This document shows positions 1 through 64,000 of a stretch of 64,000 nt of DNA, piece after piece. The stretch is from Cyanidioschyzon merolae. Lineage: Eukaryota. Under the pieces are notes generated by a model. That model was not told the origin of the DNA. It ran no database searches and saw only the letters and a program-made list of their open reading frames with translations. Where the stretch lies: assembly GCA_000091205.1 (NCBI GenBank), contig AP006485.2; one strand, written 5' to 3'. The translations under genes were made by a program, and so were the position numbers. Position 1 is the stretch's first letter, and each line of letters starts with the position of its first letter.

Positions 1-125
1 CTGTCGTCCGTCATGTCCGGCATACAATACTTCCGAGCCTCGCAAATCTTGATCAACTCCAGCTGCTTACCCTTCAGGTCTTTGGCTGCGTCCTCTTGCT
101 TTGGACTTGCGGCGACCGCCATCAT
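1..125 (-). CDS. Partial CDS (N-terminus only; gene continues beyond the window start), product unknown
   Basis: Reverse-complement of 1-125 reads ATG ATG GCG... = 'MMAVAASPKQEDAAKDLKGKQLELIKICEARKYCMPDMTDD' in one open frame running off the 5' edge of the window. It is under 60 aa in-window, so it is absent from the ORF track. No family recognised. Confidence 0.25.
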   Translation of the reverse strand, partial: MMAVAASPKQEDAAKDLKGKQLELIKICEARKYCMPDMTDD

Positions 126-2563
126 GCGTTTCAGCTCGGACCGATGAACACCTTGGATTCCTTCTCTTCATCCGCCTTGAACGGTTAGAAATGTTTGTCG
201 CTGCTCAACTGAGGCATACGTTTCATGAAATACATGTAGACTGATATACCATCGTGCTCACTTGTCCGTTTAGTCATCACTTCAGTTCCGCCGCGCGCAC
301 GAGAATCCTTGAACCAGTGCCGCCAATGTTCACAGCGAAGTTGTATGCATACTGCATACCTGATCGCCGAGACCAGCAGTTGTTCAAAGAGCACGCGATG
401 ATATACTATACGCAAGTGTCTACAGTGACATGTCGAAATGTACCATGGGAATTTGGACAGGTGGCAGCCCTGCGCCCGGCACTCCTACAAACAGTTGCTC
501 GACGAATTGCTTCAAGTCGAGGAAAGCTACGCGAAACATCCCAAAGCGAAAGGCTACGCGATCCCGAATGACGTTCAGCATCTCACGGTACGGAAGTTTC
601 TCCCTGCCAGTGTGTTTCAGTGCCCAAACGACGATAACATTTTGAGATGGAATTTTTTGCCAGAACAGTTTCTCGTTCGCCGCCCTTCTTGTCCTCTGTT
701 CCGGCGGATTTGAACCTTCTTTGTCTTGTGGATTCTTCTCCTTCTCTGCTGCTTGGTGCAGTACCATGTCTACGTTCACTGGGCTCTGCGTGTGCTTTCT
801 TCCGCGGCAGTGAGAAGGCTTTGGTGGACGGTGGTGCTCGAATACGCATTCTCGATGTATACATCTATTCTGCCTTACGTATCTTCTCGTCATATTCTCC
901 GTGGTGAGCATGCCCACAGGCCGAGGCGAGCATTCCTTCACCTGTCCGGGCAAGAGCACAAAAGCTACAAAGCAGTTCAGGGCTGGTGAATGTAGAACAA
1001 GATTTGTGGAAAAATGACACGCTGGAGAACGGTGTCATGGATGTGAACGGATCCACGATCGATACGTGAGCGTAAAAATAGTTTTGACGACATAGAATAC
1101 TCCTTCTACTGGACTGCACAGCGGAGATTACAGTGGAATGAAAAGCAGGCCAACGTCAGAGTCAGCCCCGCAATACTTGACCGTCTTTGAGTGCTGGAAA
1201 GCGACTTTGCCGTTGGGCATGATAGAAGAATGTGCGACAGTGAAGCCACTCAGTAGCTCTACGATGGATGAGGCTTTGAACGATTCGGTCTTTTGGGCGA
1301 TTTGTGGTCGACTAGAGGATCGAATCGCAGCCAGGGCTGATGTTTTCGGAGTTCTCGTGCGTGCCTCCTGTGCGATTCGTATTGTCGACTCTTCGAATGC
1401 CCGTGTACAAGTCCACCATATCTCCCGAACAATGTTCATCAAGTGAGACGAACACAAGTCCGTCCAGCTATAAGCGTTCGCGTCCTATTGGGAAACCCGC
1501 AGTGTGTTGTCGAACGAACGATAGAGACCCATGGAAGCGTGCTCTTTTCTTTGTCCACCCAAGTCTCATCCCCTTCGGTTGTCTCAACAATACGGAAACT
1601 TCACATCCTGGGGATCCGTGGTTGGTACCCCCTGGAGAGCGTACGAAGTGGAATAGATTGACAAGGAGACAGCCCCGTACACGGAGCAGAATAAGTCCTT
1701 TTTCGCGTGCAGGACGCTCATGAAAAGGACGACAGGGAAGGTGGTTCATCCGCCTGCAGAACATAGAATGACAGACATGAACAAATAAGGTGTTTTGGCG
1801 AGCAATCTGCTATAGCGTACTATATTTCTGCGGCCTTTCTTCATCTTACAGAAAAAATTCTTCTCGTTCGATACCTGCGAAAGAAGCTAACCAAAAACAA
1901 AAAGTGTTTGCTCTTCCAAGTGTGCTGCAATTCACTGCTTTAACTGCGGCGCATATCGAGAATCGAGGTCCTATTTCATTGCATGGCATATGACTATATT
2001 TTACAGCACTGAATAGCGCTGTCGTAGATGATCATAAAGAAACGATAAACGTTTCAAGAGGATATAATGTATTCATATATCTATTCATAGGCGACTCCGA
2101 GCCTCGTTTGACGGCCCCCGGCTACCTGCTTGAGCTTTCCCTTGAGCAAATCGAGCGTGAGAGGCTGCCCTACAAAATTTGACCGCCCCAGCTCCTCGGG
2201 GCTCGTATTCTGCACCACACGTCGTCTGATATGGATGGACGCAATGAAGTCTCGGCTCTCGAACTCCACACGTTTATTGCCTCTGGTGGAACTCGCAATT
2301 GCAAGGATAGGTAGACCTCGTGCACTCTGTGCCACTGCGGCTTCGTCATGCTCTCATTGCGCGAACACATTTCCCCACCTATCTCCCCTTTTCTTACCCT
2401 TCTTCTTCGTCACTTGCTCTTCTTCGCTCGATTGCCGGCGAGAAGAGGATTTTTCGTCCATCCCCGACTACCGAAGATAACCGCATTCCGGGGCCCACGA
2501 GTTGCGTATCGATACCGTTCCCTTGGAATTTTCGTTTCTTCAACTGAAGACACTGGTCTATGC

Positions 2564-3540
2564 CGTTAGGTGAGGACCTTCCCGCACCGAGCAGCACATG
2601 CGGAAGAAAGACAAAATGCGCCCCGATGTGTCACCGTGCGCTGAATGCTTCAGCGATTCGCCCGGTGGAACGGTCATTAGGTTTCACGATAGAAAACATT
2701 CCGCCGATGCAGTTGGAACACGGAGCGCACGGAGGAATGAAAAGCAGCTTTGCCCCGAGAGAATCAGCAAAAGCTCGACCGCAAGGGTAATAATGAAATG
2801 TCACGCTGTCCAAGAGAAGAATATCGCCAGACGCCAGGGGAAAAGTCTTTTGTGATTTGACGAAGTGGTTGGTGCTGCTGTATGAGCCTTCTCTACGAGC
2901 GAAAACCGAGGCATCCAAATGAATCCACTCTAGCGAGAAGAGATTGGTCCGCGCTCTCTTCGGGTTCGATCGTGGATACATGGGGCTCCCTGCCCCGCGA
3001 ATACCCATGTACATTCCGACCGATTCTTCTGGAACAAGTCTCATTGGCTGGAAAAATGAACCGACGTCCCTAAGGATCATACCGATTGAGACGTTCTAGG
3101 AACACTGTAGATGCGATTTTGGTGCAAGATGGCCGTGACTGACGTTGGAACTTTTCTGCGATTGTACCCATCGTTTTCAGGATCAGACGAATTTGCTGTT
3201 AAGAAACAGAGATGCCCCAGGTGGCTTCGATTGAGGGTTTTACTTTCAGCAAAAGATGATCAATGATCCGTTTTCTACTATTTACAGAAACCAGTCCTTG
3301 AGAATAATAGTTTTTGAGCGCAGCTCGTATACTTGTTTCGTTCAGTGGCCCTCAGTTATCTGAGTACTGCGTTATGACTTTCCTGCAGGAGCCATGCAGT
3401 CCTCTATGCACTGTTCATAAAAAATATATGTGCAATAGGCAACTTGTGTACGATCTATGCGGTAAATTGCATAGTAGGTTCGATATCCTGCCATGCACAG
3501 CAGCGCAGGTGAAATATAATCGAGGTGAAAGACCATAACG
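2564..3540 (+). mobile_element. Truncated copy (5' about 1 kb) of the same transposable-element family as 25646-27900
   Basis: Nucleotide blocks are conserved with 25646-26600 in the same order and orientation, for example 'aggtgaggaccttc', 'gtgtcaccgtg', 'ttcacgatagaaaacattccg', 'ggaatgaaaagcagct', 'ctgagtactg...gcactgttca...aatata', 'taaattgcat'. Frameshifted ORF fragments show conservative aa substitutions between copies ('WGSLPREYPCTFRP' versus 'MGSLPGEWPCTLRP'; 'FHDRKH...RRNEKQL' in both), which implies decayed coding sequence. Homology stops near 3540. Confidence 0.6.
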
Positions 3541-3739
3541 ATCTGGCGTCAAGGACGCGAATGCAGTAGCCCTCACGAACGCTTTAGATTTTCGCTGTGG
3601 ATTTCCAGTGCAAAGTCTGCTGCACATAGCCACCTAAACTTTCACCTGGAGGTGCGACCTTCTCTCGAGGAGCAGGCCTTTAGAGTGCATCCGCAAGCCA
3701 AGCGGGCACCATGGCCGAGTTTCGCTCTGTAGGCCATTC

Positions 3740-5029
3740 TTAGTCTCTTTTCTGCAAATATTTTTGTCTAGGATCATCTATGTCTTCATATCGCGGCACA
3801 AGACGCACAAGAGGGTGCTCCTTGAGAGACGGCGCCACTTCAAGCGCAAACCGTGCCACCGCCGATAGGAATGCCCCAGCCGTTCCAATGGGTACAAAAA
3901 TGTAATGGAGCAGAAAGTTAATCTCTTTTGATGGAATAAACGCCCCAGGACCAGAGTCCCAGAATAAAATAAGCGTGGTGGCTGCTCCAAGCTGGATAAT
4001 ATCAGCTAACGCATAGGCCACCCAGTTTGGAAATGCTAGCTCGGCATCCATTTTCGCTCGTGCAGCATTGCCAGGCTCTCTATCAGCATTTTTGAGCGAG
4101 GACTTCGCGCCTCTGTTCCGGCGAGTCGCTTTCTTCGAAGAAGAATTGGTGATCTTATTTGCAAACTCCCCTCCAGCCTGATGAGCGAGGGGTTCAATTG
4201 TCGGTCTTGTGGTTTCGGAAGATGTGGCACCTGGTTTGGTCCCATATTTCGATCGGCCTGGCAAGACGTCTGCATCAGCAGCTTGTGCGGGACGCCCTTC
4301 AAGCGTTTCGGTGATGGCTCGCCTAAGAGACGCTTCCCACTCATCTGGGGAGCAAAAAACAAAGCGGCGGCGTAAGTTCTCTGTTACGCGGCCGTCTCCG
4401 TGAACACCATCGGAGAACTCTGCCAAGTCTCCCGCTTGGAGAATGAGTGGCTCGTCTCGGCCGACACACTGGAGTTTCATACAGCCGCTTTCATAGTACA
4501 CAACCTCATAATTTTCATATGTCACCGGATAGTCTTCAGCGGCTTCTTCAGTGACGGCGTCCCAGGACGTGATACCAAGTGGTTCGAGCAGCTCGGCGTT
4601 AAAGTCTCGGTAAACACGAATACGCACAGGCTCTTGTGTGTAGACAGACTTCACCTCATAGGTCTCAACCTCTCGACAAAGGTCAGCGGCGAGCGATAGT
4701 CCTCTATCAGAACGCGAATCCTTGCTGTGGACTTGCACTGCCCGGAGCGTTGCGACTGCGTGCTGTGAAACATCTCGGAGGCCACGTCGTGGTGCTTGCG
4801 CCCTCCTTGCCTGCTGACCACGAAGCAGCGGGTGCGTCGCCTTGGCCAAAGAGCCTGTTGCCAGCGGCTTTTTAGCTTTAACTAAAGCTGTAGGTATGAA
4901 CGCACTTGTACTTAGTGGCATCCGGGCCACGCAACGCTGTAGTCTTTGCGATTGATAACCTGCAAATGCCCTCACGTGAATGATCACAAAACCGCATCGG
5001 TTCGGCGGAAACGCCTCCTCGCGGAACAA
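3740..5029 (-). CDS. Cupin-fold protein (DUF861 / cupin_3-like) with C-terminal hydrophobic, probably transmembrane, segment
   Basis: 429-aa ORF. Central 'YEVVYYESGCMKLQCVGRDEPLILQAGDLAEFSDGVHGDGRVTENLRRRFVF' matches the small-barrel cupin_3 pattern. C-terminus 'WVAYALADIIQLGAATTLILFWDSGPGAF...FVPIGTAGAFLSAVARFAL' is hydrophobic. The true start may be the internal Met at about 4921 ('MPLSTSAF'). Confidence 0.5.
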   Translation of the reverse strand: MFREEAFPPNRCGFVIIHVRAFAGYQSQRLQRCVARMPLSTSAFIPTALVKAKKPLATGSLAKATHPLLRGQQARRAQAPRRGLRDVSQHAVATLRAVQVHSKDSRSDRGLSLAADLCREVETYEVKSVYTQEPVRIRVYRDFNAELLEPLGITSWDAVTEEAAEDYPVTYENYEVVYYESGCMKLQCVGRDEPLILQAGDLAEFSDGVHGDGRVTENLRRRFVFCSPDEWEASLRRAITETLEGRPAQAADADVLPGRSKYGTKPGATSSETTRPTIEPLAHQAGGEFANKITNSSSKKATRRNRGAKSSLKNADREPGNAARAKMDAELAFPNWVAYALADIIQLGAATTLILFWDSGPGAFIPSKEINFLLHYIFVPIGTAGAFLSAVARFALEVAPSLKEHPLVRLVPRYEDIDDPRQKYLQKRD

Positions 5030-5145
5030 AAATTATCTGGATAAATACGTACATAATTGTACGTCCATCCGGCGCTCGAGCGTTCAGCGTCGCTCGAGCT
5101 CTTCCCTGGAAATTTTGGGTCAACGTTGTCAGTACTCTTTGCGTC
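5030..5145. promoter_or_regulatory. Short divergent intergenic region, presumed bidirectional promoter, between the cupin gene (-) and Nbp35 (+)
   Basis: 116-bp gap between two divergently oriented start codons. No specific motif identified. Confidence 0.3.
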
Positions 5146-6132
5146 ATGACGGAAACTTCAGTTCCAGTGAGCTGCCCTGGAACAGAGTCGGAACAGGCCG
5201 GCAGAGCCGCGGCTTGCTATGGCTGCCCAAACCAAACGGCTTGTGCCGCTGGGAAGAACACAACTGTGGACCCAGATCGCGTGGCTATAGCGAACCGACT
5301 GGCTGGTGTTCAGAGAGTCCTCTTTGTCGTAGCGAACAAAGGGGGTTGCGGTAAGTCTTCTGTTGCTGCGCAGCTAGCGTTTGCTTTTGCTTCCGGCGTT
5401 GCCTGTGAAGCGGTTGACAGGGAGCTTGAAGTTGGACTTCTCGATGCTGATGTGACGGGACCGTCGATTCCGCACTTACTTTCTATCGCAGAGGAAGAAG
5501 TGCACCAATCGGCCACTGGCTGGCAGCCTGTGTACGTCCGGGGCAATCTAGCTGCCATGTCAATTGGTTTTATGCTTCCGTCAAAGGATGACGCGGTTGC
5601 TTGGCGAGGAGCGCGGAAAACGGGTCTTTTAAAACAGTTCCTGAGAGATGTCGACTGGGGCGATTATCTCGACTGGCTCATTATCGATATGCCGCCGGGG
5701 ACATCGGACGAGCACATTACGCTAACGCAAGCCTTAGCAGGGATTGCGAACACTGCAGCGCTCATTGTTGCTACTCCTCAAGAGGTCGCCCTCTTGGATG
5801 TACGTAAGCAGGTACGCTTTTGCGAGCGTGCCGGCGTTCCCATTGTGGGTATCGTCGAGAATATGTCGTACTATACGTGCCGCCATTGCGGTCATCAGGA
5901 GGAAATTTTTACGCCAACAACTGGTGGAGTGCAAGCCCTTTGCAACGACAGTGGCGTTCGCTTCCTAGGTAGGATTCCTTTGGATCCGGCACTGATGCGA
6001 GCCTCTGACCTCGGGGAGGCGATCCTAAATTACGATTGTCCCGCCCGCGATGCAATTTTCGAGCTTGCCCGACACATTGGAAAAGCTTTCTCTCCAAAGA
6101 CGATAGCAAGCCTCGAAGTGGAGAGCTCATGA
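5146..6132 (+). CDS. NBP35: Cytosolic Fe-S cluster assembly factor Nbp35/NUBP1 (Mrp/NBP35 P-loop ATPase)
   Basis: ATG verified at 5146. The N-terminal 4-Cys ferredoxin-like motif 'CPGTESEQAGRAAACYGCPNQTAC' is typical of Nbp35 rather than Cfd1. Deviant Walker A 'VVANKGGCGKSS', 'IIDMPPGTSDEH' and the C-terminal 'CRHCGH' (CxxC) Fe-S bridging motif are present. Confidence 0.9.
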   Translation: MTETSVPVSCPGTESEQAGRAAACYGCPNQTACAAGKNTTVDPDRVAIANRLAGVQRVLFVVANKGGCGKSSVAAQLAFAFASGVACEAVDRELEVGLLDADVTGPSIPHLLSIAEEEVHQSATGWQPVYVRGNLAAMSIGFMLPSKDDAVAWRGARKTGLLKQFLRDVDWGDYLDWLIIDMPPGTSDEHITLTQALAGIANTAALIVATPQEVALLDVRKQVRFCERAGVPIVGIVENMSYYTCRHCGHQEEIFTPTTGGVQALCNDSGVRFLGRIPLDPALMRASDLGEAILNYDCPARDAIFELARHIGKAFSPKTIASLEVESS

Positions 6133-7322
6133 TCGTTGCATGTTGTTTCCTGGTTTTGTACGGCTTGCTGGAAAGCGTCTCGGGCCGCTTGTGTCCAGTT
6201 GTGATGATGTAAATAGAATCGAATTCATCACGTTCTATACCGAGGCCGCTGCAGAGCTCGTGAATAACTCTCAGACCGAAATGATGAGCAAATGTGAATG
6301 GAGCTTTGTGATGCCGCTAAAATATCTGCATTATAAGCTAGGAGCGGATGCTGAAGTGGCTATGTCCTTATCTTCTAAATGCATCGAACCTGGCGGGTAG
6401 CGCACCTCTGTAAGCTGATGTTCAACACTCGAGCGGTCCGGGTTCCGGCTCCAAAGAGACCCCTATTTGGGTCCAGTGATTGCGAAAAGTCTTTTTCGAA
6501 GCAGAGCATTTTCGTCAGCAGGAGTGAAGCTTGTTTTCCTGCTCTGAACAAACATGCTGCGCATCCAAACAACCATGATGAAGCGCACGTCGGTGAGTTC
6601 CTGGTCGATGAGGATGCCACGAACGAATATTTTTCAAAGTCTGTCTCGATATAACATTCTTTACAAGATCTGGCTGTACGCTCGCTCACGGAATGCGATG
6701 TTTCTCATTTGGTTCTCTTGGTTAAATTCACAATTCGAATCATACACTCATTTGAGAATAAATGTTAGAATGCCTCTTTGAAGGGATTACATTCTCAAGT
6801 TCGAGTCTGTTCCCAATGTCATCAGAATTAGCCTTTGCGGCCTTATCTGCGACCGCTCCTATTATTCTTTGTTATCTTTGACTTGGAATACGACGGTCTC
6901 TCGTTTCCTCTTAGTCCCGCTGTCAGTGGTCGAAAGATGTTGATGGCAGCATTGAATTCCCGATTTCTGAGTTTCCAGCCGCTGGCGACGCATTTGATGC
7001 AAAAACAGTAGTTGCCATCGACGCACGGCTTGCCATTTTCATCTTTTTTGTATGCAGCCTCTTTGCGCCCTCTCGCAGCGGTGACACTTGGTTGTCCTCA
7101 GGTGTTCCTAAATATCACCCACAGCCTCTCATCCGTGGACCGCCTCGTGCTCCGTGAACGCTTGGTTTAGCGCTCGGCACATACACTTGACGGATACAGA
7201 TGGCTACTTTCGATATCCTCCACCGATTCCAGCTGCGGTGCTGTGCCCTACGATCACGTGCCTCTTACAGGTGATCTCCTCCATGAGTACCGATTCTGCT
7301 GGAGGCGCGAGTCCGCAGTTTT

Positions 7323-7438
7323 CCATTCTATTGACAATTAGTGTAACGCTATGCTGTCCATGATGAATCGTGAATTGGAACCATCCTATTGACAAGTAGT
7401 GTAACGCGATGCTCTCTATGATGAATATTGATTTGGAA
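7323..7438. repeat. 58-bp tandem duplication (2 copies, about 80% identical), intergenic
   Basis: 7323-7380 'ccattctattgacaattagtgtaacgctatgctgtccatgatgaatcgtgaattggaa' is followed directly by 7381-7438 'ccatcctattgacaagtagtgtaacgcgatgctctctatgatgaatattgatttggaa'. Confidence 0.8.
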
Positions 7439-8168
7439 GGTTAATTCTACTGATGCAGCATATGTCGACACATTTTAATGTGACCATGCCACTTTCGCGC
7501 AAGGCGATAAAGTGCACTCCAAACGAGAACATCTCTTTGGTGACTTAAGTCAGAGTCTATGATTCTTTTCAATGTAAACAGTACATGGAGGCCCCTGTGA
7601 GCATGTCCAGTGAGACGCATCATCTCGTTCTCGCATCTCTTTCCGCCGAGGACCACCAAGAGGGCAGGAAGTGTCTTCAGAACGGAATCGATGATTTGAG
7701 AAAGAAATATTCAGCGAAGTTGAGCTATAAGTCAATAAAGAAGTCGCCTCTGGGCTTCGCTGAATTTTCATGCTCGTTAACTCAGCAGCGCTAATTGCTC
7801 TGCTAGTGAGTTACCTTGAATCAGAAAGATCGAATACACAAAGAATGCAAGATTTGAGCATGCGACACGTTATTAACGGAGAATCTTGGAGGCTTCCATT
7901 CATGAACTTGATGATACTGTCGTTTATTCTACGAATTCTTGTTCGAGAACTTCCCGTATCATCTTGTTAACGTCAGAGGAACGAATTCCAGCGAAACAGC
8001 ATCTGAGGAGGCACACCGAAAAGGCGATCGAGAATCCTAAAGCTACGTATGAATCTTTAAACCCTTATTGCTGCCTTTCGAATGTCAAGATTATACGTCG
8101 AAATTTATTCTCAAAAACCCGAAAGCCAGGAACAGAACAAGCAGTTCAGTGTCCCATTTTTATCCACC

Positions 8169-8939
8169 CTAGTCATAGGTGTAAAAACCTCTTTTAGTCT
8201 TGCGCCCGAGCCAACCAGCATCAACATATTTGACCAGCAGTGGGGATGCTCTATACTTTACAGAACCCCCGGGGAGCCCTTGTTCAAGCACACGCAAAAT
8301 ATTGAGGCAAGTATCGAGGCCGATAAAGTCGGCTAGTGCCAACGGACCCATGGGCACGTTCGTTCCGAGCTTCATAATTCGATCGATATCCTTCGCATCT
8401 GCGGTCCCTTCACGTAGCGTTTCAATCGCTTCGTTGATGTAAGGCATGAGTATTCGATTCGAGACGAAACCTGGGCTATCAGACACACACCGCGCGCACT
8501 CTTTTCCCATTTTACGAGCAAGTGACTCCGTGACTTCAACAGTATTTTCCGACGTTCGTAACCCACAGACGATCTCTACGATATTCATTCGTTGTACGGG
8601 GTAAAAGAAATGCATGCCAATGAAGTTTTCCGGAAACTTCGAAGTAGCCGCGAGTCTCGTAATCGATAACGACGACGTGTTACTCGCCAAGACGACATGT
8701 TCCGTCCAGACTCGGGCTTCTTCGAGAGCTTTGTAAACAGCAACTTTTGTCTCGAACACTTCTGGTACGGCCTCGATAAGGAATTCGGCACCTCGAAGGA
8801 CGTTAATGTCCTTTTCGGGTTCTTTTACGGGATCGTACCGTAGGACGGTGCAACCAGACCTCTGGCCGAGGACTTCAGCAATACCGGAGCCCATCTGACC
8901 CGCAGCGCCCAGTACGCCGACAATCCTAGGAACCTGCAT
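8169..8939 (-). CDS. 3-hydroxyacyl-CoA (3-hydroxybutyryl-CoA) dehydrogenase, short-chain HADH family
   Basis: N-terminal Rossmann 'VGVLGAAGQMGSGIAEV'. 'LASNTSSLSIT', 'GMHFFYPVQRMNIVEIV', 'PGFVSNRILMPYINEA', 'GPLALADFIGLD', 'GWLGRKTKRGFYTY' are colinear with the Hbd/HADH family. Confidence 0.85.
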   Translation of the reverse strand: MQVPRIVGVLGAAGQMGSGIAEVLGQRSGCTVLRYDPVKEPEKDINVLRGAEFLIEAVPEVFETKVAVYKALEEARVWTEHVVLASNTSSLSITRLAATSKFPENFIGMHFFYPVQRMNIVEIVCGLRTSENTVEVTESLARKMGKECARCVSDSPGFVSNRILMPYINEAIETLREGTADAKDIDRIMKLGTNVPMGPLALADFIGLDTCLNILRVLEQGLPGGSVKYRASPLLVKYVDAGWLGRKTKRGFYTYD

Positions 8940-8991
8940 CTCTTACGAGGGGCGTGCAGCGCTTGCGGGAAGCAGTTCCCAAGGCGTGTGC

Positions 8992-9129
8992 TCAGCGCGC
9001 CTCCAGCTGGATGGGTTTCTTCGTTCGCAGCTTGTAGACGTAGCGACACGAACAGAAGTTGCACCGGACGGTTTCGTTCACGTCGAGTTCAAAAATCTGT
9101 CCACACTCACCACAAATATACCGAGTCAT
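8992..9129 (-). CDS. RPB12: DNA-directed RNA polymerases I/II/III subunit RPABC4 (Rpb12 / POLR2K), 45 aa
   Basis: The minus strand from the ATG at 9129 reads 'MTRYICGECGQIFELDVNETVRCNFCSCRYVYKLRTKKPIQLEAR*'. It has CxxC...CxxC zinc-ribbon spacing and a 'YKKRTK'-like tail as in Rpb12/POLR2K. It lies 53 bp upstream of the HADH start on the same strand. It is not in the ORF track because it is under 60 aa. Confidence 0.8.
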   Translation of the reverse strand: MTRYICGECGQIFELDVNETVRCNFCSCRYVYKLRTKKPIQLEAR

Positions 9130-10535
9130 GGGAGTCCCAAAACCTGTTTAGGATCAACGTCCCGCGTTCGAGGCTGCCTCGAAAGCAATCCGCGCGTGCA
9201 CGCAGTCACAGGAACACATACTATCGCAGCAGCTGCGTGCGTGCGAGCATCTGTCACGCGGCCAGCAGCAGGTCACGCAATGCTGGCCCGATGCAGCGAT
9301 CTTGCGCGTCACGCAATGGAGCACGATGCACCCGCAGGCCAGAATCGCTGCCTCGCTGACCTGCCCAAGGAGCGTCGCTCTGAACATAGCTTTGTTTCTT
9401 CATGTGCGGGTTAAAAGACACTGGCTCATATTTATCGATTGCATGGACGCATATGATGGCGAGGGCAAGAACTTCGGCGCCTCTACCGAATCTTTCAAAC
9501 ATCCTCAACTTGTGTCCATTGGTCCGGTAGCAAAGCACATCTGAATATTTCAGCGACGCAGCGGTGTCGAGCATGCGGCGGGCCGTTCTTCTGGCGCGGG
9601 CTGCGCTACCACGGGAGCAATGCGTGGAGAGGACGACTCTGATGTACCCCTGCGACAAATCCTGTTCTTTCGGTCAATATTCATTACGGTAATACATGTG
9701 CGCCTGAATTCCTCAATACGGACTAGATGTAGTGCATTGTCCCGGAAAAACACCAGTGTCTATCCGAAAATACATGCCGGTGACGATAATCTACATGCAG
9801 CCTGCTGGCACAGTAGCCCACTAGATCCAGTGTATGAATCTCAAAATCGCCGACTGTGTTGCTGAAGTCGCGAAGTTAGACTTCCGCCCACTGGAGCACA
9901 GACAGACAGAAACGATTACGAGCCTCCATCTGCGACAGAGTCGGTAAGCACAAGCTCTTTCAGCGAATAATCCTCAGAGGGTTTTGCTCTTTCTCGGGAT
10001 GAAACTCGTATATCCGATACGCTCCCTGGCACGGCTCTATTTTTGGCAGGTGCCGGGATAAACACAACCGCTATATATCGGGACAGATGCAAGGTAGCGA
10101 AGCAGGCTATATCCGCGTCGTTTCGAGCGATCGGCAGGTTTGATACATTCGCTCTACATTACGGAAACTGCGTAGAACACGCACGAGATTCAAGAGCATC
10201 GCTTCGGATGCAGCATTACCTGCATTTCTCCGAAACGAATTGTAATCAGGCAGCAGAGTGGACCAACTGGAATGATGGGATGTGATCGCTGCCATGATAT
10301 TCTTTTCAGAGGATATCCTACTCTCATTTGTGGGACTATGTGCTCCAGGATGACCAATAGTCAGAGACAGCTTTCTTGAAATACAGCTGGAAATTTCAGC
10401 CGGATGAACAGCAAGGCTGTCCTGGCCTCTTTTAGAGCGGCGGGCGCGTTCACTTAAGTCAGGACTTCAAGTGCTGTTGTGTCACAAGTTTAGCCACAGC
10501 GTAAATCGGCACTTCTTGAGACAAACGGCAATACA

Positions 10536-12200
10536 CTAGGGTGGGAACCCCATTCGGCAGGTCGAGTACGCAAATCGCAAAGTTTCTTTCTCGCAGAACG
10601 CCCAAGAACTGCTTGCCTCATCTAAAACAGAGGCAATCATGAGCGCGTGTCCATCGTAGCTGTTGACTTCGAGCAGATCTTCCTCGAGATGAAGCTGGCC
10701 TTGGATGCATCCCTGCCGCAGGAGCCACTCGAGATCACGCTCAAAGCTATCATCGCTACTTGCATCGAATGAATCCGATCCGAGAAGTTCAAACTTCATC
10801 CGGGAGAGTCGGATTCTGCGAAAGGGCCGGACATATGCAACGTAGCATCTATGGCGAATCAGGCGCGTCAAACCTTCGGTGTGCGAATGCATATACAAGT
10901 CCATGCTCAGATCGTGTTGCAAAGCCCGCAAACTTCGTAACAGATCAGGGAATTTTCTATTGAAAAAGCTATTCAGCAATTCTTTGGAAATCGGGTTTTG
11001 ATCAAGTATGGGCAAGAACGATCTGTTCTGCAGGATCCACTCCAGAATTTCCTCCCGATTCAAGGTGGCGATTGCACACAGGACCGCGTGCAACGCGATG
11101 TCGTCACTCGATATCATATCCGTGAACCCACTATCACGAAAGGCTGTGGTTACGGCAAGAAAGTGCTTCACTGCTCGACGGTATTGACCATTATGAAGTG
11201 CGACCAAAGCAAGACCAGCTTGCAACGCTGTGGCTTCAGCGATGTCTTTCTCTTCCAGCGATGTTTCGGCTATATGTGCCAGCTGCTCTATACGTGAAGT
11301 ATCCCCTCTGAGATCGATCTGCAATGGAATACGCGCTAGAGCCGTGCTTTCGTGACCATGACATGCATCGAGATCGAATTGTGGATATTGTGCAGCGAAA
11401 TCGTGCCGCGGACCTCGATTTTCCTGGGCATGAACCCTGGAGGACAATTTCTCCAGATGAATACGCAATATATCTAGGATCCAACAGAGAAGTTCATGTT
11501 TCTGCATACCGCGAGCTTCCATCATCTGTAAATATCTCAGGGACTCATCCAGGTATCCATGTTCATAGTAGAAGTGGGCCAGTTCGTTGTATGAAGAGCG
11601 AACGGCCTGATCGATTCCCTTTTGCTGGCTGATCTCCAGCCCTCGCAGTAGCGAATTCCGATACTTGGCGAAGGCATCTTTGCATTCACATGTGAACGCT
11701 ACGTCGATGGGTTCGTCTAGAATTCTTTTGAATTCTGCGTAGAGCCCCAGATCAACGGGCTCCTGACGGACCATATCCAACAACGATGATTCGCCCCGCA
11801 CAGCGCATGAACGACCACTACGACCCGGCGAGAGTAGCGGAGGGGAATCACCCCATCTACGAACCTCAAGTGCCGAGCCACTCGCGCATGGCTTTGTTGC
11901 ACAAGGTGCCATCAAGGCAAGACCAGCTGCTTCGGAAAAGTTGTTCGTAAGAATCTGCAGGCCTAGACGCGCAGCCTCCTTTCGCAGTTCCTCTCTGGGT
12001 GCGTTTGTGGCAATGTGGAGGAGCCGTGTCAAAGCTCCACGTTTCAAGCACCGCCCGTCGCTACCCTGCCACCATATATATCTCAAAGCATATGCTTCAA
12101 GGTCGAAGGCTATCCGCGATAGCGGGAAGCTCTCCGTGTCCTTTTCAGGCTCTGAGATGTCTGGTTGCTGCGACTGCCGCTCAGCTTTCTCCATATCCAC
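10536..12200 (-). CDS. CSN1: COP9 signalosome complex subunit 1 (CSN1/GPS1-like, PCI domain)
   Basis: N-terminal 'DLEAYALRYIWWQGSDGRCLKRGALTRLLHIA' resembles the CSN1 '[23 protein letters not shown]' start. The C-terminal half 'NREEILEWILQNRSFLPILDQNPISKELLNSFFNRKF...LYMHSHTEGLTRLIRHRCYVAYVRPFRRIRLSRMKFELLG' is colinear with the CSN1 PCI region. Confidence 0.7.
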   Translation of the reverse strand: MDMEKAERQSQQPDISEPEKDTESFPLSRIAFDLEAYALRYIWWQGSDGRCLKRGALTRLLHIATNAPREELRKEAARLGLQILTNNFSEAAGLALMAPCATKPCASGSALEVRRWGDSPPLLSPGRSGRSCAVRGESSLLDMVRQEPVDLGLYAEFKRILDEPIDVAFTCECKDAFAKYRNSLLRGLEISQQKGIDQAVRSSYNELAHFYYEHGYLDESLRYLQMMEARGMQKHELLCWILDILRIHLEKLSSRVHAQENRGPRHDFAAQYPQFDLDACHGHESTALARIPLQIDLRGDTSRIEQLAHIAETSLEEKDIAEATALQAGLALVALHNGQYRRAVKHFLAVTTAFRDSGFTDMISSDDIALHAVLCAIATLNREEILEWILQNRSFLPILDQNPISKELLNSFFNRKFPDLLRSLRALQHDLSMDLYMHSHTEGLTRLIRHRCYVAYVRPFRRIRLSRMKFELLGSDSFDASSDDSFERDLEWLLRQGCIQGQLHLEEDLLEVNSYDGHALMIASVLDEASSSWAFCEKETLRFAYSTCRMGFPP

Positions 12201-13559
12201 AGCAAGAAGCTTGCGTTTCTCAGGATCTCATAGAAACGCCAGTCGTCTCGTATAAAATTGAGGTTCAACGACTTGCTAGCAAAATGGTAACCTGGGGTCC
12301 ACTCGCACGCTCCAACAACGAGTGATGCTCCGTTCACGGAGTCGCGCGACTTTCTCAAGCTTGACAAACGCAGCGATCGAAAACCTGGATTGGCTTTCCG
12401 CCAAAGGCTGTTTGCGGGTTGTTTCCAGTCTCGCTCCGTTCAAATACACTCCCATACAATGCACAGACAGGTACCTTACGTGCTCTCCGGCGCCGAGCGA
12501 GCACGAAGCGTAGTCCACTGTGCACGGTAAGATGTGCTCCGGACGATGGTCAGTTTATAACCTCGGATTCGGATCATCAGATACACACCATTTGGTGTCG
12601 ATCGTGCACCGTTACACTTATACGATTTGCCGTTCTGCCGTCAATCGACTACGACTGGTTCACACAGCAACGCATATCGCAGATGAGTGCCGCTATGGCA
12701 GTCTATATACTAGCCTCCAGCATCCGGTACACTATCGTGGAGAGTGAGTGCTCATTGAGAAACTCAGGTTCATAGGGAGAACGGCTGCTATAGAGATTGC
12801 GTAAACTTCTCCAAATCACCCGAGACATGCAGCTCTACATCAAGTGGCCCCATTAAATCGCATTCGCGTGACAGAGCTTGCAACGGAAAGACTGTCGAGC
12901 AGGCATATCGTTCGTGCGGGCTTCGGTGTGACGCAATGTGATGAGGCACTCGTTTATGAAAGGAGTGCAGGTTGTGCAAGCCCGAGCTACACATTCTTCA
13001 ACATGCGCCACGCATGTTGTGGGATCATCGAAGGTTCTTCGCTTTGGAAAGCTTTCGAACAAAGTAACTCTAGAGAGTAGAGAACGACGAGTGTTGATCC
13101 TCGCAAACGCCTCCGCAACACGATGGAACTGTTTTCATGAGTCAGCGTTCGCATGCTCTCAACATTGCAGGCATCTTCATGACAAGCTGTTACCATTGGA
13201 GGCGTCTTCGCCAATGTATATGATGCGGACATCAGATCCCATCTTAACACGACACTTGTATTGGTACTGCATGACAGTTCTGCTTTCGTGCAAAGACCGG
13301 AGCGGCACATCCGGCATTGCAGCAGGCATTAAGATTACGCTCTGCAACCAGGCGCGCTTTTAATCTATCCAGCGTCTAGCTCTCCGAGTGAAACTGCCTA
13401 GCGATTTCAGGTGCCCTGGTGCAATTTTGAAAAGGGCCTCATCGTATCGGAATAAAATGGATTTGGCCCTCTGACTCTCGCGTAGATACGGGAAGCAATA
13501 CCACCTCTTCCGGTCTCTTCCAGCTTCTCTTCATCATCCTCGTTCCTGCCCCCAAATCC

Positions 13560-14290
13560 GGCTTTCTATGAGCTGGGCTCTTGCGTCCCTCCGGCACCCT
13601 GGCAGCAGTCGAAGGATGCTCGTGGCTGCTTTAGCGTCGACCTTTAAACGGTTCGAATCGTGCTCGATGCATCCCATACACGGATGGCAGTCGGAAACGG
13701 CAACGCGCTCGCCGCTGCCTCTTCTCCGTCAACATCCCCGATGCGCTCTTCGCACCAGTGGCACATGGCTCAGGTCAGGTGTCCCTGTACGCCACCCGCT
13801 CCGAGCACATCATCCGCGGAGCGGCTGTGGCGCCTCCACGCTCACGCCAGTGTATCGTGCATGCCGTCGGCGGGCACGGAAGCCTCACCTCGATGCCGTC
13901 CGCGAGTGCTGCCCCCGCCGCGGTCCCCGACAATCACGAGCTTCTCCTGGGCCATCAGCTCGGCGAGTACGCTGTACACTGGGCGTGCAGGCACACGCTC
14001 TTCGATTCCTTCCGGGGGATCCGCGCAAGGCGGTGCTGCGCCTCACGAAACAAGCACCCGTGATGTGGCATCCGGGGCGGACGCCATGTCGGACTGTTTC
14101 GGTCTGTGTGCGCTCCCTTCGTGCCGAGCGGTAACGCATGCTCGGCTCGGAGCGAACGCTGCGATGACTAGAGTCGCAGCTGAGGGCGCATGCCGATGCA
14201 GACAGACGAGAGGGGAGCGCTGGAGCACGCGCACCCCGTGGGGCGCATCATTCTGGTGTGGAACGGTGCATCGCTGACGGCAGCGAAGAG
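13560..14290. other. GC-rich island (visibly much richer in G+C than its flanks) with long overlapping ORFs in several frames and no recognisable product
   Basis: Two plus-strand ORFs (13568-14134, 13660-14277) and two minus-strand ORFs overlap in different frames. Translations are Arg/Pro/Ser/Ala-rich and match no family, which fits compositional ORF inflation rather than proven coding. Confidence 0.4.
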
Positions 14291-15008
14291 CGGATGAGGG
14301 TTTGTCTCTAGAACGGAGTGGGTTATTCTTTGGCGTGACAAGATCAGTGGAATTTCGGCATAAGCTTGAGAGGATGCCGCCGAGCGATGACGTCGGGTAA
14401 TTATCGTTGAAGAGGCGATCGGGGATCCTTGAGCTGTGCATGAATGTGTAAGCTGTTGTTGGTGCTCGTTGCACGGCGGGGCTGTCCACGTAAAATACTC
14501 GGAAATCCTGGTAGAAAGGATGTGAGTGAACAGTTCAATGTTCAGTTTGGATCTGATGAGGGGCTGGGGTCTCCCATCTGGCGTCCGGCAATATTTGCGC
14601 TTCTGGGAGCTTCAGGTTCCATGCAGTGCTCTCGCACCATCCATAAATCGGTGCATATGCGCTTGGCACGGCTCTGCAGCGTGCCTGCAGGCGCAAGCGA
14701 CCGCGATACTGCATGACTCTAGACGCCCTCAGCTGGTACGAGAAAACATATTGGAAATTTTTAACTGTGGAAGCATGAAATTCCTCCCGGAGAGCATACA
14801 CGAGGATTGGATATCACAGCGTGAATTTTCGCCCTGATACCGGCTATTGCAGCAAGATGTATTCGATCATCAACACAATGCATCAGTGACGATAATGCGC
14901 CTTCACTTAGACGATGCACCCAATGTTTCTCACCAGCTCCGCTAGACGATAAGAAGACGCTTCGAATGCAACGATCCAAGCCAGCGTGCTATAGCTCGAA
15001 TAATCGAC

Positions 15009-17036
15009 TTACTCCCCAGTGTCTAACGCTTGCTTTGTTGGATGATTCGGGTCTTGGATACCACCACTGTGCGTGTCCGTGAAATTCTTCTGTGTATCAT
15101 TGCTTAAATATACACGTTCGCTTGTTTGTATGCCTAAGCCATCCTTGTCTTCGTCCATGTATTGGGATGCTATCGACGAGGACGTTCGAAGCTCTGTGTC
15201 CTGGTCACTTGCGATAGTGTTGAGCTGTACTTCGGACGTGAAGCTTGGATGCTGCCCCAGCAACGATTCATTGCTTGGCGTCATTCTGACCATTTCGTCG
15301 CCCTCCAGGGATTCTGGCGAAATCTGATGCTTCACAGAGGTAGCTGATTTGCCCATTCTATAGCTCGGACGGGTCATCATCACCGTATTCTCGACTGGTA
15401 ATGGTACCGCTGGCGTCTCAATCGCTTGGGTCGCATCGGATGAGTGCTGCGTCTCCAGCTCCGATCCAGGATCTTTTCGTTCTAACACAGACAGAGTTGT
15501 CGTTTTTGCAGAGGCTCTCGGACCGACGCGGAGAGTCGCCGTAGATTCCATGGACGTCGCTGGATTGCGTCCGTTAGAGTCGTCCTTTTGCGTAGTATAT
15601 GATTGCAAAAGAGTAAATTCTTTCTTCACGTGCGCCGGATCATGTGGAGGCATTGCCTCATGTGTGACGGCAACCCGAGTGCTGTTCTGAGCGTATTCTG
15701 TAGTGTTCACAACCACGGAACTGCAAGCTCGCGAAGCCTCATACGCTTCCCGGTCGACACTAGGTGTTGTTTCCGGGCTAGCAATCCCCTCAGGTGGTGC
15801 ATCAGAACTGCCGGCCTCGACTGATTTCTCTTGAGCAGCTTCCGGGCTCTCGTTGGAGGTTCCTAGTTCAACATCCTGGCTGCCAGAGTGCAATGACTGT
15901 TCTGTCGAGTCCTGGATACAATCAAGTGGCCATGTGTGGTTCTCTTCCGGACCGCTGTTTTCAAATGGATGTTTCAGCTGCTGAATTTGCATCTGTCGAT
16001 GTGGATGACGAGTTTGAGGATCCCAATGCGTGTCCGGGGTACTCCGATGAAATCCTAAGTCCACGTGATCGTCAGCAACGAAACGAGTATCCGCATCGAT
16101 CGGTGGAATTTGCTTCTGCATTAGTTTCTGGATTAAGCGCCATAGTCTTCCGGCAGCACCAATCAGAAAGTTCGTAACCTTGAGCATGGTCCACAGCGCG
16201 AATCTCATAGCAACGGAGAGCAAGCCCAAGGTTTTCGCGGTTCCAAGGCGACGAAGAACAATAAAGCACACGCTGGCTAGGAGAGCAAGAAACGCCAGTG
16301 CAACATACCGCCGCCTTCGGCGCTCTGCACGGCGAAGTTGCTCGATGCGTCGGTTCCCGAGTGCCATTTGGCCCTGGTACTCATCATACTTCTGATCCAT
16401 TCGTCGAATATTTGCCGATGACTCGGTAATGCTATCGGAGATTGCTTTCGATCGCTCCAATTCCTGATTTGCTAATAAAGTTGTACGGTGGATGCGGCGA
16501 GTAATCTGGCTCGCCACCGCAGAGAGTTCTGTCGTGCCAAGAGCCGTTTGGTCGGATGCAGCGGAGCGAGTGGTTGCCGCTTCCCCATAGGCAGGCTTCG
16601 ATGGTCGCACGTCATGGGTTGTTATCGATTGGGGTTCGATTAGGAGTTCCCGTTCTAGAGCTAGACGCTCCTCTCCTGAGACGGGAGCGGCACTAGGTTG
16701 CGCTCCGGCAGTGGTGGCCAAACGCCGTCGACGCAGTTGCGTTGATACCGCAGAGAGGGCTCGTTGCATCTGGAATAGAAGATTCCGTTGAGCATCAAGC
16801 CCGGGCAAGCCGAGAGCCTCACCTTCCTCGACTTTTTGCTGCCATGTTGCGAGAAGTGTACGTGCTTTACGCTCCACCGCTGCCGTTTCCAGTGATGCAA
16901 CAGGCGCCCTTCGAAGCTGTGCTAGAAGCCCTGCAATCTCGGTTCGCTGCTGATCACAAAGCTGGATCAGCTGTGTTTCATGCGCAGCGTCACCCATAGA
17001 CATCGGTCTGAGGTGCCTTCGTACGGCCTTTAACAC
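15009..17036 (-). CDS. Coiled-coil membrane protein with SNARE-like motif plus single TM (possibly Sec20/BNIP1-like Qb-SNARE) and a long low-complexity C-terminal tail
   Basis: 675-aa ORF. Heptad-like 'ELERSKAISDSITESSANIRRMDQKYDEYQGQMALGNRRIEQLRRAERRRRR' is followed immediately by the hydrophobic 'YVALAFLALLASVCFIVLRRL', then about 400 aa of Ser/Thr/Pro/Glu-rich sequence. Family assignment is tentative. Confidence 0.3.
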   Translation of the reverse strand: MLKAVRRHLRPMSMGDAAHETQLIQLCDQQRTEIAGLLAQLRRAPVASLETAAVERKARTLLATWQQKVEEGEALGLPGLDAQRNLLFQMQRALSAVSTQLRRRRLATTAGAQPSAAPVSGEERLALERELLIEPQSITTHDVRPSKPAYGEAATTRSAASDQTALGTTELSAVASQITRRIHRTTLLANQELERSKAISDSITESSANIRRMDQKYDEYQGQMALGNRRIEQLRRAERRRRRYVALAFLALLASVCFIVLRRLGTAKTLGLLSVAMRFALWTMLKVTNFLIGAAGRLWRLIQKLMQKQIPPIDADTRFVADDHVDLGFHRSTPDTHWDPQTRHPHRQMQIQQLKHPFENSGPEENHTWPLDCIQDSTEQSLHSGSQDVELGTSNESPEAAQEKSVEAGSSDAPPEGIASPETTPSVDREAYEASRACSSVVVNTTEYAQNSTRVAVTHEAMPPHDPAHVKKEFTLLQSYTTQKDDSNGRNPATSMESTATLRVGPRASAKTTTLSVLERKDPGSELETQHSSDATQAIETPAVPLPVENTVMMTRPSYRMGKSATSVKHQISPESLEGDEMVRMTPSNESLLGQHPSFTSEVQLNTIASDQDTELRTSSSIASQYMDEDKDGLGIQTSERVYLSNDTQKNFTDTHSGGIQDPNHPTKQALDTGE

Positions 17037-17308
17037 AGGATACGTCCGATTTCTGGACTAGTCCCCGCTTGAACTCCCCTCCGGTCCAGGTTGCCAGTCT
17101 ACAATGGTTCAGGTCTTCCAAACAACTCAAGAAAGTGTTCTGTTTGGCAATTGAAACTCCGGCGATCCTGAAACGGGCACCAATAAAGAAACCAGAAGCC
17201 TTCGCTAATGACACAAGCGGTCTCTGGTCGCCATCAAAGCAGTTGCTAAGGAACAGGCGGCTGTTTCTTCTGCGGTTGTAGTGGCGAAACGTTCTGATCC
17301 CTGTATCT
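17037..17308. promoter_or_regulatory. Divergent intergenic region, presumed bidirectional promoter, between the SNARE-like gene (-) and FHIT (+)
   Basis: 272-bp gap between divergent starts. No motif called. Confidence 0.3.
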
Positions 17309-17791
17309 ATGCTGTACCCTTTTGGCCCGTATTACATTTCAAGAGCTGTGGAAGTGTTTTATTCAACGAAGCTCACACTTGCAGTCGTGAACCTGCGTCC
17401 AGTGGCTCACCACCATGTTCTCGTCTTTCCAAGACGTCCTGTGGCGAGGTTTGCGGACCTTGTAGAAGCCGAAGTTGCAGACCTGTGGCTCAGTGCTCAA
17501 CGAATAGGTTCCAGAATTGAGGCTCATGGGCGTAAGAGGGGCGTCAGCGGCTTGCAGTTTGTGATACAGGATGGCGTTGGTTCCGGCCAGACGGTACCCC
17601 ACGTTCACGTTCACATCGTGCCGCGTACTCCAGGGGACTTTACCCCGAACGACGCCATTTACGGCGCTCTCGAGAAGCGGGGTTTTCATGCTGACGAAAC
17701 CGAACGCCCGGATCGAAGTCGGGACGAGATGCGAGAGGAACGGGACGAACTTGCAGCACTTTTCCCTGAGGCAGAGTACCAAGTGCCGTAG
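17309..17791 (+). CDS. FHIT: Bis(5'-adenosyl)-triphosphatase FHIT (HIT-family hydrolase)
   Basis: ATG verified at 17309. 'LYPFGPYYISRAVEVFYSTKLTLAVVNLRPVAHHHVLVFP' is colinear with the FHIT N-terminus '[39 protein letters not shown]'. The histidine triad is 'VPHVHVHIVPR'. Confidence 0.85.
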   Translation: MLYPFGPYYISRAVEVFYSTKLTLAVVNLRPVAHHHVLVFPRRPVARFADLVEAEVADLWLSAQRIGSRIEAHGRKRGVSGLQFVIQDGVGSGQTVPHVHVHIVPRTPGDFTPNDAIYGALEKRGFHADETERPDRSRDEMREERDELAALFPEAEYQVP

Positions 17792-19017
17792 ATCCGGTGG
17801 GTTTGGAAACCTGCCATGCCTAGCTATGCTGGTGGAATGATACAGAATAAGGTCACAGAATGGTACGGATACACTCAGTTTACACGGGCTTATTGTCACG
17901 AGCTCTAGCACGTTGCGAATGTATATTTTGGAATATCGTCGAAAAGCGTGCGAATATCAGCTTTCTAGGAGAACTGCGCTTTTATGTGAGTGCAGCGCTC
18001 CGAGAAACCGCGTCATCAACCGTGCCGAGCACAGGAGCCTGCGGCGGTATGTTGGATGGCGAGTAGCGCGCCCTAGGAACTAGGGGCAACTTCCAGCTGC
18101 CAGGTATAGGTGGGAATGACTTCTCCAGCAGGGCCCAGGCGTACGAGTGCAGGTGACGCGAGGTCTCGACAATTCACCGTCCCAAAGATCTGTAGTCTAT
18201 TGCGAAAACTCGCTTGTCCTAGATTTGCTCCGCATACTCCTAGACATATAGACAGTTGCCTAGACTCTTGGGATCAGAGCGGAGACAAGTGTTCAGAGAA
18301 TGTGTACCCTTCGGAACGCCTCTACGTAGGACGTTCGCGTCGCCATTGCGTCCTCCGCACGGGACCGCTGTACATTATCCACGGTGCAGTTTGCATGAAT
18401 CAAACGAGAATCCTCATGGATGCGCAAGTGCCAAGAGCCGGCATCCAGGGAGCCACCATCGCTTCGCCTTAGACGCTCACAGGTCCGTGAACCACAAACC
18501 GGAATTTCCCTCGGGAAGCAAGATTCCTTCAAGCGATCCTTTGGGTACCGAGTCTGCCGTGTGCGCGTCCACTGCGTAAGCGAAAGCACTCCGATGCGAA
18601 CGCCGCATTGGTACAACACAACTCTGCTATAGCTGTGCAGGCGTCGGCTCGAGGATCCTCATGAACACGTACCCATTGCAAGGCCGCCACAGCATGGATT
18701 TTTTGAAGAGTAGGCGCTGTGCGAATGCCGTTTTTGCGCAAATTGCAGACTGGACCCGACGCGTCCGCCTTCGCTTACGATAGCCATCATCCTTACCTCC
18801 TTGAAGATCGTTATCGTGTCGATAATGGAGCAGTGTTTTCTAAGACAGACTCTATCTGAATCGGACGTTTTATATGATCGGGGCATCGGACGTTCGAACG
18901 TTCAAACGTGAAGCGAACCATCTTTAACTAATCTGGACAATGCTCTGGCTCGGAGTCTGACCACCAGAGCTAGGCGACAGCGGATGCGATCAGATAGCAT
19001 CAAATGTAACCGATGCT

Positions 19018-20016
19018 TCAGGGCTGCAGAGCATCGCATTGCTCGATGCCGATCCCAGCGCTCTCTTCGTTTCGTGTTTGCGTTTCGAGTTGCTTGCGTT
19101 TCTCACAACCATCGTAGCACAGGTAGAAAAAGTACTCCTGTGGGTTCGACCTTAGTGTCATTCCGATTTTGGGGTTCGCGGGGTCTGATGACACAGGATC
19201 ATTCACAAAAGCGATACTAAGATGTTTGACGCTGGATCGACGGCCTGAGGCGTCTCGCATCAGGCGTCGGATGGATTTTCGTCCCATACTGAAAACGTGG
19301 AATCTAAGAGCGATAGAGTCCGATTGCGCGGTGCTGTCCAAACAGTCGCTCGTGTCCTCGTTGATTATGAGCGATATCTCCGAGTTGTCCGGAGCGATGA
19401 CAGCCCGCGTCGAAGGCGCGACTCGGAATTGAGCTCGCTTTGAGCGTTCCCTCTGTTCAAGATGGGTCCTCGCTTTCTCTTGAGGGGAAAGTGCCGGGAC
19501 TTGGAGCGCAGCAGAGAGTGCGTTCTTCGCATCATGTCTCTTCGTGCCATAGTCGAGACCTTCCATCCAATCTAAAAAGGCGCCTTCACGGACAGCTCGA
19601 ATACCCGGAGCTGGCAGCTGCGACCGATACTTGTCTCGGTGCCGCCCAAGGGCCCCAGTGAAGCCAAAATTATGAGTATCTCGAATCTCCTGGAAAATCT
19701 GTAAAGCAGACCAGCCTTGACGGTTGAGCTCGTCGCAACGCGCGAGCACAGACTCACTCTCTCTTTTCCAAGCTTGCAGTACTCGATCGATAAACTCTGC
19801 CTCGAGAGGGTCAGCTGCTGCAACACGAATCTTCAAAGTTCGCTCAAGAGTTTCTGTTCTCGGCTCGTCTTTGCCTTGAGGCGTATCGCACATACGAGCG
19901 TGACCCACTAACGGTTGGCCCGGCGCCTGTGCCACGAAGAACTGCTGCTTTTCCGGTGTGTTCAAGCTGCACGCTTCGCCGAAAACGAGTCGATGGTTGA
20001 AGAGTGAATACATCAC
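19018..20016 (-). CDS. Hypothetical protein (332 aa), no family recognised
   Basis: Long ORF flanked by confidently called genes in a gene-dense region. Sequence is not low-complexity. Confidence 0.4.
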   Translation of the reverse strand: MMYSLFNHRLVFGEACSLNTPEKQQFFVAQAPGQPLVGHARMCDTPQGKDEPRTETLERTLKIRVAAADPLEAEFIDRVLQAWKRESESVLARCDELNRQGWSALQIFQEIRDTHNFGFTGALGRHRDKYRSQLPAPGIRAVREGAFLDWMEGLDYGTKRHDAKNALSAALQVPALSPQEKARTHLEQRERSKRAQFRVAPSTRAVIAPDNSEISLIINEDTSDCLDSTAQSDSIALRFHVFSMGRKSIRRLMRDASGRRSSVKHLSIAFVNDPVSSDPANPKIGMTLRSNPQEYFFYLCYDGCEKRKQLETQTRNEESAGIGIEQCDALQP

Positions 20017-22519
20017 AAGAATCTTATCGTTGTTCAGACTGACATTCTTCCACCGTTAAGCTGGTTGATCAGAGGGCACCTTGAGATACCACCGGGGGCA
20101 GCGGGGATTCAAAGTTGGAGGGAAATCGAACGCTGCGTGTCGCAACCGCCAATGTCTTTTTATACACATATGTACATTATCGAATAAAAATTGCATTTTT
20201 TGATCTACACATTTGTCCATCAGCGTCGCATCGCGCCGCATGGAGCAAGCGCTTTTTTTGAGGGCTCCCTGCTTAGATACATCGACCGTTCTCTATCAAA
20301 AATATTGTCGCTTTTAATGGAAAACAGATGCGCCTGGTTGCGTTTTTCCGGATGCACGGAGACGGGCAGTAATCGTGGAAGATATTCCAGCTGATCTGCT
20401 AACGCTTCCGCAAGTGGGAACCTCAATCCAGTGCGGCTCTGAACAGATGCGGATAGAGATATTCAGCTCTTCATTAGAATGTTTTAGGTACATGAATTAC
20501 TGTCCGGTGTTCCTCTATGGAAATACGGCTGGATCCAGCGATCCTTCCGGTTCCAGGCCGACTACATTTGATAATCATTTCTAGCATTTGTTGAATGTCT
20601 ATATGCAAATTTTGACTCACGGCATGAGTGATGTGGCATGGAGCGGCGCGCTGAACAGTCCTGGCATCCAGCAACAAGTCAACGGGCTGGCCGCCTCCTT
20701 AGCAGCCAAAAAGGGGCTATGTCATAGTGAAAGTGCGTGGACCCCGTTGTGGCGTCCGCCACTGCAGGGGCGGCCGCACCACCAGCCCTGCGAGCGCACG
20801 TGTTCTGCTAATTTGTAAGCTTACAGAGCATCGAGCCTTTGGCGTTTATTCTGAATCTAACGGTTTTTGCGGAGCACATCGATACCGGCACTGCCTTTCC
20901 AGGGGCGCACCTGGAATGCCACCGTAGGTGCGAAGAAATGCGGAGGACCTTGTTTCTGGGCATGCATGCTCATGCTGCACATCCTTGAGCAACACCAGAA
21001 AGAGACGCGGATGCCAACAGGAACCGAGCCCATTTGTCTCGAGGTCTGTGACTCTGATAAAATGATCCAGGTTTCTAACGTAGTGCGTGACTAAACTCTC
21101 TGAATCACGCAAAGCTGCTCTCTCAAGTTGATACAAAGGAAGCAGTTTCTTCACGATTCAGTGGTGCTAAGAGATTTCGTGAAAGGCGGTTATGAAAATC
21201 TCTTCGGCAGGCAACCTCGATCTGTCATTCATCACCGGTACGTACAGGATATCCAAGGCCTTGCATTGGGAGCTATCTGAACCACCATGTAGCACTACAT
21301 GAAGTAGTTATGCCAGGCTTCGAGTTGAGAACGATACAATCCACCACGGCGCGCTAAACACGCTGAAGCGCACGAGGGCATTGCACAGATGCCCAGCCCA
21401 TGCTGAGCCTATGCGGCACCAGGAATGAGCTGTTGGGAATCCAGCAAGCATGCTTCCCAGAGTCTACGCCCGAACAAGACCGTGCTTGTCCATGATCCTT
21501 AGTCCCTGTTCCAGCCATTATGATAACAGTTTAGAAATGAAATTTTCGGAATGGAAGTGGACACCGACTGCAGAACGCTCTGGAGAGCGGCTTCCGTACG
21601 CGTCTGCACTGCATGCGCGACCAGCCCTGGACTACAGGCATTGCAACCAAGCGGCGCTTCCGTGTGAGCATGTGTGAGAACCTAGAAAGCGTTGCAGCCA
21701 TATGCTCAGCTACGAGACTCTTCTAGACAAGCTTTCCATGAGAGCTTATATGGATCGATCTGGGCGCCTGTCGAAAGCGGGATCGCTGGGCGCTGTTCAA
21801 GCACAGTGGATACAGGCCTGCGGACCAGTTGCTTGATCTGACCGTGCACTGAAATGAACCTGTGGCACGCACCAAACATTTGTCCACCGCCCCCTTCTTC
21901 TGATTCAGGCAAGTTATTTTAGATGTACGGGGAACTTAATCGGGTCTCCGGTGCGAGCTCAGAGAGCGCGACTAGCGCAACGGTGGGCTTTCGAGTGAAT
22001 CATGCCAGCGCGCCCTGTAGCACCCGGAGGGTAAACACACGTTGCCTGCGCAAGCGCACTGAGTGACACGAACACAGACCATCATCACTGCGCACTTGCA
22101 GGTTTTGCACGCTATATCTTTCAAAACATAAGTGTTTCATGGCTCTACCAGGTCGTCGAGAATGCCGTCTGGTGTTCTCCCTGAGCTTCTCCGAAAAATA
22201 CAGCAACCCGGAACTAAGGCGACGCAAAGAAACAATAGTGTCTGTATCGACTACGAGAGCGCCTCTTCGAACACGATCAGCGGTTACAAGTCGGTAGCGG
22301 CGCGTCGCTAAAGGTTTGCCTCCGTACAAGGCAACCAGAGTTCGTCTCCGAACAGCCTCTATCGCTGCCGTTGCCCATCTACGAAGAACTGGGAATTCTT
22401 TTCGCACAGCAGCACACTGGGCACTAAACCCTGGCAGTCTCGCAGCCCCATAGACGACTCTTTATCGAGCTCATATTCCGAATGACAACACATGCTGCAC
22501 AGCACAACAATGCGACCTA

Positions 22520-23476
22520 TTGCCGACTCTGGAACGCACAGTCGCCGTCCCCGTCGCTTTGCAGATTCGTTTCGAAGCGGAGCTCGACGCTGAGTGTTTT
22601 CGTTTTCCGCTACGAACAGTGAATATGTTTCTGGCTCCGAATCCTGTAGTTTGGTTGCGTAGGAAGGGAACGTATACGCTTCATGAGACATACTGTAGCC
22701 TAACATCAGGTCGTCATAGGGCTGACAGCAAGCGAGACCCTTTTCTGTACGTAGAGGTAAGTGGCGACGGCGACGACGTTTGGCGACTACAGAATGTTTT
22801 CGAACTGCTGAGAGATCCTTCCAGAGGAGTAGTAGGCATTTTACCAACCGACACATCGTATGCGTTTGTTTGTAACTTGCACTCGAGAACTGGCGTGGAG
22901 AGAATTTACTCGCTGAAGAAGACGCCTCCGAGCGTTCGCAAGCCACTGTCTTTGCTCTGTCGAAATCACGCAGCTATTCAGCGATACGCGCTTGTGCTCG
23001 ACAAGCGTACCTTCAAAGTTCTCAAGGCGCTGCTTCCTGGTCCGTACACGTTTATTTTACCGGCGACTCATGAGGTACCTCGCGTCATGATCGAAAACCG
23101 GGTCCATAGGAAAATGTGGAAACGGCGGGAGATAGGTGTTCGATGGCCCCGTGATCCATATTGCCAGGCTGCCATGGATGCTCTCGATGGTGTCGCGCTC
23201 CTAGCAAGCTCTGTTCCAGACGATGAAGTAGAGGAGGACGGTGTAGATAGGGATTATTTGCGAATGCTGGAGCACTGGGAACACGAAGTGGACTTTATGA
23301 TCAACGCAGGCGCTCGAACGATCGGATTGAAATCCACCGTTGTGGATGTAACGCGAGGCTGGCGTGTCTTACGAGAAGGCCTAGGGTACGAGGAACTGCG
23401 GCAAGTTCTTGGGCGCGAACTGGGCGCGGAAATTCTCATGGATGCACCAGAGGATCGACCACCGATTCCAGAGTAG
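22520..23476 (+). CDS. L-threonylcarbamoyladenylate synthase, YrdC/Sua5 domain (t6A37 tRNA modification)
   Basis: 'VWRLQNVFELLRDPSRGVVGILPTDTSYAFVCN' and 'KPLSLLCRNHAAIQRY...LLPGPYTFILPA' follow the YrdC-domain signature. The first about 85 aa are non-conserved, so this is either an extension or the true start is an internal Met. Confidence 0.8.
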   Translation: MPTLERTVAVPVALQIRFEAELDAECFRFPLRTVNMFLAPNPVVWLRRKGTYTLHETYCSLTSGRHRADSKRDPFLYVEVSGDGDDVWRLQNVFELLRDPSRGVVGILPTDTSYAFVCNLHSRTGVERIYSLKKTPPSVRKPLSLLCRNHAAIQRYALVLDKRTFKVLKALLPGPYTFILPATHEVPRVMIENRVHRKMWKRREIGVRWPRDPYCQAAMDALDGVALLASSVPDDEVEEDGVDRDYLRMLEHWEHEVDFMINAGARTIGLKSTVVDVTRGWRVLREGLGYEELRQVLGRELGAEILMDAPEDRPPIPE

Positions 23477-24353
23477 GTACCAGTCGAGAGACACATCTAT
23501 CTACACTGCTGAGACGTAGCGCACCGAGCAAGACACTCACAGGAGCGCTCCCTCTATGCAGTGGAAGCTCTTGACTCACCTTTAAATAACTGACAAATCA
23601 CCGACATTGCCTTGTTGAGTACTTTGGAAGAGTTCATTATGGCGCATTCGCCGCGAGGCTGGGCAGCGGATTCGTTCGCCGAGGTGGCCTAGAGATCAGA
23701 AGCTCGGGCAAGTTCCGTTTAGTGCACCAGCAGCTATTTCTGAGACTGGACATTACTGTAAGTCATGCAGGGTGCGGGTGCCATGAAGCAGGAGTGGCAC
23801 TGTGGTAATTACCCACACGCCCTCTGGAGCGTGATGCCGAACATCAGGAGCGAGTCGCGATTTCGTGCCGCTAGAGCATAGCAAGTGCAGCAAGTGCCCG
23901 GGAATTCGCCGGCCTAACGGTCGCGGCCATCTCTGGAATGAGATGCTACAAAGTCGCATACATGAAGTAACTTTTGAACGTCTGATCATGGGTGTTCGGA
24001 AAAGACCACAGCGGAATCGTTTATCTGCAGGGCAGGTATCTGCCACGAGGGAGCAGCCACGCCTGGAATCCAACGCTCTCAAATCTGGACGCAACGTCGT
24101 TCCCAACGCTGCAAAAGTTCTGCAGCGAGGCTTTGTCGTCTCATCAACTGGGAGCGCTGCACTTTACCCGGTACTGCGCTCTGGGCAGGGTGCGGCCGCG
24201 TAGGTCGATTTTTCGCTCGCTGGATCCGCTCTCGAAGGAGATGCGCCGAATGCCGTTACAAACCTCAAACAACGACGCAGAACTTGACCTAAACTAGGCG
24301 CACAAGCCACTGACTCAGGAAAGAATGCTAGAATGCGATCCTCGCTGTGCATC

Positions 24354-24956
24354 TCAGCATTTGTGCGTTGCAGTGACCGCCACGCCGTCGTCATCTACGG
24401 CATTCGTCCGTGCACTCACATAAATCCCATCCAAAAACTTACGAATATCTTTGTTTTTCACAAGGCATGTTTCGTGGATGAGAGCAGCAGACTGTGAAAC
24501 TTCGTTGATATCGTTTCCAACGACGAGCAAGCAATCCTTCACAGTGTTCGAACGGTAGACCTTCGCGCCACCGAGCATTCGCACTCGACGGACTCGCTTC
24601 TCTCCCAGAAAGTTGCGCACTTCTAGAACTGTATCGTTCTCGGATATCGTCATGTTCAGCGGGAAGTGCGCGTATACGGCTCTAAGCTCGTAACAGTAAC
24701 CCTTGATGACGCCGGTAAACATGTTCTTAAAAACGGAGGCCGCCGTCATAATAGTTGCCAGATCCTTTCGGCGTCCTTGCCACACCTGGATGCGCACTTT
24801 GCGCCCCTTTTCCAAAAGCGTAAAGTCAGCAGGTATATGTTTAAGGCTCTTCCGGAGTTCGCCCCGGGGCCCTTTAACGAAAACCTCCCGCTTCTTAACG
24901 CGTACCGTCACGCCTTCAGGCACCTTCAAGGTTTCGCTCGCAAGGATGGCCCTCAT
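24354..24956 (-). CDS. RPL9: 60S ribosomal protein L9 (uL6)
   Basis: Near full-length colinearity with eukaryotic RPL9: 'VKGPRGEL', 'AVYAHFPLNMTISENDTVLEVRNFLGEKRVRRVRM', 'KNKDIRKFLDGIYVS'. Confidence 0.95.
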   Translation of the reverse strand: MRAILASETLKVPEGVTVRVKKREVFVKGPRGELRKSLKHIPADFTLLEKGRKVRIQVWQGRRKDLATIMTAASVFKNMFTGVIKGYCYELRAVYAHFPLNMTISENDTVLEVRNFLGEKRVRRVRMLGGAKVYRSNTVKDCLLVVGNDINEVSQSAALIHETCLVKNKDIRKFLDGIYVSARTNAVDDDGVAVTATHKC

Positions 24957-25645
24957 TTTTCGTTGTAAATCTTGATAATGCCGCGAATCGCCAAATAACT
25001 TTCACAGGAACCACCCTATGAACCACCCGAGCAGTGGAGAAGCTGACTTGCGAAAAAACGGGGTACGCGACGGATGTACAGCCGAGAGTCGTGGCTGCTT
25101 CGCAGGACGGCGAAAATCCGGACGTGGCTAAACGGGACAAAAATACCCTCAGCTGCGCTGCCTGTACGATAATGTATAAAAAGGACAAAACACCCACGGG
25201 TGCGCTGCCGATTTTGATGCTGAACATGGTAACCAATATCCTACGACCATGAAGTTTAAATTATTACCACATGCAGAGGTCTGCCAGCCTTTTCAACCGG
25301 ACCCCTGCCGCCGGTTTCAGCCTTACCTCGTATACTTCGATCCTGAGAGGTTCCCCACAAAGCTGGCTCGCGCCAGCTCCACGAGTGTCATATAAAGCAA
25401 CGCATATCGTCTGATATTGATGGCGGCGTCAAAGTACCGGCTCATGGACCCCATGCGTTTGTTGCGTCTGATGGGACTCGGCTCTACAAAGATTCCTTGA
25501 ATTCGTGCCGTCTTTGCCATCTGGTGCTCTGTCAGCTCTCCGTACTCATATATCACGGAAGCGCTCCGCTGCGTTTTGTCCGTCTGGACCTTCTGAAGTG
25601 TGCGCCCTAGGATATCCCTCGGATTTTTTAAAGTGAATGCACTTC

Positions 25646-27900
25646 TTTATAGCCTCAGGTGAGGACCTTCGCAGGGGAGAAGGACTTGCTGAAGAACGAC
25701 GAAATGTGCCCCAGTGTGTCACCGTGTGCTGAGCGCTTCAGCGAATCGCCCAGAGCAGCGATCCTTACGTTTCATGATAGAAAACATCCGTTCGATGGAA
25801 ATGAACCATGGAGTGTACGCAGGAATGAAAAGCAGCTCTACCCCGGTGGAATCAGCACAATGCTCGAAAGCAAGGGGAATGTTCAAGTGCTATGTAGTGC
25901 AACAGAACGAAGTCGCCAGACGTCAGGAGCAACATCTTCAGTGATTCTACAAAAAGGTGCTGTTGTATTAGGCTTCAATGCGGGCGAACCCGAGGCCGCT
26001 ACATGAATCCACTGCAGGTAGAACAGATGATGTCGTCTTTCTTTTCCAAATCGATCGCACGTACAATGGGCTCTCTACCCGGCGAGTGGCCATGTACGCT
26101 CCGACCGTTTCGTCCAAAGCAAGTCTCATCGACTGAGAAATCAAACGGATATCCCTGTGCTTCTTACCGATTGCAACGTTCCATGAACGCTGTACGTGCG
26201 TTTCGGTTCATGATGGCCGTGTGTGAACTAGGGCTCTGTTTTTTGTGACTGTATCCGGGTATTTGCAGGACCACACAGACAAGGTGTTGAGCAACAGAGA
26301 CGCCCGTGATGGCTGCGATCCTCGCTTTTGCCTTCCGTGAGATGCTCAACGTGTCGTTTTCAACCATTGAATGCAAGCAGTTTTGAGGATTCGGTTTTTG
26401 GCTTGGATCGCATTTACTTTTCTGTGTTCCTCTCGCATCTGAGTACTGGGATATGACAGACCTGAAGGGGGAATGGAGTCCACCTTGCACTGTTCAGTGA
26501 AGAATATACATCCTGCAAGCAACTCATCTGTGCTCAATACGATAAATTGCATCCTGATTTCGATCTTCTGCTTTAAGCTACAAAAACAGCATTCGAATGC
26601 TTTCAGCGGTGGTCAAACAAAATTGAGTTGAAAGACTATAAAATGGAACAGTGAACATTTTATGCTGTTCCTGCTCTACAATCCTTTCCGAAATTTTTTC
26701 AGGTCGACGAACTCGACCTTCGAAGTGCGACAACAAAGAGTTACGAATCCACACCTAATTTAACGATTCTCGATTGTCTCTTCAGCGTGACTCCTTTGAT
26801 GTTTTTCAGTTGGAATTCGCCAGGTCACCGGAATGAAATTGAGTTGCCACGCAATCGAGCAAGAATTCATAAAAAGCAGAAGTCATTACAAAATCTATGC
26901 AAACAATTCTCCACTCCGCTCCTTTTTTTCATTCCGGACGCTCGAATCATGCCCAGTTCCGATCTTTCTGTTTCAAGGCAATTTGCTGGTGCAGCAAGAA
27001 TTGCAGCTGGATTGACATTGAAAACAAACTTCGATGTCATCCCTTCAAGACTTTTTCACAACCTCAAGCCGAAAGCTCACTGAACTTAGTACGCAAAATA
27101 ATCGATGCCGTTCGAGAGCCAAGTCGCACTCTTTTCATCGAAATCGGCGAAACGGCGTTCTACAGCAGCTAGATACCTCTCACAGGACTTGCTCACACAG
27201 GCTCCTGTCTCTTCTGTTTTCTTAGAGAAGCATCATGGCCTCGGGCTTTAGCTATTACCGCAATCGTCTCGAGGAAACACTGCCTCATCGTTTTCCAACA
27301 ACGGAGCGCCGACAGTTTGAAACTTCTCGACTTGTTCTTGACCTGAATAATCGTACGGGTACTTGTTTCATCATGGATAATATCGCGTTCCACAAATCCT
27401 GTATTGAACAGAACAGCGTGCGCCTGCTTGTACAGCGGACACAGTACTTGCCAAGGGGATCGCCAGGAGGATGCCCATGCTCTTATGGGACGGCTCCGAG
27501 CGCGGAAACGGAAGCGAGCATCGAGAGCTCTCTTCCGTCTCCGTCGAGGGCACGAACCGAATTCTGGAGCAAGCTGTCACGCGCCATAGTGCAGTTATCC
27601 AGGGAAAGGTTGGGTATTCTGTGGGAATATCTGACTACAGCAAACAGTCACCGCCGCGAAACGCCCACCTAGGCTTCACAAAAAATGCGAATGCCAAGCG
27701 AGGCGTAGATTGCAAATGCCACGTGTGTATCACATGCTCCGATAGCAGCAAGAAACCGAGAGATAGGGATTTTAATGGTGCCATCAACATCTTTCGACTA
27801 CAGACAACGGAGCTGGAGGGAAGCGAGACACGAGCATATTTCATGCTGGAGATGAGTGGCACGAAAAACGGAAAAAATCGAAGAACACATTAGCAGAAAT
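25646..27900 (+). mobile_element. Most complete copy of a decayed TnpB/Fanzor-like transposable element (about 2.25 kb, non-autonomous pseudogene copy)
   Basis: The 5' 1 kb is homologous to 2564-3540. The 3' part carries frameshifted TnpB/Fanzor-like coding remnants (see pseudogene 26873-27893). The 27.0-27.45 kb segment is about 75% identical, in reverse orientation, to the 690-bp repeats at 42931 and 56955. Confidence 0.6.
26873..27893 (+). pseudogene. TnpB/Fanzor-like (IS605 OrfB-family RuvC nuclease) pseudogene, split over three frames
   Basis: Frame A (26873-27172): '...LNLVRKIIDAVREPSRTLFIEIGETAF' resembles the TnpB 'LHKISrkiVd.A...ivlEdL' RuvC-II block. Frame C (27471-27893): 'KVGYSVGISDYSKQ' resembles 'G..v..v.p.yTSq', and 'CKCHVCITCSDSSKKPRDRDFNGAINIFRL' is an OrfB zinc-ribbon plus RuvC-III 'DRDvNAAiNI' signature. 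The pieces are joined only by two frameshifts and the RuvC-I motif is not recognisable, which indicates decay. Confidence 0.55.
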
Positions 27901-29047
27901 GCTACTAATGATGACAATTGGAAAGCCCAAAACTTTAATGCATACACTCGCGATAGACAAGTGGACTCGTTCCATTTTATTCAGGCATGAGTATATGCGC
28001 CATATCCTGCGGCCGTGCGTTTTGCTTAGAAAGACTGCGGGCGATTAAATTATTATTAAAGGTCATCCTTCAACAAAAGAGAACTGGATGAGCAACCTGC
28101 CTCGTCACTTGGGCCTCTCTGCTCGCTTAGTCGCCTCTTCAAATGGAGCGCGTCACCAGAACATATTATGGTCGAAGATCGCGGTGCTTGCCGACGTCCA
28201 GTCGGAGCGTGTACATTTGTACGAGAGGCTCAGCATGTGCCTTTTGGGGCCCTTGCGCTTTCGGCGCAGGATATTTGCAGAGCAGCGCCATTCTGAAGCA
28301 GCCCTGACGTACTTCGGAGCGCGAGCCCAGCGATGAACGCCCCCAAGCGAGGCATCTGATAACTGTCGTATATATATTCAACATGCCACGAAACAATGAA
28401 TAGATGATGGACGTCTCCGAGCGATACATCTCACAATTGCCGCATGTAAGTTTGAGCTGCGAATGAGGTTCGCCGGCGAGCGCAAGCGGCGCTCGTCCAC
28501 GAGAACGTCCCCGTCCGTAGCGGAAGAAGCAGCGCGCCTCTTTCTGAGCTGGTCGGACGCATACAGCTTCAATACACCGGCAGGTTGCATCGCAAAAGCG
28601 GCCCTCTTCCCGCTCGAGTACTGCTGAGGCGCCTGAAACGCCCGAGAAACCGGATGCTCGATGTTCCGCGTCGCAGGAAAATGTGTCGTTCTTTAGATTG
28701 AGCCGCTATTCCTAATCAGGATGCAGGATCGGGTCTCGTGGAACGTGACGACCTCTATAAAGGAGCAGAGGTATCTTACTTGCTTATTGTCTCCGTTTAT
28801 GCATCCAGAGTAAGCGCTTTTCAGAGTCGATGGCTCGTGGTAGATCCGGCAAATTCGCTGTCGGCACTTGACACGGCGTTTCTGAACTACGGCAGACAGT
28901 GGCAGGTCAGATGTTGTTTGGATTCGGATTGACCAGTCTGATCGAAACTAGGGCATACGAGCGCTAACGTACTGGATCCTCTCACTTTGGATAGCGTCTA
29001 GTTTATGCTGAGATCCACCAGTGGGTTGAAAGACTAGAGAGCACGTC

Positions 29048-31273
29048 ATGGATGCTGAACAACGTTCAGGCGTCGGCGACAGTTCTCCGCACGCGGCTAC
29101 GTACCGTTTGTCCCGAACGCTTGCCGGGCATGCGGCTGACGTTCGAGCCGTTGCTGCCATGTCGCGAGAACTATTGATAACAGGTTCACGGGACGGCTGC
29201 GTGCGACTTTGGCGCGGTAACGAACTGAACAGCTATGGTATTCGGGTACACGCTCCCCATTATGTTCAGGCGCTCGCGGTTTTGAGCAACGAAATGATAG
29301 TAAGCGGTTCCTCGGACAAAACTGTTGCCTGGATTGACGTCAATACAGAGCAGATGACGCATTTAGGCAAAGGGCACGGAGACGTCGTGAGCGCGCTGGC
29401 GGTAGCCCCAACGTCGACACTGGTGGCCTCTGGCTCCTGGGACCGAACGGTGCGCCTGTGGCGGGACGGCGAGAGTCTCATGAGCCTCACTGGACACGAC
29501 GCAGCGGTTTGGGCTCTTTTATTTCTAAGCGATACCGAAGTCCTCAGCGCTTCGGCGGACTGCAGCATTCGTCTCTGGGATGTTCGCAAAGGAGAGTGCG
29601 CCCAGGTGCTGTACGGCCACGACGAAGCCGTACGGGCCCTCTGCCGACTCGAGTTGAGCGCGCATTCTAGAGGCAGTTTCGCATCTGCTGGGAACGATGG
29701 CTCAGTTATTCTTTGGTCCATGCATGGTGAGCAAATTCGTCGCTATCCGAATGTACATGGCAGCTTCATTTATGCCCTTGCTGCTTTTCAAGATATGCTC
29801 ATCTCGGCTAGCGAAGATCGAACCGTGCGCATCCTGGACCTCCAGCAGCAGGATGTCGTTCAAACGATACCACATCCCAATACCGTCTGGAGTGTTACCA
29901 TGATTCCTAATGCTGACGGCGATTTTCTAACCGGCTGTGCTGACAGTTGTGCGCGCGTTTGGACCCGCATTCCGGAGAGGTCCGCGCCGGCAGAGCACGT
30001 TGCGGAATACGAGATGGCGCTGGCAGCGCAAAAAACGAGCATGCACCATCAGCATCAGATAGATCCTTCCCAAGTGCCTGATGCAGAAACGGCGCTAGCG
30101 CAGCCGGGCTTTCGGGACGGACAAACGCGGCTCGTGCGCAAGTCCGGAACCCTGGACGGCATCGAAGTATACATGTGGTCGATGTCAGCAGGTCGCTGGA
30201 TGAAGATAGGTGACGTGACGGATCCTCCTGGATCGCCCGAGCGGCCTCTCAAGACAGGTTTTGACTACGTCTTCGATGTTGATGTTGATGTCGACGGCAG
30301 TGCGCATCGATATCGTCAGCTAGGGTATCGACGTGGAGAGAATCCGTACGTCGCTGCCGAGCGTTTTCTGGAAGAAGAACATTTGCCGCGTACATATCTG
30401 GAACAGATTGTACAGTTTCTTATCACGCATGTTCCCGCCAGCGACATGCGTGCCGATGCGGGCGCGCTGACGGATCCGCTCACCGGCGCTGATCGCTATG
30501 TGCCACCCGCTGCGTCTTCTCTACCGCAAGGTCATTCGGCGGGGAATCTGCCGGACTGGATACTGTTTCCTGGGACGGATTCGTATGAACGCATCTTGGA
30601 ACATTTGCCGGAAAACGATCGGTGTCGGTCGTTATTCCAGACTTTGAAACCGCTTACAGCAGAGAAGGTGCGCATGCTCAGTGCGCTCCTCGAGCGGACA
30701 CCGCCCGCGCAGGCGGTAGCTGTTATAGATCTGGCGAGACTCGTCGTCCTAGAAAATGATGCGATACAGATACTTTTTGGAAATGGTCAGCCGACAGTAC
30801 TCGACAGTGTCCTACGTCATGCATCCAGTGCAGAAGCTTCTTTTGGAATACACGTTTCTTCCTGTCGCTTCATATGCAACAGTTTCGTCCATTGGCAGCG
30901 AGCCCCGGTGCGTGAGGCCTTGCTACGATGTGCGGATCTTATTTTAGATACGTTTACGATCATCGTGCATAGCGATACACCTGAGAAGCTCTGGCGGGCT
31001 TTCGCCGCAGTGTTGTATAATTACGCCGTTCTTGAGAGTCGATGTGATGCAGGGCGTCAATCTGTCCGGTCGTGCGCCGATCGAGTGCTGCAGAGTGCCT
31101 GTCTGCTCGGTTTTGCACGACCAGCTGGTGTCCAGGAGGCGTCTGAACTCACCGACGCCCTCTGGATGCTCATTCACGACGCTTCGCGGGCGCAGCTTGC
31201 GATATCCGCAGGTCTGTTGGAGTGGGAAGAGGTACCCTCTAAAATCGCAGAGCGTATCCGCATGTTTGTCTAG
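29048..31273 (+). CDS. PLAA: Phospholipase A2-activating protein / Doa1-Ufd3 homologue (WD40 + PFU + PUL domains)
   Basis: ATG verified at 29048. N-terminal WD40 repeats ('GHAADVRAVA...', 'SGSWDRTVRLW', 'SADCSIRLWD'). Central PFU domain 'GQTRLVRKSGTLDGIEVYMWSMSAGRWMKIGDV...DYVFDVDVDVDGSAHRYRQLGYRRGENPYVAAERFL...LPRTYLEQIVQFL'. C-terminal ARM-like PUL region. Confidence 0.85.
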   Translation: MDAEQRSGVGDSSPHAATYRLSRTLAGHAADVRAVAAMSRELLITGSRDGCVRLWRGNELNSYGIRVHAPHYVQALAVLSNEMIVSGSSDKTVAWIDVNTEQMTHLGKGHGDVVSALAVAPTSTLVASGSWDRTVRLWRDGESLMSLTGHDAAVWALLFLSDTEVLSASADCSIRLWDVRKGECAQVLYGHDEAVRALCRLELSAHSRGSFASAGNDGSVILWSMHGEQIRRYPNVHGSFIYALAAFQDMLISASEDRTVRILDLQQQDVVQTIPHPNTVWSVTMIPNADGDFLTGCADSCARVWTRIPERSAPAEHVAEYEMALAAQKTSMHHQHQIDPSQVPDAETALAQPGFRDGQTRLVRKSGTLDGIEVYMWSMSAGRWMKIGDVTDPPGSPERPLKTGFDYVFDVDVDVDGSAHRYRQLGYRRGENPYVAAERFLEEEHLPRTYLEQIVQFLITHVPASDMRADAGALTDPLTGADRYVPPAASSLPQGHSAGNLPDWILFPGTDSYERILEHLPENDRCRSLFQTLKPLTAEKVRMLSALLERTPPAQAVAVIDLARLVVLENDAIQILFGNGQPTVLDSVLRHASSAEASFGIHVSSCRFICNSFVHWQRAPVREALLRCADLILDTFTIIVHSDTPEKLWRAFAAVLYNYAVLESRCDAGRQSVRSCADRVLQSACLLGFARPAGVQEASELTDALWMLIHDASRAQLAISAGLLEWEEVPSKIAERIRMFV

Positions 31274-31446
31274 GGAAAACGGATCTGGGCTGCCTCTATC
31301 CAAATCGGGATATTGCGGCCCGATAAAGTTTCTGCCTCTGCATTCTATGTAGCGCGCGGCTATTGTACTACTGACCAGTGCGTGAAGAAGAAGATTTGGG
31401 TGTCATGGAAGTGTTTTTGCATGAAGCGATGCAAGTCTCCAAAGGA

Positions 31447-31450
<4 letters not shown>

Positions 31451-31483
<33 letters not shown>
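31451..31483. repeat. (CTG)11 microsatellite in the convergent 3' intergenic region
   Basis: A perfect CTG x 11 run from 31451 to 31483. Confidence 0.95.
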
Positions 31484-31659
31484 AACTTTGCGAATTCTAA
31501 TGCTTTTCTGCGTTGGAAACACCCACTGCGCGCGTTTCGATGATCGGTTTTGCTTATGTACTACAGTGCTGTTCCGTACGTTGCCGCTGCTGCTTCTAAA
31601 GTGGGCGAATCCAAATGCTGTTCTCTGTAGGAAACGCTCACTGTGCGCGTCTCTGTGCT

Positions 31660-33228
31660 CTAAACTGATGACGAGGCGATTTTCGCTCCACTTTCCGTCG
31701 TTGACTGAAGCTCCTCTGAGCGTTGCTTGGCAGTCGGAATGCGTACCACCACCCCGGCTCCTATGGTGGTGCCCTCATCCCGCAGCATGAAACGACCCAG
31801 AGGCGCAAACTCTTTGAACGCGGTAACGCAGACGGGCTGCGCGACGCTTAACCGCGCAATAAAGGTACTTCCGGGTCGCACAAACTTGGGATGTTTCTTG
31901 ACGATCTGGTTTGTGCGGCGATCAACCTCAGCGAGGAGACGCTCGAAAACAACCTCAACGGCCGCTGCTTGAATATGCGCAATACAGCGGTACCCCGCAG
32001 TCAGAATGGACTTGTGCTCGACCAGCATCACTTGGCCATCGAAGGTCGTTGTCGCTTCAACGGGATCGTTCTCTGCACAGAGCACCTGGCCCGAATGAAT
32101 ATCGTCTTCCTCGACGCCTTTCACAAGCAGCTTGACGTTGTCTCCGGGCTCAGCGAGCGGCACCTCCTCGGCATCCATTGTGATGCTCGTGACATGCACG
32201 ACAAGTCGCGGTGGCATGAGCAGTAGCCGATCACCGCTGCGAATCGTACCGGCTTCGACTCGGCCTAGGATACAAACGCCCATATCTCGAAATCTGTCCA
32301 CGACAGTCATGCGCACCGGCATATCCAGCGGCCGCGGTGGTAGTTTCAGTGCATCGAGCACTTGGAGCAGCGATCCGCCTTTGTACCATGCACACGTGCT
32401 TGGATGAACCGGTTCGCGCAAATTCTCACCTGTGAAGCCGCTGACAGGTACCCAGCTGACCTCCTGCGGCCGATATCCAATCTGCTTCAGGAAGGGTGCC
32501 AGTTTGTCGCATATCTCCCGAAAGCGCTCCTCGCTCCACTGCACGGTGGGTTCATCCATCTTGTTGATGACGACGATGAGTTGTCGCACACCAGCCGTTT
32601 TTGCGAGCATAGCGTGCTCGCGGGTCTGTCCGCCTCGTTCGAAGCCGGCCTCGAACTCTCCCTTGCGGGCCGAAATCACCAGTATAGCCACATCAGCTTG
32701 TCCGGTGCCTGAGATCATCGCCGGCACATAGGCCTTGTGGCCAGGCGCATCAATAATCGTGATATGTTTCGTTGCGGTTCGGAATGAAGCTACGCCATAA
32801 TCCGTGGTTTTTCCTTTGCTTCGTTCCTGTTCGGTGAGATCGAGCGCCCAAGCGAACTTCCATGACTCGCGACCTTTGCTCTTCGCCTCCTTTTCGTATT
32901 TCTCCAACGTGCGCTCGTCGAGGTTGCCAGTCAGGTAGAGCAGGTGGCCGCACAGTGTCGACTTGCCGGCGTCTACGTGTCCGATGAACACAATGTTCAA
33001 GTTTCGGACCCGTTCTGGTGACTCGGATCCTGGTCCTCTGCCGTTGTCGTCGAGGTGCAGCTCCTGCACACGCTCCGCAACTTGAGACGCTGCCATAGAT
33101 AGTGCCTTTGAACAAAGCTGCTCTAGTCGAACGGTCAAAATGAGAATCCCGAGCGCTATCCGTACGAGCGCTGCTCTGTGGTCCGACCACGTTCTCTTCC
33201 TTCGCTGCACGGAAGAGTGTCCGGGCAC
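31660..33228 (-). CDS. ERF3: Eukaryotic peptide chain release factor GTPase eRF3 (GSPT family)
   Basis: 'NIVFIGHVDAGKSTLCGHLLYLTG', 'DAPGHKAYVPAMISG', 'SARKGEFEAGFERGGQTREHAMLAKTAGV', 'INKMDEPTVQWSEERF' are almost colinear with the eRF3 GTPase and beta-barrel domains. The N-terminal region is short and the start may be an internal Met. Confidence 0.9.
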   Translation of the reverse strand: MPGHSSVQRRKRTWSDHRAALVRIALGILILTVRLEQLCSKALSMAASQVAERVQELHLDDNGRGPGSESPERVRNLNIVFIGHVDAGKSTLCGHLLYLTGNLDERTLEKYEKEAKSKGRESWKFAWALDLTEQERSKGKTTDYGVASFRTATKHITIIDAPGHKAYVPAMISGTGQADVAILVISARKGEFEAGFERGGQTREHAMLAKTAGVRQLIVVINKMDEPTVQWSEERFREICDKLAPFLKQIGYRPQEVSWVPVSGFTGENLREPVHPSTCAWYKGGSLLQVLDALKLPPRPLDMPVRMTVVDRFRDMGVCILGRVEAGTIRSGDRLLLMPPRLVVHVTSITMDAEEVPLAEPGDNVKLLVKGVEEDDIHSGQVLCAENDPVEATTTFDGQVMLVEHKSILTAGYRCIAHIQAAAVEVVFERLLAEVDRRTNQIVKKHPKFVRPGSTFIARLSVAQPVCVTAFKEFAPLGRFMLRDEGTTIGAGVVVRIPTAKQRSEELQSTTESGAKIASSSV

Positions 33229-33663
33229 GACGCGAAGCGAGGAATGCTTAAACTTCTAAGCACGGAATTTTCGTCTATTGTAAATAGAAGAGTATTTTAT
33301 AGAGCTACAATTGCGATGTGTAGTCTGGGTTTGAACGCAAAAGCACCGCTCACAGGTGATGCCCTGAGCGAGCCAGCAAGCTCTGATGCGAGCGTCTTCT
33401 TGTTGCTCGGGTCCTCAAAGCCTTGTACTACACTAAGCGTACGTACCAAGCAGTTAGTTCTATACCTGGAGTTCCACAGCAGCGCGAAGCGCTAACAAGA
33501 CCCTGCCGGACAAGAAAGTCGCCTTAATAGGTCGCTGGACAAAGATTGTCGCCGTGGCGAGGCCGCGCGGGTACGCACTCCAACTCCCAACAAAAGCTTT
33601 TATGCCAGTCTCTGTTCAACGGCTGTGTTGCTGCGCTTAAGCCCTAACAGGGATCACTGACTC

Positions 33664-35115
33664 GTGATCCTGGGTAGACTCCGTTCAAGACGTACCTTGC
33701 CGTGGGGTATGTTTGTGGGACTTCTCACAAGACGCAATCTACGACCCTTGCAGTCACTCGCCCGGAAACAAAGCCAGTTGGACACGTTTCGGAGCCGCAT
33801 GTCTTATTCGACTTTCTCTGGAGTGCCTGAGGCACCAAAGGACCCCATCTTAGGTCTGAATGAGCTTTTCCGTGAGGACCCTTCACCCCTTAAAGTAAAT
33901 CTGGGCGTCGGTGCGTACCGCACGGAAGAGAACAGGCCATACGTGCTCGGTGTTGTGAAACGAGTCGAACAAGAACTAGCAAATAATCCGAATACCCTGC
34001 ACGAGTATTTGCCGATCGAAGGCTTACCTGAATTTCGCTCCCTGTCAGCTCGCCTCGTATTTGGGGAGCGCTCACCGGCGCTCAAAGAGCAGCGAGTTGT
34101 CTCGCTACAAAGCCTGTCGGGAACAGGCTCGCTTCGCCTGGTCGCAGAGTTCCTCAGCAAGTTTTACCAGCGCGGCGCAGTCTGTTATCTGCCGCGCCCG
34201 ACCTGGGGGAACCACTGGAACATATTCCCAGCGGCGGGCATAAAGTGCCGCGAGTACCGGTATTACTCAGACGAGACCCATGAGGTCGACATCATCGGTC
34301 TCCTGGACGACCTAACTGCTGCACCGTCGGGCTCAATCGTGCTCCTTCACGCGTGTGCACATAATCCGACGGGAGCAGACCCTTCCATGACACAGTGGCA
34401 AGAGATCTTGGACGTCATCCGAAAGAAACAACATTTTCCGTTATTTGACTGCGCTTACCAAGGCTTCGCCTCGGGCTCTTTTGAGCGCGATGCGGCAGCT
34501 GTTCGCTTGTTTGAACGCGCTACAGTACCGGCTTCCGAAGCGGATGGTGCCAGAGAGCGACCCATGGAGATGGCGGTGACGCAGTCGTTTGCGAAAAATA
34601 TGGGACTTTACGGAGAGCGCGTCGGCGCAGCTCATATTGTCTGTGCTGCTCCGGCAGTAACGCAAGCCGTGCTCAGCCAAATGAAGCAGATAGCGCGCGG
34701 GCTCTATTCGAGTCCACCGGCACATGGTGCGACGATAGCAGCGAGAATTCTGAAAGATCGTGCGCTTTTTGCGGAATGGGAAACCGAAGTGCATGTGATG
34801 AGTAGTCGTATTCTACGCATGCGTCGTGAGCTCTTTGAGGCGCTGCATGAAAACAAAACGCCCGGAAATTGGGAGCATATTCTCTCCCAAATCGGCATGT
34901 TCAGTTTCCTGGGGCTGAGTGCGGAACAATGCCTTTATCTCCGGGAAAAGTACCATATATATATGACGACGAATGGGAGAATATCAATGGCCGGTCTCAC
35001 TTCAGACAAGGTACAGTACCTAGCGGATGCTATCAGGGATGCAGTCGTGCGTGAGGCCGAAAAGTTTGAGCATCAATCCGGCATTCAAGCTGCGCTAAAC
35101 AGCGGTAAGATATAA
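33664..35115 (+). CDS. Aspartate aminotransferase (PLP-dependent, class I) with an N-terminal targeting-like extension
   Basis: 'PKDPILGLNELFREDPSPLKVNLGVGAYRTEENRPYVL', 'SFAKNMGLYGERVGA' (the PLP-lysine region 'SxxKNxGLYGERVGA') and 'ACAHNPTGADP' are present. The first about 45 aa ('MILGRLRSRRTLPWGMFVGLLTRRNLRPLQSLARKQSQ') are basic and hydroxylated like an organellar presequence. Confidence 0.9.
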   Translation: MILGRLRSRRTLPWGMFVGLLTRRNLRPLQSLARKQSQLDTFRSRMSYSTFSGVPEAPKDPILGLNELFREDPSPLKVNLGVGAYRTEENRPYVLGVVKRVEQELANNPNTLHEYLPIEGLPEFRSLSARLVFGERSPALKEQRVVSLQSLSGTGSLRLVAEFLSKFYQRGAVCYLPRPTWGNHWNIFPAAGIKCREYRYYSDETHEVDIIGLLDDLTAAPSGSIVLLHACAHNPTGADPSMTQWQEILDVIRKKQHFPLFDCAYQGFASGSFERDAAAVRLFERATVPASEADGARERPMEMAVTQSFAKNMGLYGERVGAAHIVCAAPAVTQAVLSQMKQIARGLYSSPPAHGATIAARILKDRALFAEWETEVHVMSSRILRMRRELFEALHENKTPGNWEHILSQIGMFSFLGLSAEQCLYLREKYHIYMTTNGRISMAGLTSDKVQYLADAIRDAVVREAEKFEHQSGIQAALNSGKI

Positions 35116-36156
35116 GAGATAAATTTTGGCGGAGTACACACTGGTTTGGTGTTTTGCCACACGGCAACGGAACGAAGCACCGTTCCCGTCACGTCCAGCT
35201 AGACCGATCATCAGGTGCCGTGGAGCCATGATTCGTGAACGGATGCGTCGGTTTTGGTTGCCAGCGTCTACAGCAAAGGCGCGTAACGACGCGAGCGAGA
35301 GCGTCGACCCTGCATCCCGTGTGTGCACGGGACGTCGCGCGCATCTCAGGTGCCCTGTGGCAGCGAGTACCATGTAGTCAACCCCGAGGACTTGCTCCAT
35401 AGATCCTAGCCGGTAACGAATACTGCAGTTAGCGCCTTGCGTGGACCACAGCTCGCGTCTGGGAGAAAAAATCTTTCATGAAAGGTGGTCACAGAAACTA
35501 GACGCTGGTGAGCTTTCTGAATAGTCCACGCCTTTCTTTCATAGAATAGATGCTTCCAGAGAAGCGAATGACTTCTTTTGCTTGCATGCCACCAACAGAG
35601 TTCAATGGATTTTTCGTATGTTTGCAGTGAATCATTACCAACACCAGCGAAAGCACCGCGAGCATCACCATCATCACCCATATTGTAATTATCATCATCA
35701 TCATCATCACCATTAGCAGCAGCAGCAGCATGCACCTTCATTGCAACCAAGGGTGCCCATTGCCTCCAACAGAGCTGCCATTTCTTGCACAGCATGCGTG
35801 ACGCGCATGCGTGGCGGCGCAGCGCTGGCGGATCAGTTGCACGCATGCGATGCGCCATATCGTCGTCAGGGCCCTACATCTCCATCATGGACAAAAAGGT
35901 AAAGCGATACAGTCCAACACCTCCGTCAAGAACAAAAAAGAACGTAAGAATGTGCTGAGCGTTGATGGACGCTCGGTCCGATACCGATGACAATCACGAT
36001 ATCAGGGATCGATGGTCAATGGAAACCTTTTGACATCAGAAAAAAATTGCCTCATCGCCGATTGCGGTGTCGATCGACATCCACTTGTCTTTTTTTTCAA
36101 GATATATACATTTATGTCTAGATAGAAAGTGGCGTTCAGCGGCCGCGTAGCAGGGC

Positions 36157-38205
36157 GTGCACGCGCGCGCCGGCGCATCCACTCCCGTCGCAGCGATGCA
36201 TCGACGCTGCGGCGCGATGGACGGCATCGCTCGAGAAGCGTCAGTTAAGCGCCGGCTAAGTCCACTGGGCGCTCTGGACCTGAACGCTTCTATGGTCTTT
36301 GTGCCGATCACATCGGTTCAAGAGGCAAAGCATATTTTTCGTCATAGAAATAGCAGATCAACGAGTCAACTTTGTGCTTGTCGGTTCGCCTTGGCTCGGG
36401 CTTTCGTGTCTACGCAAGATAAAACGTGCTTTGTACCTGGTAGACCGTGTGTGCTCAAGGAAAAGTCAGCGCACACCGGCACTCTGAGACGCTCTCGGTT
36501 ACAGCGGGGGTTCTGTTGCGCTCAGGTCGAAGCAACAACGGTACATTCTGATTCGATGAGGAAAACGAACTCAACTTCAGTCATGGGGAACGGCGCTGTC
36601 GGGGCGCTGACGGGGAGAGTTCTCGTTCCCGAGAAGCTCGACAGCGACGGCGTAGCGCTGCTCGAGAGAGCCGGTCTGGAAGTAGTGTGCAAGTACGACT
36701 TGACAGAAGATGAGTTAAGCGCTGTTCTTGGTGACTTTGACGCACTGATCGTTCGATCCGGTACCAAAGTGACGCGTTCCCTTCTCGAGAAAGCGAACGC
36801 TACGCGTCTGCGTGTCATCGGACGGGCCGGCGTTGGTGTCGATAATATCGACCTGGCGGCAGCCTCCGAACGGGGAATCGTTGTTGTGAACGCACCTACG
36901 GGCAACTGTATTGCTGCTGCTGAGCATACGGTTGCGTTGCTTCTGGCGCTGGCCCGCAACATTGCCGCCGCGGACGCTACAATCAAAGGTGATCAGTGGA
37001 ATCGGAATAAATTTGTAGGCGTTTCCCTTGTGGATAAGACCCTTGGTGTATGTGGTTTTGGAAGAATTGGTCGAGAGGTTGCACGTCGCTGTCGGGCGCT
37101 GGGAATGCGTATATTGGCCTACGATCCCTACTGTGCTGTCGAGGTGACACGCGCCGTCGGTGCCGAGCTCTGCAGCTCCCTCGATGAACTTCTTCGTGTT
37201 TCAGACTTTGTTACCGTGCACATGCCCCTGACAGAGTCCACGGAAAATATGATCGATCGGAATGCGCTCTCTAAGTGCAAGGATGGAGTGCGGATTCTGA
37301 ACGTCGCCCGCGGCGGCATCGTCGACGAGGTCGCTCTGTTGGAGGCGCTGGAATCCGGCAAAGTCGCAGGAGCCGCGTTAGACGTTTTTGTTCAGGAGCC
37401 TCCACACAAATATCCCGGAAGTCCATCAGAGAAGGTTGCGAAACATCCCCGGGTGGTCGCGACACCGCACCTGGGAGCCAGCACTGTCGAGGCACAACTC
37501 GATGTGGCCCTTGAAGTAGCCGAGGCGGTCATCACAGCGCTGCGGGGTGACTTTGCGCCAACAACAGTGAATGCTCCATCGCTTCCTTCGGAGATGCTTT
37601 CGACTTTGAAGCCAGTTGCCGAGCTCGCAAAGGACTTGGGAAAGTTGGCGGCTGCCTTTAGTGACCGCATTCACGAAGTGAGCATCACATACGCCTTTCG
37701 TGATGCTGAGAAGCGGAATGCCACTCGCTTTCTGCGCGCTTCTGTGCTTCAAGGCCTCCTTGGGCAGACCTCGGCAGTGCCGATCAATTACGTGAACGCA
37801 GATGTGGTTGCGGAGCGTCGAGGCATCACCTGGACGGAGGTTTTACTCTCCAGCATCGAAACCAGCGATGCAGAGTTTCTGCGTTTGGAAGTGAATCGCC
37901 ATGTCTACGAAGGCCGTGTAACTTCGGGGATGCCTCGGGTAACGCGCATCGACAATTTCGATATTGACATTTGCCTGAACGGCCGTGTACTCGCGTACGA
38001 ACAAATCGATCGACCGGGCATGATCGGTCTCGTAGGCTCTATTCTAGGTGATGCTGGAGTGAACATCAGCTTCATGACACTAGGTCGCGATGACAAAGTC
38101 GGACGGGCGCTGGTCCTCCTCGGGGTGGACTCAGAGCCGGAACCGTCAACGCTCGATGCCATCGCATCCAAAATTGGGTATCGTCCGCGAATGATGTTCT
38201 TCTGA
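36157..38205 (+). CDS. PHGDH: D-3-phosphoglycerate dehydrogenase (2-hydroxyacid DH catalytic and NAD domains, ASB and ACT domains) with an about 150-aa N-terminal extension
   Basis: 'RVIGRAGVGVDNIDLAAASERGIVVVNAPTGN', NAD-binding 'GVCGFGRIGREVARR', 'LNVARGGIVDE', 'HLGASTVEAQ'. The C-terminal 'GMIGLVGSILGDAGVNISFMTLGR' is an ACT domain. The long Ser/Arg/Ala-rich N-terminus resembles a plastid transit peptide, as in plant PGDH. Confidence 0.9.
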   Translation: MHARAGASTPVAAMHRRCGAMDGIAREASVKRRLSPLGALDLNASMVFVPITSVQEAKHIFRHRNSRSTSQLCACRFALARAFVSTQDKTCFVPGRPCVLKEKSAHTGTLRRSRLQRGFCCAQVEATTVHSDSMRKTNSTSVMGNGAVGALTGRVLVPEKLDSDGVALLERAGLEVVCKYDLTEDELSAVLGDFDALIVRSGTKVTRSLLEKANATRLRVIGRAGVGVDNIDLAAASERGIVVVNAPTGNCIAAAEHTVALLLALARNIAAADATIKGDQWNRNKFVGVSLVDKTLGVCGFGRIGREVARRCRALGMRILAYDPYCAVEVTRAVGAELCSSLDELLRVSDFVTVHMPLTESTENMIDRNALSKCKDGVRILNVARGGIVDEVALLEALESGKVAGAALDVFVQEPPHKYPGSPSEKVAKHPRVVATPHLGASTVEAQLDVALEVAEAVITALRGDFAPTTVNAPSLPSEMLSTLKPVAELAKDLGKLAAAFSDRIHEVSITYAFRDAEKRNATRFLRASVLQGLLGQTSAVPINYVNADVVAERRGITWTEVLLSSIETSDAEFLRLEVNRHVYEGRVTSGMPRVTRIDNFDIDICLNGRVLAYEQIDRPGMIGLVGSILGDAGVNISFMTLGRDDKVGRALVLLGVDSEPEPSTLDAIASKIGYRPRMMFF

Positions 38206-39099
38206 GGTGTTGTATACGTTGCAAAAGATGTAAGTGATGTACCATAGAAGCCGAGATGATCGCCGATTACAAACAAGGGTGTTCCAAACCCAAGGCGATC
38301 ACAAATCGAGATACGATCCATGAATCCAAGGCGAGCTCCATCGTAAATGCACCCGTTTTACAAGTTCATGTACTGGTCGCTCTTGCATTCGCGTGGTGTC
38401 CGAATGCTCTATATTGAGCAACTGCTTTCCTTTCTCTATAATGTTGGAAATGCCTGGATGACCAGATGCTCTGGGTTGCACGGCTGCTGTCGGTAACCGG
38501 TGAGCAGACGCTTGGCCTGGAAGGTGAGCGCTGCGGCCTCGGTGGCAGCGGAGCGCGTTCGCAGGTACAGTGCGAGCCCAGTTGCAAAGAATTCCAGGTT
38601 TTCTTCATGGGAGTCCGATGATCCTAATCGCATTTCCCCCGGTAACGCTCACACTACTGGAACATACGCAGCGGAGCGCCCGCACCGACGGTTCGTCGAC
38701 ATCGTCTTCCAATCAACGACGAGTCTTCAATTTGTCTGCTTTATTTGGGCAAGCAGCCTACCTCTTTCTCGCTAAACATGCTATTAAGAAGTATGCACGT
38801 TGACTTGTCGATCAAAACGACCTGGTTAAAACAACACCCAACCTATTTATGAAAGATGCGAAGCGTTCCGGCACCCGCCGTAAACCGCCAGCCCGGTGAC
38901 CAGCTTCGCTTGCATGGCACCCCCGGTACCAAGACCTTGACTCGACGAGTTCCTACGCCGCATCCCGAGCACCCAGAACGTGCCCTGATCGGTAGCCAGT
39001 GCCTGAGCAGCGACGGAATACACTTGGCACAGCTCCAAACAATCCAAAAGACGAGTCCAGTGCCCGGGGTGCTGCTTCTACGCCTCAGCGCGAACCGCT

Positions 39100-40488
39100 C
39101 TACTTCTGCAAGTCGATACGGCTATAGCGCGCTCCTAATCGTGTGGCTTTCTGATAGAGATCCGCAAAAGCATTCCCGAACCCCTTATCTCCCAAGTTGC
39201 CCAGAGTGTCTACCGCTTTCGTTGCGTCTGCATCTGCAGCGATTGAGAATTCTGTTGCATTCTGTGCTTCGTGCCGATGCAGGCGGCTTGCAAGTTCTCG
39301 CAGAAAACGAGTGCTGAAGCGGTCCTTGCCGAGCGTCAACGAACGCACGGAGGTGTTCACGGCCACTGTCCTCGAGGCAGCAGGATCGCTGCGCGCTCGA
39401 CCGTACGTTACGGTGGCGATGTCCTCTGAGAGAATCGGCCCTGTTGACGAGGAACGCTCACCTCGGGCGGCAGTGCCTCGTGACGGGGCGGACGACCCCA
39501 GCGACTCTTCGAGACGCCTCAGTTCGCCAAGCGCTCCGATTATAAGGAGGCCTGCACGCGTTTGCTGCTCCCTATCATTCCTGGACACAAGGCCGGATCG
39601 CGTCAGAAGCACGCGCATGTCTTCTAGTCCCAGAGCGGCGTCGTTGTCGCTGGCATTGTCCTCGATGCCGTGCAGGAAGCGCCAGTAAGCCGGAACATCC
39701 TGAAGACGCTGCCAAACGAGTTGTTGTCTTTCTGCCGGTGCGTCCTCTCTGCCGTTCTGGACGCGTAATCGCGGACCTCCAGTAAGCTCCATTGCCACGA
39801 CGCCAGCGTAGGCTATGGTATCGGCCCAGGATACCTCTTTTATGAAAGGACGAATAGGCTCCAATGCCTTCAGCGCTTCTTGTAACCCCGATAGACCAGG
39901 TGCGCTGGCAGTCTTCCTAGGGCCGTTCTCTTGCAGCTTCGCCAAAACGTATCGAATAGAGGCGTTGCTACCCCCGACCTGGGTACTTTCGTCGAAGGTG
40001 AAGGCATCGGCAAGCGCCAAGCGTACGAAAGGTTCCAATAAGTGCGGCGACTGGGATAGAACGTTTCTTAAGTTCTGTTTCAGCCGGTTCAGGGTTGAAA
40101 CTCTGATTTCCTTATCTCCGTACCGGTTGACATCAAAGTCCACAAACGCGTGGGCAATCGGAAGCTGTCCGTCCCGAAGCGTCTCGGTTTGCGCGAGAAG
40201 GCAACCAGTGGAGAGCGCAAGCAGCGTGCGCAGGAACGCACGTCGAGAGGGCTCTACTGCAGACCGCCAACACAGACGCTGCGTTTGACGAGTGCCCGTG
40301 AAACGAAGCCGACTCGCACGCCATAGACGTATGCTATTCCGTCCAGTGCCTTGACCAAAGCTTGCTGATGAAGAACCGGTACGGGTCCAGTTACCACATG
40401 TGAACGCAAACGCCGGTTCCTGTGTCCGAAAAAGTGCCTCTTGGTGGCTCACGGCTGACGAGCACTCGAGCGGCGAGGCCTTCTCCAT
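39100..40488 (-). CDS. Class-I heme peroxidase-fold protein (ascorbate/cytochrome-c peroxidase family) lacking the distal catalytic His/Trp, with a Tat-type (RR) lumenal targeting signal
   Basis: 'GLQEALKALEPIRPFIKEVSWADTIAYAGVVAMELTGGPRLRVQNGREDAP' aligns with APX '[51 protein letters not shown]'. The distal motif 'RLAWHSAGTFD' is replaced by 'RLALADAFTFD' (Trp to Leu, His to Ala). The aligned proximal His position reads Ser. The N-terminus has 'EPSRRAFLRTLLALSTGCLLAQ' (twin-arginine, then hydrophobic, then AxA-like), preceded by an about 85-aa Ser/Arg-rich presequence. Confidence 0.75.
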   Translation of the reverse strand: MEKASPLECSSAVSHQEALFRTQEPAFAFTCGNWTRTGSSSASFGQGTGRNSIRLWRASRLRFTGTRQTQRLCWRSAVEPSRRAFLRTLLALSTGCLLAQTETLRDGQLPIAHAFVDFDVNRYGDKEIRVSTLNRLKQNLRNVLSQSPHLLEPFVRLALADAFTFDESTQVGGSNASIRYVLAKLQENGPRKTASAPGLSGLQEALKALEPIRPFIKEVSWADTIAYAGVVAMELTGGPRLRVQNGREDAPAERQQLVWQRLQDVPAYWRFLHGIEDNASDNDAALGLEDMRVLLTRSGLVSRNDREQQTRAGLLIIGALGELRRLEESLGSSAPSRGTAARGERSSSTGPILSEDIATVTYGRARSDPAASRTVAVNTSVRSLTLGKDRFSTRFLRELASRLHRHEAQNATEFSIAADADATKAVDTLGNLGDKGFGNAFADLYQKATRLGARYSRIDLQK

Positions 40489-40932
40489 AGACTCGAACAG
40501 CTCACTCCTTCAGAAGCGACCTGTAGTACCGAACCCTGCCCTGGTTCACTGGTGAAAGAGCACCGCTGTTCCAGAATACCTGAAGGCGCCGCTGCGAAAA
40601 GCGTTCGATGTTGCGTGGTATGCAGTGAACGGCGCGCTCGAGTTCTACAGTGTGTCTGCCGCTTAGCCGCGGTGCAGCGTATGCTCCATAGCGCTCATAC
40701 TTCGCCCAGTATACTTGTAGGAGGTTCAACTGAACCGACCAAGACGCCCTTAACCGGCTGACGTATTCGAAAGCGTTTCCGAGCGTTGCTCCAGAGGTCA
40801 GAGTTGGCTACTGCAGGCTGCGTTGCGATCTGGAAGCAGGGCTGCTTCCAGGTGCCCGAGCTCTTGTGCTTCATTATCTAGCAAGAGCCTTCACTCCGAC
40901 GCATCTTCTACTGTCAAGTAGCTCTGGGGTTT

Positions 40933-42105
40933 TTGGCAACTGTAGTGCCTCTGTGTCGCATGGCGCCTACTGGCTCTCCAAACGAAGTGTGCGCGGGCCT
41001 ACTCGCAGTGCCAAGAACGTTGCCAACGATACCGATAGCGCAAATAGAGCCATTCGAGCTGCCAGGGTTCCGCGTGGGTACCCTGGACTCCCTGCTCGCT
41101 TTATCGGAGACGCTTTGCCGCCACGACAGCGCAGCGTCTCAACTGGCCGTGAAGATCGCGCAGGAGTTCCCAGCCGAGTTCTCGTTATCCACTGATGGCT
41201 TGAGGGTACCACTGCGTGCATACTGTCCCTTCCGCTGGAATCAAGCCAAATACGGCTCAGTCGAACAGTGTCCACTAGCGCAACTATTTCAGTTCGTCTG
41301 GCGACAGGTAGAAGAGCTCGAACAGGGTTTTCGCACCCGCCACGAGCAGTACGCCGCAGCGAAACAGAACTGGCAAGCACTGGAACAAGCTTACTCGGGT
41401 GGACTGAGCTATCGACCGCTGTCAAGTATCGTTAGACCCGAGCAGATACTCGAAACAGAGCACCTCCTGACGGTGTTTCTCCTGCTCAAGGCCCGGGACG
41501 AGGATACGTTTCTGCGCACGTACGAAAGCTCAACACCGCATGTGGTGCCCCGCAGCGCAACCCTGCTTGCCCGCGACGATGAAGAAGTGCTGTATAGCGT
41601 AGTCGTATTCCGAAAAGGCCTCACGGAGTTTGTTCGAGCTGCGCGAGAACGTCGCTATCAAGTACGAGAGTACCAATCTGAGGCAGATTCCACACAGGGC
41701 AGCCTCGAGGAACGGCTTGCAAAGGCACGAATACACTGGCAGCAGCTTGGTCATGCATTCCGGGAATGGATAACAGAAGCGTATGCGGAGTGCATCGACG
41801 CGCTCGTTCACTTGAAGGTGCTGCGTCTGTTCGTAGAGGGTGTTCTTCGGTACGGAGTTCCGGTCTCCTTCGCCGCTGGATGGATTTTGTATGATCGTTC
41901 GAAGATACAAAAAATCCGAAAGACGCTCCAGCAAGCGCTACACACACCCGAGCATCGACAGATTCTGCGACATGTATACCGCGAAGCCGGCGAACAGATA
42001 GAGATGCCGTCGATTCCTGGGCTCTCAGCAGCAGATATGGAACTGCCATACGACGAGGATGCTTTCGTGTGGCTCCCAGTGGACGATGCGATTTTTCGGC
42101 AGTAG
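40933..42105 (+). CDS. V-type H+-ATPase subunit C (Vma5 family)
   Basis: 'LPGFRVGTLDSLLALSETLCRHD' resembles V-ATPase C '[23 protein letters not shown]'. 'HLKVLRLFVEGVLRYGVPVSFAA' resembles '[23 protein letters not shown]'. Length is 390 aa. Confidence 0.8.
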   Translation: MATVVPLCRMAPTGSPNEVCAGLLAVPRTLPTIPIAQIEPFELPGFRVGTLDSLLALSETLCRHDSAASQLAVKIAQEFPAEFSLSTDGLRVPLRAYCPFRWNQAKYGSVEQCPLAQLFQFVWRQVEELEQGFRTRHEQYAAAKQNWQALEQAYSGGLSYRPLSSIVRPEQILETEHLLTVFLLLKARDEDTFLRTYESSTPHVVPRSATLLARDDEEVLYSVVVFRKGLTEFVRAARERRYQVREYQSEADSTQGSLEERLAKARIHWQQLGHAFREWITEAYAECIDALVHLKVLRLFVEGVLRYGVPVSFAAGWILYDRSKIQKIRKTLQQALHTPEHRQILRHVYREAGEQIEMPSIPGLSAADMELPYDEDAFVWLPVDDAIFRQ

Positions 42106-42930
42106 ACGATCCTATGCCTGAGATGCCTTACGCCAAGCGGGGAGCATCCTTTTAGTTGCAGTGTCGCGCTTTGTCGAAGGCGAGGAGCATTGGACGGCGT
42201 ACTTTTCAGGTTCGGTGGTACGCGAGCATTCCGCTGCATTGCATCTTCTACATTCGTGTTCGAATAAAATGGGACGGACCCTGAACCTGGGCGTAAACGC
42301 TGACGTTTGGATCTCTTCGCACTGCCATCAATAATAGTCTTTGTGGGGTTTTTCTTGCGACTGCTTCTGCTCCCTCTTCCATACCCGACTTTGAACAAGA
42401 TGCTCAATGCTTTCCTGGGAGCTAACTTGTCAACAGGTGAAGGGTGTTTATGGCAGTGTGCAAATCCTGATTTTGCAGCTACAACCTGTTGTCGACGCAG
42501 TCAATACGTAAGTAAAAATTGCGATCGACGTAGCTGTTCCATTGTTGAGCTTGTTTGTACAAAGGCGCTGTGCGACCTTTCCATCAGTCATATCGTGTTA
42601 TGGTCAGGTGTGTCCCTCTATATCCACCTCATTTCCTCCGTGCGCCGCGCTGGGGCGTGGAAACGCTTGCTTCACGCCCCCGTACATGTCCATGACTGCT
42701 ACTGAAGGGTACGCTCCATGCACGCCTCCTTTTTTTTGCAGCGTCAACTGTACCCCACGATCACGGGGCTTGTGCGTGGCAATCCCCTCGGCAAGTACAC
42801 TATTCGATGCATACGAGAGTGCACGCAGTTCCGTTCGATAGCGGATTTGCGAAACGCAATGTTATTGACGATGGAACAATTACCAGAAACAAGATCCAAG
42901 CTGGAAAACGGGTCAAGAAATTTCGGTCTG

Positions 42931-43613
42931 TCTACGCTCCCTTCGTGCGAAACGGTGACGCACACCCTACTGGAATCGATCGCTCGGATGACTCCAGTTC
43001 TAGTACCGAATCCTTTCCCAAGCAAACAGAAGAGGCGGGAGCCCCGCAAGCAGCGCACCACATCATACGGTACCCTGCTGCTCTGGAATGCCGTCTCGCC
43101 GATGAGCGCGAAGAGACAAGAATTTGTCTTTCGAATGCAATGGACCATTCCAAGCGACAAGTGACGTGAGCAATGGTCATGAGTTTGTGAACGAGTCGTC
43201 CATGGACGACGTCAAGGTTCTGGTATCGCTGGATAATCTAGGGACACAAATCGCTTCGCCCCTAGGGTGCCGTGAGAGAGCAACACTGAAGCGTTGAAGA
43301 GTGCACGATTAACGCGTGCTTCACGTACGGAACTTTAAAGCGTGGGAGCTTGAACCAGTGACTCGGATCATTATATCGAATATTCTACGAATCTTTATTC
43401 GATTGCGTCGTGAATCCCCCCGATCCCTGTAACGTAACAATTTCCAGCGGTACAGCGTCAAAGGAGGCATTCCGCGAAAAAATGGCGACCGATCGACAGC
43501 AAACTACTCATGAATCTACACGCTCCTACCTGCTGCATTTCGCATGTCGAGACTGCGGAACTGCAAGTTCGGATAAATGGAAAAACAGGAACATAGAGAG
43601 CAGTAAAGCACTG
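42931..43613 (-). mobile_element. 690-bp internal fragment of the TnpB/Fanzor-like element family (copy C), about 99% identical to copy D at 56955-57646
   Basis: Minus-strand translation '...CLFALIGETAFQSS...LDLVSGNCSIVNNIAFRKSAIERNCVHSRMHRIVYLPRG' is colinear with plus-strand frames of 27100-27450 ('LFIEIGETAFYSS...LVLDLNNRTGTCFIMDNIAFHKSCIEQNSV...YLPRG'). Nucleotide identity to that copy is about 75%. Boundaries were defined by loss of identity with copy D. Confidence 0.6.
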
Positions 43614-44900
43614 CACCCTAAACCGGTACAAATGGAGCGCCGCGAGCCCTGCCCAGACTCGGAGGCCAACAGGTCGTTCCGATTTGCAGTCAAACCGAAA
43701 CAAGAACCCGCGCCCTGCCACTCACCCCGAACAAGTGCTCTCAACAGCGACGCACAACAGACGCATTCTCAAAGCGTTTTCATTGGTTTTGTGCGACAGC
43801 ACCATTGCCGTGGAACCCTCTATTCGACACCCGCATGCGCCTCTGTATCTACGCATGCAAGCATGCATGGATTAGGGTCAAAGCAGTGACACATGTATGC
43901 ATCTATGTCACTATACGTCTAGGTATATCTAGACATATCCTATTCCTACTGGGGTTCGCAGGTCCGGTGACGATTCCGTCGCTGTAACGCTGCATGCGTA
44001 CATTCCTATGTTTTCCATCTCCCGTTCCACGAGCTGGAATTTGGATTCGTATCGCTCGTCGAGGTCGAATTCGAGCTGCTTGTACCAGCGACTCGCGAAC
44101 AGCGAAGTTCCATTCCATGAAGCAAACGAAACAGGTTCGGCGATAGCCAAGAAGGAATGCTCTCTCGATAAAACGAGTATCTGGTCTTACCCGCGCATAC
44201 CAGACGAGGCCCCTGGGAATAAAAGTGCATCAAGTGTGAAAACTGAGCGTTGTCGATCACCCAACCATTCCTTGTTCTGTGCAGCCTTGGTGGCACTAGA
44301 CTGGAATCTCTTCGCGATGCATGTGCCGCACTTGTCGCCACAGGAGGAGAGCAGACGGCAGCGGCATCGCCAGGCACGTGCAATTCTCGAAACATACGGC
44401 AGCAGTGCGTACAACTGGTACCGATACGACACCAGGAGCGAAAGCCGTAGATGAAGCACCGGATCACCACGACATGTGTAGGCTGTGCTCAGTGTTCCTG
44501 ATTCCGGGATAACGTTCTCGTCCTCGAAGGTCCATCTTGGTGGATATACCATTGCTTCTCTGCTGATTGACAGATTCTGTTGCTTCGCTCATCCTTGCAC
44601 CGGGACATATTTCGCAGTGAACGATACAGCAATCCTTCGCACCGGAGCCATCTTACGGTACGTAAGAGTGTAGAATGCGCTCCTGGAGCGCTTCTCGCAC
44701 GTCCGCTGTTCCCTAGCTACGTGAACCGCTTGCAGACTAGGCAACGTTTCCGGATGCCCGGCTCCGTCTGAGATGTTATCGATGAATCCAAAAACAGAGG
44801 CCAGGGCGGATTGTTTGGAGCGAGCCTGGGCGATCGCTCATGAAGATCTTCCAAGATCCAAGACTGCTCAAGCTAACTGCTTCGACGATGTTCATTCGAG

Positions 44901-45452
44901 TCACTGCACTGCGCTCTGAGGCTGTTTCGCACTCAGTGCTTCTTCTAAAGCAAGCACAGTTGCATCCAGTGGTTCCGTCAGCACCACCACAGGTTGTTCC
45001 AGCAGACTTACAAGCTGTTCGACATATTCACGCGAAGGACGTAGCAGCTCCAGTACCGAGCGTGTCACGACGGGTACAGCACCGATGCGTGCCCCGACCA
45101 GCAGTGCACCTGGAATCGCTTGCTCTGTGTACTTGGTGACTCGGAGCCAGACGTCAGCGTTCTCACCAAAGACGACTAAAGCTGGACCACCTCGAAATAG
45201 CGGCAAAAGCGGTCGCTGGTTAGCACGTTCGAGCGCGATGCGTACCCACTTGGGAACAGCATACCGCACGTCGACTGAGGAGCCAAGCGCCCCGGTACCG
45301 TGCAAGATGCGCAGCCTTTGCTTCGTGCGTCCCCAGGCACTGTTCTGTGTGAGTGCAATCACACTAAAGTAGGTTGACTGGCGGCAAATACTTTCCCAGC
45401 GCTCGATCCAGAGTAGCTTACGTAGTACGCGAACGCTTAACGCACCAGTCAT
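44901..45452 (-). CDS. Hypothetical protein, weak resemblance to bacterial-type ribosomal protein bL10 (possibly an organellar r-protein)
   Basis: 'YAVPKWVRIALERANQRPLLPLFRGGPALVVFGEN...LLVGARIGAVPVVTRSVLELLRPSREYVEQLVSLLEQP' loosely parallels E. coli L10 '[37 protein letters not shown]...[36 protein letters not shown]'. Low confidence. Confidence 0.25.
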   Translation of the reverse strand: MTGALSVRVLRKLLWIERWESICRQSTYFSVIALTQNSAWGRTKQRLRILHGTGALGSSVDVRYAVPKWVRIALERANQRPLLPLFRGGPALVVFGENADVWLRVTKYTEQAIPGALLVGARIGAVPVVTRSVLELLRPSREYVEQLVSLLEQPVVVLTEPLDATVLALEEALSAKQPQSAVQ

Positions 45453-48400
45453 AGGCGTTCAAGCGTACCTGCGACATACCCGAGAAGCAACAGGCCTGAC
45501 AAGCGCTCCGCTGCAGTGCGTTTCTACGGGCGACGCAGGCGGCGCTGCACGTCGACGGTGGGGTGGCGGCGGTGCTGCAGCGACGGGGAGCACGACACAG
45601 GCCTTGTCTACGCTTGCTTGATGCTTTCAGAGGTTCACAGAACTGGATAGGTCCATAGTCGTGGTGTATATACGGGGCTTTGTTCTGTGGAGGTACCGAC
45701 GTTCCCTTTCTGTGAATCGGCGGGCGTGTATTCGATGTGATCGAATGTTAGACTACGAGTACGGTTGAATCCTCGGACAGAGCGATCGTCTGCGGTGGTT
45801 ATGGATGCGATTCTTTAGTCGTTCTGGAATGCGGACTCCTACCATATCCATGACCTACTCTTAAGGGGAGTATCCAATCAATCGACGCTACCCCGGCGGA
45901 TGAATGTTTTCACGACAGGAGTTTTCACGGGTTTCAGCATGATTCGCAGACTAAGCACGAAATCATATTTTAGGAGTTTCGCTCTGTACAAAACTGCTGG
46001 TCGCTCCGCAAGCACGAAACATCTCCCGATATTCATAGAGACTCCGATATTTCGGTGCAGAACGTGCTCGCACCTGTGGCTGCCAGTGGCATCATTCCAA
46101 AGCGTGCCTGTCATTGTCGATTGCCCCGTTATCTGAGGTTCAGTCAGCATCCGCTGTACCATGATGTGCTTCGGTCTCTGCTTTTCGCGCGTCTGCTTCG
46201 CTGTCCGCTTCACCGGGCACCCTGACTCGTGGAGCGCGTACGTCGACCCAGACGCATCGCTGGGAATCGTGCCGCATCCATGTGCATCCACAGTTGTACG
46301 CTCTCGTGGATGGAGCAGGAGTGCAGCCTTGGCATGCTATAGCGCATCGATTGCTCTGTGGTATCACGAAACGACACGATACGAACGATCGAAGGTTTCC
46401 TTCCCCGTCGCATGAAAAGCGTTGGTGAATGCACGCTTGTCGCCTGGGTAGCACTGGAACCGGTGGCGACCCAGCGCTGTCTCATTGACTCTTGCCGGAG
46501 ATCGTCCGTACGCGCCATTTTGGACGTCTCGGGATGCTCTAGGTGAAGCATCCGAAGCACTGGTGTCGGCGCGAGACTGTACGCAGAGCGTCGAGCTGCA
46601 GGATGGGTGGCTAGGGGCTATGGCGCCTCTGCTGCATCTCCTGGTATGCCGCATGGCGTTTATGACGCTCGACTCTCGATGACGGTGCGCTCTGGGAAAC
46701 TCGAGCCGCTTCATCTGCTTTCACCCAGGATGCAAGGCTCTGTCCTTTTGATCAATACCTATGGCGACGGGCACGACACGCCCACACAAGTAGGCATCCA
46801 AAGTCTTTCTCCAGTACTACCTCGAAGGGTGGAACGTGATTCTCGAGTTTCGAGGTAGGCATAGGTTTCAAAAAGGGCATGCACAGGGATATGAGGTCGC
46901 TTTCGATTTTCGATGTAAGCATCTTTCCATTTCCTCCATGTACTCGATAAATCTTACACAAACTCCGCCGACGCTCTTCTGCCGAGCTGCTCGAATGCTT
47001 CGTAGTTGATCGCAGAGACCAGGTGCTTCTTCGGCACCGACTTGTCTCGGCAAGGTGGCATGGCAGTGGTCGCTATACTTCATGTCCGTGACCTTCGTGG
47101 GATTTCGCACGTCGTGGATGAAGGCTACGACAACAACTCTCCTTTTCTACCTATGTCTAGACGGTTACTCAAGTACCTCTTCGTCACCTTCTCCGTCGCG
47201 AGCATGTCCACGGACTGAAGCTCGCCTTGCCGACCCCGCTTCGCACACGAACACTGAAACAGCACAGCAGTACAGGGCTGGTGAACCTCGAAACGACATG
47301 TCGCTGAATAGTGCCGTAGAGCCGAACGTCCCGTCTATGGATCCGTTCGCTCAAACGGGGCTATTGACAGCAACGCAAGGCGCTTCCTACGGGAAAGAAG
47401 CGGAGAGCACCCGCTTCCACCGCCAGCAGCTCAACGCCAGTCTCAGCTGCGTGCTCCTTCACCGCTTTCGAGTGAAGCAAAGTGACGTTTTCGAAAAACA
47501 GGACAAGAGAATGTACGGAGGCGAATCGAAGACGCATGCTTTCACGAAGAATGACTTGTTGAACGAGCCCATCTGTTTGGCGACCTGTGTGCGACCAAGC
47601 GACTGCATAGCCGGCACCGCTGCTACTATCGGGTGTTCGCTGGTCTCCTCTTGAAGAACTGCGGTTTGCGACTCTTTTTGAGAACCGGTGTCATACAGGT
47701 TTACCAATTTCTTCGACTCAATCCTTATCGAGTGAGCAGAAACTTCGCCCTTGAAATCTATGCACTCTCGTATCCGTCCGGAATCGATCACTCAAGTCGC
47801 TCTATGTGCAGTGCCCTCTCCCGGGGGAGCGCACGTTGCTTGTTGTCAGAGCCTGTCCCTTTATGAAAACTCTTTTCGACGACACAAATGCTCGACACCT
47901 TAATGATACATTGATCATACTCGTTAGACCAGGTGCGGGATCGGAATCGATTGACGTGGACAGAGCCGTCTACGTCGACTTTGTTCAGTTCTGTTTTGCG
48001 ACCGACCAACTTCATGATACGGTCGAGGGAAAGCATGGTTCATCCACCTGCTGCCAATAGAATGACGGACATGTGCGGGGTCGACCATTTATCGCAAGCG
48101 ATCCACACCAGCATCAAGGATTCCGCGCTTTTTTACCAATCCACAGCATTCATTTTTATCGATGAATACCTGCGAGAACAACAAATAGCAGTAAAAGAGC
48201 GTGCTCATCCAACTGTTCCAGAGTTCACTGCTCTAATGATCAAAGACTGACGTCGCGTCACTCGTACAAGCGAAACCGATGTCCTGAGTGGTTACGCAGC
48301 ACCCGTTCAAGCGAACTGGGCGCTCTCCACCATCCCGCCAACGCTTCCATCACGCCCGGGCATTCACACAGGTCTTCGAGAGGCGGAAACAAGGAACCCA

Positions 48401-48488
48401 GTGGCTTGCAAACCCTCTCCAGAGCAGCACACGAGTCCGCACAAGCAGTAAGGAGAATGGAGCTCTCCGTCCAGGAGCATACGCTCAT

Positions 48489-50675
48489 CTACGATGGCGT
48501 TCTGTCGCGAGTGGCGGTGTTCGCGCTGGTAGCAGCAGGCGGCACTAGCGGCACCCGATGCGCTTTCGACTTGTCTGCTGAACGCTCCTGCAGCTCATTC
48601 GTCGATAGGAGAGGTACTGGCGCCGGCAAACACGCACTGGATGTATCATTCGCTGCTCCGAGAACATCCACATAACGCTGACGTATGCTACGAGGTCTTG
48701 ACACCTGATTCCGAGTCGTCATCGACATTGTCGTCGTCCCTGGACACGATGCAGCAACTGGCGGCAATGCTCCAGGTAGCGTACGGGTACTTGACTCGGA
48801 GGCTACTGCACCCGACACTTGTTCCTTCGTTGCTGCTGCTGATGTTTCATTGCATCCAGCGGACTTGTGCGCCAGTTCCGCGTCGCTGGGCGGCGGCGCC
48901 AGCACAGCACCCCCTCCAGCGGCATCGACATCATCGGCAGCACATACCCAGCGACCTAGTTTGTCATCATAGTAGAATTTGTTCTCCAGACCCAGATTGG
49001 CCTGCTTACGGGCAAACAGGCCCCCGAGTATGCGCAGGGGTAGCAGACGCGACAAACCCTTCGCTTGTGGTGCCTCTGCTGATGCTGATGCGGCGGGTGG
49101 CTTCGTATCCGTAGCTGCTGGACAAGCAGCACGCTGTGGCACTTCATGGACTGCGACGCGTTCCTGGTGAGGATGCATTGCTGACGCAGGCAGCACCCTT
49201 GACTCGGTATCGGATCGTGACGATGCAGCAGCGGTATCCGTAATGTCTGGTGACGTAGAGGTAGCGCGCGCTGCAGGTGCATTTGCAAGCACTTGTGCGC
49301 GCTGCGAGGTACCAGAGTGTGTCGTGCTTGACCGATTTTCACTGAACGAGGCATTTTCGTTGCCGCCGTAACCAGCGTTCGACGAATGCTCCGCTGCTGG
49401 CGGTCTAGGAGCAGACAACGCTGGCGACGATGCCCATGACTGCGAGCAGGTCTCAGCGTCGGCTTCGACCGGTACCCGCTGCGTATCGCGTGCACTACTC
49501 GAGAACTGCATCTCTGCATCAGGCTCGCCGCAGTTGCTGTTGCTAGCACCGGCGGAATGATAAGACCCCGGATAGGGGCAGGGCTTCCAACGTTCTTGCT
49601 GTTGTTCTTGCTGCTGATCATCGTGCAACCCTGCCGATACGATGCTCAGCTGTTGGAAATCAGCACGTACAGCACGCTGCGGAGAAGCAACAACCTCGTC
49701 GACGCTGCTCGTGAGCCTCGCAGAGGCCGGTGTTGCATCCACGACAAGACGCTGCGTCGTTGCCTCTGCCGCCCTAGGCGAGCAGCGCAGATCCCCGTCA
49801 CCTGTGGCAATCGATCCGCGATGCCCCAGAGACAAGTCGCCATTCCATGTGTGGACTGCATCCAGCGCAGTTGGAGAGAGCTGCAGCGTGGATGCAGGTC
49901 CATGACTCGCAACGCCGCAGGCTGACGACGACGGCGACGACGACGACGACACTCTAACGCTTTGCTCCCTACAAGGTGAAAAGCTTGCAGCTGTCGCCTC
50001 TGCGGTGCTCTTCGCTCGACGCCACGATTGCATCCCAGGGGTTTGCGTCGCGGCTGCCTCGGGTGCAATGCAGTGCTTCCCTGGTATCGGGGTGCGCTCT
50101 TCAGCACTTTCGTTTCCAGCGATCACCGGTATCTGGTAGCGTTGCGCGAGCGCACAACGACCAACATCCTGCAACGCCTCCGCAAGCGACACATGCACCC
50201 AAGCAGTGAAGCGCGTCGAGCGTTCTCGATGCACTGCATCAGCACCAGAGGGGGCTTCTGGATCGAAGCGCTTCGACCAGAGCATCCGGTAAACCTCCCA
50301 GAAAATCAACCGGTACACCGGACAAGGCGCTGGCATCGATATGCGCGCAGCACCCGAGGCACAGGCCGCCAGTGAAGTTCCAGTTGCCTTTTGGTACAAG
50401 TCGCTGGTGCTGGCCTCGTTCAAGTGCTGGTGCAGTGTCGTTGACGTTGACGTTAAGGTTAATGATGAAAGTCTCGTTGCTGGTACCCCCGGTTCGATAC
50501 CCTTCAGAAGCAGGTCACAGAAAGCTGGTGACCAGGGCGACTCTGCGGCGATCATTCGACAGAGCATCTCACGATCTATATCCCAGTCGTGATCAGCAGC
50601 AGTCAGTGTTTCTGCGACGATAGAAAATGCCCTCGACAGTGCCGCTTGATGCCCAGACTCTACAACAGATCCCGA

Positions 50676-50717
<42 letters not shown>

Positions 50718-53700
50718 ACGCCAGGGCGAAAGGATCCAGAGGCAGTCCAAGAGCGCTTGCCAGGGCCATGCACCCCCGGATGGTGCAACCAGGCGCCTTG
50801 TTGCCGACCGAATGAGGTCTTCGTCGGCGATCATCACTGCCAGTAACAGGGCAAGCAAGGAATCGCGTGCGTAACCCGAAAGGAGCAGTTGTCGAATGGT
50901 CTGTACGCGCCAGTGCTGGGGCGCAGGTTCCTCTTCGTCGTCGTCGTCGTCGTCGTCGTCGTTGACGTCGTCGTCGGGAATGCTATGAAGGAGATGCCCG
51001 CTTGTCGCTGTCGAGCGTTCATCCGGTGGCCAGAGTCCGGCTTGCGCTTCGCTGACAAGTAGCGCCAGTGTCCAGTCATTGGCCTGTTGCGCAAGACGGA
51101 TCGCTGTGCGGTACTGACCGAACAGAAGCGCTCGTTCAATCTGTTTGACATGCGACTGGGACGCATCAACGCCCTCATCAGCACCAAGAACAACGACAGA
51201 TGCGGCAGCAGCGTCTACGCGATGCTCCTGCAACATATGGCATAGCGCTGGCGATAGCGGCAACATCGAATGCTTTCGCGATGCGCGATTCGCTCGACTT
51301 GATATCAGTGAGCGCTCACCCGATCCAGATGTAAAAGAAGCGACAGATTGACTATGCGACATTTCCGACACGTGCACGAGGTTGGGGAGCACCTGACAGA
51401 GGAGTCGGCAAAGCAACCGACTTGCCGAATCGTCGTTCTCGTGTCGTTCCCAGGTCGCTTCCAGGCGATCACCGAAACGCTCCAGCACTTGACTCAGCTC
51501 CAGAGGCTCATCCGTTTCCGGCAACCAGTGCACGAGTGCCGTCACGTCCACATCGATACCGTCGAGTTCGGACACCAGTGACCAAGTATGATAGACATGA
51601 ACATCCGTATTGAGCTGTTGCTCAGCTGGATCTGCGTGGTCGCTGCAGGAGCCCCGATCGCTATCGTTCGTCCATGGAGCTGTCCCTGGTATCGAGATCG
51701 GTATCGGTGTCGCTGAAAAGGCATCGTTGGCGCTGGGTAAGCTACAGAGTACGCGTGGCGCCGACAATGCGAAATAGCCCAAGGAGCTGAAGGCCGCGGT
51801 TGGGCACAGCGGTTTCCCAACTGGACTCCAGTTCGCCGCTTGAGAAGCCATCATGGCATTCGTTGCGAATGGCGATACCCCCGAGAACACGCTCGCACCA
51901 GCATCATTTGCAGCAGAAGCTGGTGGCGATGTTGACGTTCGCTGCAGAGACGATATCGCGGTCACCAACTTGTCGTCATTGTCGTCGTCGTGAGTGTGAA
52001 CGTGGTGCAGAGTCCGGGTTGCCTCCCGAGCGTCCCAGCGAGCACCATCGTTCACAGCAGAGTGTGCAGCAGCGTTCCCTGGAGATACTGAAGCTGGCGA
52101 CGCCTTCAACGATGCTACCGCGCTCGCCTGCGACCTGTGCTGCTCCCAGGAAGCTTGTGTCGACCGGCCAGCAAGTGCATCCTCCGTGTTCGCGTCGTCG
52201 ATGAGCCGCTCACGATCATCAGCACTATGAGCATCGGCACCTGGACGCATCACAGGCGCTGCTGCGAACTCGGAATGATGCTTGAGCGGGGGCCCTGCCC
52301 AGACACCCGTCTCGAATGCCGTATCTAGGCGCAGGCCTTGTGTGGAGGTGTCGGGTTGCTCAGCGAAGGCAACCATGGATGTTGTGAATGCTTCCTCACA
52401 AGTCTGCGCATCTGTGTTAGCAGCGGTGTCGCTTGGGGCAAGCGCTTGAAGCATTTGCTGTGGCTGCGCAGCGTCCGGCGCTGAAAAGAAAGCCGCGCCC
52501 TCCGTGATAGTGCCCCAGAGGGCCTGCCTGGTCCCCGGCGTTGCCGTTGCCGCAACATTCGTGGACGCCCAGGGAGCCTCGTGACCCCAGGGATGCTCGG
52601 CAGTCGACTCGCCGTCGTCGTCCGCAGTGCCGTCAACGTCGCTGTCGGCATTGGAGCGTTCACGGCGTTGTACCTGCTGCCTATGGTCCACGTGCACGGG
52701 GTCATCGGTCACCAACTCGGGTGAATACGTCTCCGCGAGGCGCAAACGATGCATTGCTTCAGCGCTGGCGTCATGTTCCGGAGTAGCGAGAGGCAGCTCG
52801 CGTCCATAGCCGGGACTATGTACGCTTGTCGAAGGAGAAGCTCGTGTCTTGTGCTGGGACGGCGTCCAGGAGCGACTCGAATCCTCACGCTGCGATGTCG
52901 GTTGCGGTGGCGTTTCTGCTTGCGGGCAAGTCGCGTGCATTTTCATTGCTGCAGCGCCTCCATCTGAACTCCATGAAAGCGGCAGCTGTGTTGCAGCATT
53001 AGAAGACGTATACAACGGATCATCGGTACTGCGTGGTGCATCAGTGCACGTTTCGGGTGATCTTGGAGAGCGACTCGCTCCGGAATGCTCGTCTGGTGAT
53101 GTGCTGGCGAATGACTGCTTTGCGACTGCTTCATCTGCTCCGGATCGACGATCCGGGGCCTTCGCCTGTGGCAAATATGAGACTTCGAACTGTAATTGGT
53201 GATGCTGAGACACAACGTCAGGGGTCGGGTCTGCAGGCTCGTTATCCGGGAGCGCACCTGAAAAGTCGATCGCACTCTGGTACAGTCGAGGTTGCGACAA
53301 GTTTGCGGGCGCTGTAGTTGCACGCGTTTCAGTATCACCACCAGCCGCAGACGTCCGCAGTGCGATAAACGTGTCCGCCACAGAAACGTTCGCATCCGTC
53401 AGCGACATTCGCGGTGCAACTTCCGTTTCCTGGACTGTCGGCAGCGGTGTCGCTATCGTCCAGGCGCGCAATTCTCCGTCTTTGGAATCGAAAGGATACC
53501 GTTGTTCTGGATCATCAGCATGTCTTTGGTGCGGAGAAGCGCCTCTCGAGCGCACGGGTTCCAGCGACGACAAAACCGGCAGGTGATCGCCTTGCTCACG
53601 CGAGTGGCCTACATGTGGAAGCTCGGAGCGTCGAGCCACAGTCGGATACCCGTGAAGTATCGTCTCAGCTGCCTCCGTTGACTGGTGCTCCCAGGGCGCC

Positions 53701-55448
53701 ATCTCTTCGTGATCAAACTCGTTTGCTCTGTATGCATCCGACGCCATTGTTTGCCGAGCCTCAGTCGCATCTTCCGCTAGCCAAGTGTCGTCGGCATTCT
53801 CCGAGTGCTGCGCAAGCTCTATCGCATCCCAACTGTCTATCGTTTGCATGGTAGCTTGCGCAACAGCAGCAGGATGCGCTCGATGGTGCGATGCTTGGAC
53901 CTGATCCCAGCCCCGATCCGCGTCATGAGGATGCAGCGTCACAGTAAGGGTGCTCTGCTGCTCTCGCGGATGCGGCAAGGAGTCTGAAGCGTCCAGCGGT
54001 GCTCGGTTACTCGCAACGGATTCGGCATCCAGTTCGTTGCGTGACAAAGTCCCGGAATATTCGTGCCCCCCTTGCCGAGGACTCGCTCGCGACTCACGAT
54101 CACGCATCGAATCCATACAGGGGCTCGTTTGTGCCGCTGACTGCACCTGTATAGTACTGCGATCACTTTGCACGCGAGGCAAATCCGGCGAATTCCAAGC
54201 ATCCTTATGTACAAGCGGCATGCTGTACGTACCCGTGCTTTTCTCTGCTGAGCTTCGAGATTCTTGTTCCGCTAGGGCTCGTTGCGGTGGAGACTTCATC
54301 GTCATCGAGGCTTGTGCGCATGCGGCATCGCATTCGTCTCCAATGGACAAGCCTGAATGATGCAAGGGTCCGCACGCGGTCTCGTGGGATGCCATGTGCC
54401 TCAACTGCGGTGATGAGGCACGCTTTTCGGGTCCCGTTAGGTAGCTTGATGAACGTGAGACATTCTGGATCTCGGATCGCGTGCGGCCTGGTTCAGCCTG
54501 GATCGACTCGCTTGCTTGTATTGTGTGAACCGGATTTTCAAGACTATCCGGAGCTCTCGGATACCTCGTCGGGTCTTGCAAGAGATCTCCGTCTCGAGGC
54601 GGATTCAAAACTCGTGTAGCAGGTGGATCCACCGGCCCGCCACTTGCTGCATCGTCCTCTCTGCGCTGCACGTTAGAGTCCTCGGGAGAACGCTCACCTC
54701 TTGTTCCCGATTCGCATTGCAGACGCTCCATGACCGTATGAATCCTTTCAACTACATGAGAGGATGGAGTTAGCGGTCTATCTGTATGCTGCTGCGCTCT
54801 CGCGAGTTGTCCAGCGGCCAGTGCGTTGCGCCCCATAGTTGTATTGTCTTCCGTCGCCGAAGTGGAAAGCGCTTCTACGTGAAAACCCTGCTCTATCCTT
54901 GTTGAAAGATTCTGCGACTCTTCACCAGACCATGATGGACTCATATACGGAGTAGAAGCTGATGCGGTACGGCTGTTAGCTTTGGAACGGAGCCTCCGTT
55001 CGTGCTCCTCTATGAGCCGCTGAGCCTCTGCACGCCTTTGGCGTATTCGCTCGAGAATGGCGGCTCCTCGAGCTGCCAGCGTCTCGCTCGACTCCACAGG
55101 CAAGCGCCCAACTTGGCTCTCTGTCAGCGTACTACTACTACTACTGGAAGCGAAACGCTCCAATGAGGCAGCTCGTCGAGCCGCTGCAATCTGCTCAGCA
55201 CGCCGCATAATAGCGACCGCGTGCGACTCGCGCTCTGTCCGCGCTTCTGGAGCTTCCCTGCCTGAGCTTCGGTGCCCCAGCTCCGAGTCAACGCCCATAG
55301 TTGCCGATGTCGCTACCGTCAGTACCGCTGATGCTCTTTCCTCAACAACAGGGCCACGATCAGTGGTTCTGTCCTGCGCAGGAGCAGGAGCACGCAGCCG
55401 CTGGGCCCCCAGACGAGAGCCTCGAGATTGCCGCGACGTCGTCGTCAT
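48489..55448 (-). CDS. SEC16: Giant (2319 aa) low-complexity protein, probable Sec16-like COPII ER-exit-site scaffold
   Basis: An uninterrupted 6.96-kb ORF. The C-terminal 'LLPLRILGGLFARKQANLGLENKFYYDDKLGRWV' matches the motif that follows the Sec16 central conserved domain ('...kFvYDeelkrWVN'). 'IERALLFGQYRTAIRLAQQANDWTLALLVSEA' resembles the Sec16 CCD helix 'ELLLsGrkkeAle.A...glWghALlLAs'. It has Q18 (CAG)n, D/E runs and very Ser/Ala/Pro-rich disordered regions. Opposite-strand and other-frame ORFs inside it are judged spurious. Confidence 0.5.
50687..50725. repeat. (CTG/CAG)13 coding microsatellite, the polyQ tract of the Sec16-like protein
   Basis: Perfect run 'gctgctgctg...' on the plus strand, which is CAG on the coding strand. 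Confidence 0.9.
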
Positions 55449-55646
55449 TCGTTTCTACAGTTGTGTTTCGAGCCCTCTCTGTTCACAACACCAAAATCAG
55501 TGGCCCTGGCACCGGAACACCGCGCAGTACCGAAGCGTTTCAGAATGTTATCGCCAAAGTCGTCGGTTCGCCTTGGCACGCGAATTCCCATGAACGCGCC
55601 GTCCAGCTTTTCAGCATAAACACACGTGACATGTTTGCGTCTCGAT

Positions 55647-56255
55647 GGGGATACACGCTGAGTTTCGCACTCCGGTATACCTAAAATAAGATTGCCTTTT
55701 TGTAGTGGTTTGCTTTTCTTACAGGGTTACACGCTGAGTTTCGCACTCCGGTATACCTGCAATAAGATTGCCTTTTTGTAGTGGTTTGCTTTCCTTACAG
55801 GGATACACGCTGAGTTTCGCACTCCGGTATACCTGCAATAAGATTGCCTTTTTGTAGTGGTTTGCTTTCCTTACAGGGATACACGCTGAGTTTCGCACTC
55901 CGGTATACCTGCAATAAGATTGCCTTTTTGTAGTGGTTTGCTTTCCTTACAGGGATACACGCTGAGTTTCGCACTCCGGTATACCTACAATAAGATTGCC
56001 TTTTTGTAGTGGTTTGCTTTCCTTACAGGGATACACGCTGAGTTTCGCACTCCGGTATACCTGGAATAAGATTGCCTTTTTGTAGTGGTTTGCTTTCCTT
56101 ACAGGGATACACGCTGAGTTTCGCACTCCGGTATACCTGCCATAAGATTGCCTTTTTGTAATGGTTTGCTTTCCTTACAGGGATACACGCTGAGTTTCGC
56201 ACTCCGGTATACCTGGAATAAGATTGCCTTTTTGTACTGGTTTGCTTTCCTTAAA
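55647..56255. repeat. 76-bp minisatellite, 8 tandem copies, about 200 bp upstream of the Sec16-like start codon
   Basis: Unit 'GGATACACGCTGAGTTTCGCACTCCGGTATACCTG[N]AATAAGATTGCCTTTTTGTAGTGGTTTGCTTTCCTTACAG'. The period was measured as 76 ('acgctgag' at 55655 and again at 55731). Copies are over 95% identical, with variation concentrated at one or two positions (cctAAaat/cctGCaat/cctACaat/cctGGaat/cctGCcat). Each unit contains an internal GGTATACC palindrome. Confidence 0.9.
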
Positions 56256-56954
56256 GTTGTTCAATGAAAATAGCGTATGATATGCATTCGGGAAAGGTCG
56301 GGAAAAGCGTTTTGTGACGGCAATGGTCGTGTGCGGAAAACGGTCGTACATAGGCAAGTCAGTTCCTACTTCTCCAGAAGGTGCATGAACCGCACTTGTC
56401 GATGTGCATCCATGATAGAACTTGTCGAAATCTATCAACACGAATACTCTTTTGATCACTCCAATTTAGTCCAAACGTTCCCCCAGAAATACGAGGAAAG
56501 AAGCTCCAGGATGTCAAGTGTTCATGCGGTTTAAAAGGTCGGTGCTGAAGCGACTCGGATGGACGGAACAAGAGATCGCTTTCCTTCCACCGTTGAATAT
56601 ACACAATCGATTTCGTAGTGAAACGCGAATACTTTTGACAGAAAGCACAGGTAATCGTCTGATTTGATGATTCTTAATTCGACATGAATTTAGAGACCTG
56701 TACATGGCTGCTCAAAGCGGCGTTAACCATATTTCAAAGGCAAGCAACGAGTGATCATGGTGACAACATGACCCTAAATGGTAATGCAGCCGCGCGGTCC
56801 ATGAAGTATCACGAAAAAAAGCACAGGATGATTTACCATCTTATCATTCGTCGAAGCGCACTTTGAGTCTTGTCCTTGTCATGTGTTATGCTCCTGCTCT
56901 TACAGAGCGCCACTTTTTATCTTACAGAAATGGTCGAGGAGTCCTCCTCTAGGA

Positions 56955-57646
56955 TTGGCGTTTTCTACGCTCCCTTCGTGCGAAACGGTGACGCACACCC
57001 TACTGGAATCGATCGCTCGGATGACTCCAGTTCTAGTACCGAATCCTTTCCCAAGCAAACAGAAGAGGCGGGAGCCCCGCAAGCAGCGCACCACATCATA
57101 CGGTACCCTGCTGCTCTGGAATGCCGTCTCGCCGATGAGCGCGAAGAGACAAGCATTTGTCTTTCGAATGCAATGGACCATTCGAAGCGACAAGTGACGT
57201 GAGCAATGGTCATGAGTTTGTGAACGAGTCGTCCATGGACGACGTCAAGGTTCTGGTATTGCTGGATAATCTAGGGACACAAATCGCTTCGCCCCTAGGG
57301 TGCCGTGAGAGAGCAACACTGAAGCGTTGAAGAGTGCACGATTAACGCGTGCTTCACGTACGGAGCTTTAAAGCGTGGGAGCTTGAACCAGTGACTCGGA
57401 TCATTATATCGAATATTCTACGAATCTTTATTCGATTGCGTCGTGAATCCCCCCGATCCCTGTAACGTAACAAATTCCAGCGGTACAGCGTCAAAGGAGG
57501 CATTCCGCGAAAAAATGGCGACCGATCGACAGCAAACTACTCATGAATCTACACGCTCCTGCCTGCTGCATTTCGCATGTCGAGACTGCGGAACTGCAAG
57601 TTCGGATAAATGGAAAAACAGGAACATAGAAAGCAGTAAAGCACTG
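56955..57646 (-). mobile_element. 690-bp internal fragment of the TnpB/Fanzor-like element family (copy D), in direct orientation and about 99% identical to copy C
   Basis: Only about 7 mismatches against 42931-43613 over about 690 bp. It has the same antisense coding remnant ('ALIGETAFQSSRVPYDVVRCLRGSRLFCLLGKGFGTRTGVIRAIDSSRVCVTVSHEGSV'). Identity ends at 'gcactg' (57646), as it does at 43613. Confidence 0.6.
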
Positions 57647-57792
57647 TATGTGAATCTCACCCGTCTCTTTATCACAAGCTCTCAGAATCGGACTCGGTGA
57701 CGTGTCGTGCGGTCCTGTCAGTGACAATCCTGTACCGTCGCTGTCGTCCTCGTCGAGCGACTCCGGTTACGCACCAGGCTTCCTCTGTTCAT

Positions 57793-59007
57793 CTACGCAC
57801 ATATTCCATCGGTAAAGGTCGTTCCTTCAGGGCAGATGCACGTGTCTGTGCCACAAGTCGCCTCAGGCGGGCAGCACAGCAGGCGCTCGAAGCCGTACCA
57901 GAGCGGGGTCGAGAGCTTGCCGCAGTTCTGGTAGCCAGCACGGCAGGCGCAGTTCGTGTTGCTCGGAAGCGTCGTTGGTAGCGGCGTCGCTTCCCAGCTC
58001 TGCCACTGCTTGTTCTTGTTCTGTTGTACCTGCAGCTGAGCCTGGCGGATTGACAACACGCACGTCTGGGTCGGATCACAGCACTCCTGGCCACAGACAG
58101 TCTGGTTGGCGCTCGGGCAGGAGAGCATCGGCTGCTTGTAGTAGCACCATGGGATCTGGCTCAGGGCCTGTGAATCGGCACCCTGGTACGGGTAGATTGG
58201 CTCGAAGCAGCAGCCGCGTTGGAAGCACTCGTGCGACGAGATGCCCGGGAAGCCACAGTTCTGCCGCTCATTCGCATCCACGTAGCACGTTCCGAGCGGC
58301 TCGTAGCATATACCGTTCTGGTTATTCTGATGCTGCTGTTGCAGTTGCGAGGACCAATAGTAATTGGAGTCGAAGCAGCAACCATGGGCAACGCATTCCG
58401 ATTCAGTGACTTGCTGCCTGTTGCCCAGAGCTGCGCAGGGCAGTTGAATGGTGACGTTACAGTTCGGTTGCGGGTACTGCGGCTGATAGACGGGCTCCTG
58501 TCCGGGTTTGTAATAGCAGAAGGGCGCGTACTCGCCGGCTTGCGGCGGCAACCAGCAGCAGCCGTACGATGTACACTCTTGTGGGGTTATTCCAGGCCAA
58601 CCGCAAGCACTGCGGTTCTGAGGCGCCACATCGCAGCTCGGAGCTGGCGTCGGCAACAAGCAGGTGTAGCCGTTCCAGCAGCAACCATACTGAAGACACT
58701 GATCCTGGTTGAGGTTCACACCGCAGATTTCCACCGTATCACACTGCTGTTGCTGGTTGTTCTGGTTCTGGTACTGCTGCTGTTGTGTGAAGATTTGCTG
58801 CTGCTGCTGCTGTTGCTGCGGCTGCTGCTGAATGATGACTTGCTGCTGTTGCTGCGGCTGCAGTTGTTCACCATAGGTGCGCGCCAGCGTCGGCAAGGCC
58901 ACTACCGTCGTGACGGTTCCGCTACCAGCAAACAGGGCTGCCACCGCTGCTGCGAGTAACGTTACCAACAGAATAAATGAGAGGCGGCTGCGTTGCATCT
59001 TTCGCAA
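57793..59007 (-). CDS. Secreted Gln-rich protein with tandem trefoil (P-type)-like cysteine modules
   Basis: N-terminal signal peptide 'MRKMQRSRLSFILLVTLLAAAVAALFA'. Long polyQ/(CAG)n stretch. Modules 'CDVAPQNRSACGWPGITPQECTSYGCCWLPPQAGEYAPFCYY' and 'CYVDANERQNCGFPGISSHECFQRGCCFEPIY...IPWCYY' fit the trefoil consensus C-x9-R-x2-CG[FWY]PGI[ST]-x3-C-x3-GCC[FW]-x..-PWC[FY]. Two further degenerate modules are present. Confidence 0.6.
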   Translation of the reverse strand: MRKMQRSRLSFILLVTLLAAAVAALFAGSGTVTTVVALPTLARTYGEQLQPQQQQQVIIQQQPQQQQQQQQIFTQQQQYQNQNNQQQQCDTVEICGVNLNQDQCLQYGCCWNGYTCLLPTPAPSCDVAPQNRSACGWPGITPQECTSYGCCWLPPQAGEYAPFCYYKPGQEPVYQPQYPQPNCNVTIQLPCAALGNRQQVTESECVAHGCCFDSNYYWSSQLQQQHQNNQNGICYEPLGTCYVDANERQNCGFPGISSHECFQRGCCFEPIYPYQGADSQALSQIPWCYYKQPMLSCPSANQTVCGQECCDPTQTCVLSIRQAQLQVQQNKNKQWQSWEATPLPTTLPSNTNCACRAGYQNCGKLSTPLWYGFERLLCCPPEATCGTDTCICPEGTTFTDGICA

Positions 59008-60326
59008 TTGAAAATAAATACCAACGCTCGTGAAAACTCAGAAAATTATAAATTGTATCACTTTTGTGAATAATGGTTCGATGAACGCTCCCGTTTTGCT
59101 TCCTGAGCGCCAATGACACACACACACCGATGCGAACGCTTGACACGCTTATGTTCAGCAAAGGACACGGGAGTGAGATGCCTATGTCCAACGTTCGTGC
59201 TCGAAGGAAGATGCCACAACGACAAACAACAGAGTAGTGCTGTGTGCATCGGTAGCGACGCGGCGGGCCGTACACGGAGGCTGGACCCAATGGGTCTACA
59301 ACCGCCACGCCCAGGACCGAGGAGAGAGGCCCTCGCTTTAGGCCCGCGACGTAACGGAATCGCAGCAGTGTACAGGGCGCTGCAGGCATCATACGCGGCG
59401 AATCGGCGGGCCAAATTCCGTTCGCGCCGTCGCTGGCGGTGCGCAAGGCTAGGATCGCCAGCGCGCTAGCCTCGCCACGTGGCGCGCTCTACTGCGGCAT
59501 CAGGTGCGCACGCATGCGCCTTGATCGGTCAGTGCGTCGTGGCGCACCGACGCCGCCGGCTGATGATGACGCTTTGATCGATCCTGCAGCGTTCCGCGTG
59601 GATGCGATCTACACACGAAAACGGGTACACGAGACAGGCACGCTGACGTGCCTCGCCCTGCGTACGGTGTGGTGACGGCTCGGCGCAGTGGCCGGCGGCA
59701 GTGCAATCGCTGCACTGCGCTATGCGAGCTTTCCGTGAAAGTCCAGTGGTTGTTGCGAACCTGGGGCGGTCCGATTGGGGCTCTGCATCCAGGTTGGCAC
59801 GACAACGTGATGGTACAATCATCTATTTTTCGAACAAAAAGCAACTTTTATATCCAGAACGGATCATCGTGTTCAGCGCATCCTCTGAAATCCGAACGCT
59901 CGCCGCCACACCATCCCGCGGACTTGGCATACGCGCACAGCACCCGGATTCCATTCACAACGCGAGGTTGTAATTGTCCATTTATATATATAAAGATGCA
60001 ATTATATCCCATATCCTCTTGAGCCTGTGACGGATTCTCGCGTGATCCGTCGCACGAGACGCCGCAACGGCCACGGGAATTCAAAACGTGAAATGTGACG
60101 CGGCAGCCGTCCAGCGGCGGCGCCAGCCGCGCGCCACCAATGGAGCCGTACAGCGCGTCCGTTCAGGCCATGTTCGCGGCTACCGGGTCGCCAGACGACG
60201 TGACGAGCGTTCAAGCTGCATCAAGACCCGAATAATTGCCCATTCGAACGCTTTCTCTTCAGTCAGGCAGGCAATCGGCGTACGCATCGTCCCGGAGGGA
60301 GTCTAAGAGGCTCCCACTACAGCAAA

Positions 60327-63077
60327 ATGCCCGAGCAGAGTCAACGTATCCGCACAGGGCCGCGCAGCGCAGCTGTACCCACTACAGGTCACGCTCGCCT
60401 AGCTGCTGTGCAGCGAGTATCAGCAGCTACGGGCGAACGACGAGAACGCTTAAAGATAGAGAAAAACGTAACTGAGCGCGAGCCGGCGCAACGTATTGCG
60501 CCTTGTGTGGAGCAGCGACGTGCACGGCACCAGCCGTGGAGCGGGATCTCGCAAACACGGCAAGAGCCTAGCCGCCCCGAGCCTGTGCGCTCCAGTGCAA
60601 GTGCTGCGGGAACGCATGCGACTGCGTCTAGCAGCGGCGTAAACACACCCACAAACTCGGCAGCAGAACGGGTACAAGTTGCGGTGCGCTGTCGCCCTTT
60701 GTCTGTCGAACTGCTGCAGACTGGCGGTGATGCGCCCGTCCAAGCTGTTCGCGTCAATGAGTTATTGCGTGAAGTTCGCGTTCTGCAGCCTACCTATCTG
60801 GCGAGTGCCCATTTGGCTCGGTCAACAAACGCATCAGCGTTGACGGCAGCGGCGCCTGGTGTGCCGCTGCCCGTCTCTGAGGCCGACTTTGATCAGGTGC
60901 CTCCGTATGCGATGCGTTCCTTTACTTTTGACAAGGTTTTCCCCATGAATGCAGGGCAAGAACATGTGTACCAGAGTCTCGTGCAGCCAATCGTGAGCGA
61001 CTCGATCCTCGGCTACAACTGTACGATTTTTGCGTACGGACAAACCGGCACTGGCAAAACGTACACCATGGAGGGCGTGCTGCCAGGACACACCGCTGAG
61101 CCCGGTGCAAGCGGCTGCTCACTCCCGCCAACAGCAGGAATCATTCTTCGAGCCGCAAACCAAATATTTGCCACACTGAAGGATCGCAGCAACGATATCG
61201 AATACACCGTTCGTTGCTCACATCTGGAGCTCTACAATGAGCAGCTTAGCGACTTGCTCGCCGTCGAGGGTGCTGCTCATCCCATGCGCATCCTGCAGGA
61301 TCCCTCAAAAGGCGGTGTTTTCGTTTCCGGACTGGAGGAAATCGTCGTTCGCAACGAGCAGGAGATCATGGCGCTCTTGGAGAAGAGTTCGCAGCGCCGT
61401 CGCACTGCGGAGACAAGCCTCAACCGATACTCTTCCCGGTCACACGCCATTTTCACGATCACGATTCACGTGCGAGAAATGACGCCTGACGGTGAGGATC
61501 TTCTCCGAGTTGGCAAGTTGAATCTCGTGGACCTGGCTGGCTCCGAGAACATTGGGCGCTCGGGTGCAACGCATGAACGAGCACGGGAAGCAGGCTCTAT
61601 TAACCAGTCGCTGCTTACACTGGGTCGCGTCATTAATGCGCTTATCGAAGGTCAGGTCCACATCCCGTATCGCGACAGCAAGTTAACACGGCTACTGCAG
61701 GAGTCTCTGGGCGGCCGCAACAAGACTGCTATCGTTGCCACCATAAGCCCTGCGGCTGCAGATCTCGAGGAGACACTCAATACACTCGATTATGCTTTCA
61801 GGGCGAAGAACATTCGCAATCGACCCACTCTGAATCAAATGCTGATGAAGAAGACGCTGATTCGGGAGTATGCGGAAGAGATCGCACGTCTGCGTCTCGA
61901 GCTCGAGGCAACACGGGCCAAAAACGGCATCTTCGTGCCGCCCGAGCTCTACGCCGAAATGGACGAGGCCCGCCGAACGCACCGTGATCGAATTGCAGCG
62001 CTGGAGCAACGAATCCAGGATCAGGCCCAAGAGCGTGACGTACTCGAGCGAATGCTGGACGAGTCCCGTGACCAGCTGGCACAATCACAGGAGCGGCAGC
62101 AGGTGCTCGAGGGTGAGCTCCGAGCACGAGACGCGGCCATGCACCAGCTACAAGCGCATCTGCACAGACTGGACGCTCAACAGAAAGAAAGCCGCTTCCT
62201 CTTGCGCGAACAAAAGCGAGTGGAAGAACAGCTCGCTTCCGAAGCCCTGTGCCTCATGAACAATCTCACTCAGAGCCTGGTGGATCTCGACACGCTCTAC
62301 GCGAAACTAGAGGAGCGCGATCGCTCGCATAGGGCGTTTTACGGCCACGTGCGTGAACTGGAAACGGTATGCGCAGATACAATGCACCAAATTCGCAGCG
62401 AGATTCACCAGCTGGAGGAACGCATCGAAACCCACGATCATCTCATCCGGGATCGATTCAGTCAGTGCCTGTCATCTTCAATGACGTCGGTGCCGGTGTG
62501 CAAAGCGGACGACGCATACGAACCTGGCGCTGACAAGGAAAATATGAGCGTGTTTGCTAGCGAGCCTCATCTGCAACCATCGACGGATGCGTTACGAGAT
62601 ACGCCAAAGCGGCGCCACTGGAGCTATCCCCGAAAACTGACCCGATCAGCTCCTGAGCACGAACTGCTTGCAGCGTATCGCGGATTGGATGTACATCCCG
62701 CGCGCAGTGATGGGGCAGTAGCAACCATAGAGGCCGCGACGACGACGCTGCCCACCCCGGATGCTGGTTCAGATCAGGGCGAAGCGCCGACATTGCCCTC
62801 GGATGCCACATTCACTCACGATAGGACGCCTTGCGATCCCAGTATCGATGCAATCAAGACGTCGACAAATACAACGGCGACGACTGCATGCGAGCAGGCG
62901 CCACAGCGCGCGGAAACGCTGGACACGATACAGACGCACGATCCTAGCTCGCGGCGTCAGCATCGTCAAACTTGGCCTGGAACTGTCCCGGATGCGAGTC
63001 GTGTGCACCGTCAACCGCCAACGAGCGCCAGCGTCGTTCACCGAGATCGATGTTCAACGCCGGCCCATGTGACGTAA
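60327..63077 (+). CDS. Kinesin-5 (BimC/Eg5 family) motor protein
   Basis: Motor domain 'VQVAVRCRP', P-loop 'FAYGQTGTGKTYTMEG', switch I 'NRYSSRSHAIF', switch II 'LVDLAGSENIGRSGA', 'LLTLGRVINAL'. Kinesin-5 neck 'NQMLMKKTLIREYAEEIARLRLEL' is followed by about 330 aa of coiled-coil stalk. There is an about 115-aa N-terminal extension. Confidence 0.9.
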   Translation: MPEQSQRIRTGPRSAAVPTTGHARLAAVQRVSAATGERRERLKIEKNVTEREPAQRIAPCVEQRRARHQPWSGISQTRQEPSRPEPVRSSASAAGTHATASSSGVNTPTNSAAERVQVAVRCRPLSVELLQTGGDAPVQAVRVNELLREVRVLQPTYLASAHLARSTNASALTAAAPGVPLPVSEADFDQVPPYAMRSFTFDKVFPMNAGQEHVYQSLVQPIVSDSILGYNCTIFAYGQTGTGKTYTMEGVLPGHTAEPGASGCSLPPTAGIILRAANQIFATLKDRSNDIEYTVRCSHLELYNEQLSDLLAVEGAAHPMRILQDPSKGGVFVSGLEEIVVRNEQEIMALLEKSSQRRRTAETSLNRYSSRSHAIFTITIHVREMTPDGEDLLRVGKLNLVDLAGSENIGRSGATHERAREAGSINQSLLTLGRVINALIEGQVHIPYRDSKLTRLLQESLGGRNKTAIVATISPAAADLEETLNTLDYAFRAKNIRNRPTLNQMLMKKTLIREYAEEIARLRLELEATRAKNGIFVPPELYAEMDEARRTHRDRIAALEQRIQDQAQERDVLERMLDESRDQLAQSQERQQVLEGELRARDAAMHQLQAHLHRLDAQQKESRFLLREQKRVEEQLASEALCLMNNLTQSLVDLDTLYAKLEERDRSHRAFYGHVRELETVCADTMHQIRSEIHQLEERIETHDHLIRDRFSQCLSSSMTSVPVCKADDAYEPGADKENMSVFASEPHLQPSTDALRDTPKRRHWSYPRKLTRSAPEHELLAAYRGLDVHPARSDGAVATIEAATTTLPTPDAGSDQGEAPTLPSDATFTHDRTPCDPSIDAIKTSTNTTATTACEQAPQRAETLDTIQTHDPSSRRQHRQTWPGTVPDASRVHRQPPTSASVVHRDRCSTPAHVT

Positions 63078-63431
63078 TCCCGGGCACGTCTCGGCAACGA
63101 AGGCGACGGCAACGCATCGGTAATCAGCAGCACGGCGACGAGCGGTCGCTCGCTGCGACGCAGTGCCAATGCCGCTCAGCATCGCGACGCCACAGCTCCC
63201 ACAGCGATGTATCGTTGGCGACAGACGCCATGAGGCTGCGGTCGCTTGCTCGACCAAGGCAGTCGCAATGCCGGGTCCCGGCACGCAAGGCCAGGGCACC
63301 GTCCTGGCAATCCTGCGGACACCAGCTCGCTTTCTCTGACGTGCGCGTGCGTCGTGTGCGCTCGCGCAGGCATCGCTGGACCCGCCCGGGAAGCCTTGAC
63401 ACTCCCTGGAAACCCCCAGATGCCGACTTCA

Positions 63432-64000
63432 CTACGCAGCGTTGGTATCCAGACGTCCATCCGCAGATGCTGCTGACCAGATCTTGACGGAGCGATCGCG
63501 TTCGAGGGCGCCACTCGCGATGACGTGATCTGTCGGATGTGCGTCCACTGCCAGCACAACATCGGTGTGCGCCTCAAGGCGCTGGACCATCTTCCGTGTG
63601 TGCAGATTCCACAGGTACACAAACCCGTCTTCGCTACCACTCAGCACATACTTGTGCTCGGGGTGTGTCACCACAAACGTGCTGAATACACAGTAGCGAG
63701 CATTGCAATGTCCCCGCAAAGTCTTGAGCACCCGCCCTTGGCCATCGCGGTAGCTCCATAAACGTATCGTGCTATCTAGGGTATTCGCCAGGATGTAGCC
63801 CCCGTTGGGGGTGAATTTCACAAAGCTCACAGGCAAGCTTTCCTCTCCAACGATCGTATATAAACAACGGCCATCAGGCACGTCCCATATCCTACAAAGC
63901 CCATCATACGACGAAGATACCAACAGGGTTCCGTCGCGATTGAAATGCACCGCACTCACCGGTTCCGAGTGCGCCGGCAGCGTCCGTAGACATCGACGCA
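63432..64000 (-). CDS. WDR5: WDR5 (WD40 histone H3K4 methyltransferase complex subunit), 3' portion; the gene continues past the window end
   Basis: '[26 protein letters not shown]...[26 protein letters not shown]...[30 protein letters not shown]...[15 protein letters not shown]' is near-identical in order to animal WDR5. Hand translation of 63960-64000 (minus) gives '...[13 protein letters not shown]', continuous with WDR5 'GKCLKTLPAHSDP'. The ORF-track 'M' at 63959 is in fact GTG (Val), so this is not the start. Confidence 0.9.

Follow-up and report, generated by a model that had tools for sequence, protein, structure and literature searches.

A decayed Fanzor1 fragment and a probably unrelated transposase relic lie head to head on chromosome 3 of Cyanidioschyzon merolae

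Results

The stretch of DNA that we analysed (hereafter the window) comprises 64,000 nucleotides of chromosome 3 of Cyanidioschyzon merolae 10D; three proteins encoded in it are identical to BAM79061, BAM79062 and BAM79069 of that strain. On its plus strand, positions 26638–28005 hold a copy of a repeat of ~1.37 kb, hereafter Y, which bears a relic related to Fanzor1 nucleases. The minus strand at 25200–26641 holds a composite of element X, a probable decayed DDE_3 transposase of Tc1/mariner/IS630 type, and a 3' fragment of the Fanzor1 family CMe-1A. Rfam families gave zero matches anywhere in the window, and Pfam searches of six-frame translations of 24400–28600, a kind of scan that is insensitive to frameshifted relics, returned only Ribosomal_L6 and a weak DDE_3 match. 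Three open reading frames on which the original prediction was built (26897–27172, 27235–27672 and 27471–27893) are present.

Six copies of Y were seen, five of them in the window and the sixth in a metagenome, with pairwise DNA identities of 63–72%. The copy at 26638–28005 (c1) has the same 5' and 3' limits as copies c2 (8115–6751, minus strand; located also as 6855–8124), c3 (43480–42413, minus strand; also as 42407–43480) and c6 (metagenome, L018:3217–4380); further copies lie at 13731–14021 and 56964–57502. A perfect 12-nt inverted repeat has its left arm, ATAAAATGGAAC, near the 5' limit of c1 (26638–26649) and its right arm, GTTCCATTTTAT, at 27969–27980, and sequences resembling these arms occupy the equivalent positions in c2, c3 and c6. 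Homology among the copies runs ~25 nt past the right arm, and the repeat is known as near-terminal only. The 5' two-thirds of Y (26650–27380) is conserved among the copies at the DNA level and has no recognisable coding content, with no match in Pfam, in three Fanzor1 profiles (A3, A3N and A6) or by tblastn with full-length relatives. In all, 730 nt of Y stand upstream of the Fanzor homology.

The Fanzor1 similarity of c1 occupies 27381–27893 on the plus strand and was delineated mainly with A3, a profile of 11 intact metagenomic relatives searched against all six frames of the whole window. It falls into three segments. The first (27381–27605; A3 positions 196–268, E 2.7e-8) comprises a helix and the RuvC-II-equivalent strand, followed by SSVSVEG..LEQA. 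It lies in the frame of ORF 27471–27893, contains one in-frame stop (27405–27407) and was also matched by tblastn with the relatives P0009, P0016 and P0017. Within it, the block that aligns with the TnpB RuvC-II region, QRAPACTAD...MPMLLWDG, spans 27414–27494 and retains the family-invariant G (of GYG) at 27492–27494. The second segment, WEYLTTANSHRRE (27619–27681; A3 positions 273–293), lies in the frame of ORF 27235–27672 and covers the conserved E, the [TS][TS] motif and the first zinc-ribbon CxxC, which had been predicted to be lost and reads SHRR (27646–27657); its portion at 27622–27660 aligns with WEHLTTKKCHRCE of the relatives. The third (27702–27893; A3 positions 330–388, E 5.1e-10 over 27702–27872; A6 positions 678–726, E 5.9e-9) contains the second CxxC (27711–27737), RuvC-III (RDRDFNGAINIF, 27759–27794), the C-terminus ELEGSETRAYF and a stop codon. 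Both A3 matches are far above chance. Compared with c2, c3 and c5, c1 carries indels of 2 nt and 4 nt, which account for the two frame changes.

These alignments allowed us to revisit three motif matches on which the original prediction relied. The C-terminal signature CKCHVCITC...RDRDFNGAINIF was found at 27711–27794, within the third segment. The alignments do not bear out the other two. The string GYSVGISDYSKQ (27612–27647) is read in the wrong frame: the two indels and the alignment to relatives give WEYLTTANSHRRE as the homologous sequence. The supposed RuvC-II block LNLVRKIIDAV...LFIEIGE (27080–27151) has no position in two Fanzor1 profiles or in seven full-length relatives, and its resemblance is due to chance. 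We also considered FIMDNIAFHKS...YLPRGSP (27367–27470) as a second DDE_3 transposase and rejected it, with a Pfam E of 0.12 and with homologues placing the Fanzor frame there (EFM..DERCKKRMV..QRALARAAD). A DDE_3–Fanzor fusion protein was rejected on the same grounds.

The relic in c1 preserves the residue order G, E, TT, CxxC, CxxC, RD, N. It retains the family-invariant G, E, T, C630, C633, D and N and lacks C602, C605 and P569; the Fanzor1-specific G and E (G500 and E536 of SPu-1-1p) are both kept, the latter in WEY. The motif of Bao and Jurka, D-X(125,275)-[TS][TS]-X-X-C4 zinc finger-X(5,50)-RD, is incomplete, as a truncated pseudogene would lead one to expect. It keeps TT (in WEYLTT), RD and the second CxxC, whereas the RuvC-I D is missing and the first CxxC is replaced. 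In c2 the first CxxC is intact as CHRC (7072–7100, minus strand). Overall, c1 keeps ~170 of ~700 Fanzor1 residues. Given the in-frame stop, the two frameshifts, the loss of a Zn-binding CxxC and the missing RuvC-I aspartate, c1 is predicted to be incapable of RNA-guided cleavage and activity is not expected.

This relic was identified through its relatives and through a consensus for which some frames were chosen by hand. A3 matched four independent copies (c2, c3 and c5 besides c1) in collinear order, with domain E-values of 1e-8 to 1e-19; for c2, c3 and c5, E ranged from 1e-18 to 6e-6. Four window copies, aligned after frame correction, led to intact relatives (P0002–P0015), which bear ETDGVGVSI and GIDPGRVNLY, and an exhaustive search yielded 786 cluster representatives, mostly of 650–850 aa, that match in their C-terminal half. 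Against a gathering score of 26.3 bits for PF07282 (OrfB_Zn_ribbon / Cas12f1-like TNB), c1 alone scored 12.7 bits (E 0.15–0.2), frame-corrected c2 12.3 bits, the four-copy Y consensus 23.7 bits (E 5.6e-5), and the relatives P0009 and P0010 34.9 and 27.0 bits, both above the gathering score. HMM support of the kind the original prediction anticipated came from A3; with PF07282, c1 by itself is not significant and the consensus stays below the gathering score.

Searched against the PDB, a profile of 39 full-length members matched both solved Fanzor1 structures (PMC11423790), that of Parasitella (PpFz1, 9cf0; E 5.8e-12) and that of Spizellomyces (SpuFz1, 8gkh; E 2.1e-6); the match to a mimivirus TnpB-like protein (9b0l; E 9.7e-6) was weaker. 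The relatives group with Fanzor1 rather than TnpB: in the PDB search Fanzor1 scored far above the TnpB-like L79 protein, LaTranC and Cas12m. Profiles were required for these matches; phmmer with P0009 found none in the PDB. A3 matched the published CMe-1 Fanzor1 protein with E 5.6e-16, and BLASTP aligned the Y consensus with metagenomic Fanzor1 proteins at 36–43% identity over ~130 aa. An AlphaFold2 model of P0009 from an 11-sequence alignment was poor (pLDDT 57.6, pTM 0.31), and the identity is a sequence-level one.

Taken together, the A3 matches, the relatives that pass PF07282 and the match of the relatives' profile to solved Fanzor1 structures indicate that the plus-strand relic is a decayed Fanzor1 fragment, which bears out the core of the original prediction, a decayed TnpB/Fanzor-like element at a eukaryotic nuclear locus. 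The last ~510 nt of Y would correspond to the C-terminal third of a Fanzor1 gene, with the RuvC-II-equivalent strand, the glutamate, the TS motif, the C4 zinc ribbon (TNB domain) and the RuvC-III motif RDFNAAINI as the parts kept. A fortuitous resemblance in a repeat of some other kind might be argued from the non-significant single-copy Pfam scores and from the chance DDE_3-like string FIMDNIAFHKS (E 0.12) in another frame of the same DNA. Against it stand the collinear profile matches in four independent copies and the conserved residue order, and we consider it refuted, with virtually no chance of being correct, by the relatives, the A3 matches and the Fanzor1 structure matches.

All six Y copies, a small sample, retain only the C-terminal third of Fanzor1. 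RuvC-I, unrecognisable in c1 as had been predicted, and the WED/REC half were found beside no Y copy (A3 positions 1–195, A6 1–597). Likewise, tblastn of seven full-length relatives against the window revealed no N-terminal Fanzor1 half at the Y copies, the N-terminal-only profile A3N gave nothing below E 0.5 in the three element-strand frames upstream of four of them, and the ETDGVG and DPGR motifs are absent from all. Because the WED/REC half and RuvC-I are missing from every copy, we infer that the master copy of Y was probably already 5'-truncated or chimeric, and non-autonomous.

In characterised Fanzor1 systems, the element's 3' end is transcribed into an omega-RNA, which directs a RuvC nuclease to cut DNA beside a TAM. 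By analogy, an intact ancestor of Y would have worked in this way, and the non-coding tail downstream of the relic (27894–28005, ~110 nt) is the place where the omega-RNA scaffold would once have ended. This tail is conserved in c1, c2, c3 and c6 to ~28005, beyond which the copies are unrelated. An AT-rich tail had been proposed at 27900–28080; the part to ~28005 is common to the copies, but no significant fold accompanies it. The fold z-score is −0.97 and the consensus (alifold) energy −3.75 kcal/mol with a positive, that is unfavourable, covariation term, and no stable or conserved fold was detected in the four neutrally decayed copies, which are a small basis.

On the minus strand, element X spans 25624–26641 (Pfam DDE_3, E 9.3e-5) and has its D, D and E motif blocks in the correct order: DETCFGRNGRS (26098–26130), GDFVLLHYIALEH (25879–25917) and LLFIPAYTPWFISIERMF (25782–25835). 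Its paralogue at 2535–3491 (DDE_3 E 1.1e-4 to 1.6e-4) is 69.5% identical in DNA over 965 nt; across these two independent copies DDE_3 (PF13358) scores 20.6–22.8 bits (E 9e-5 to 4e-4), against a cut-off of 28.6. The direct repeat that the original prediction had noted in its 1-kb 5' region is real but belongs to X. The supposed lack of an accompanying transposase holds only in part: a DDE_3 relic does adjoin, as part of element X on the minus strand.

Element X is fused to the 3' end of CMe-1A at 25200–25619 (minus strand; consensus positions 2742 to ~3160, CMe-1 protein residues 610–722), which holds RYFDAAINIRR at 25407–25439. Using the consensus of PMC3627910 (Additional file 2), we found 68% identity over 347 nt by blastn (piece 25269–25610; E 3.5e-29), in agreement with tblastn, and a phmmer match (E 2.6e-15), with the alignment reaching the consensus end. 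The composite at 25200–26641 would thus read, on the minus strand, as a DDE_3 transposase pseudogene with the final ~430 nt of CMe-1A behind it. The same linkage of the CMe-1A 3' terminus to a DDE_3 element appears to recur at 2096–3600. This true CMe-1A fragment sits 1 kb to the left of the Y relic.

The original prediction had taken 25646–27900 for a single 2.25-kb Fanzor-bearing element; one could also picture a Mariner-type element to which both the DDE_3 transposase and the Fanzor gene belong. The two relics do abut exactly, at 26638–26641, and Mariner elements are known to carry Fanzor1 genes as passengers (PMC3627910). In pairwise alignments, however, homology between the X copies ends at 26641 and homology between the Y copies begins at 26638; in a gapped MAFFT alignment the X homology had seemed to reach into Y, but this was gone in the cleaner pairwise alignment. 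Copies c2, c3 and c6 have no adjoining X, and the second X copy (2096–3600) has no adjoining Y. At this locus, the CMe-1A consensus and protein match only the minus-strand piece (blastn, tblastn and phmmer), and X bears a different Fanzor tail of its own, of CMe-1A type. The two relics point away from the junction on opposite strands, whereas in known Mariner–Fanzor1 elements such as PUl-1 both genes lie consecutively on one strand (PMC3627910). A single element is thus largely refuted and very unlikely. Because the homology limits differ, the parts do not co-occur elsewhere and CMe-1A similarity is confined to the minus strand, X and Y appear to be separate elements, and the region very probably consists of two unrelated, old and dead mobile-element relics, a Y copy and an X/CMe-1A composite, placed head to head.

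Discussion

CMe-1A has been catalogued in C. merolae since 2013 as a family of 3169 bp with ~150 copies, no TIRs and the class 'unknown' (Bao and Jurka, 2013; PMC3627910). Y might accordingly be a diverged CMe-1A copy: it comes from the same genome, belongs to the same protein family, shares the identical NRDFNAAINI motif and is of similar age, CMe-1A copies being likewise old at ~80% identity to their consensus (PMC3627910). Yet when the window was searched with the CMe-1A consensus and protein (tblastn, and blastn at word size 7), no similarity to Y DNA emerged; the matches, at 2096–2326, 25269–25619, 35963–36037 and 45971–46723, never include a Y copy. BLASTP of the CMe-1 protein against the Y consensus aligned only the 12 residues around that motif, compared with the ~130 aa aligned to metagenomic Fanzor1 proteins. 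Y also differs in being shorter, in lacking an ORF start and in having a short inverted repeat near its ends. A diverged CMe-1A copy is therefore improbable. Having no DNA similarity to CMe-1A, Y seems to represent another Fanzor1 lineage of C. merolae, now extinct. The suggestion of an undescribed lineage thus survives in weak form: Y is distinct from CMe-1A, yet this family is truncated and long dead, it lies in a genome with one Fanzor1 family already catalogued, and it may already be listed in Repbase under an unclassified name.

Y resembles known Fanzor1 proteins in its C-terminal motif order (helix and GYG strand, E, [TS][TS], C4 zinc ribbon, RD..NAA.NI), and its intact relatives do so in their ETDGVG and DPGR hallmarks and their length of 650–850 aa. 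Unlike these, c1 is a pseudogene that lacks RuvC-I, WED and REC and in which an omega-RNA is not demonstrable. With bacterial IS200/IS605–IS607 TnpB and Cas12f (PF07282, PF01385) the relic shares the zinc-ribbon/TNB domain and the RuvC-III motif; unlike bacterial TnpB elements, Y has no TnpA (Y1 or serine recombinase), and its host is eukaryotic. The composite containing X shows the order of PUl-1-like Tc1/mariner–IS630 elements, a DDE_3 transposase and then a Fanzor1 (CMe-1) C-terminus on the same strand. It departs from PUl-1 in that only ~120 last Fanzor codons follow the transposase, and our search for terminal inverted repeats or TA duplications at X gave nothing convincing.

The relatives raise a further possibility, that Y is integrated giant-virus DNA later spread by duplication. 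Large dsDNA viruses also contain Fanzor genes (PMC3627910), and the contigs with the relatives P0004, P0010 and P0014, which may be viral, are dense in genes, seem to lack introns and carry PIF1, Prim-Pol, SET, Skp1 and Peptidase_M16 genes. No other virus-like genes flank the window copies, however, and the copies, six or more, are dispersed in either orientation with common boundaries, as fits a repeat family. We regard direct viral origin as a slim prospect.

C. merolae has a very compact genome and is famed for its near-absence of transposons. For its annotation, the main value of our analysis is that this locus is correctly split into two unrelated relics. Fanzor1 proteins, eukaryotic RNA-guided nucleases whose natural history is thinly sampled, are under development for genome editing; the Y relic itself, dead and truncated, is of no practical use. 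On our reading, the genome holds the remains of more Fanzor1 families than the single one catalogued, and a CMe-1A terminus is physically joined to a DDE_3 relic; both points bear on how Fanzors move and enter genomes. A tentative extension, which we think possible but rather unlikely as a whole, is that C. merolae was formerly home to two or more deeply diverged Fanzor1 lineages, the second of which, Y, is closest to Fanzor1 genes on virus-like metagenomic contigs, a hint at viral delivery, and that the CMe-1A 3' terminus is common to a DDE_3 element (25200–26641 and 2096–3600). If true, this would assign CMe-1A to a Tc1/mariner-type mobilisation system.

The flagged region consists of two relics

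Three proteins encoded in the window, an Mrp/NBP35-like protein (5146-6132), a 3-hydroxybutyryl-CoA dehydrogenase (8169-8939) and ribosomal protein L9 (directly left of the flagged region), are identical to C. merolae 10D proteins BAM79061, BAM79062 and BAM79069. This places the locus in the nuclear genome of a red alga known for scarce transposons. Long CTG/CAG trinucleotide runs at 31433-31494, 50670-50728 and 58747-58877 probably encode stretches of poly-Q, poly-L or poly-A in host genes.

Comparing the window with itself, we found that the right part of the flagged region belongs to a repeat family, hereafter Y, with several diverged members: c1 (about 26640-28005, plus strand) and, on the minus strand, c2 (8115-6751), c3 (43480-42413), c4 (57502-56964; partial, 99% identical to c3) and c5 (14021-13731). 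A sixth copy lies on hot-spring metagenome contigs L017-L019. The left part (25624-26571) has a separate second copy of its own at 2535-3491 and belongs to a composite repeat present as two copies, 25200-26641 and 2096-3600 (both minus strand; about 69% identical). Homology between the composites ends at 26641, exactly where Y homology begins (26638), and elsewhere the left-hand relic (X) and Y occur apart, no other Y copy having X beside it and the second X copy having no Y. The flagged 2.25 kb thus comprises two relics head to head, and the single element of the original prediction was not borne out, half of its span being a different, minus-strand relic.

The window also contains a 683-nt direct duplication, 99% identical (42931-43613 and 56964-57646), which spans the 5' portion of one Y copy together with flanking sequence. 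Since the other Y copies are 63-72% identical, this duplication arose much later than they did and reflects a recent segmental duplication or gene conversion, not transposition. Directly upstream of the block at 56964 sits a tandem array of about 11 copies of a 76-nt unit (55496-56327), the inner copies being 97-98% identical. Within copy c2, about 60 nt are duplicated in tandem (7380-7450, minus strand), in the stretch that corresponds to c1 27360-27400.

Y carries a decayed Fanzor1 gene

The three predicted ORFs are present (26897-27172, 27235-27672 and 27471-27893), as is the string CKCHVCITC..RDRDFNGAINIF at 27711-27794. Aligning the Y copies revealed deletions of 2 and 4 nt in c1 around 27606-27700, so that the ancestral frame switches between two ORF frames: that of ORF 27471-27893 over 27381-27605, that of ORF 27235-27672 over 27619-27681 (reading ILWEYLTTANSHRRE), and again the first over 27702-27893. 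In c2 the middle stretch is still EHLRTTKCHRCE, in which the first CxxC comes after a [TS][TS] motif. By this alignment, GYSVGISDYSKQ had been picked at the right position in the wrong frame. The c1 relic is interrupted by a stop codon in frame (27405-27407) and by another beyond the shifted segment; its first CxxC is lost (SHRR) and an invariant P is replaced. It is non-functional.

Pfam searches of raw six-frame translations and single ORFs gave no significant TnpB match (PF07282, E 0.15, 21 residues). A majority consensus of four frame-corrected copies matched PF07282 end to end (E 5.6e-5) at 23.7 bits, slightly below the curated cut-off of 26.3 bits. A profile of four window copies identified an intact homologue, P0002 (E 7.8e-23), which as query retrieved P0003-P0015; P0009 (376 aa) and P0010 score above the PF07282 gathering threshold, and P0009, P0011 and P0014 carry (I)ETDGVG(V/L)SI and G(I/L)DPGRVNLY upstream. 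With an alignment of 11 intact relatives (A3) as query, an exhaustive HMMER search yielded 786 cluster representatives, typically of 650-850 aa and matching within the C-terminal 380 residues. In a profile built from 39 full-length members (A6), the residues D (DPGR), G (GYG), E, T, C, C, C, D (RD) and N are invariant. Against the PDB, A6 matched Fanzor1 of Parasitella parasitica (9cf0, E 5.8e-12) and Spizellomyces punctatus (8gkh, E 2.1e-6), structures described in PMC11423790, and more weakly a mimivirus TnpB-like protein (9b0l), LaTranC and a Cas12m. The family of Y relatives is Fanzor1. When all six frames of the entire window were searched, A3 matched c1 (E 2.7e-8 and 5.1e-10), c2 (1e-18 and 1.8e-11), c5 (1.9e-9) and c3 (5.9e-6), collinearly with the profile in each, which confirms the core proposal of a decayed Fanzor/TnpB-type gene.

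The N-terminal half is missing from all six copies

In all six Y copies, the metagenomic one included, the match starts at profile position 196-203, the helix ahead of the GYG strand. Upstream of the Y copies, neither A3, an N-terminal sub-profile, the 741-position A6 profile nor tblastn with seven full-length relatives matched the N-terminal half. The 730 nt upstream of the Fanzor homology are kept among copies as DNA only. The putative RuvC-II block LNLVRKIIDAV..LFIEIGE (27080-27151) falls inside this stretch, where profiles and tblastn found no match, and so did not hold up; by position, QRAPACTAD..MPMLLWDG (27414-27494) would be the counterpart of TnpB RuvC-II (helix, then beta-strand). 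The simplest reading is that the master copy behind the spread of Y had itself lost its 5' part or was chimeric.

Element ends and 3' region

About 110 nt 3' of the stop codon are common to the Y copies, which diverge beyond about 28005; the AT-rich tail proposed as part of the element therefore belongs to it up to this limit and not further. The arms of a 12-nt perfect inverted repeat in c1 are ATAAAATGGAAC at 26638-26649 and GTTCCATTTTAT at 27969-27980 (about 0.07 such pairs expected by chance in 1.5 kb, by our estimate), and related sequences occur at equivalent places in other copies. Since Y homology runs on beyond the 3' arm and the best inverted repeat of c2 has its 5' arm elsewhere, these are not established as terminal repeats.

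The 3' 250 nt of the Y unit folded no better than shuffles (z = -0.97), and the four-copy consensus structure of the 3' region was negligible (-3.75 kcal/mol). As neutrally decaying copies are a poor substrate for covariation, these values say little against an ancestral omega-RNA. The AAINI coding bases of c1 (27783-27795, GCCATCAACATC) can pair with a conserved 3'-tail block (27906-27920, TGATGACAATTGG), as can the same columns of c2, c3 and the metagenomic copy (4/4 copies); this was the sole conserved long-range pairing seen, and it lacks covariation.

A probable transposase relic is joined to the CMe-1A 3' end

On the minus strand, 25624-26200 encodes three DDE_3 blocks in order, DETCFGRNGRS, GDFVLLHYIALEH and LLFIPAYTPWFISIERMF (Pfam DDE_3, E 9.3e-5; the paralogue at 2631-3080 gives 1.1e-4 to 1.6e-4, both copies scoring under the curated cut-off). 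Downstream on this strand, 25200-25619 encodes ..LGRTLQKVQ..RYFDAAINIRR..SFVGN. CMe-1A, the published C. merolae Fanzor1 element, has a 3169-bp consensus and about 150 copies roughly 80% identical to it, lacks TIRs and is of class given as unknown (PMC3627910). We compared its consensus (Additional file 2 of Bao & Jurka, PMC3627910) with the whole window and obtained only four matches, all on the minus strand: 25269-25610 (68% identity, E 3.5e-29, consensus positions 2742-3088); 2158-2305; 45971-46723, a longer Fanzor1 fragment matched at the protein level (CMe-1 residues 456-698, 27% identity, many stops); and 35963-36037, a 75-nt piece of the 5' end (76% identity). The first match identifies the minus-strand piece as the CMe-1A 3' end fused to the DDE_3 relic. 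Each composite thus consists, on one strand, of a probable DDE_3 (Tc1/mariner/IS630-like) transposase pseudogene followed by about the last 430 nt of CMe-1A, and both share its 3' terminus. The composite could mark a transposase-bearing partner of CMe-1A.

Y resembles a second Fanzor1 lineage

The plus-strand relic is not itself CMe-1A, to which it has no DNA similarity. In BLASTP, the Y consensus matched the CMe-1A protein significantly over NRDFNAAINI (12 residues) only. With metagenomic Fanzor1 proteins, P0020 and P0009 among them, it shared 36-43% identity across some 130 residues. The clade-typical strings GYGTG, VPVKAM, HLTTKK and LDPGRVN gave no hits in the Bao & Jurka protein set, in which line breaks could hide some. 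Being distinct from the published CMe-1A in DNA and protein, Y appears, on these sequence comparisons, to represent a second Fanzor1 lineage of C. merolae, now extinct.

Intact relatives of this lineage lie at the ends of contigs L007 (JGI 3300028372), L009 (JGI 3300031217) and L013 (ENA ERZ27265933), which are gene-dense and apparently intron-free. Their genes (PIF1 helicase, Prim-Pol, SET, TspO, Skp1, Peptidase_M16 and a Peptidase_S74-like protein) are reminiscent of giant viruses, and the contigs are possibly viral.

Judging from its characterised Fanzor1 homologues (PMC11423790), the intact ancestor would have used an omega-RNA, derived from the 3' end of the element, to guide its RuvC nuclease to TAM-adjacent DNA, and such cutting may have favoured retention or spread of the element. 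Judged by its family, c1 would be a molecular fossil without activity. The original prediction had recognised a genuine Fanzor1 signature by eye, in an element that is ordinary in kind and dead. Fanzor1 in C. merolae was already reported in 2013; what is new within this window is modest, namely an apparent second C. merolae Fanzor1 lineage, whose nearest intact relatives lie on gene-dense, possibly viral contigs, and the fusion of a probable DDE_3 transposase relic with the 3' terminus of CMe-1A.
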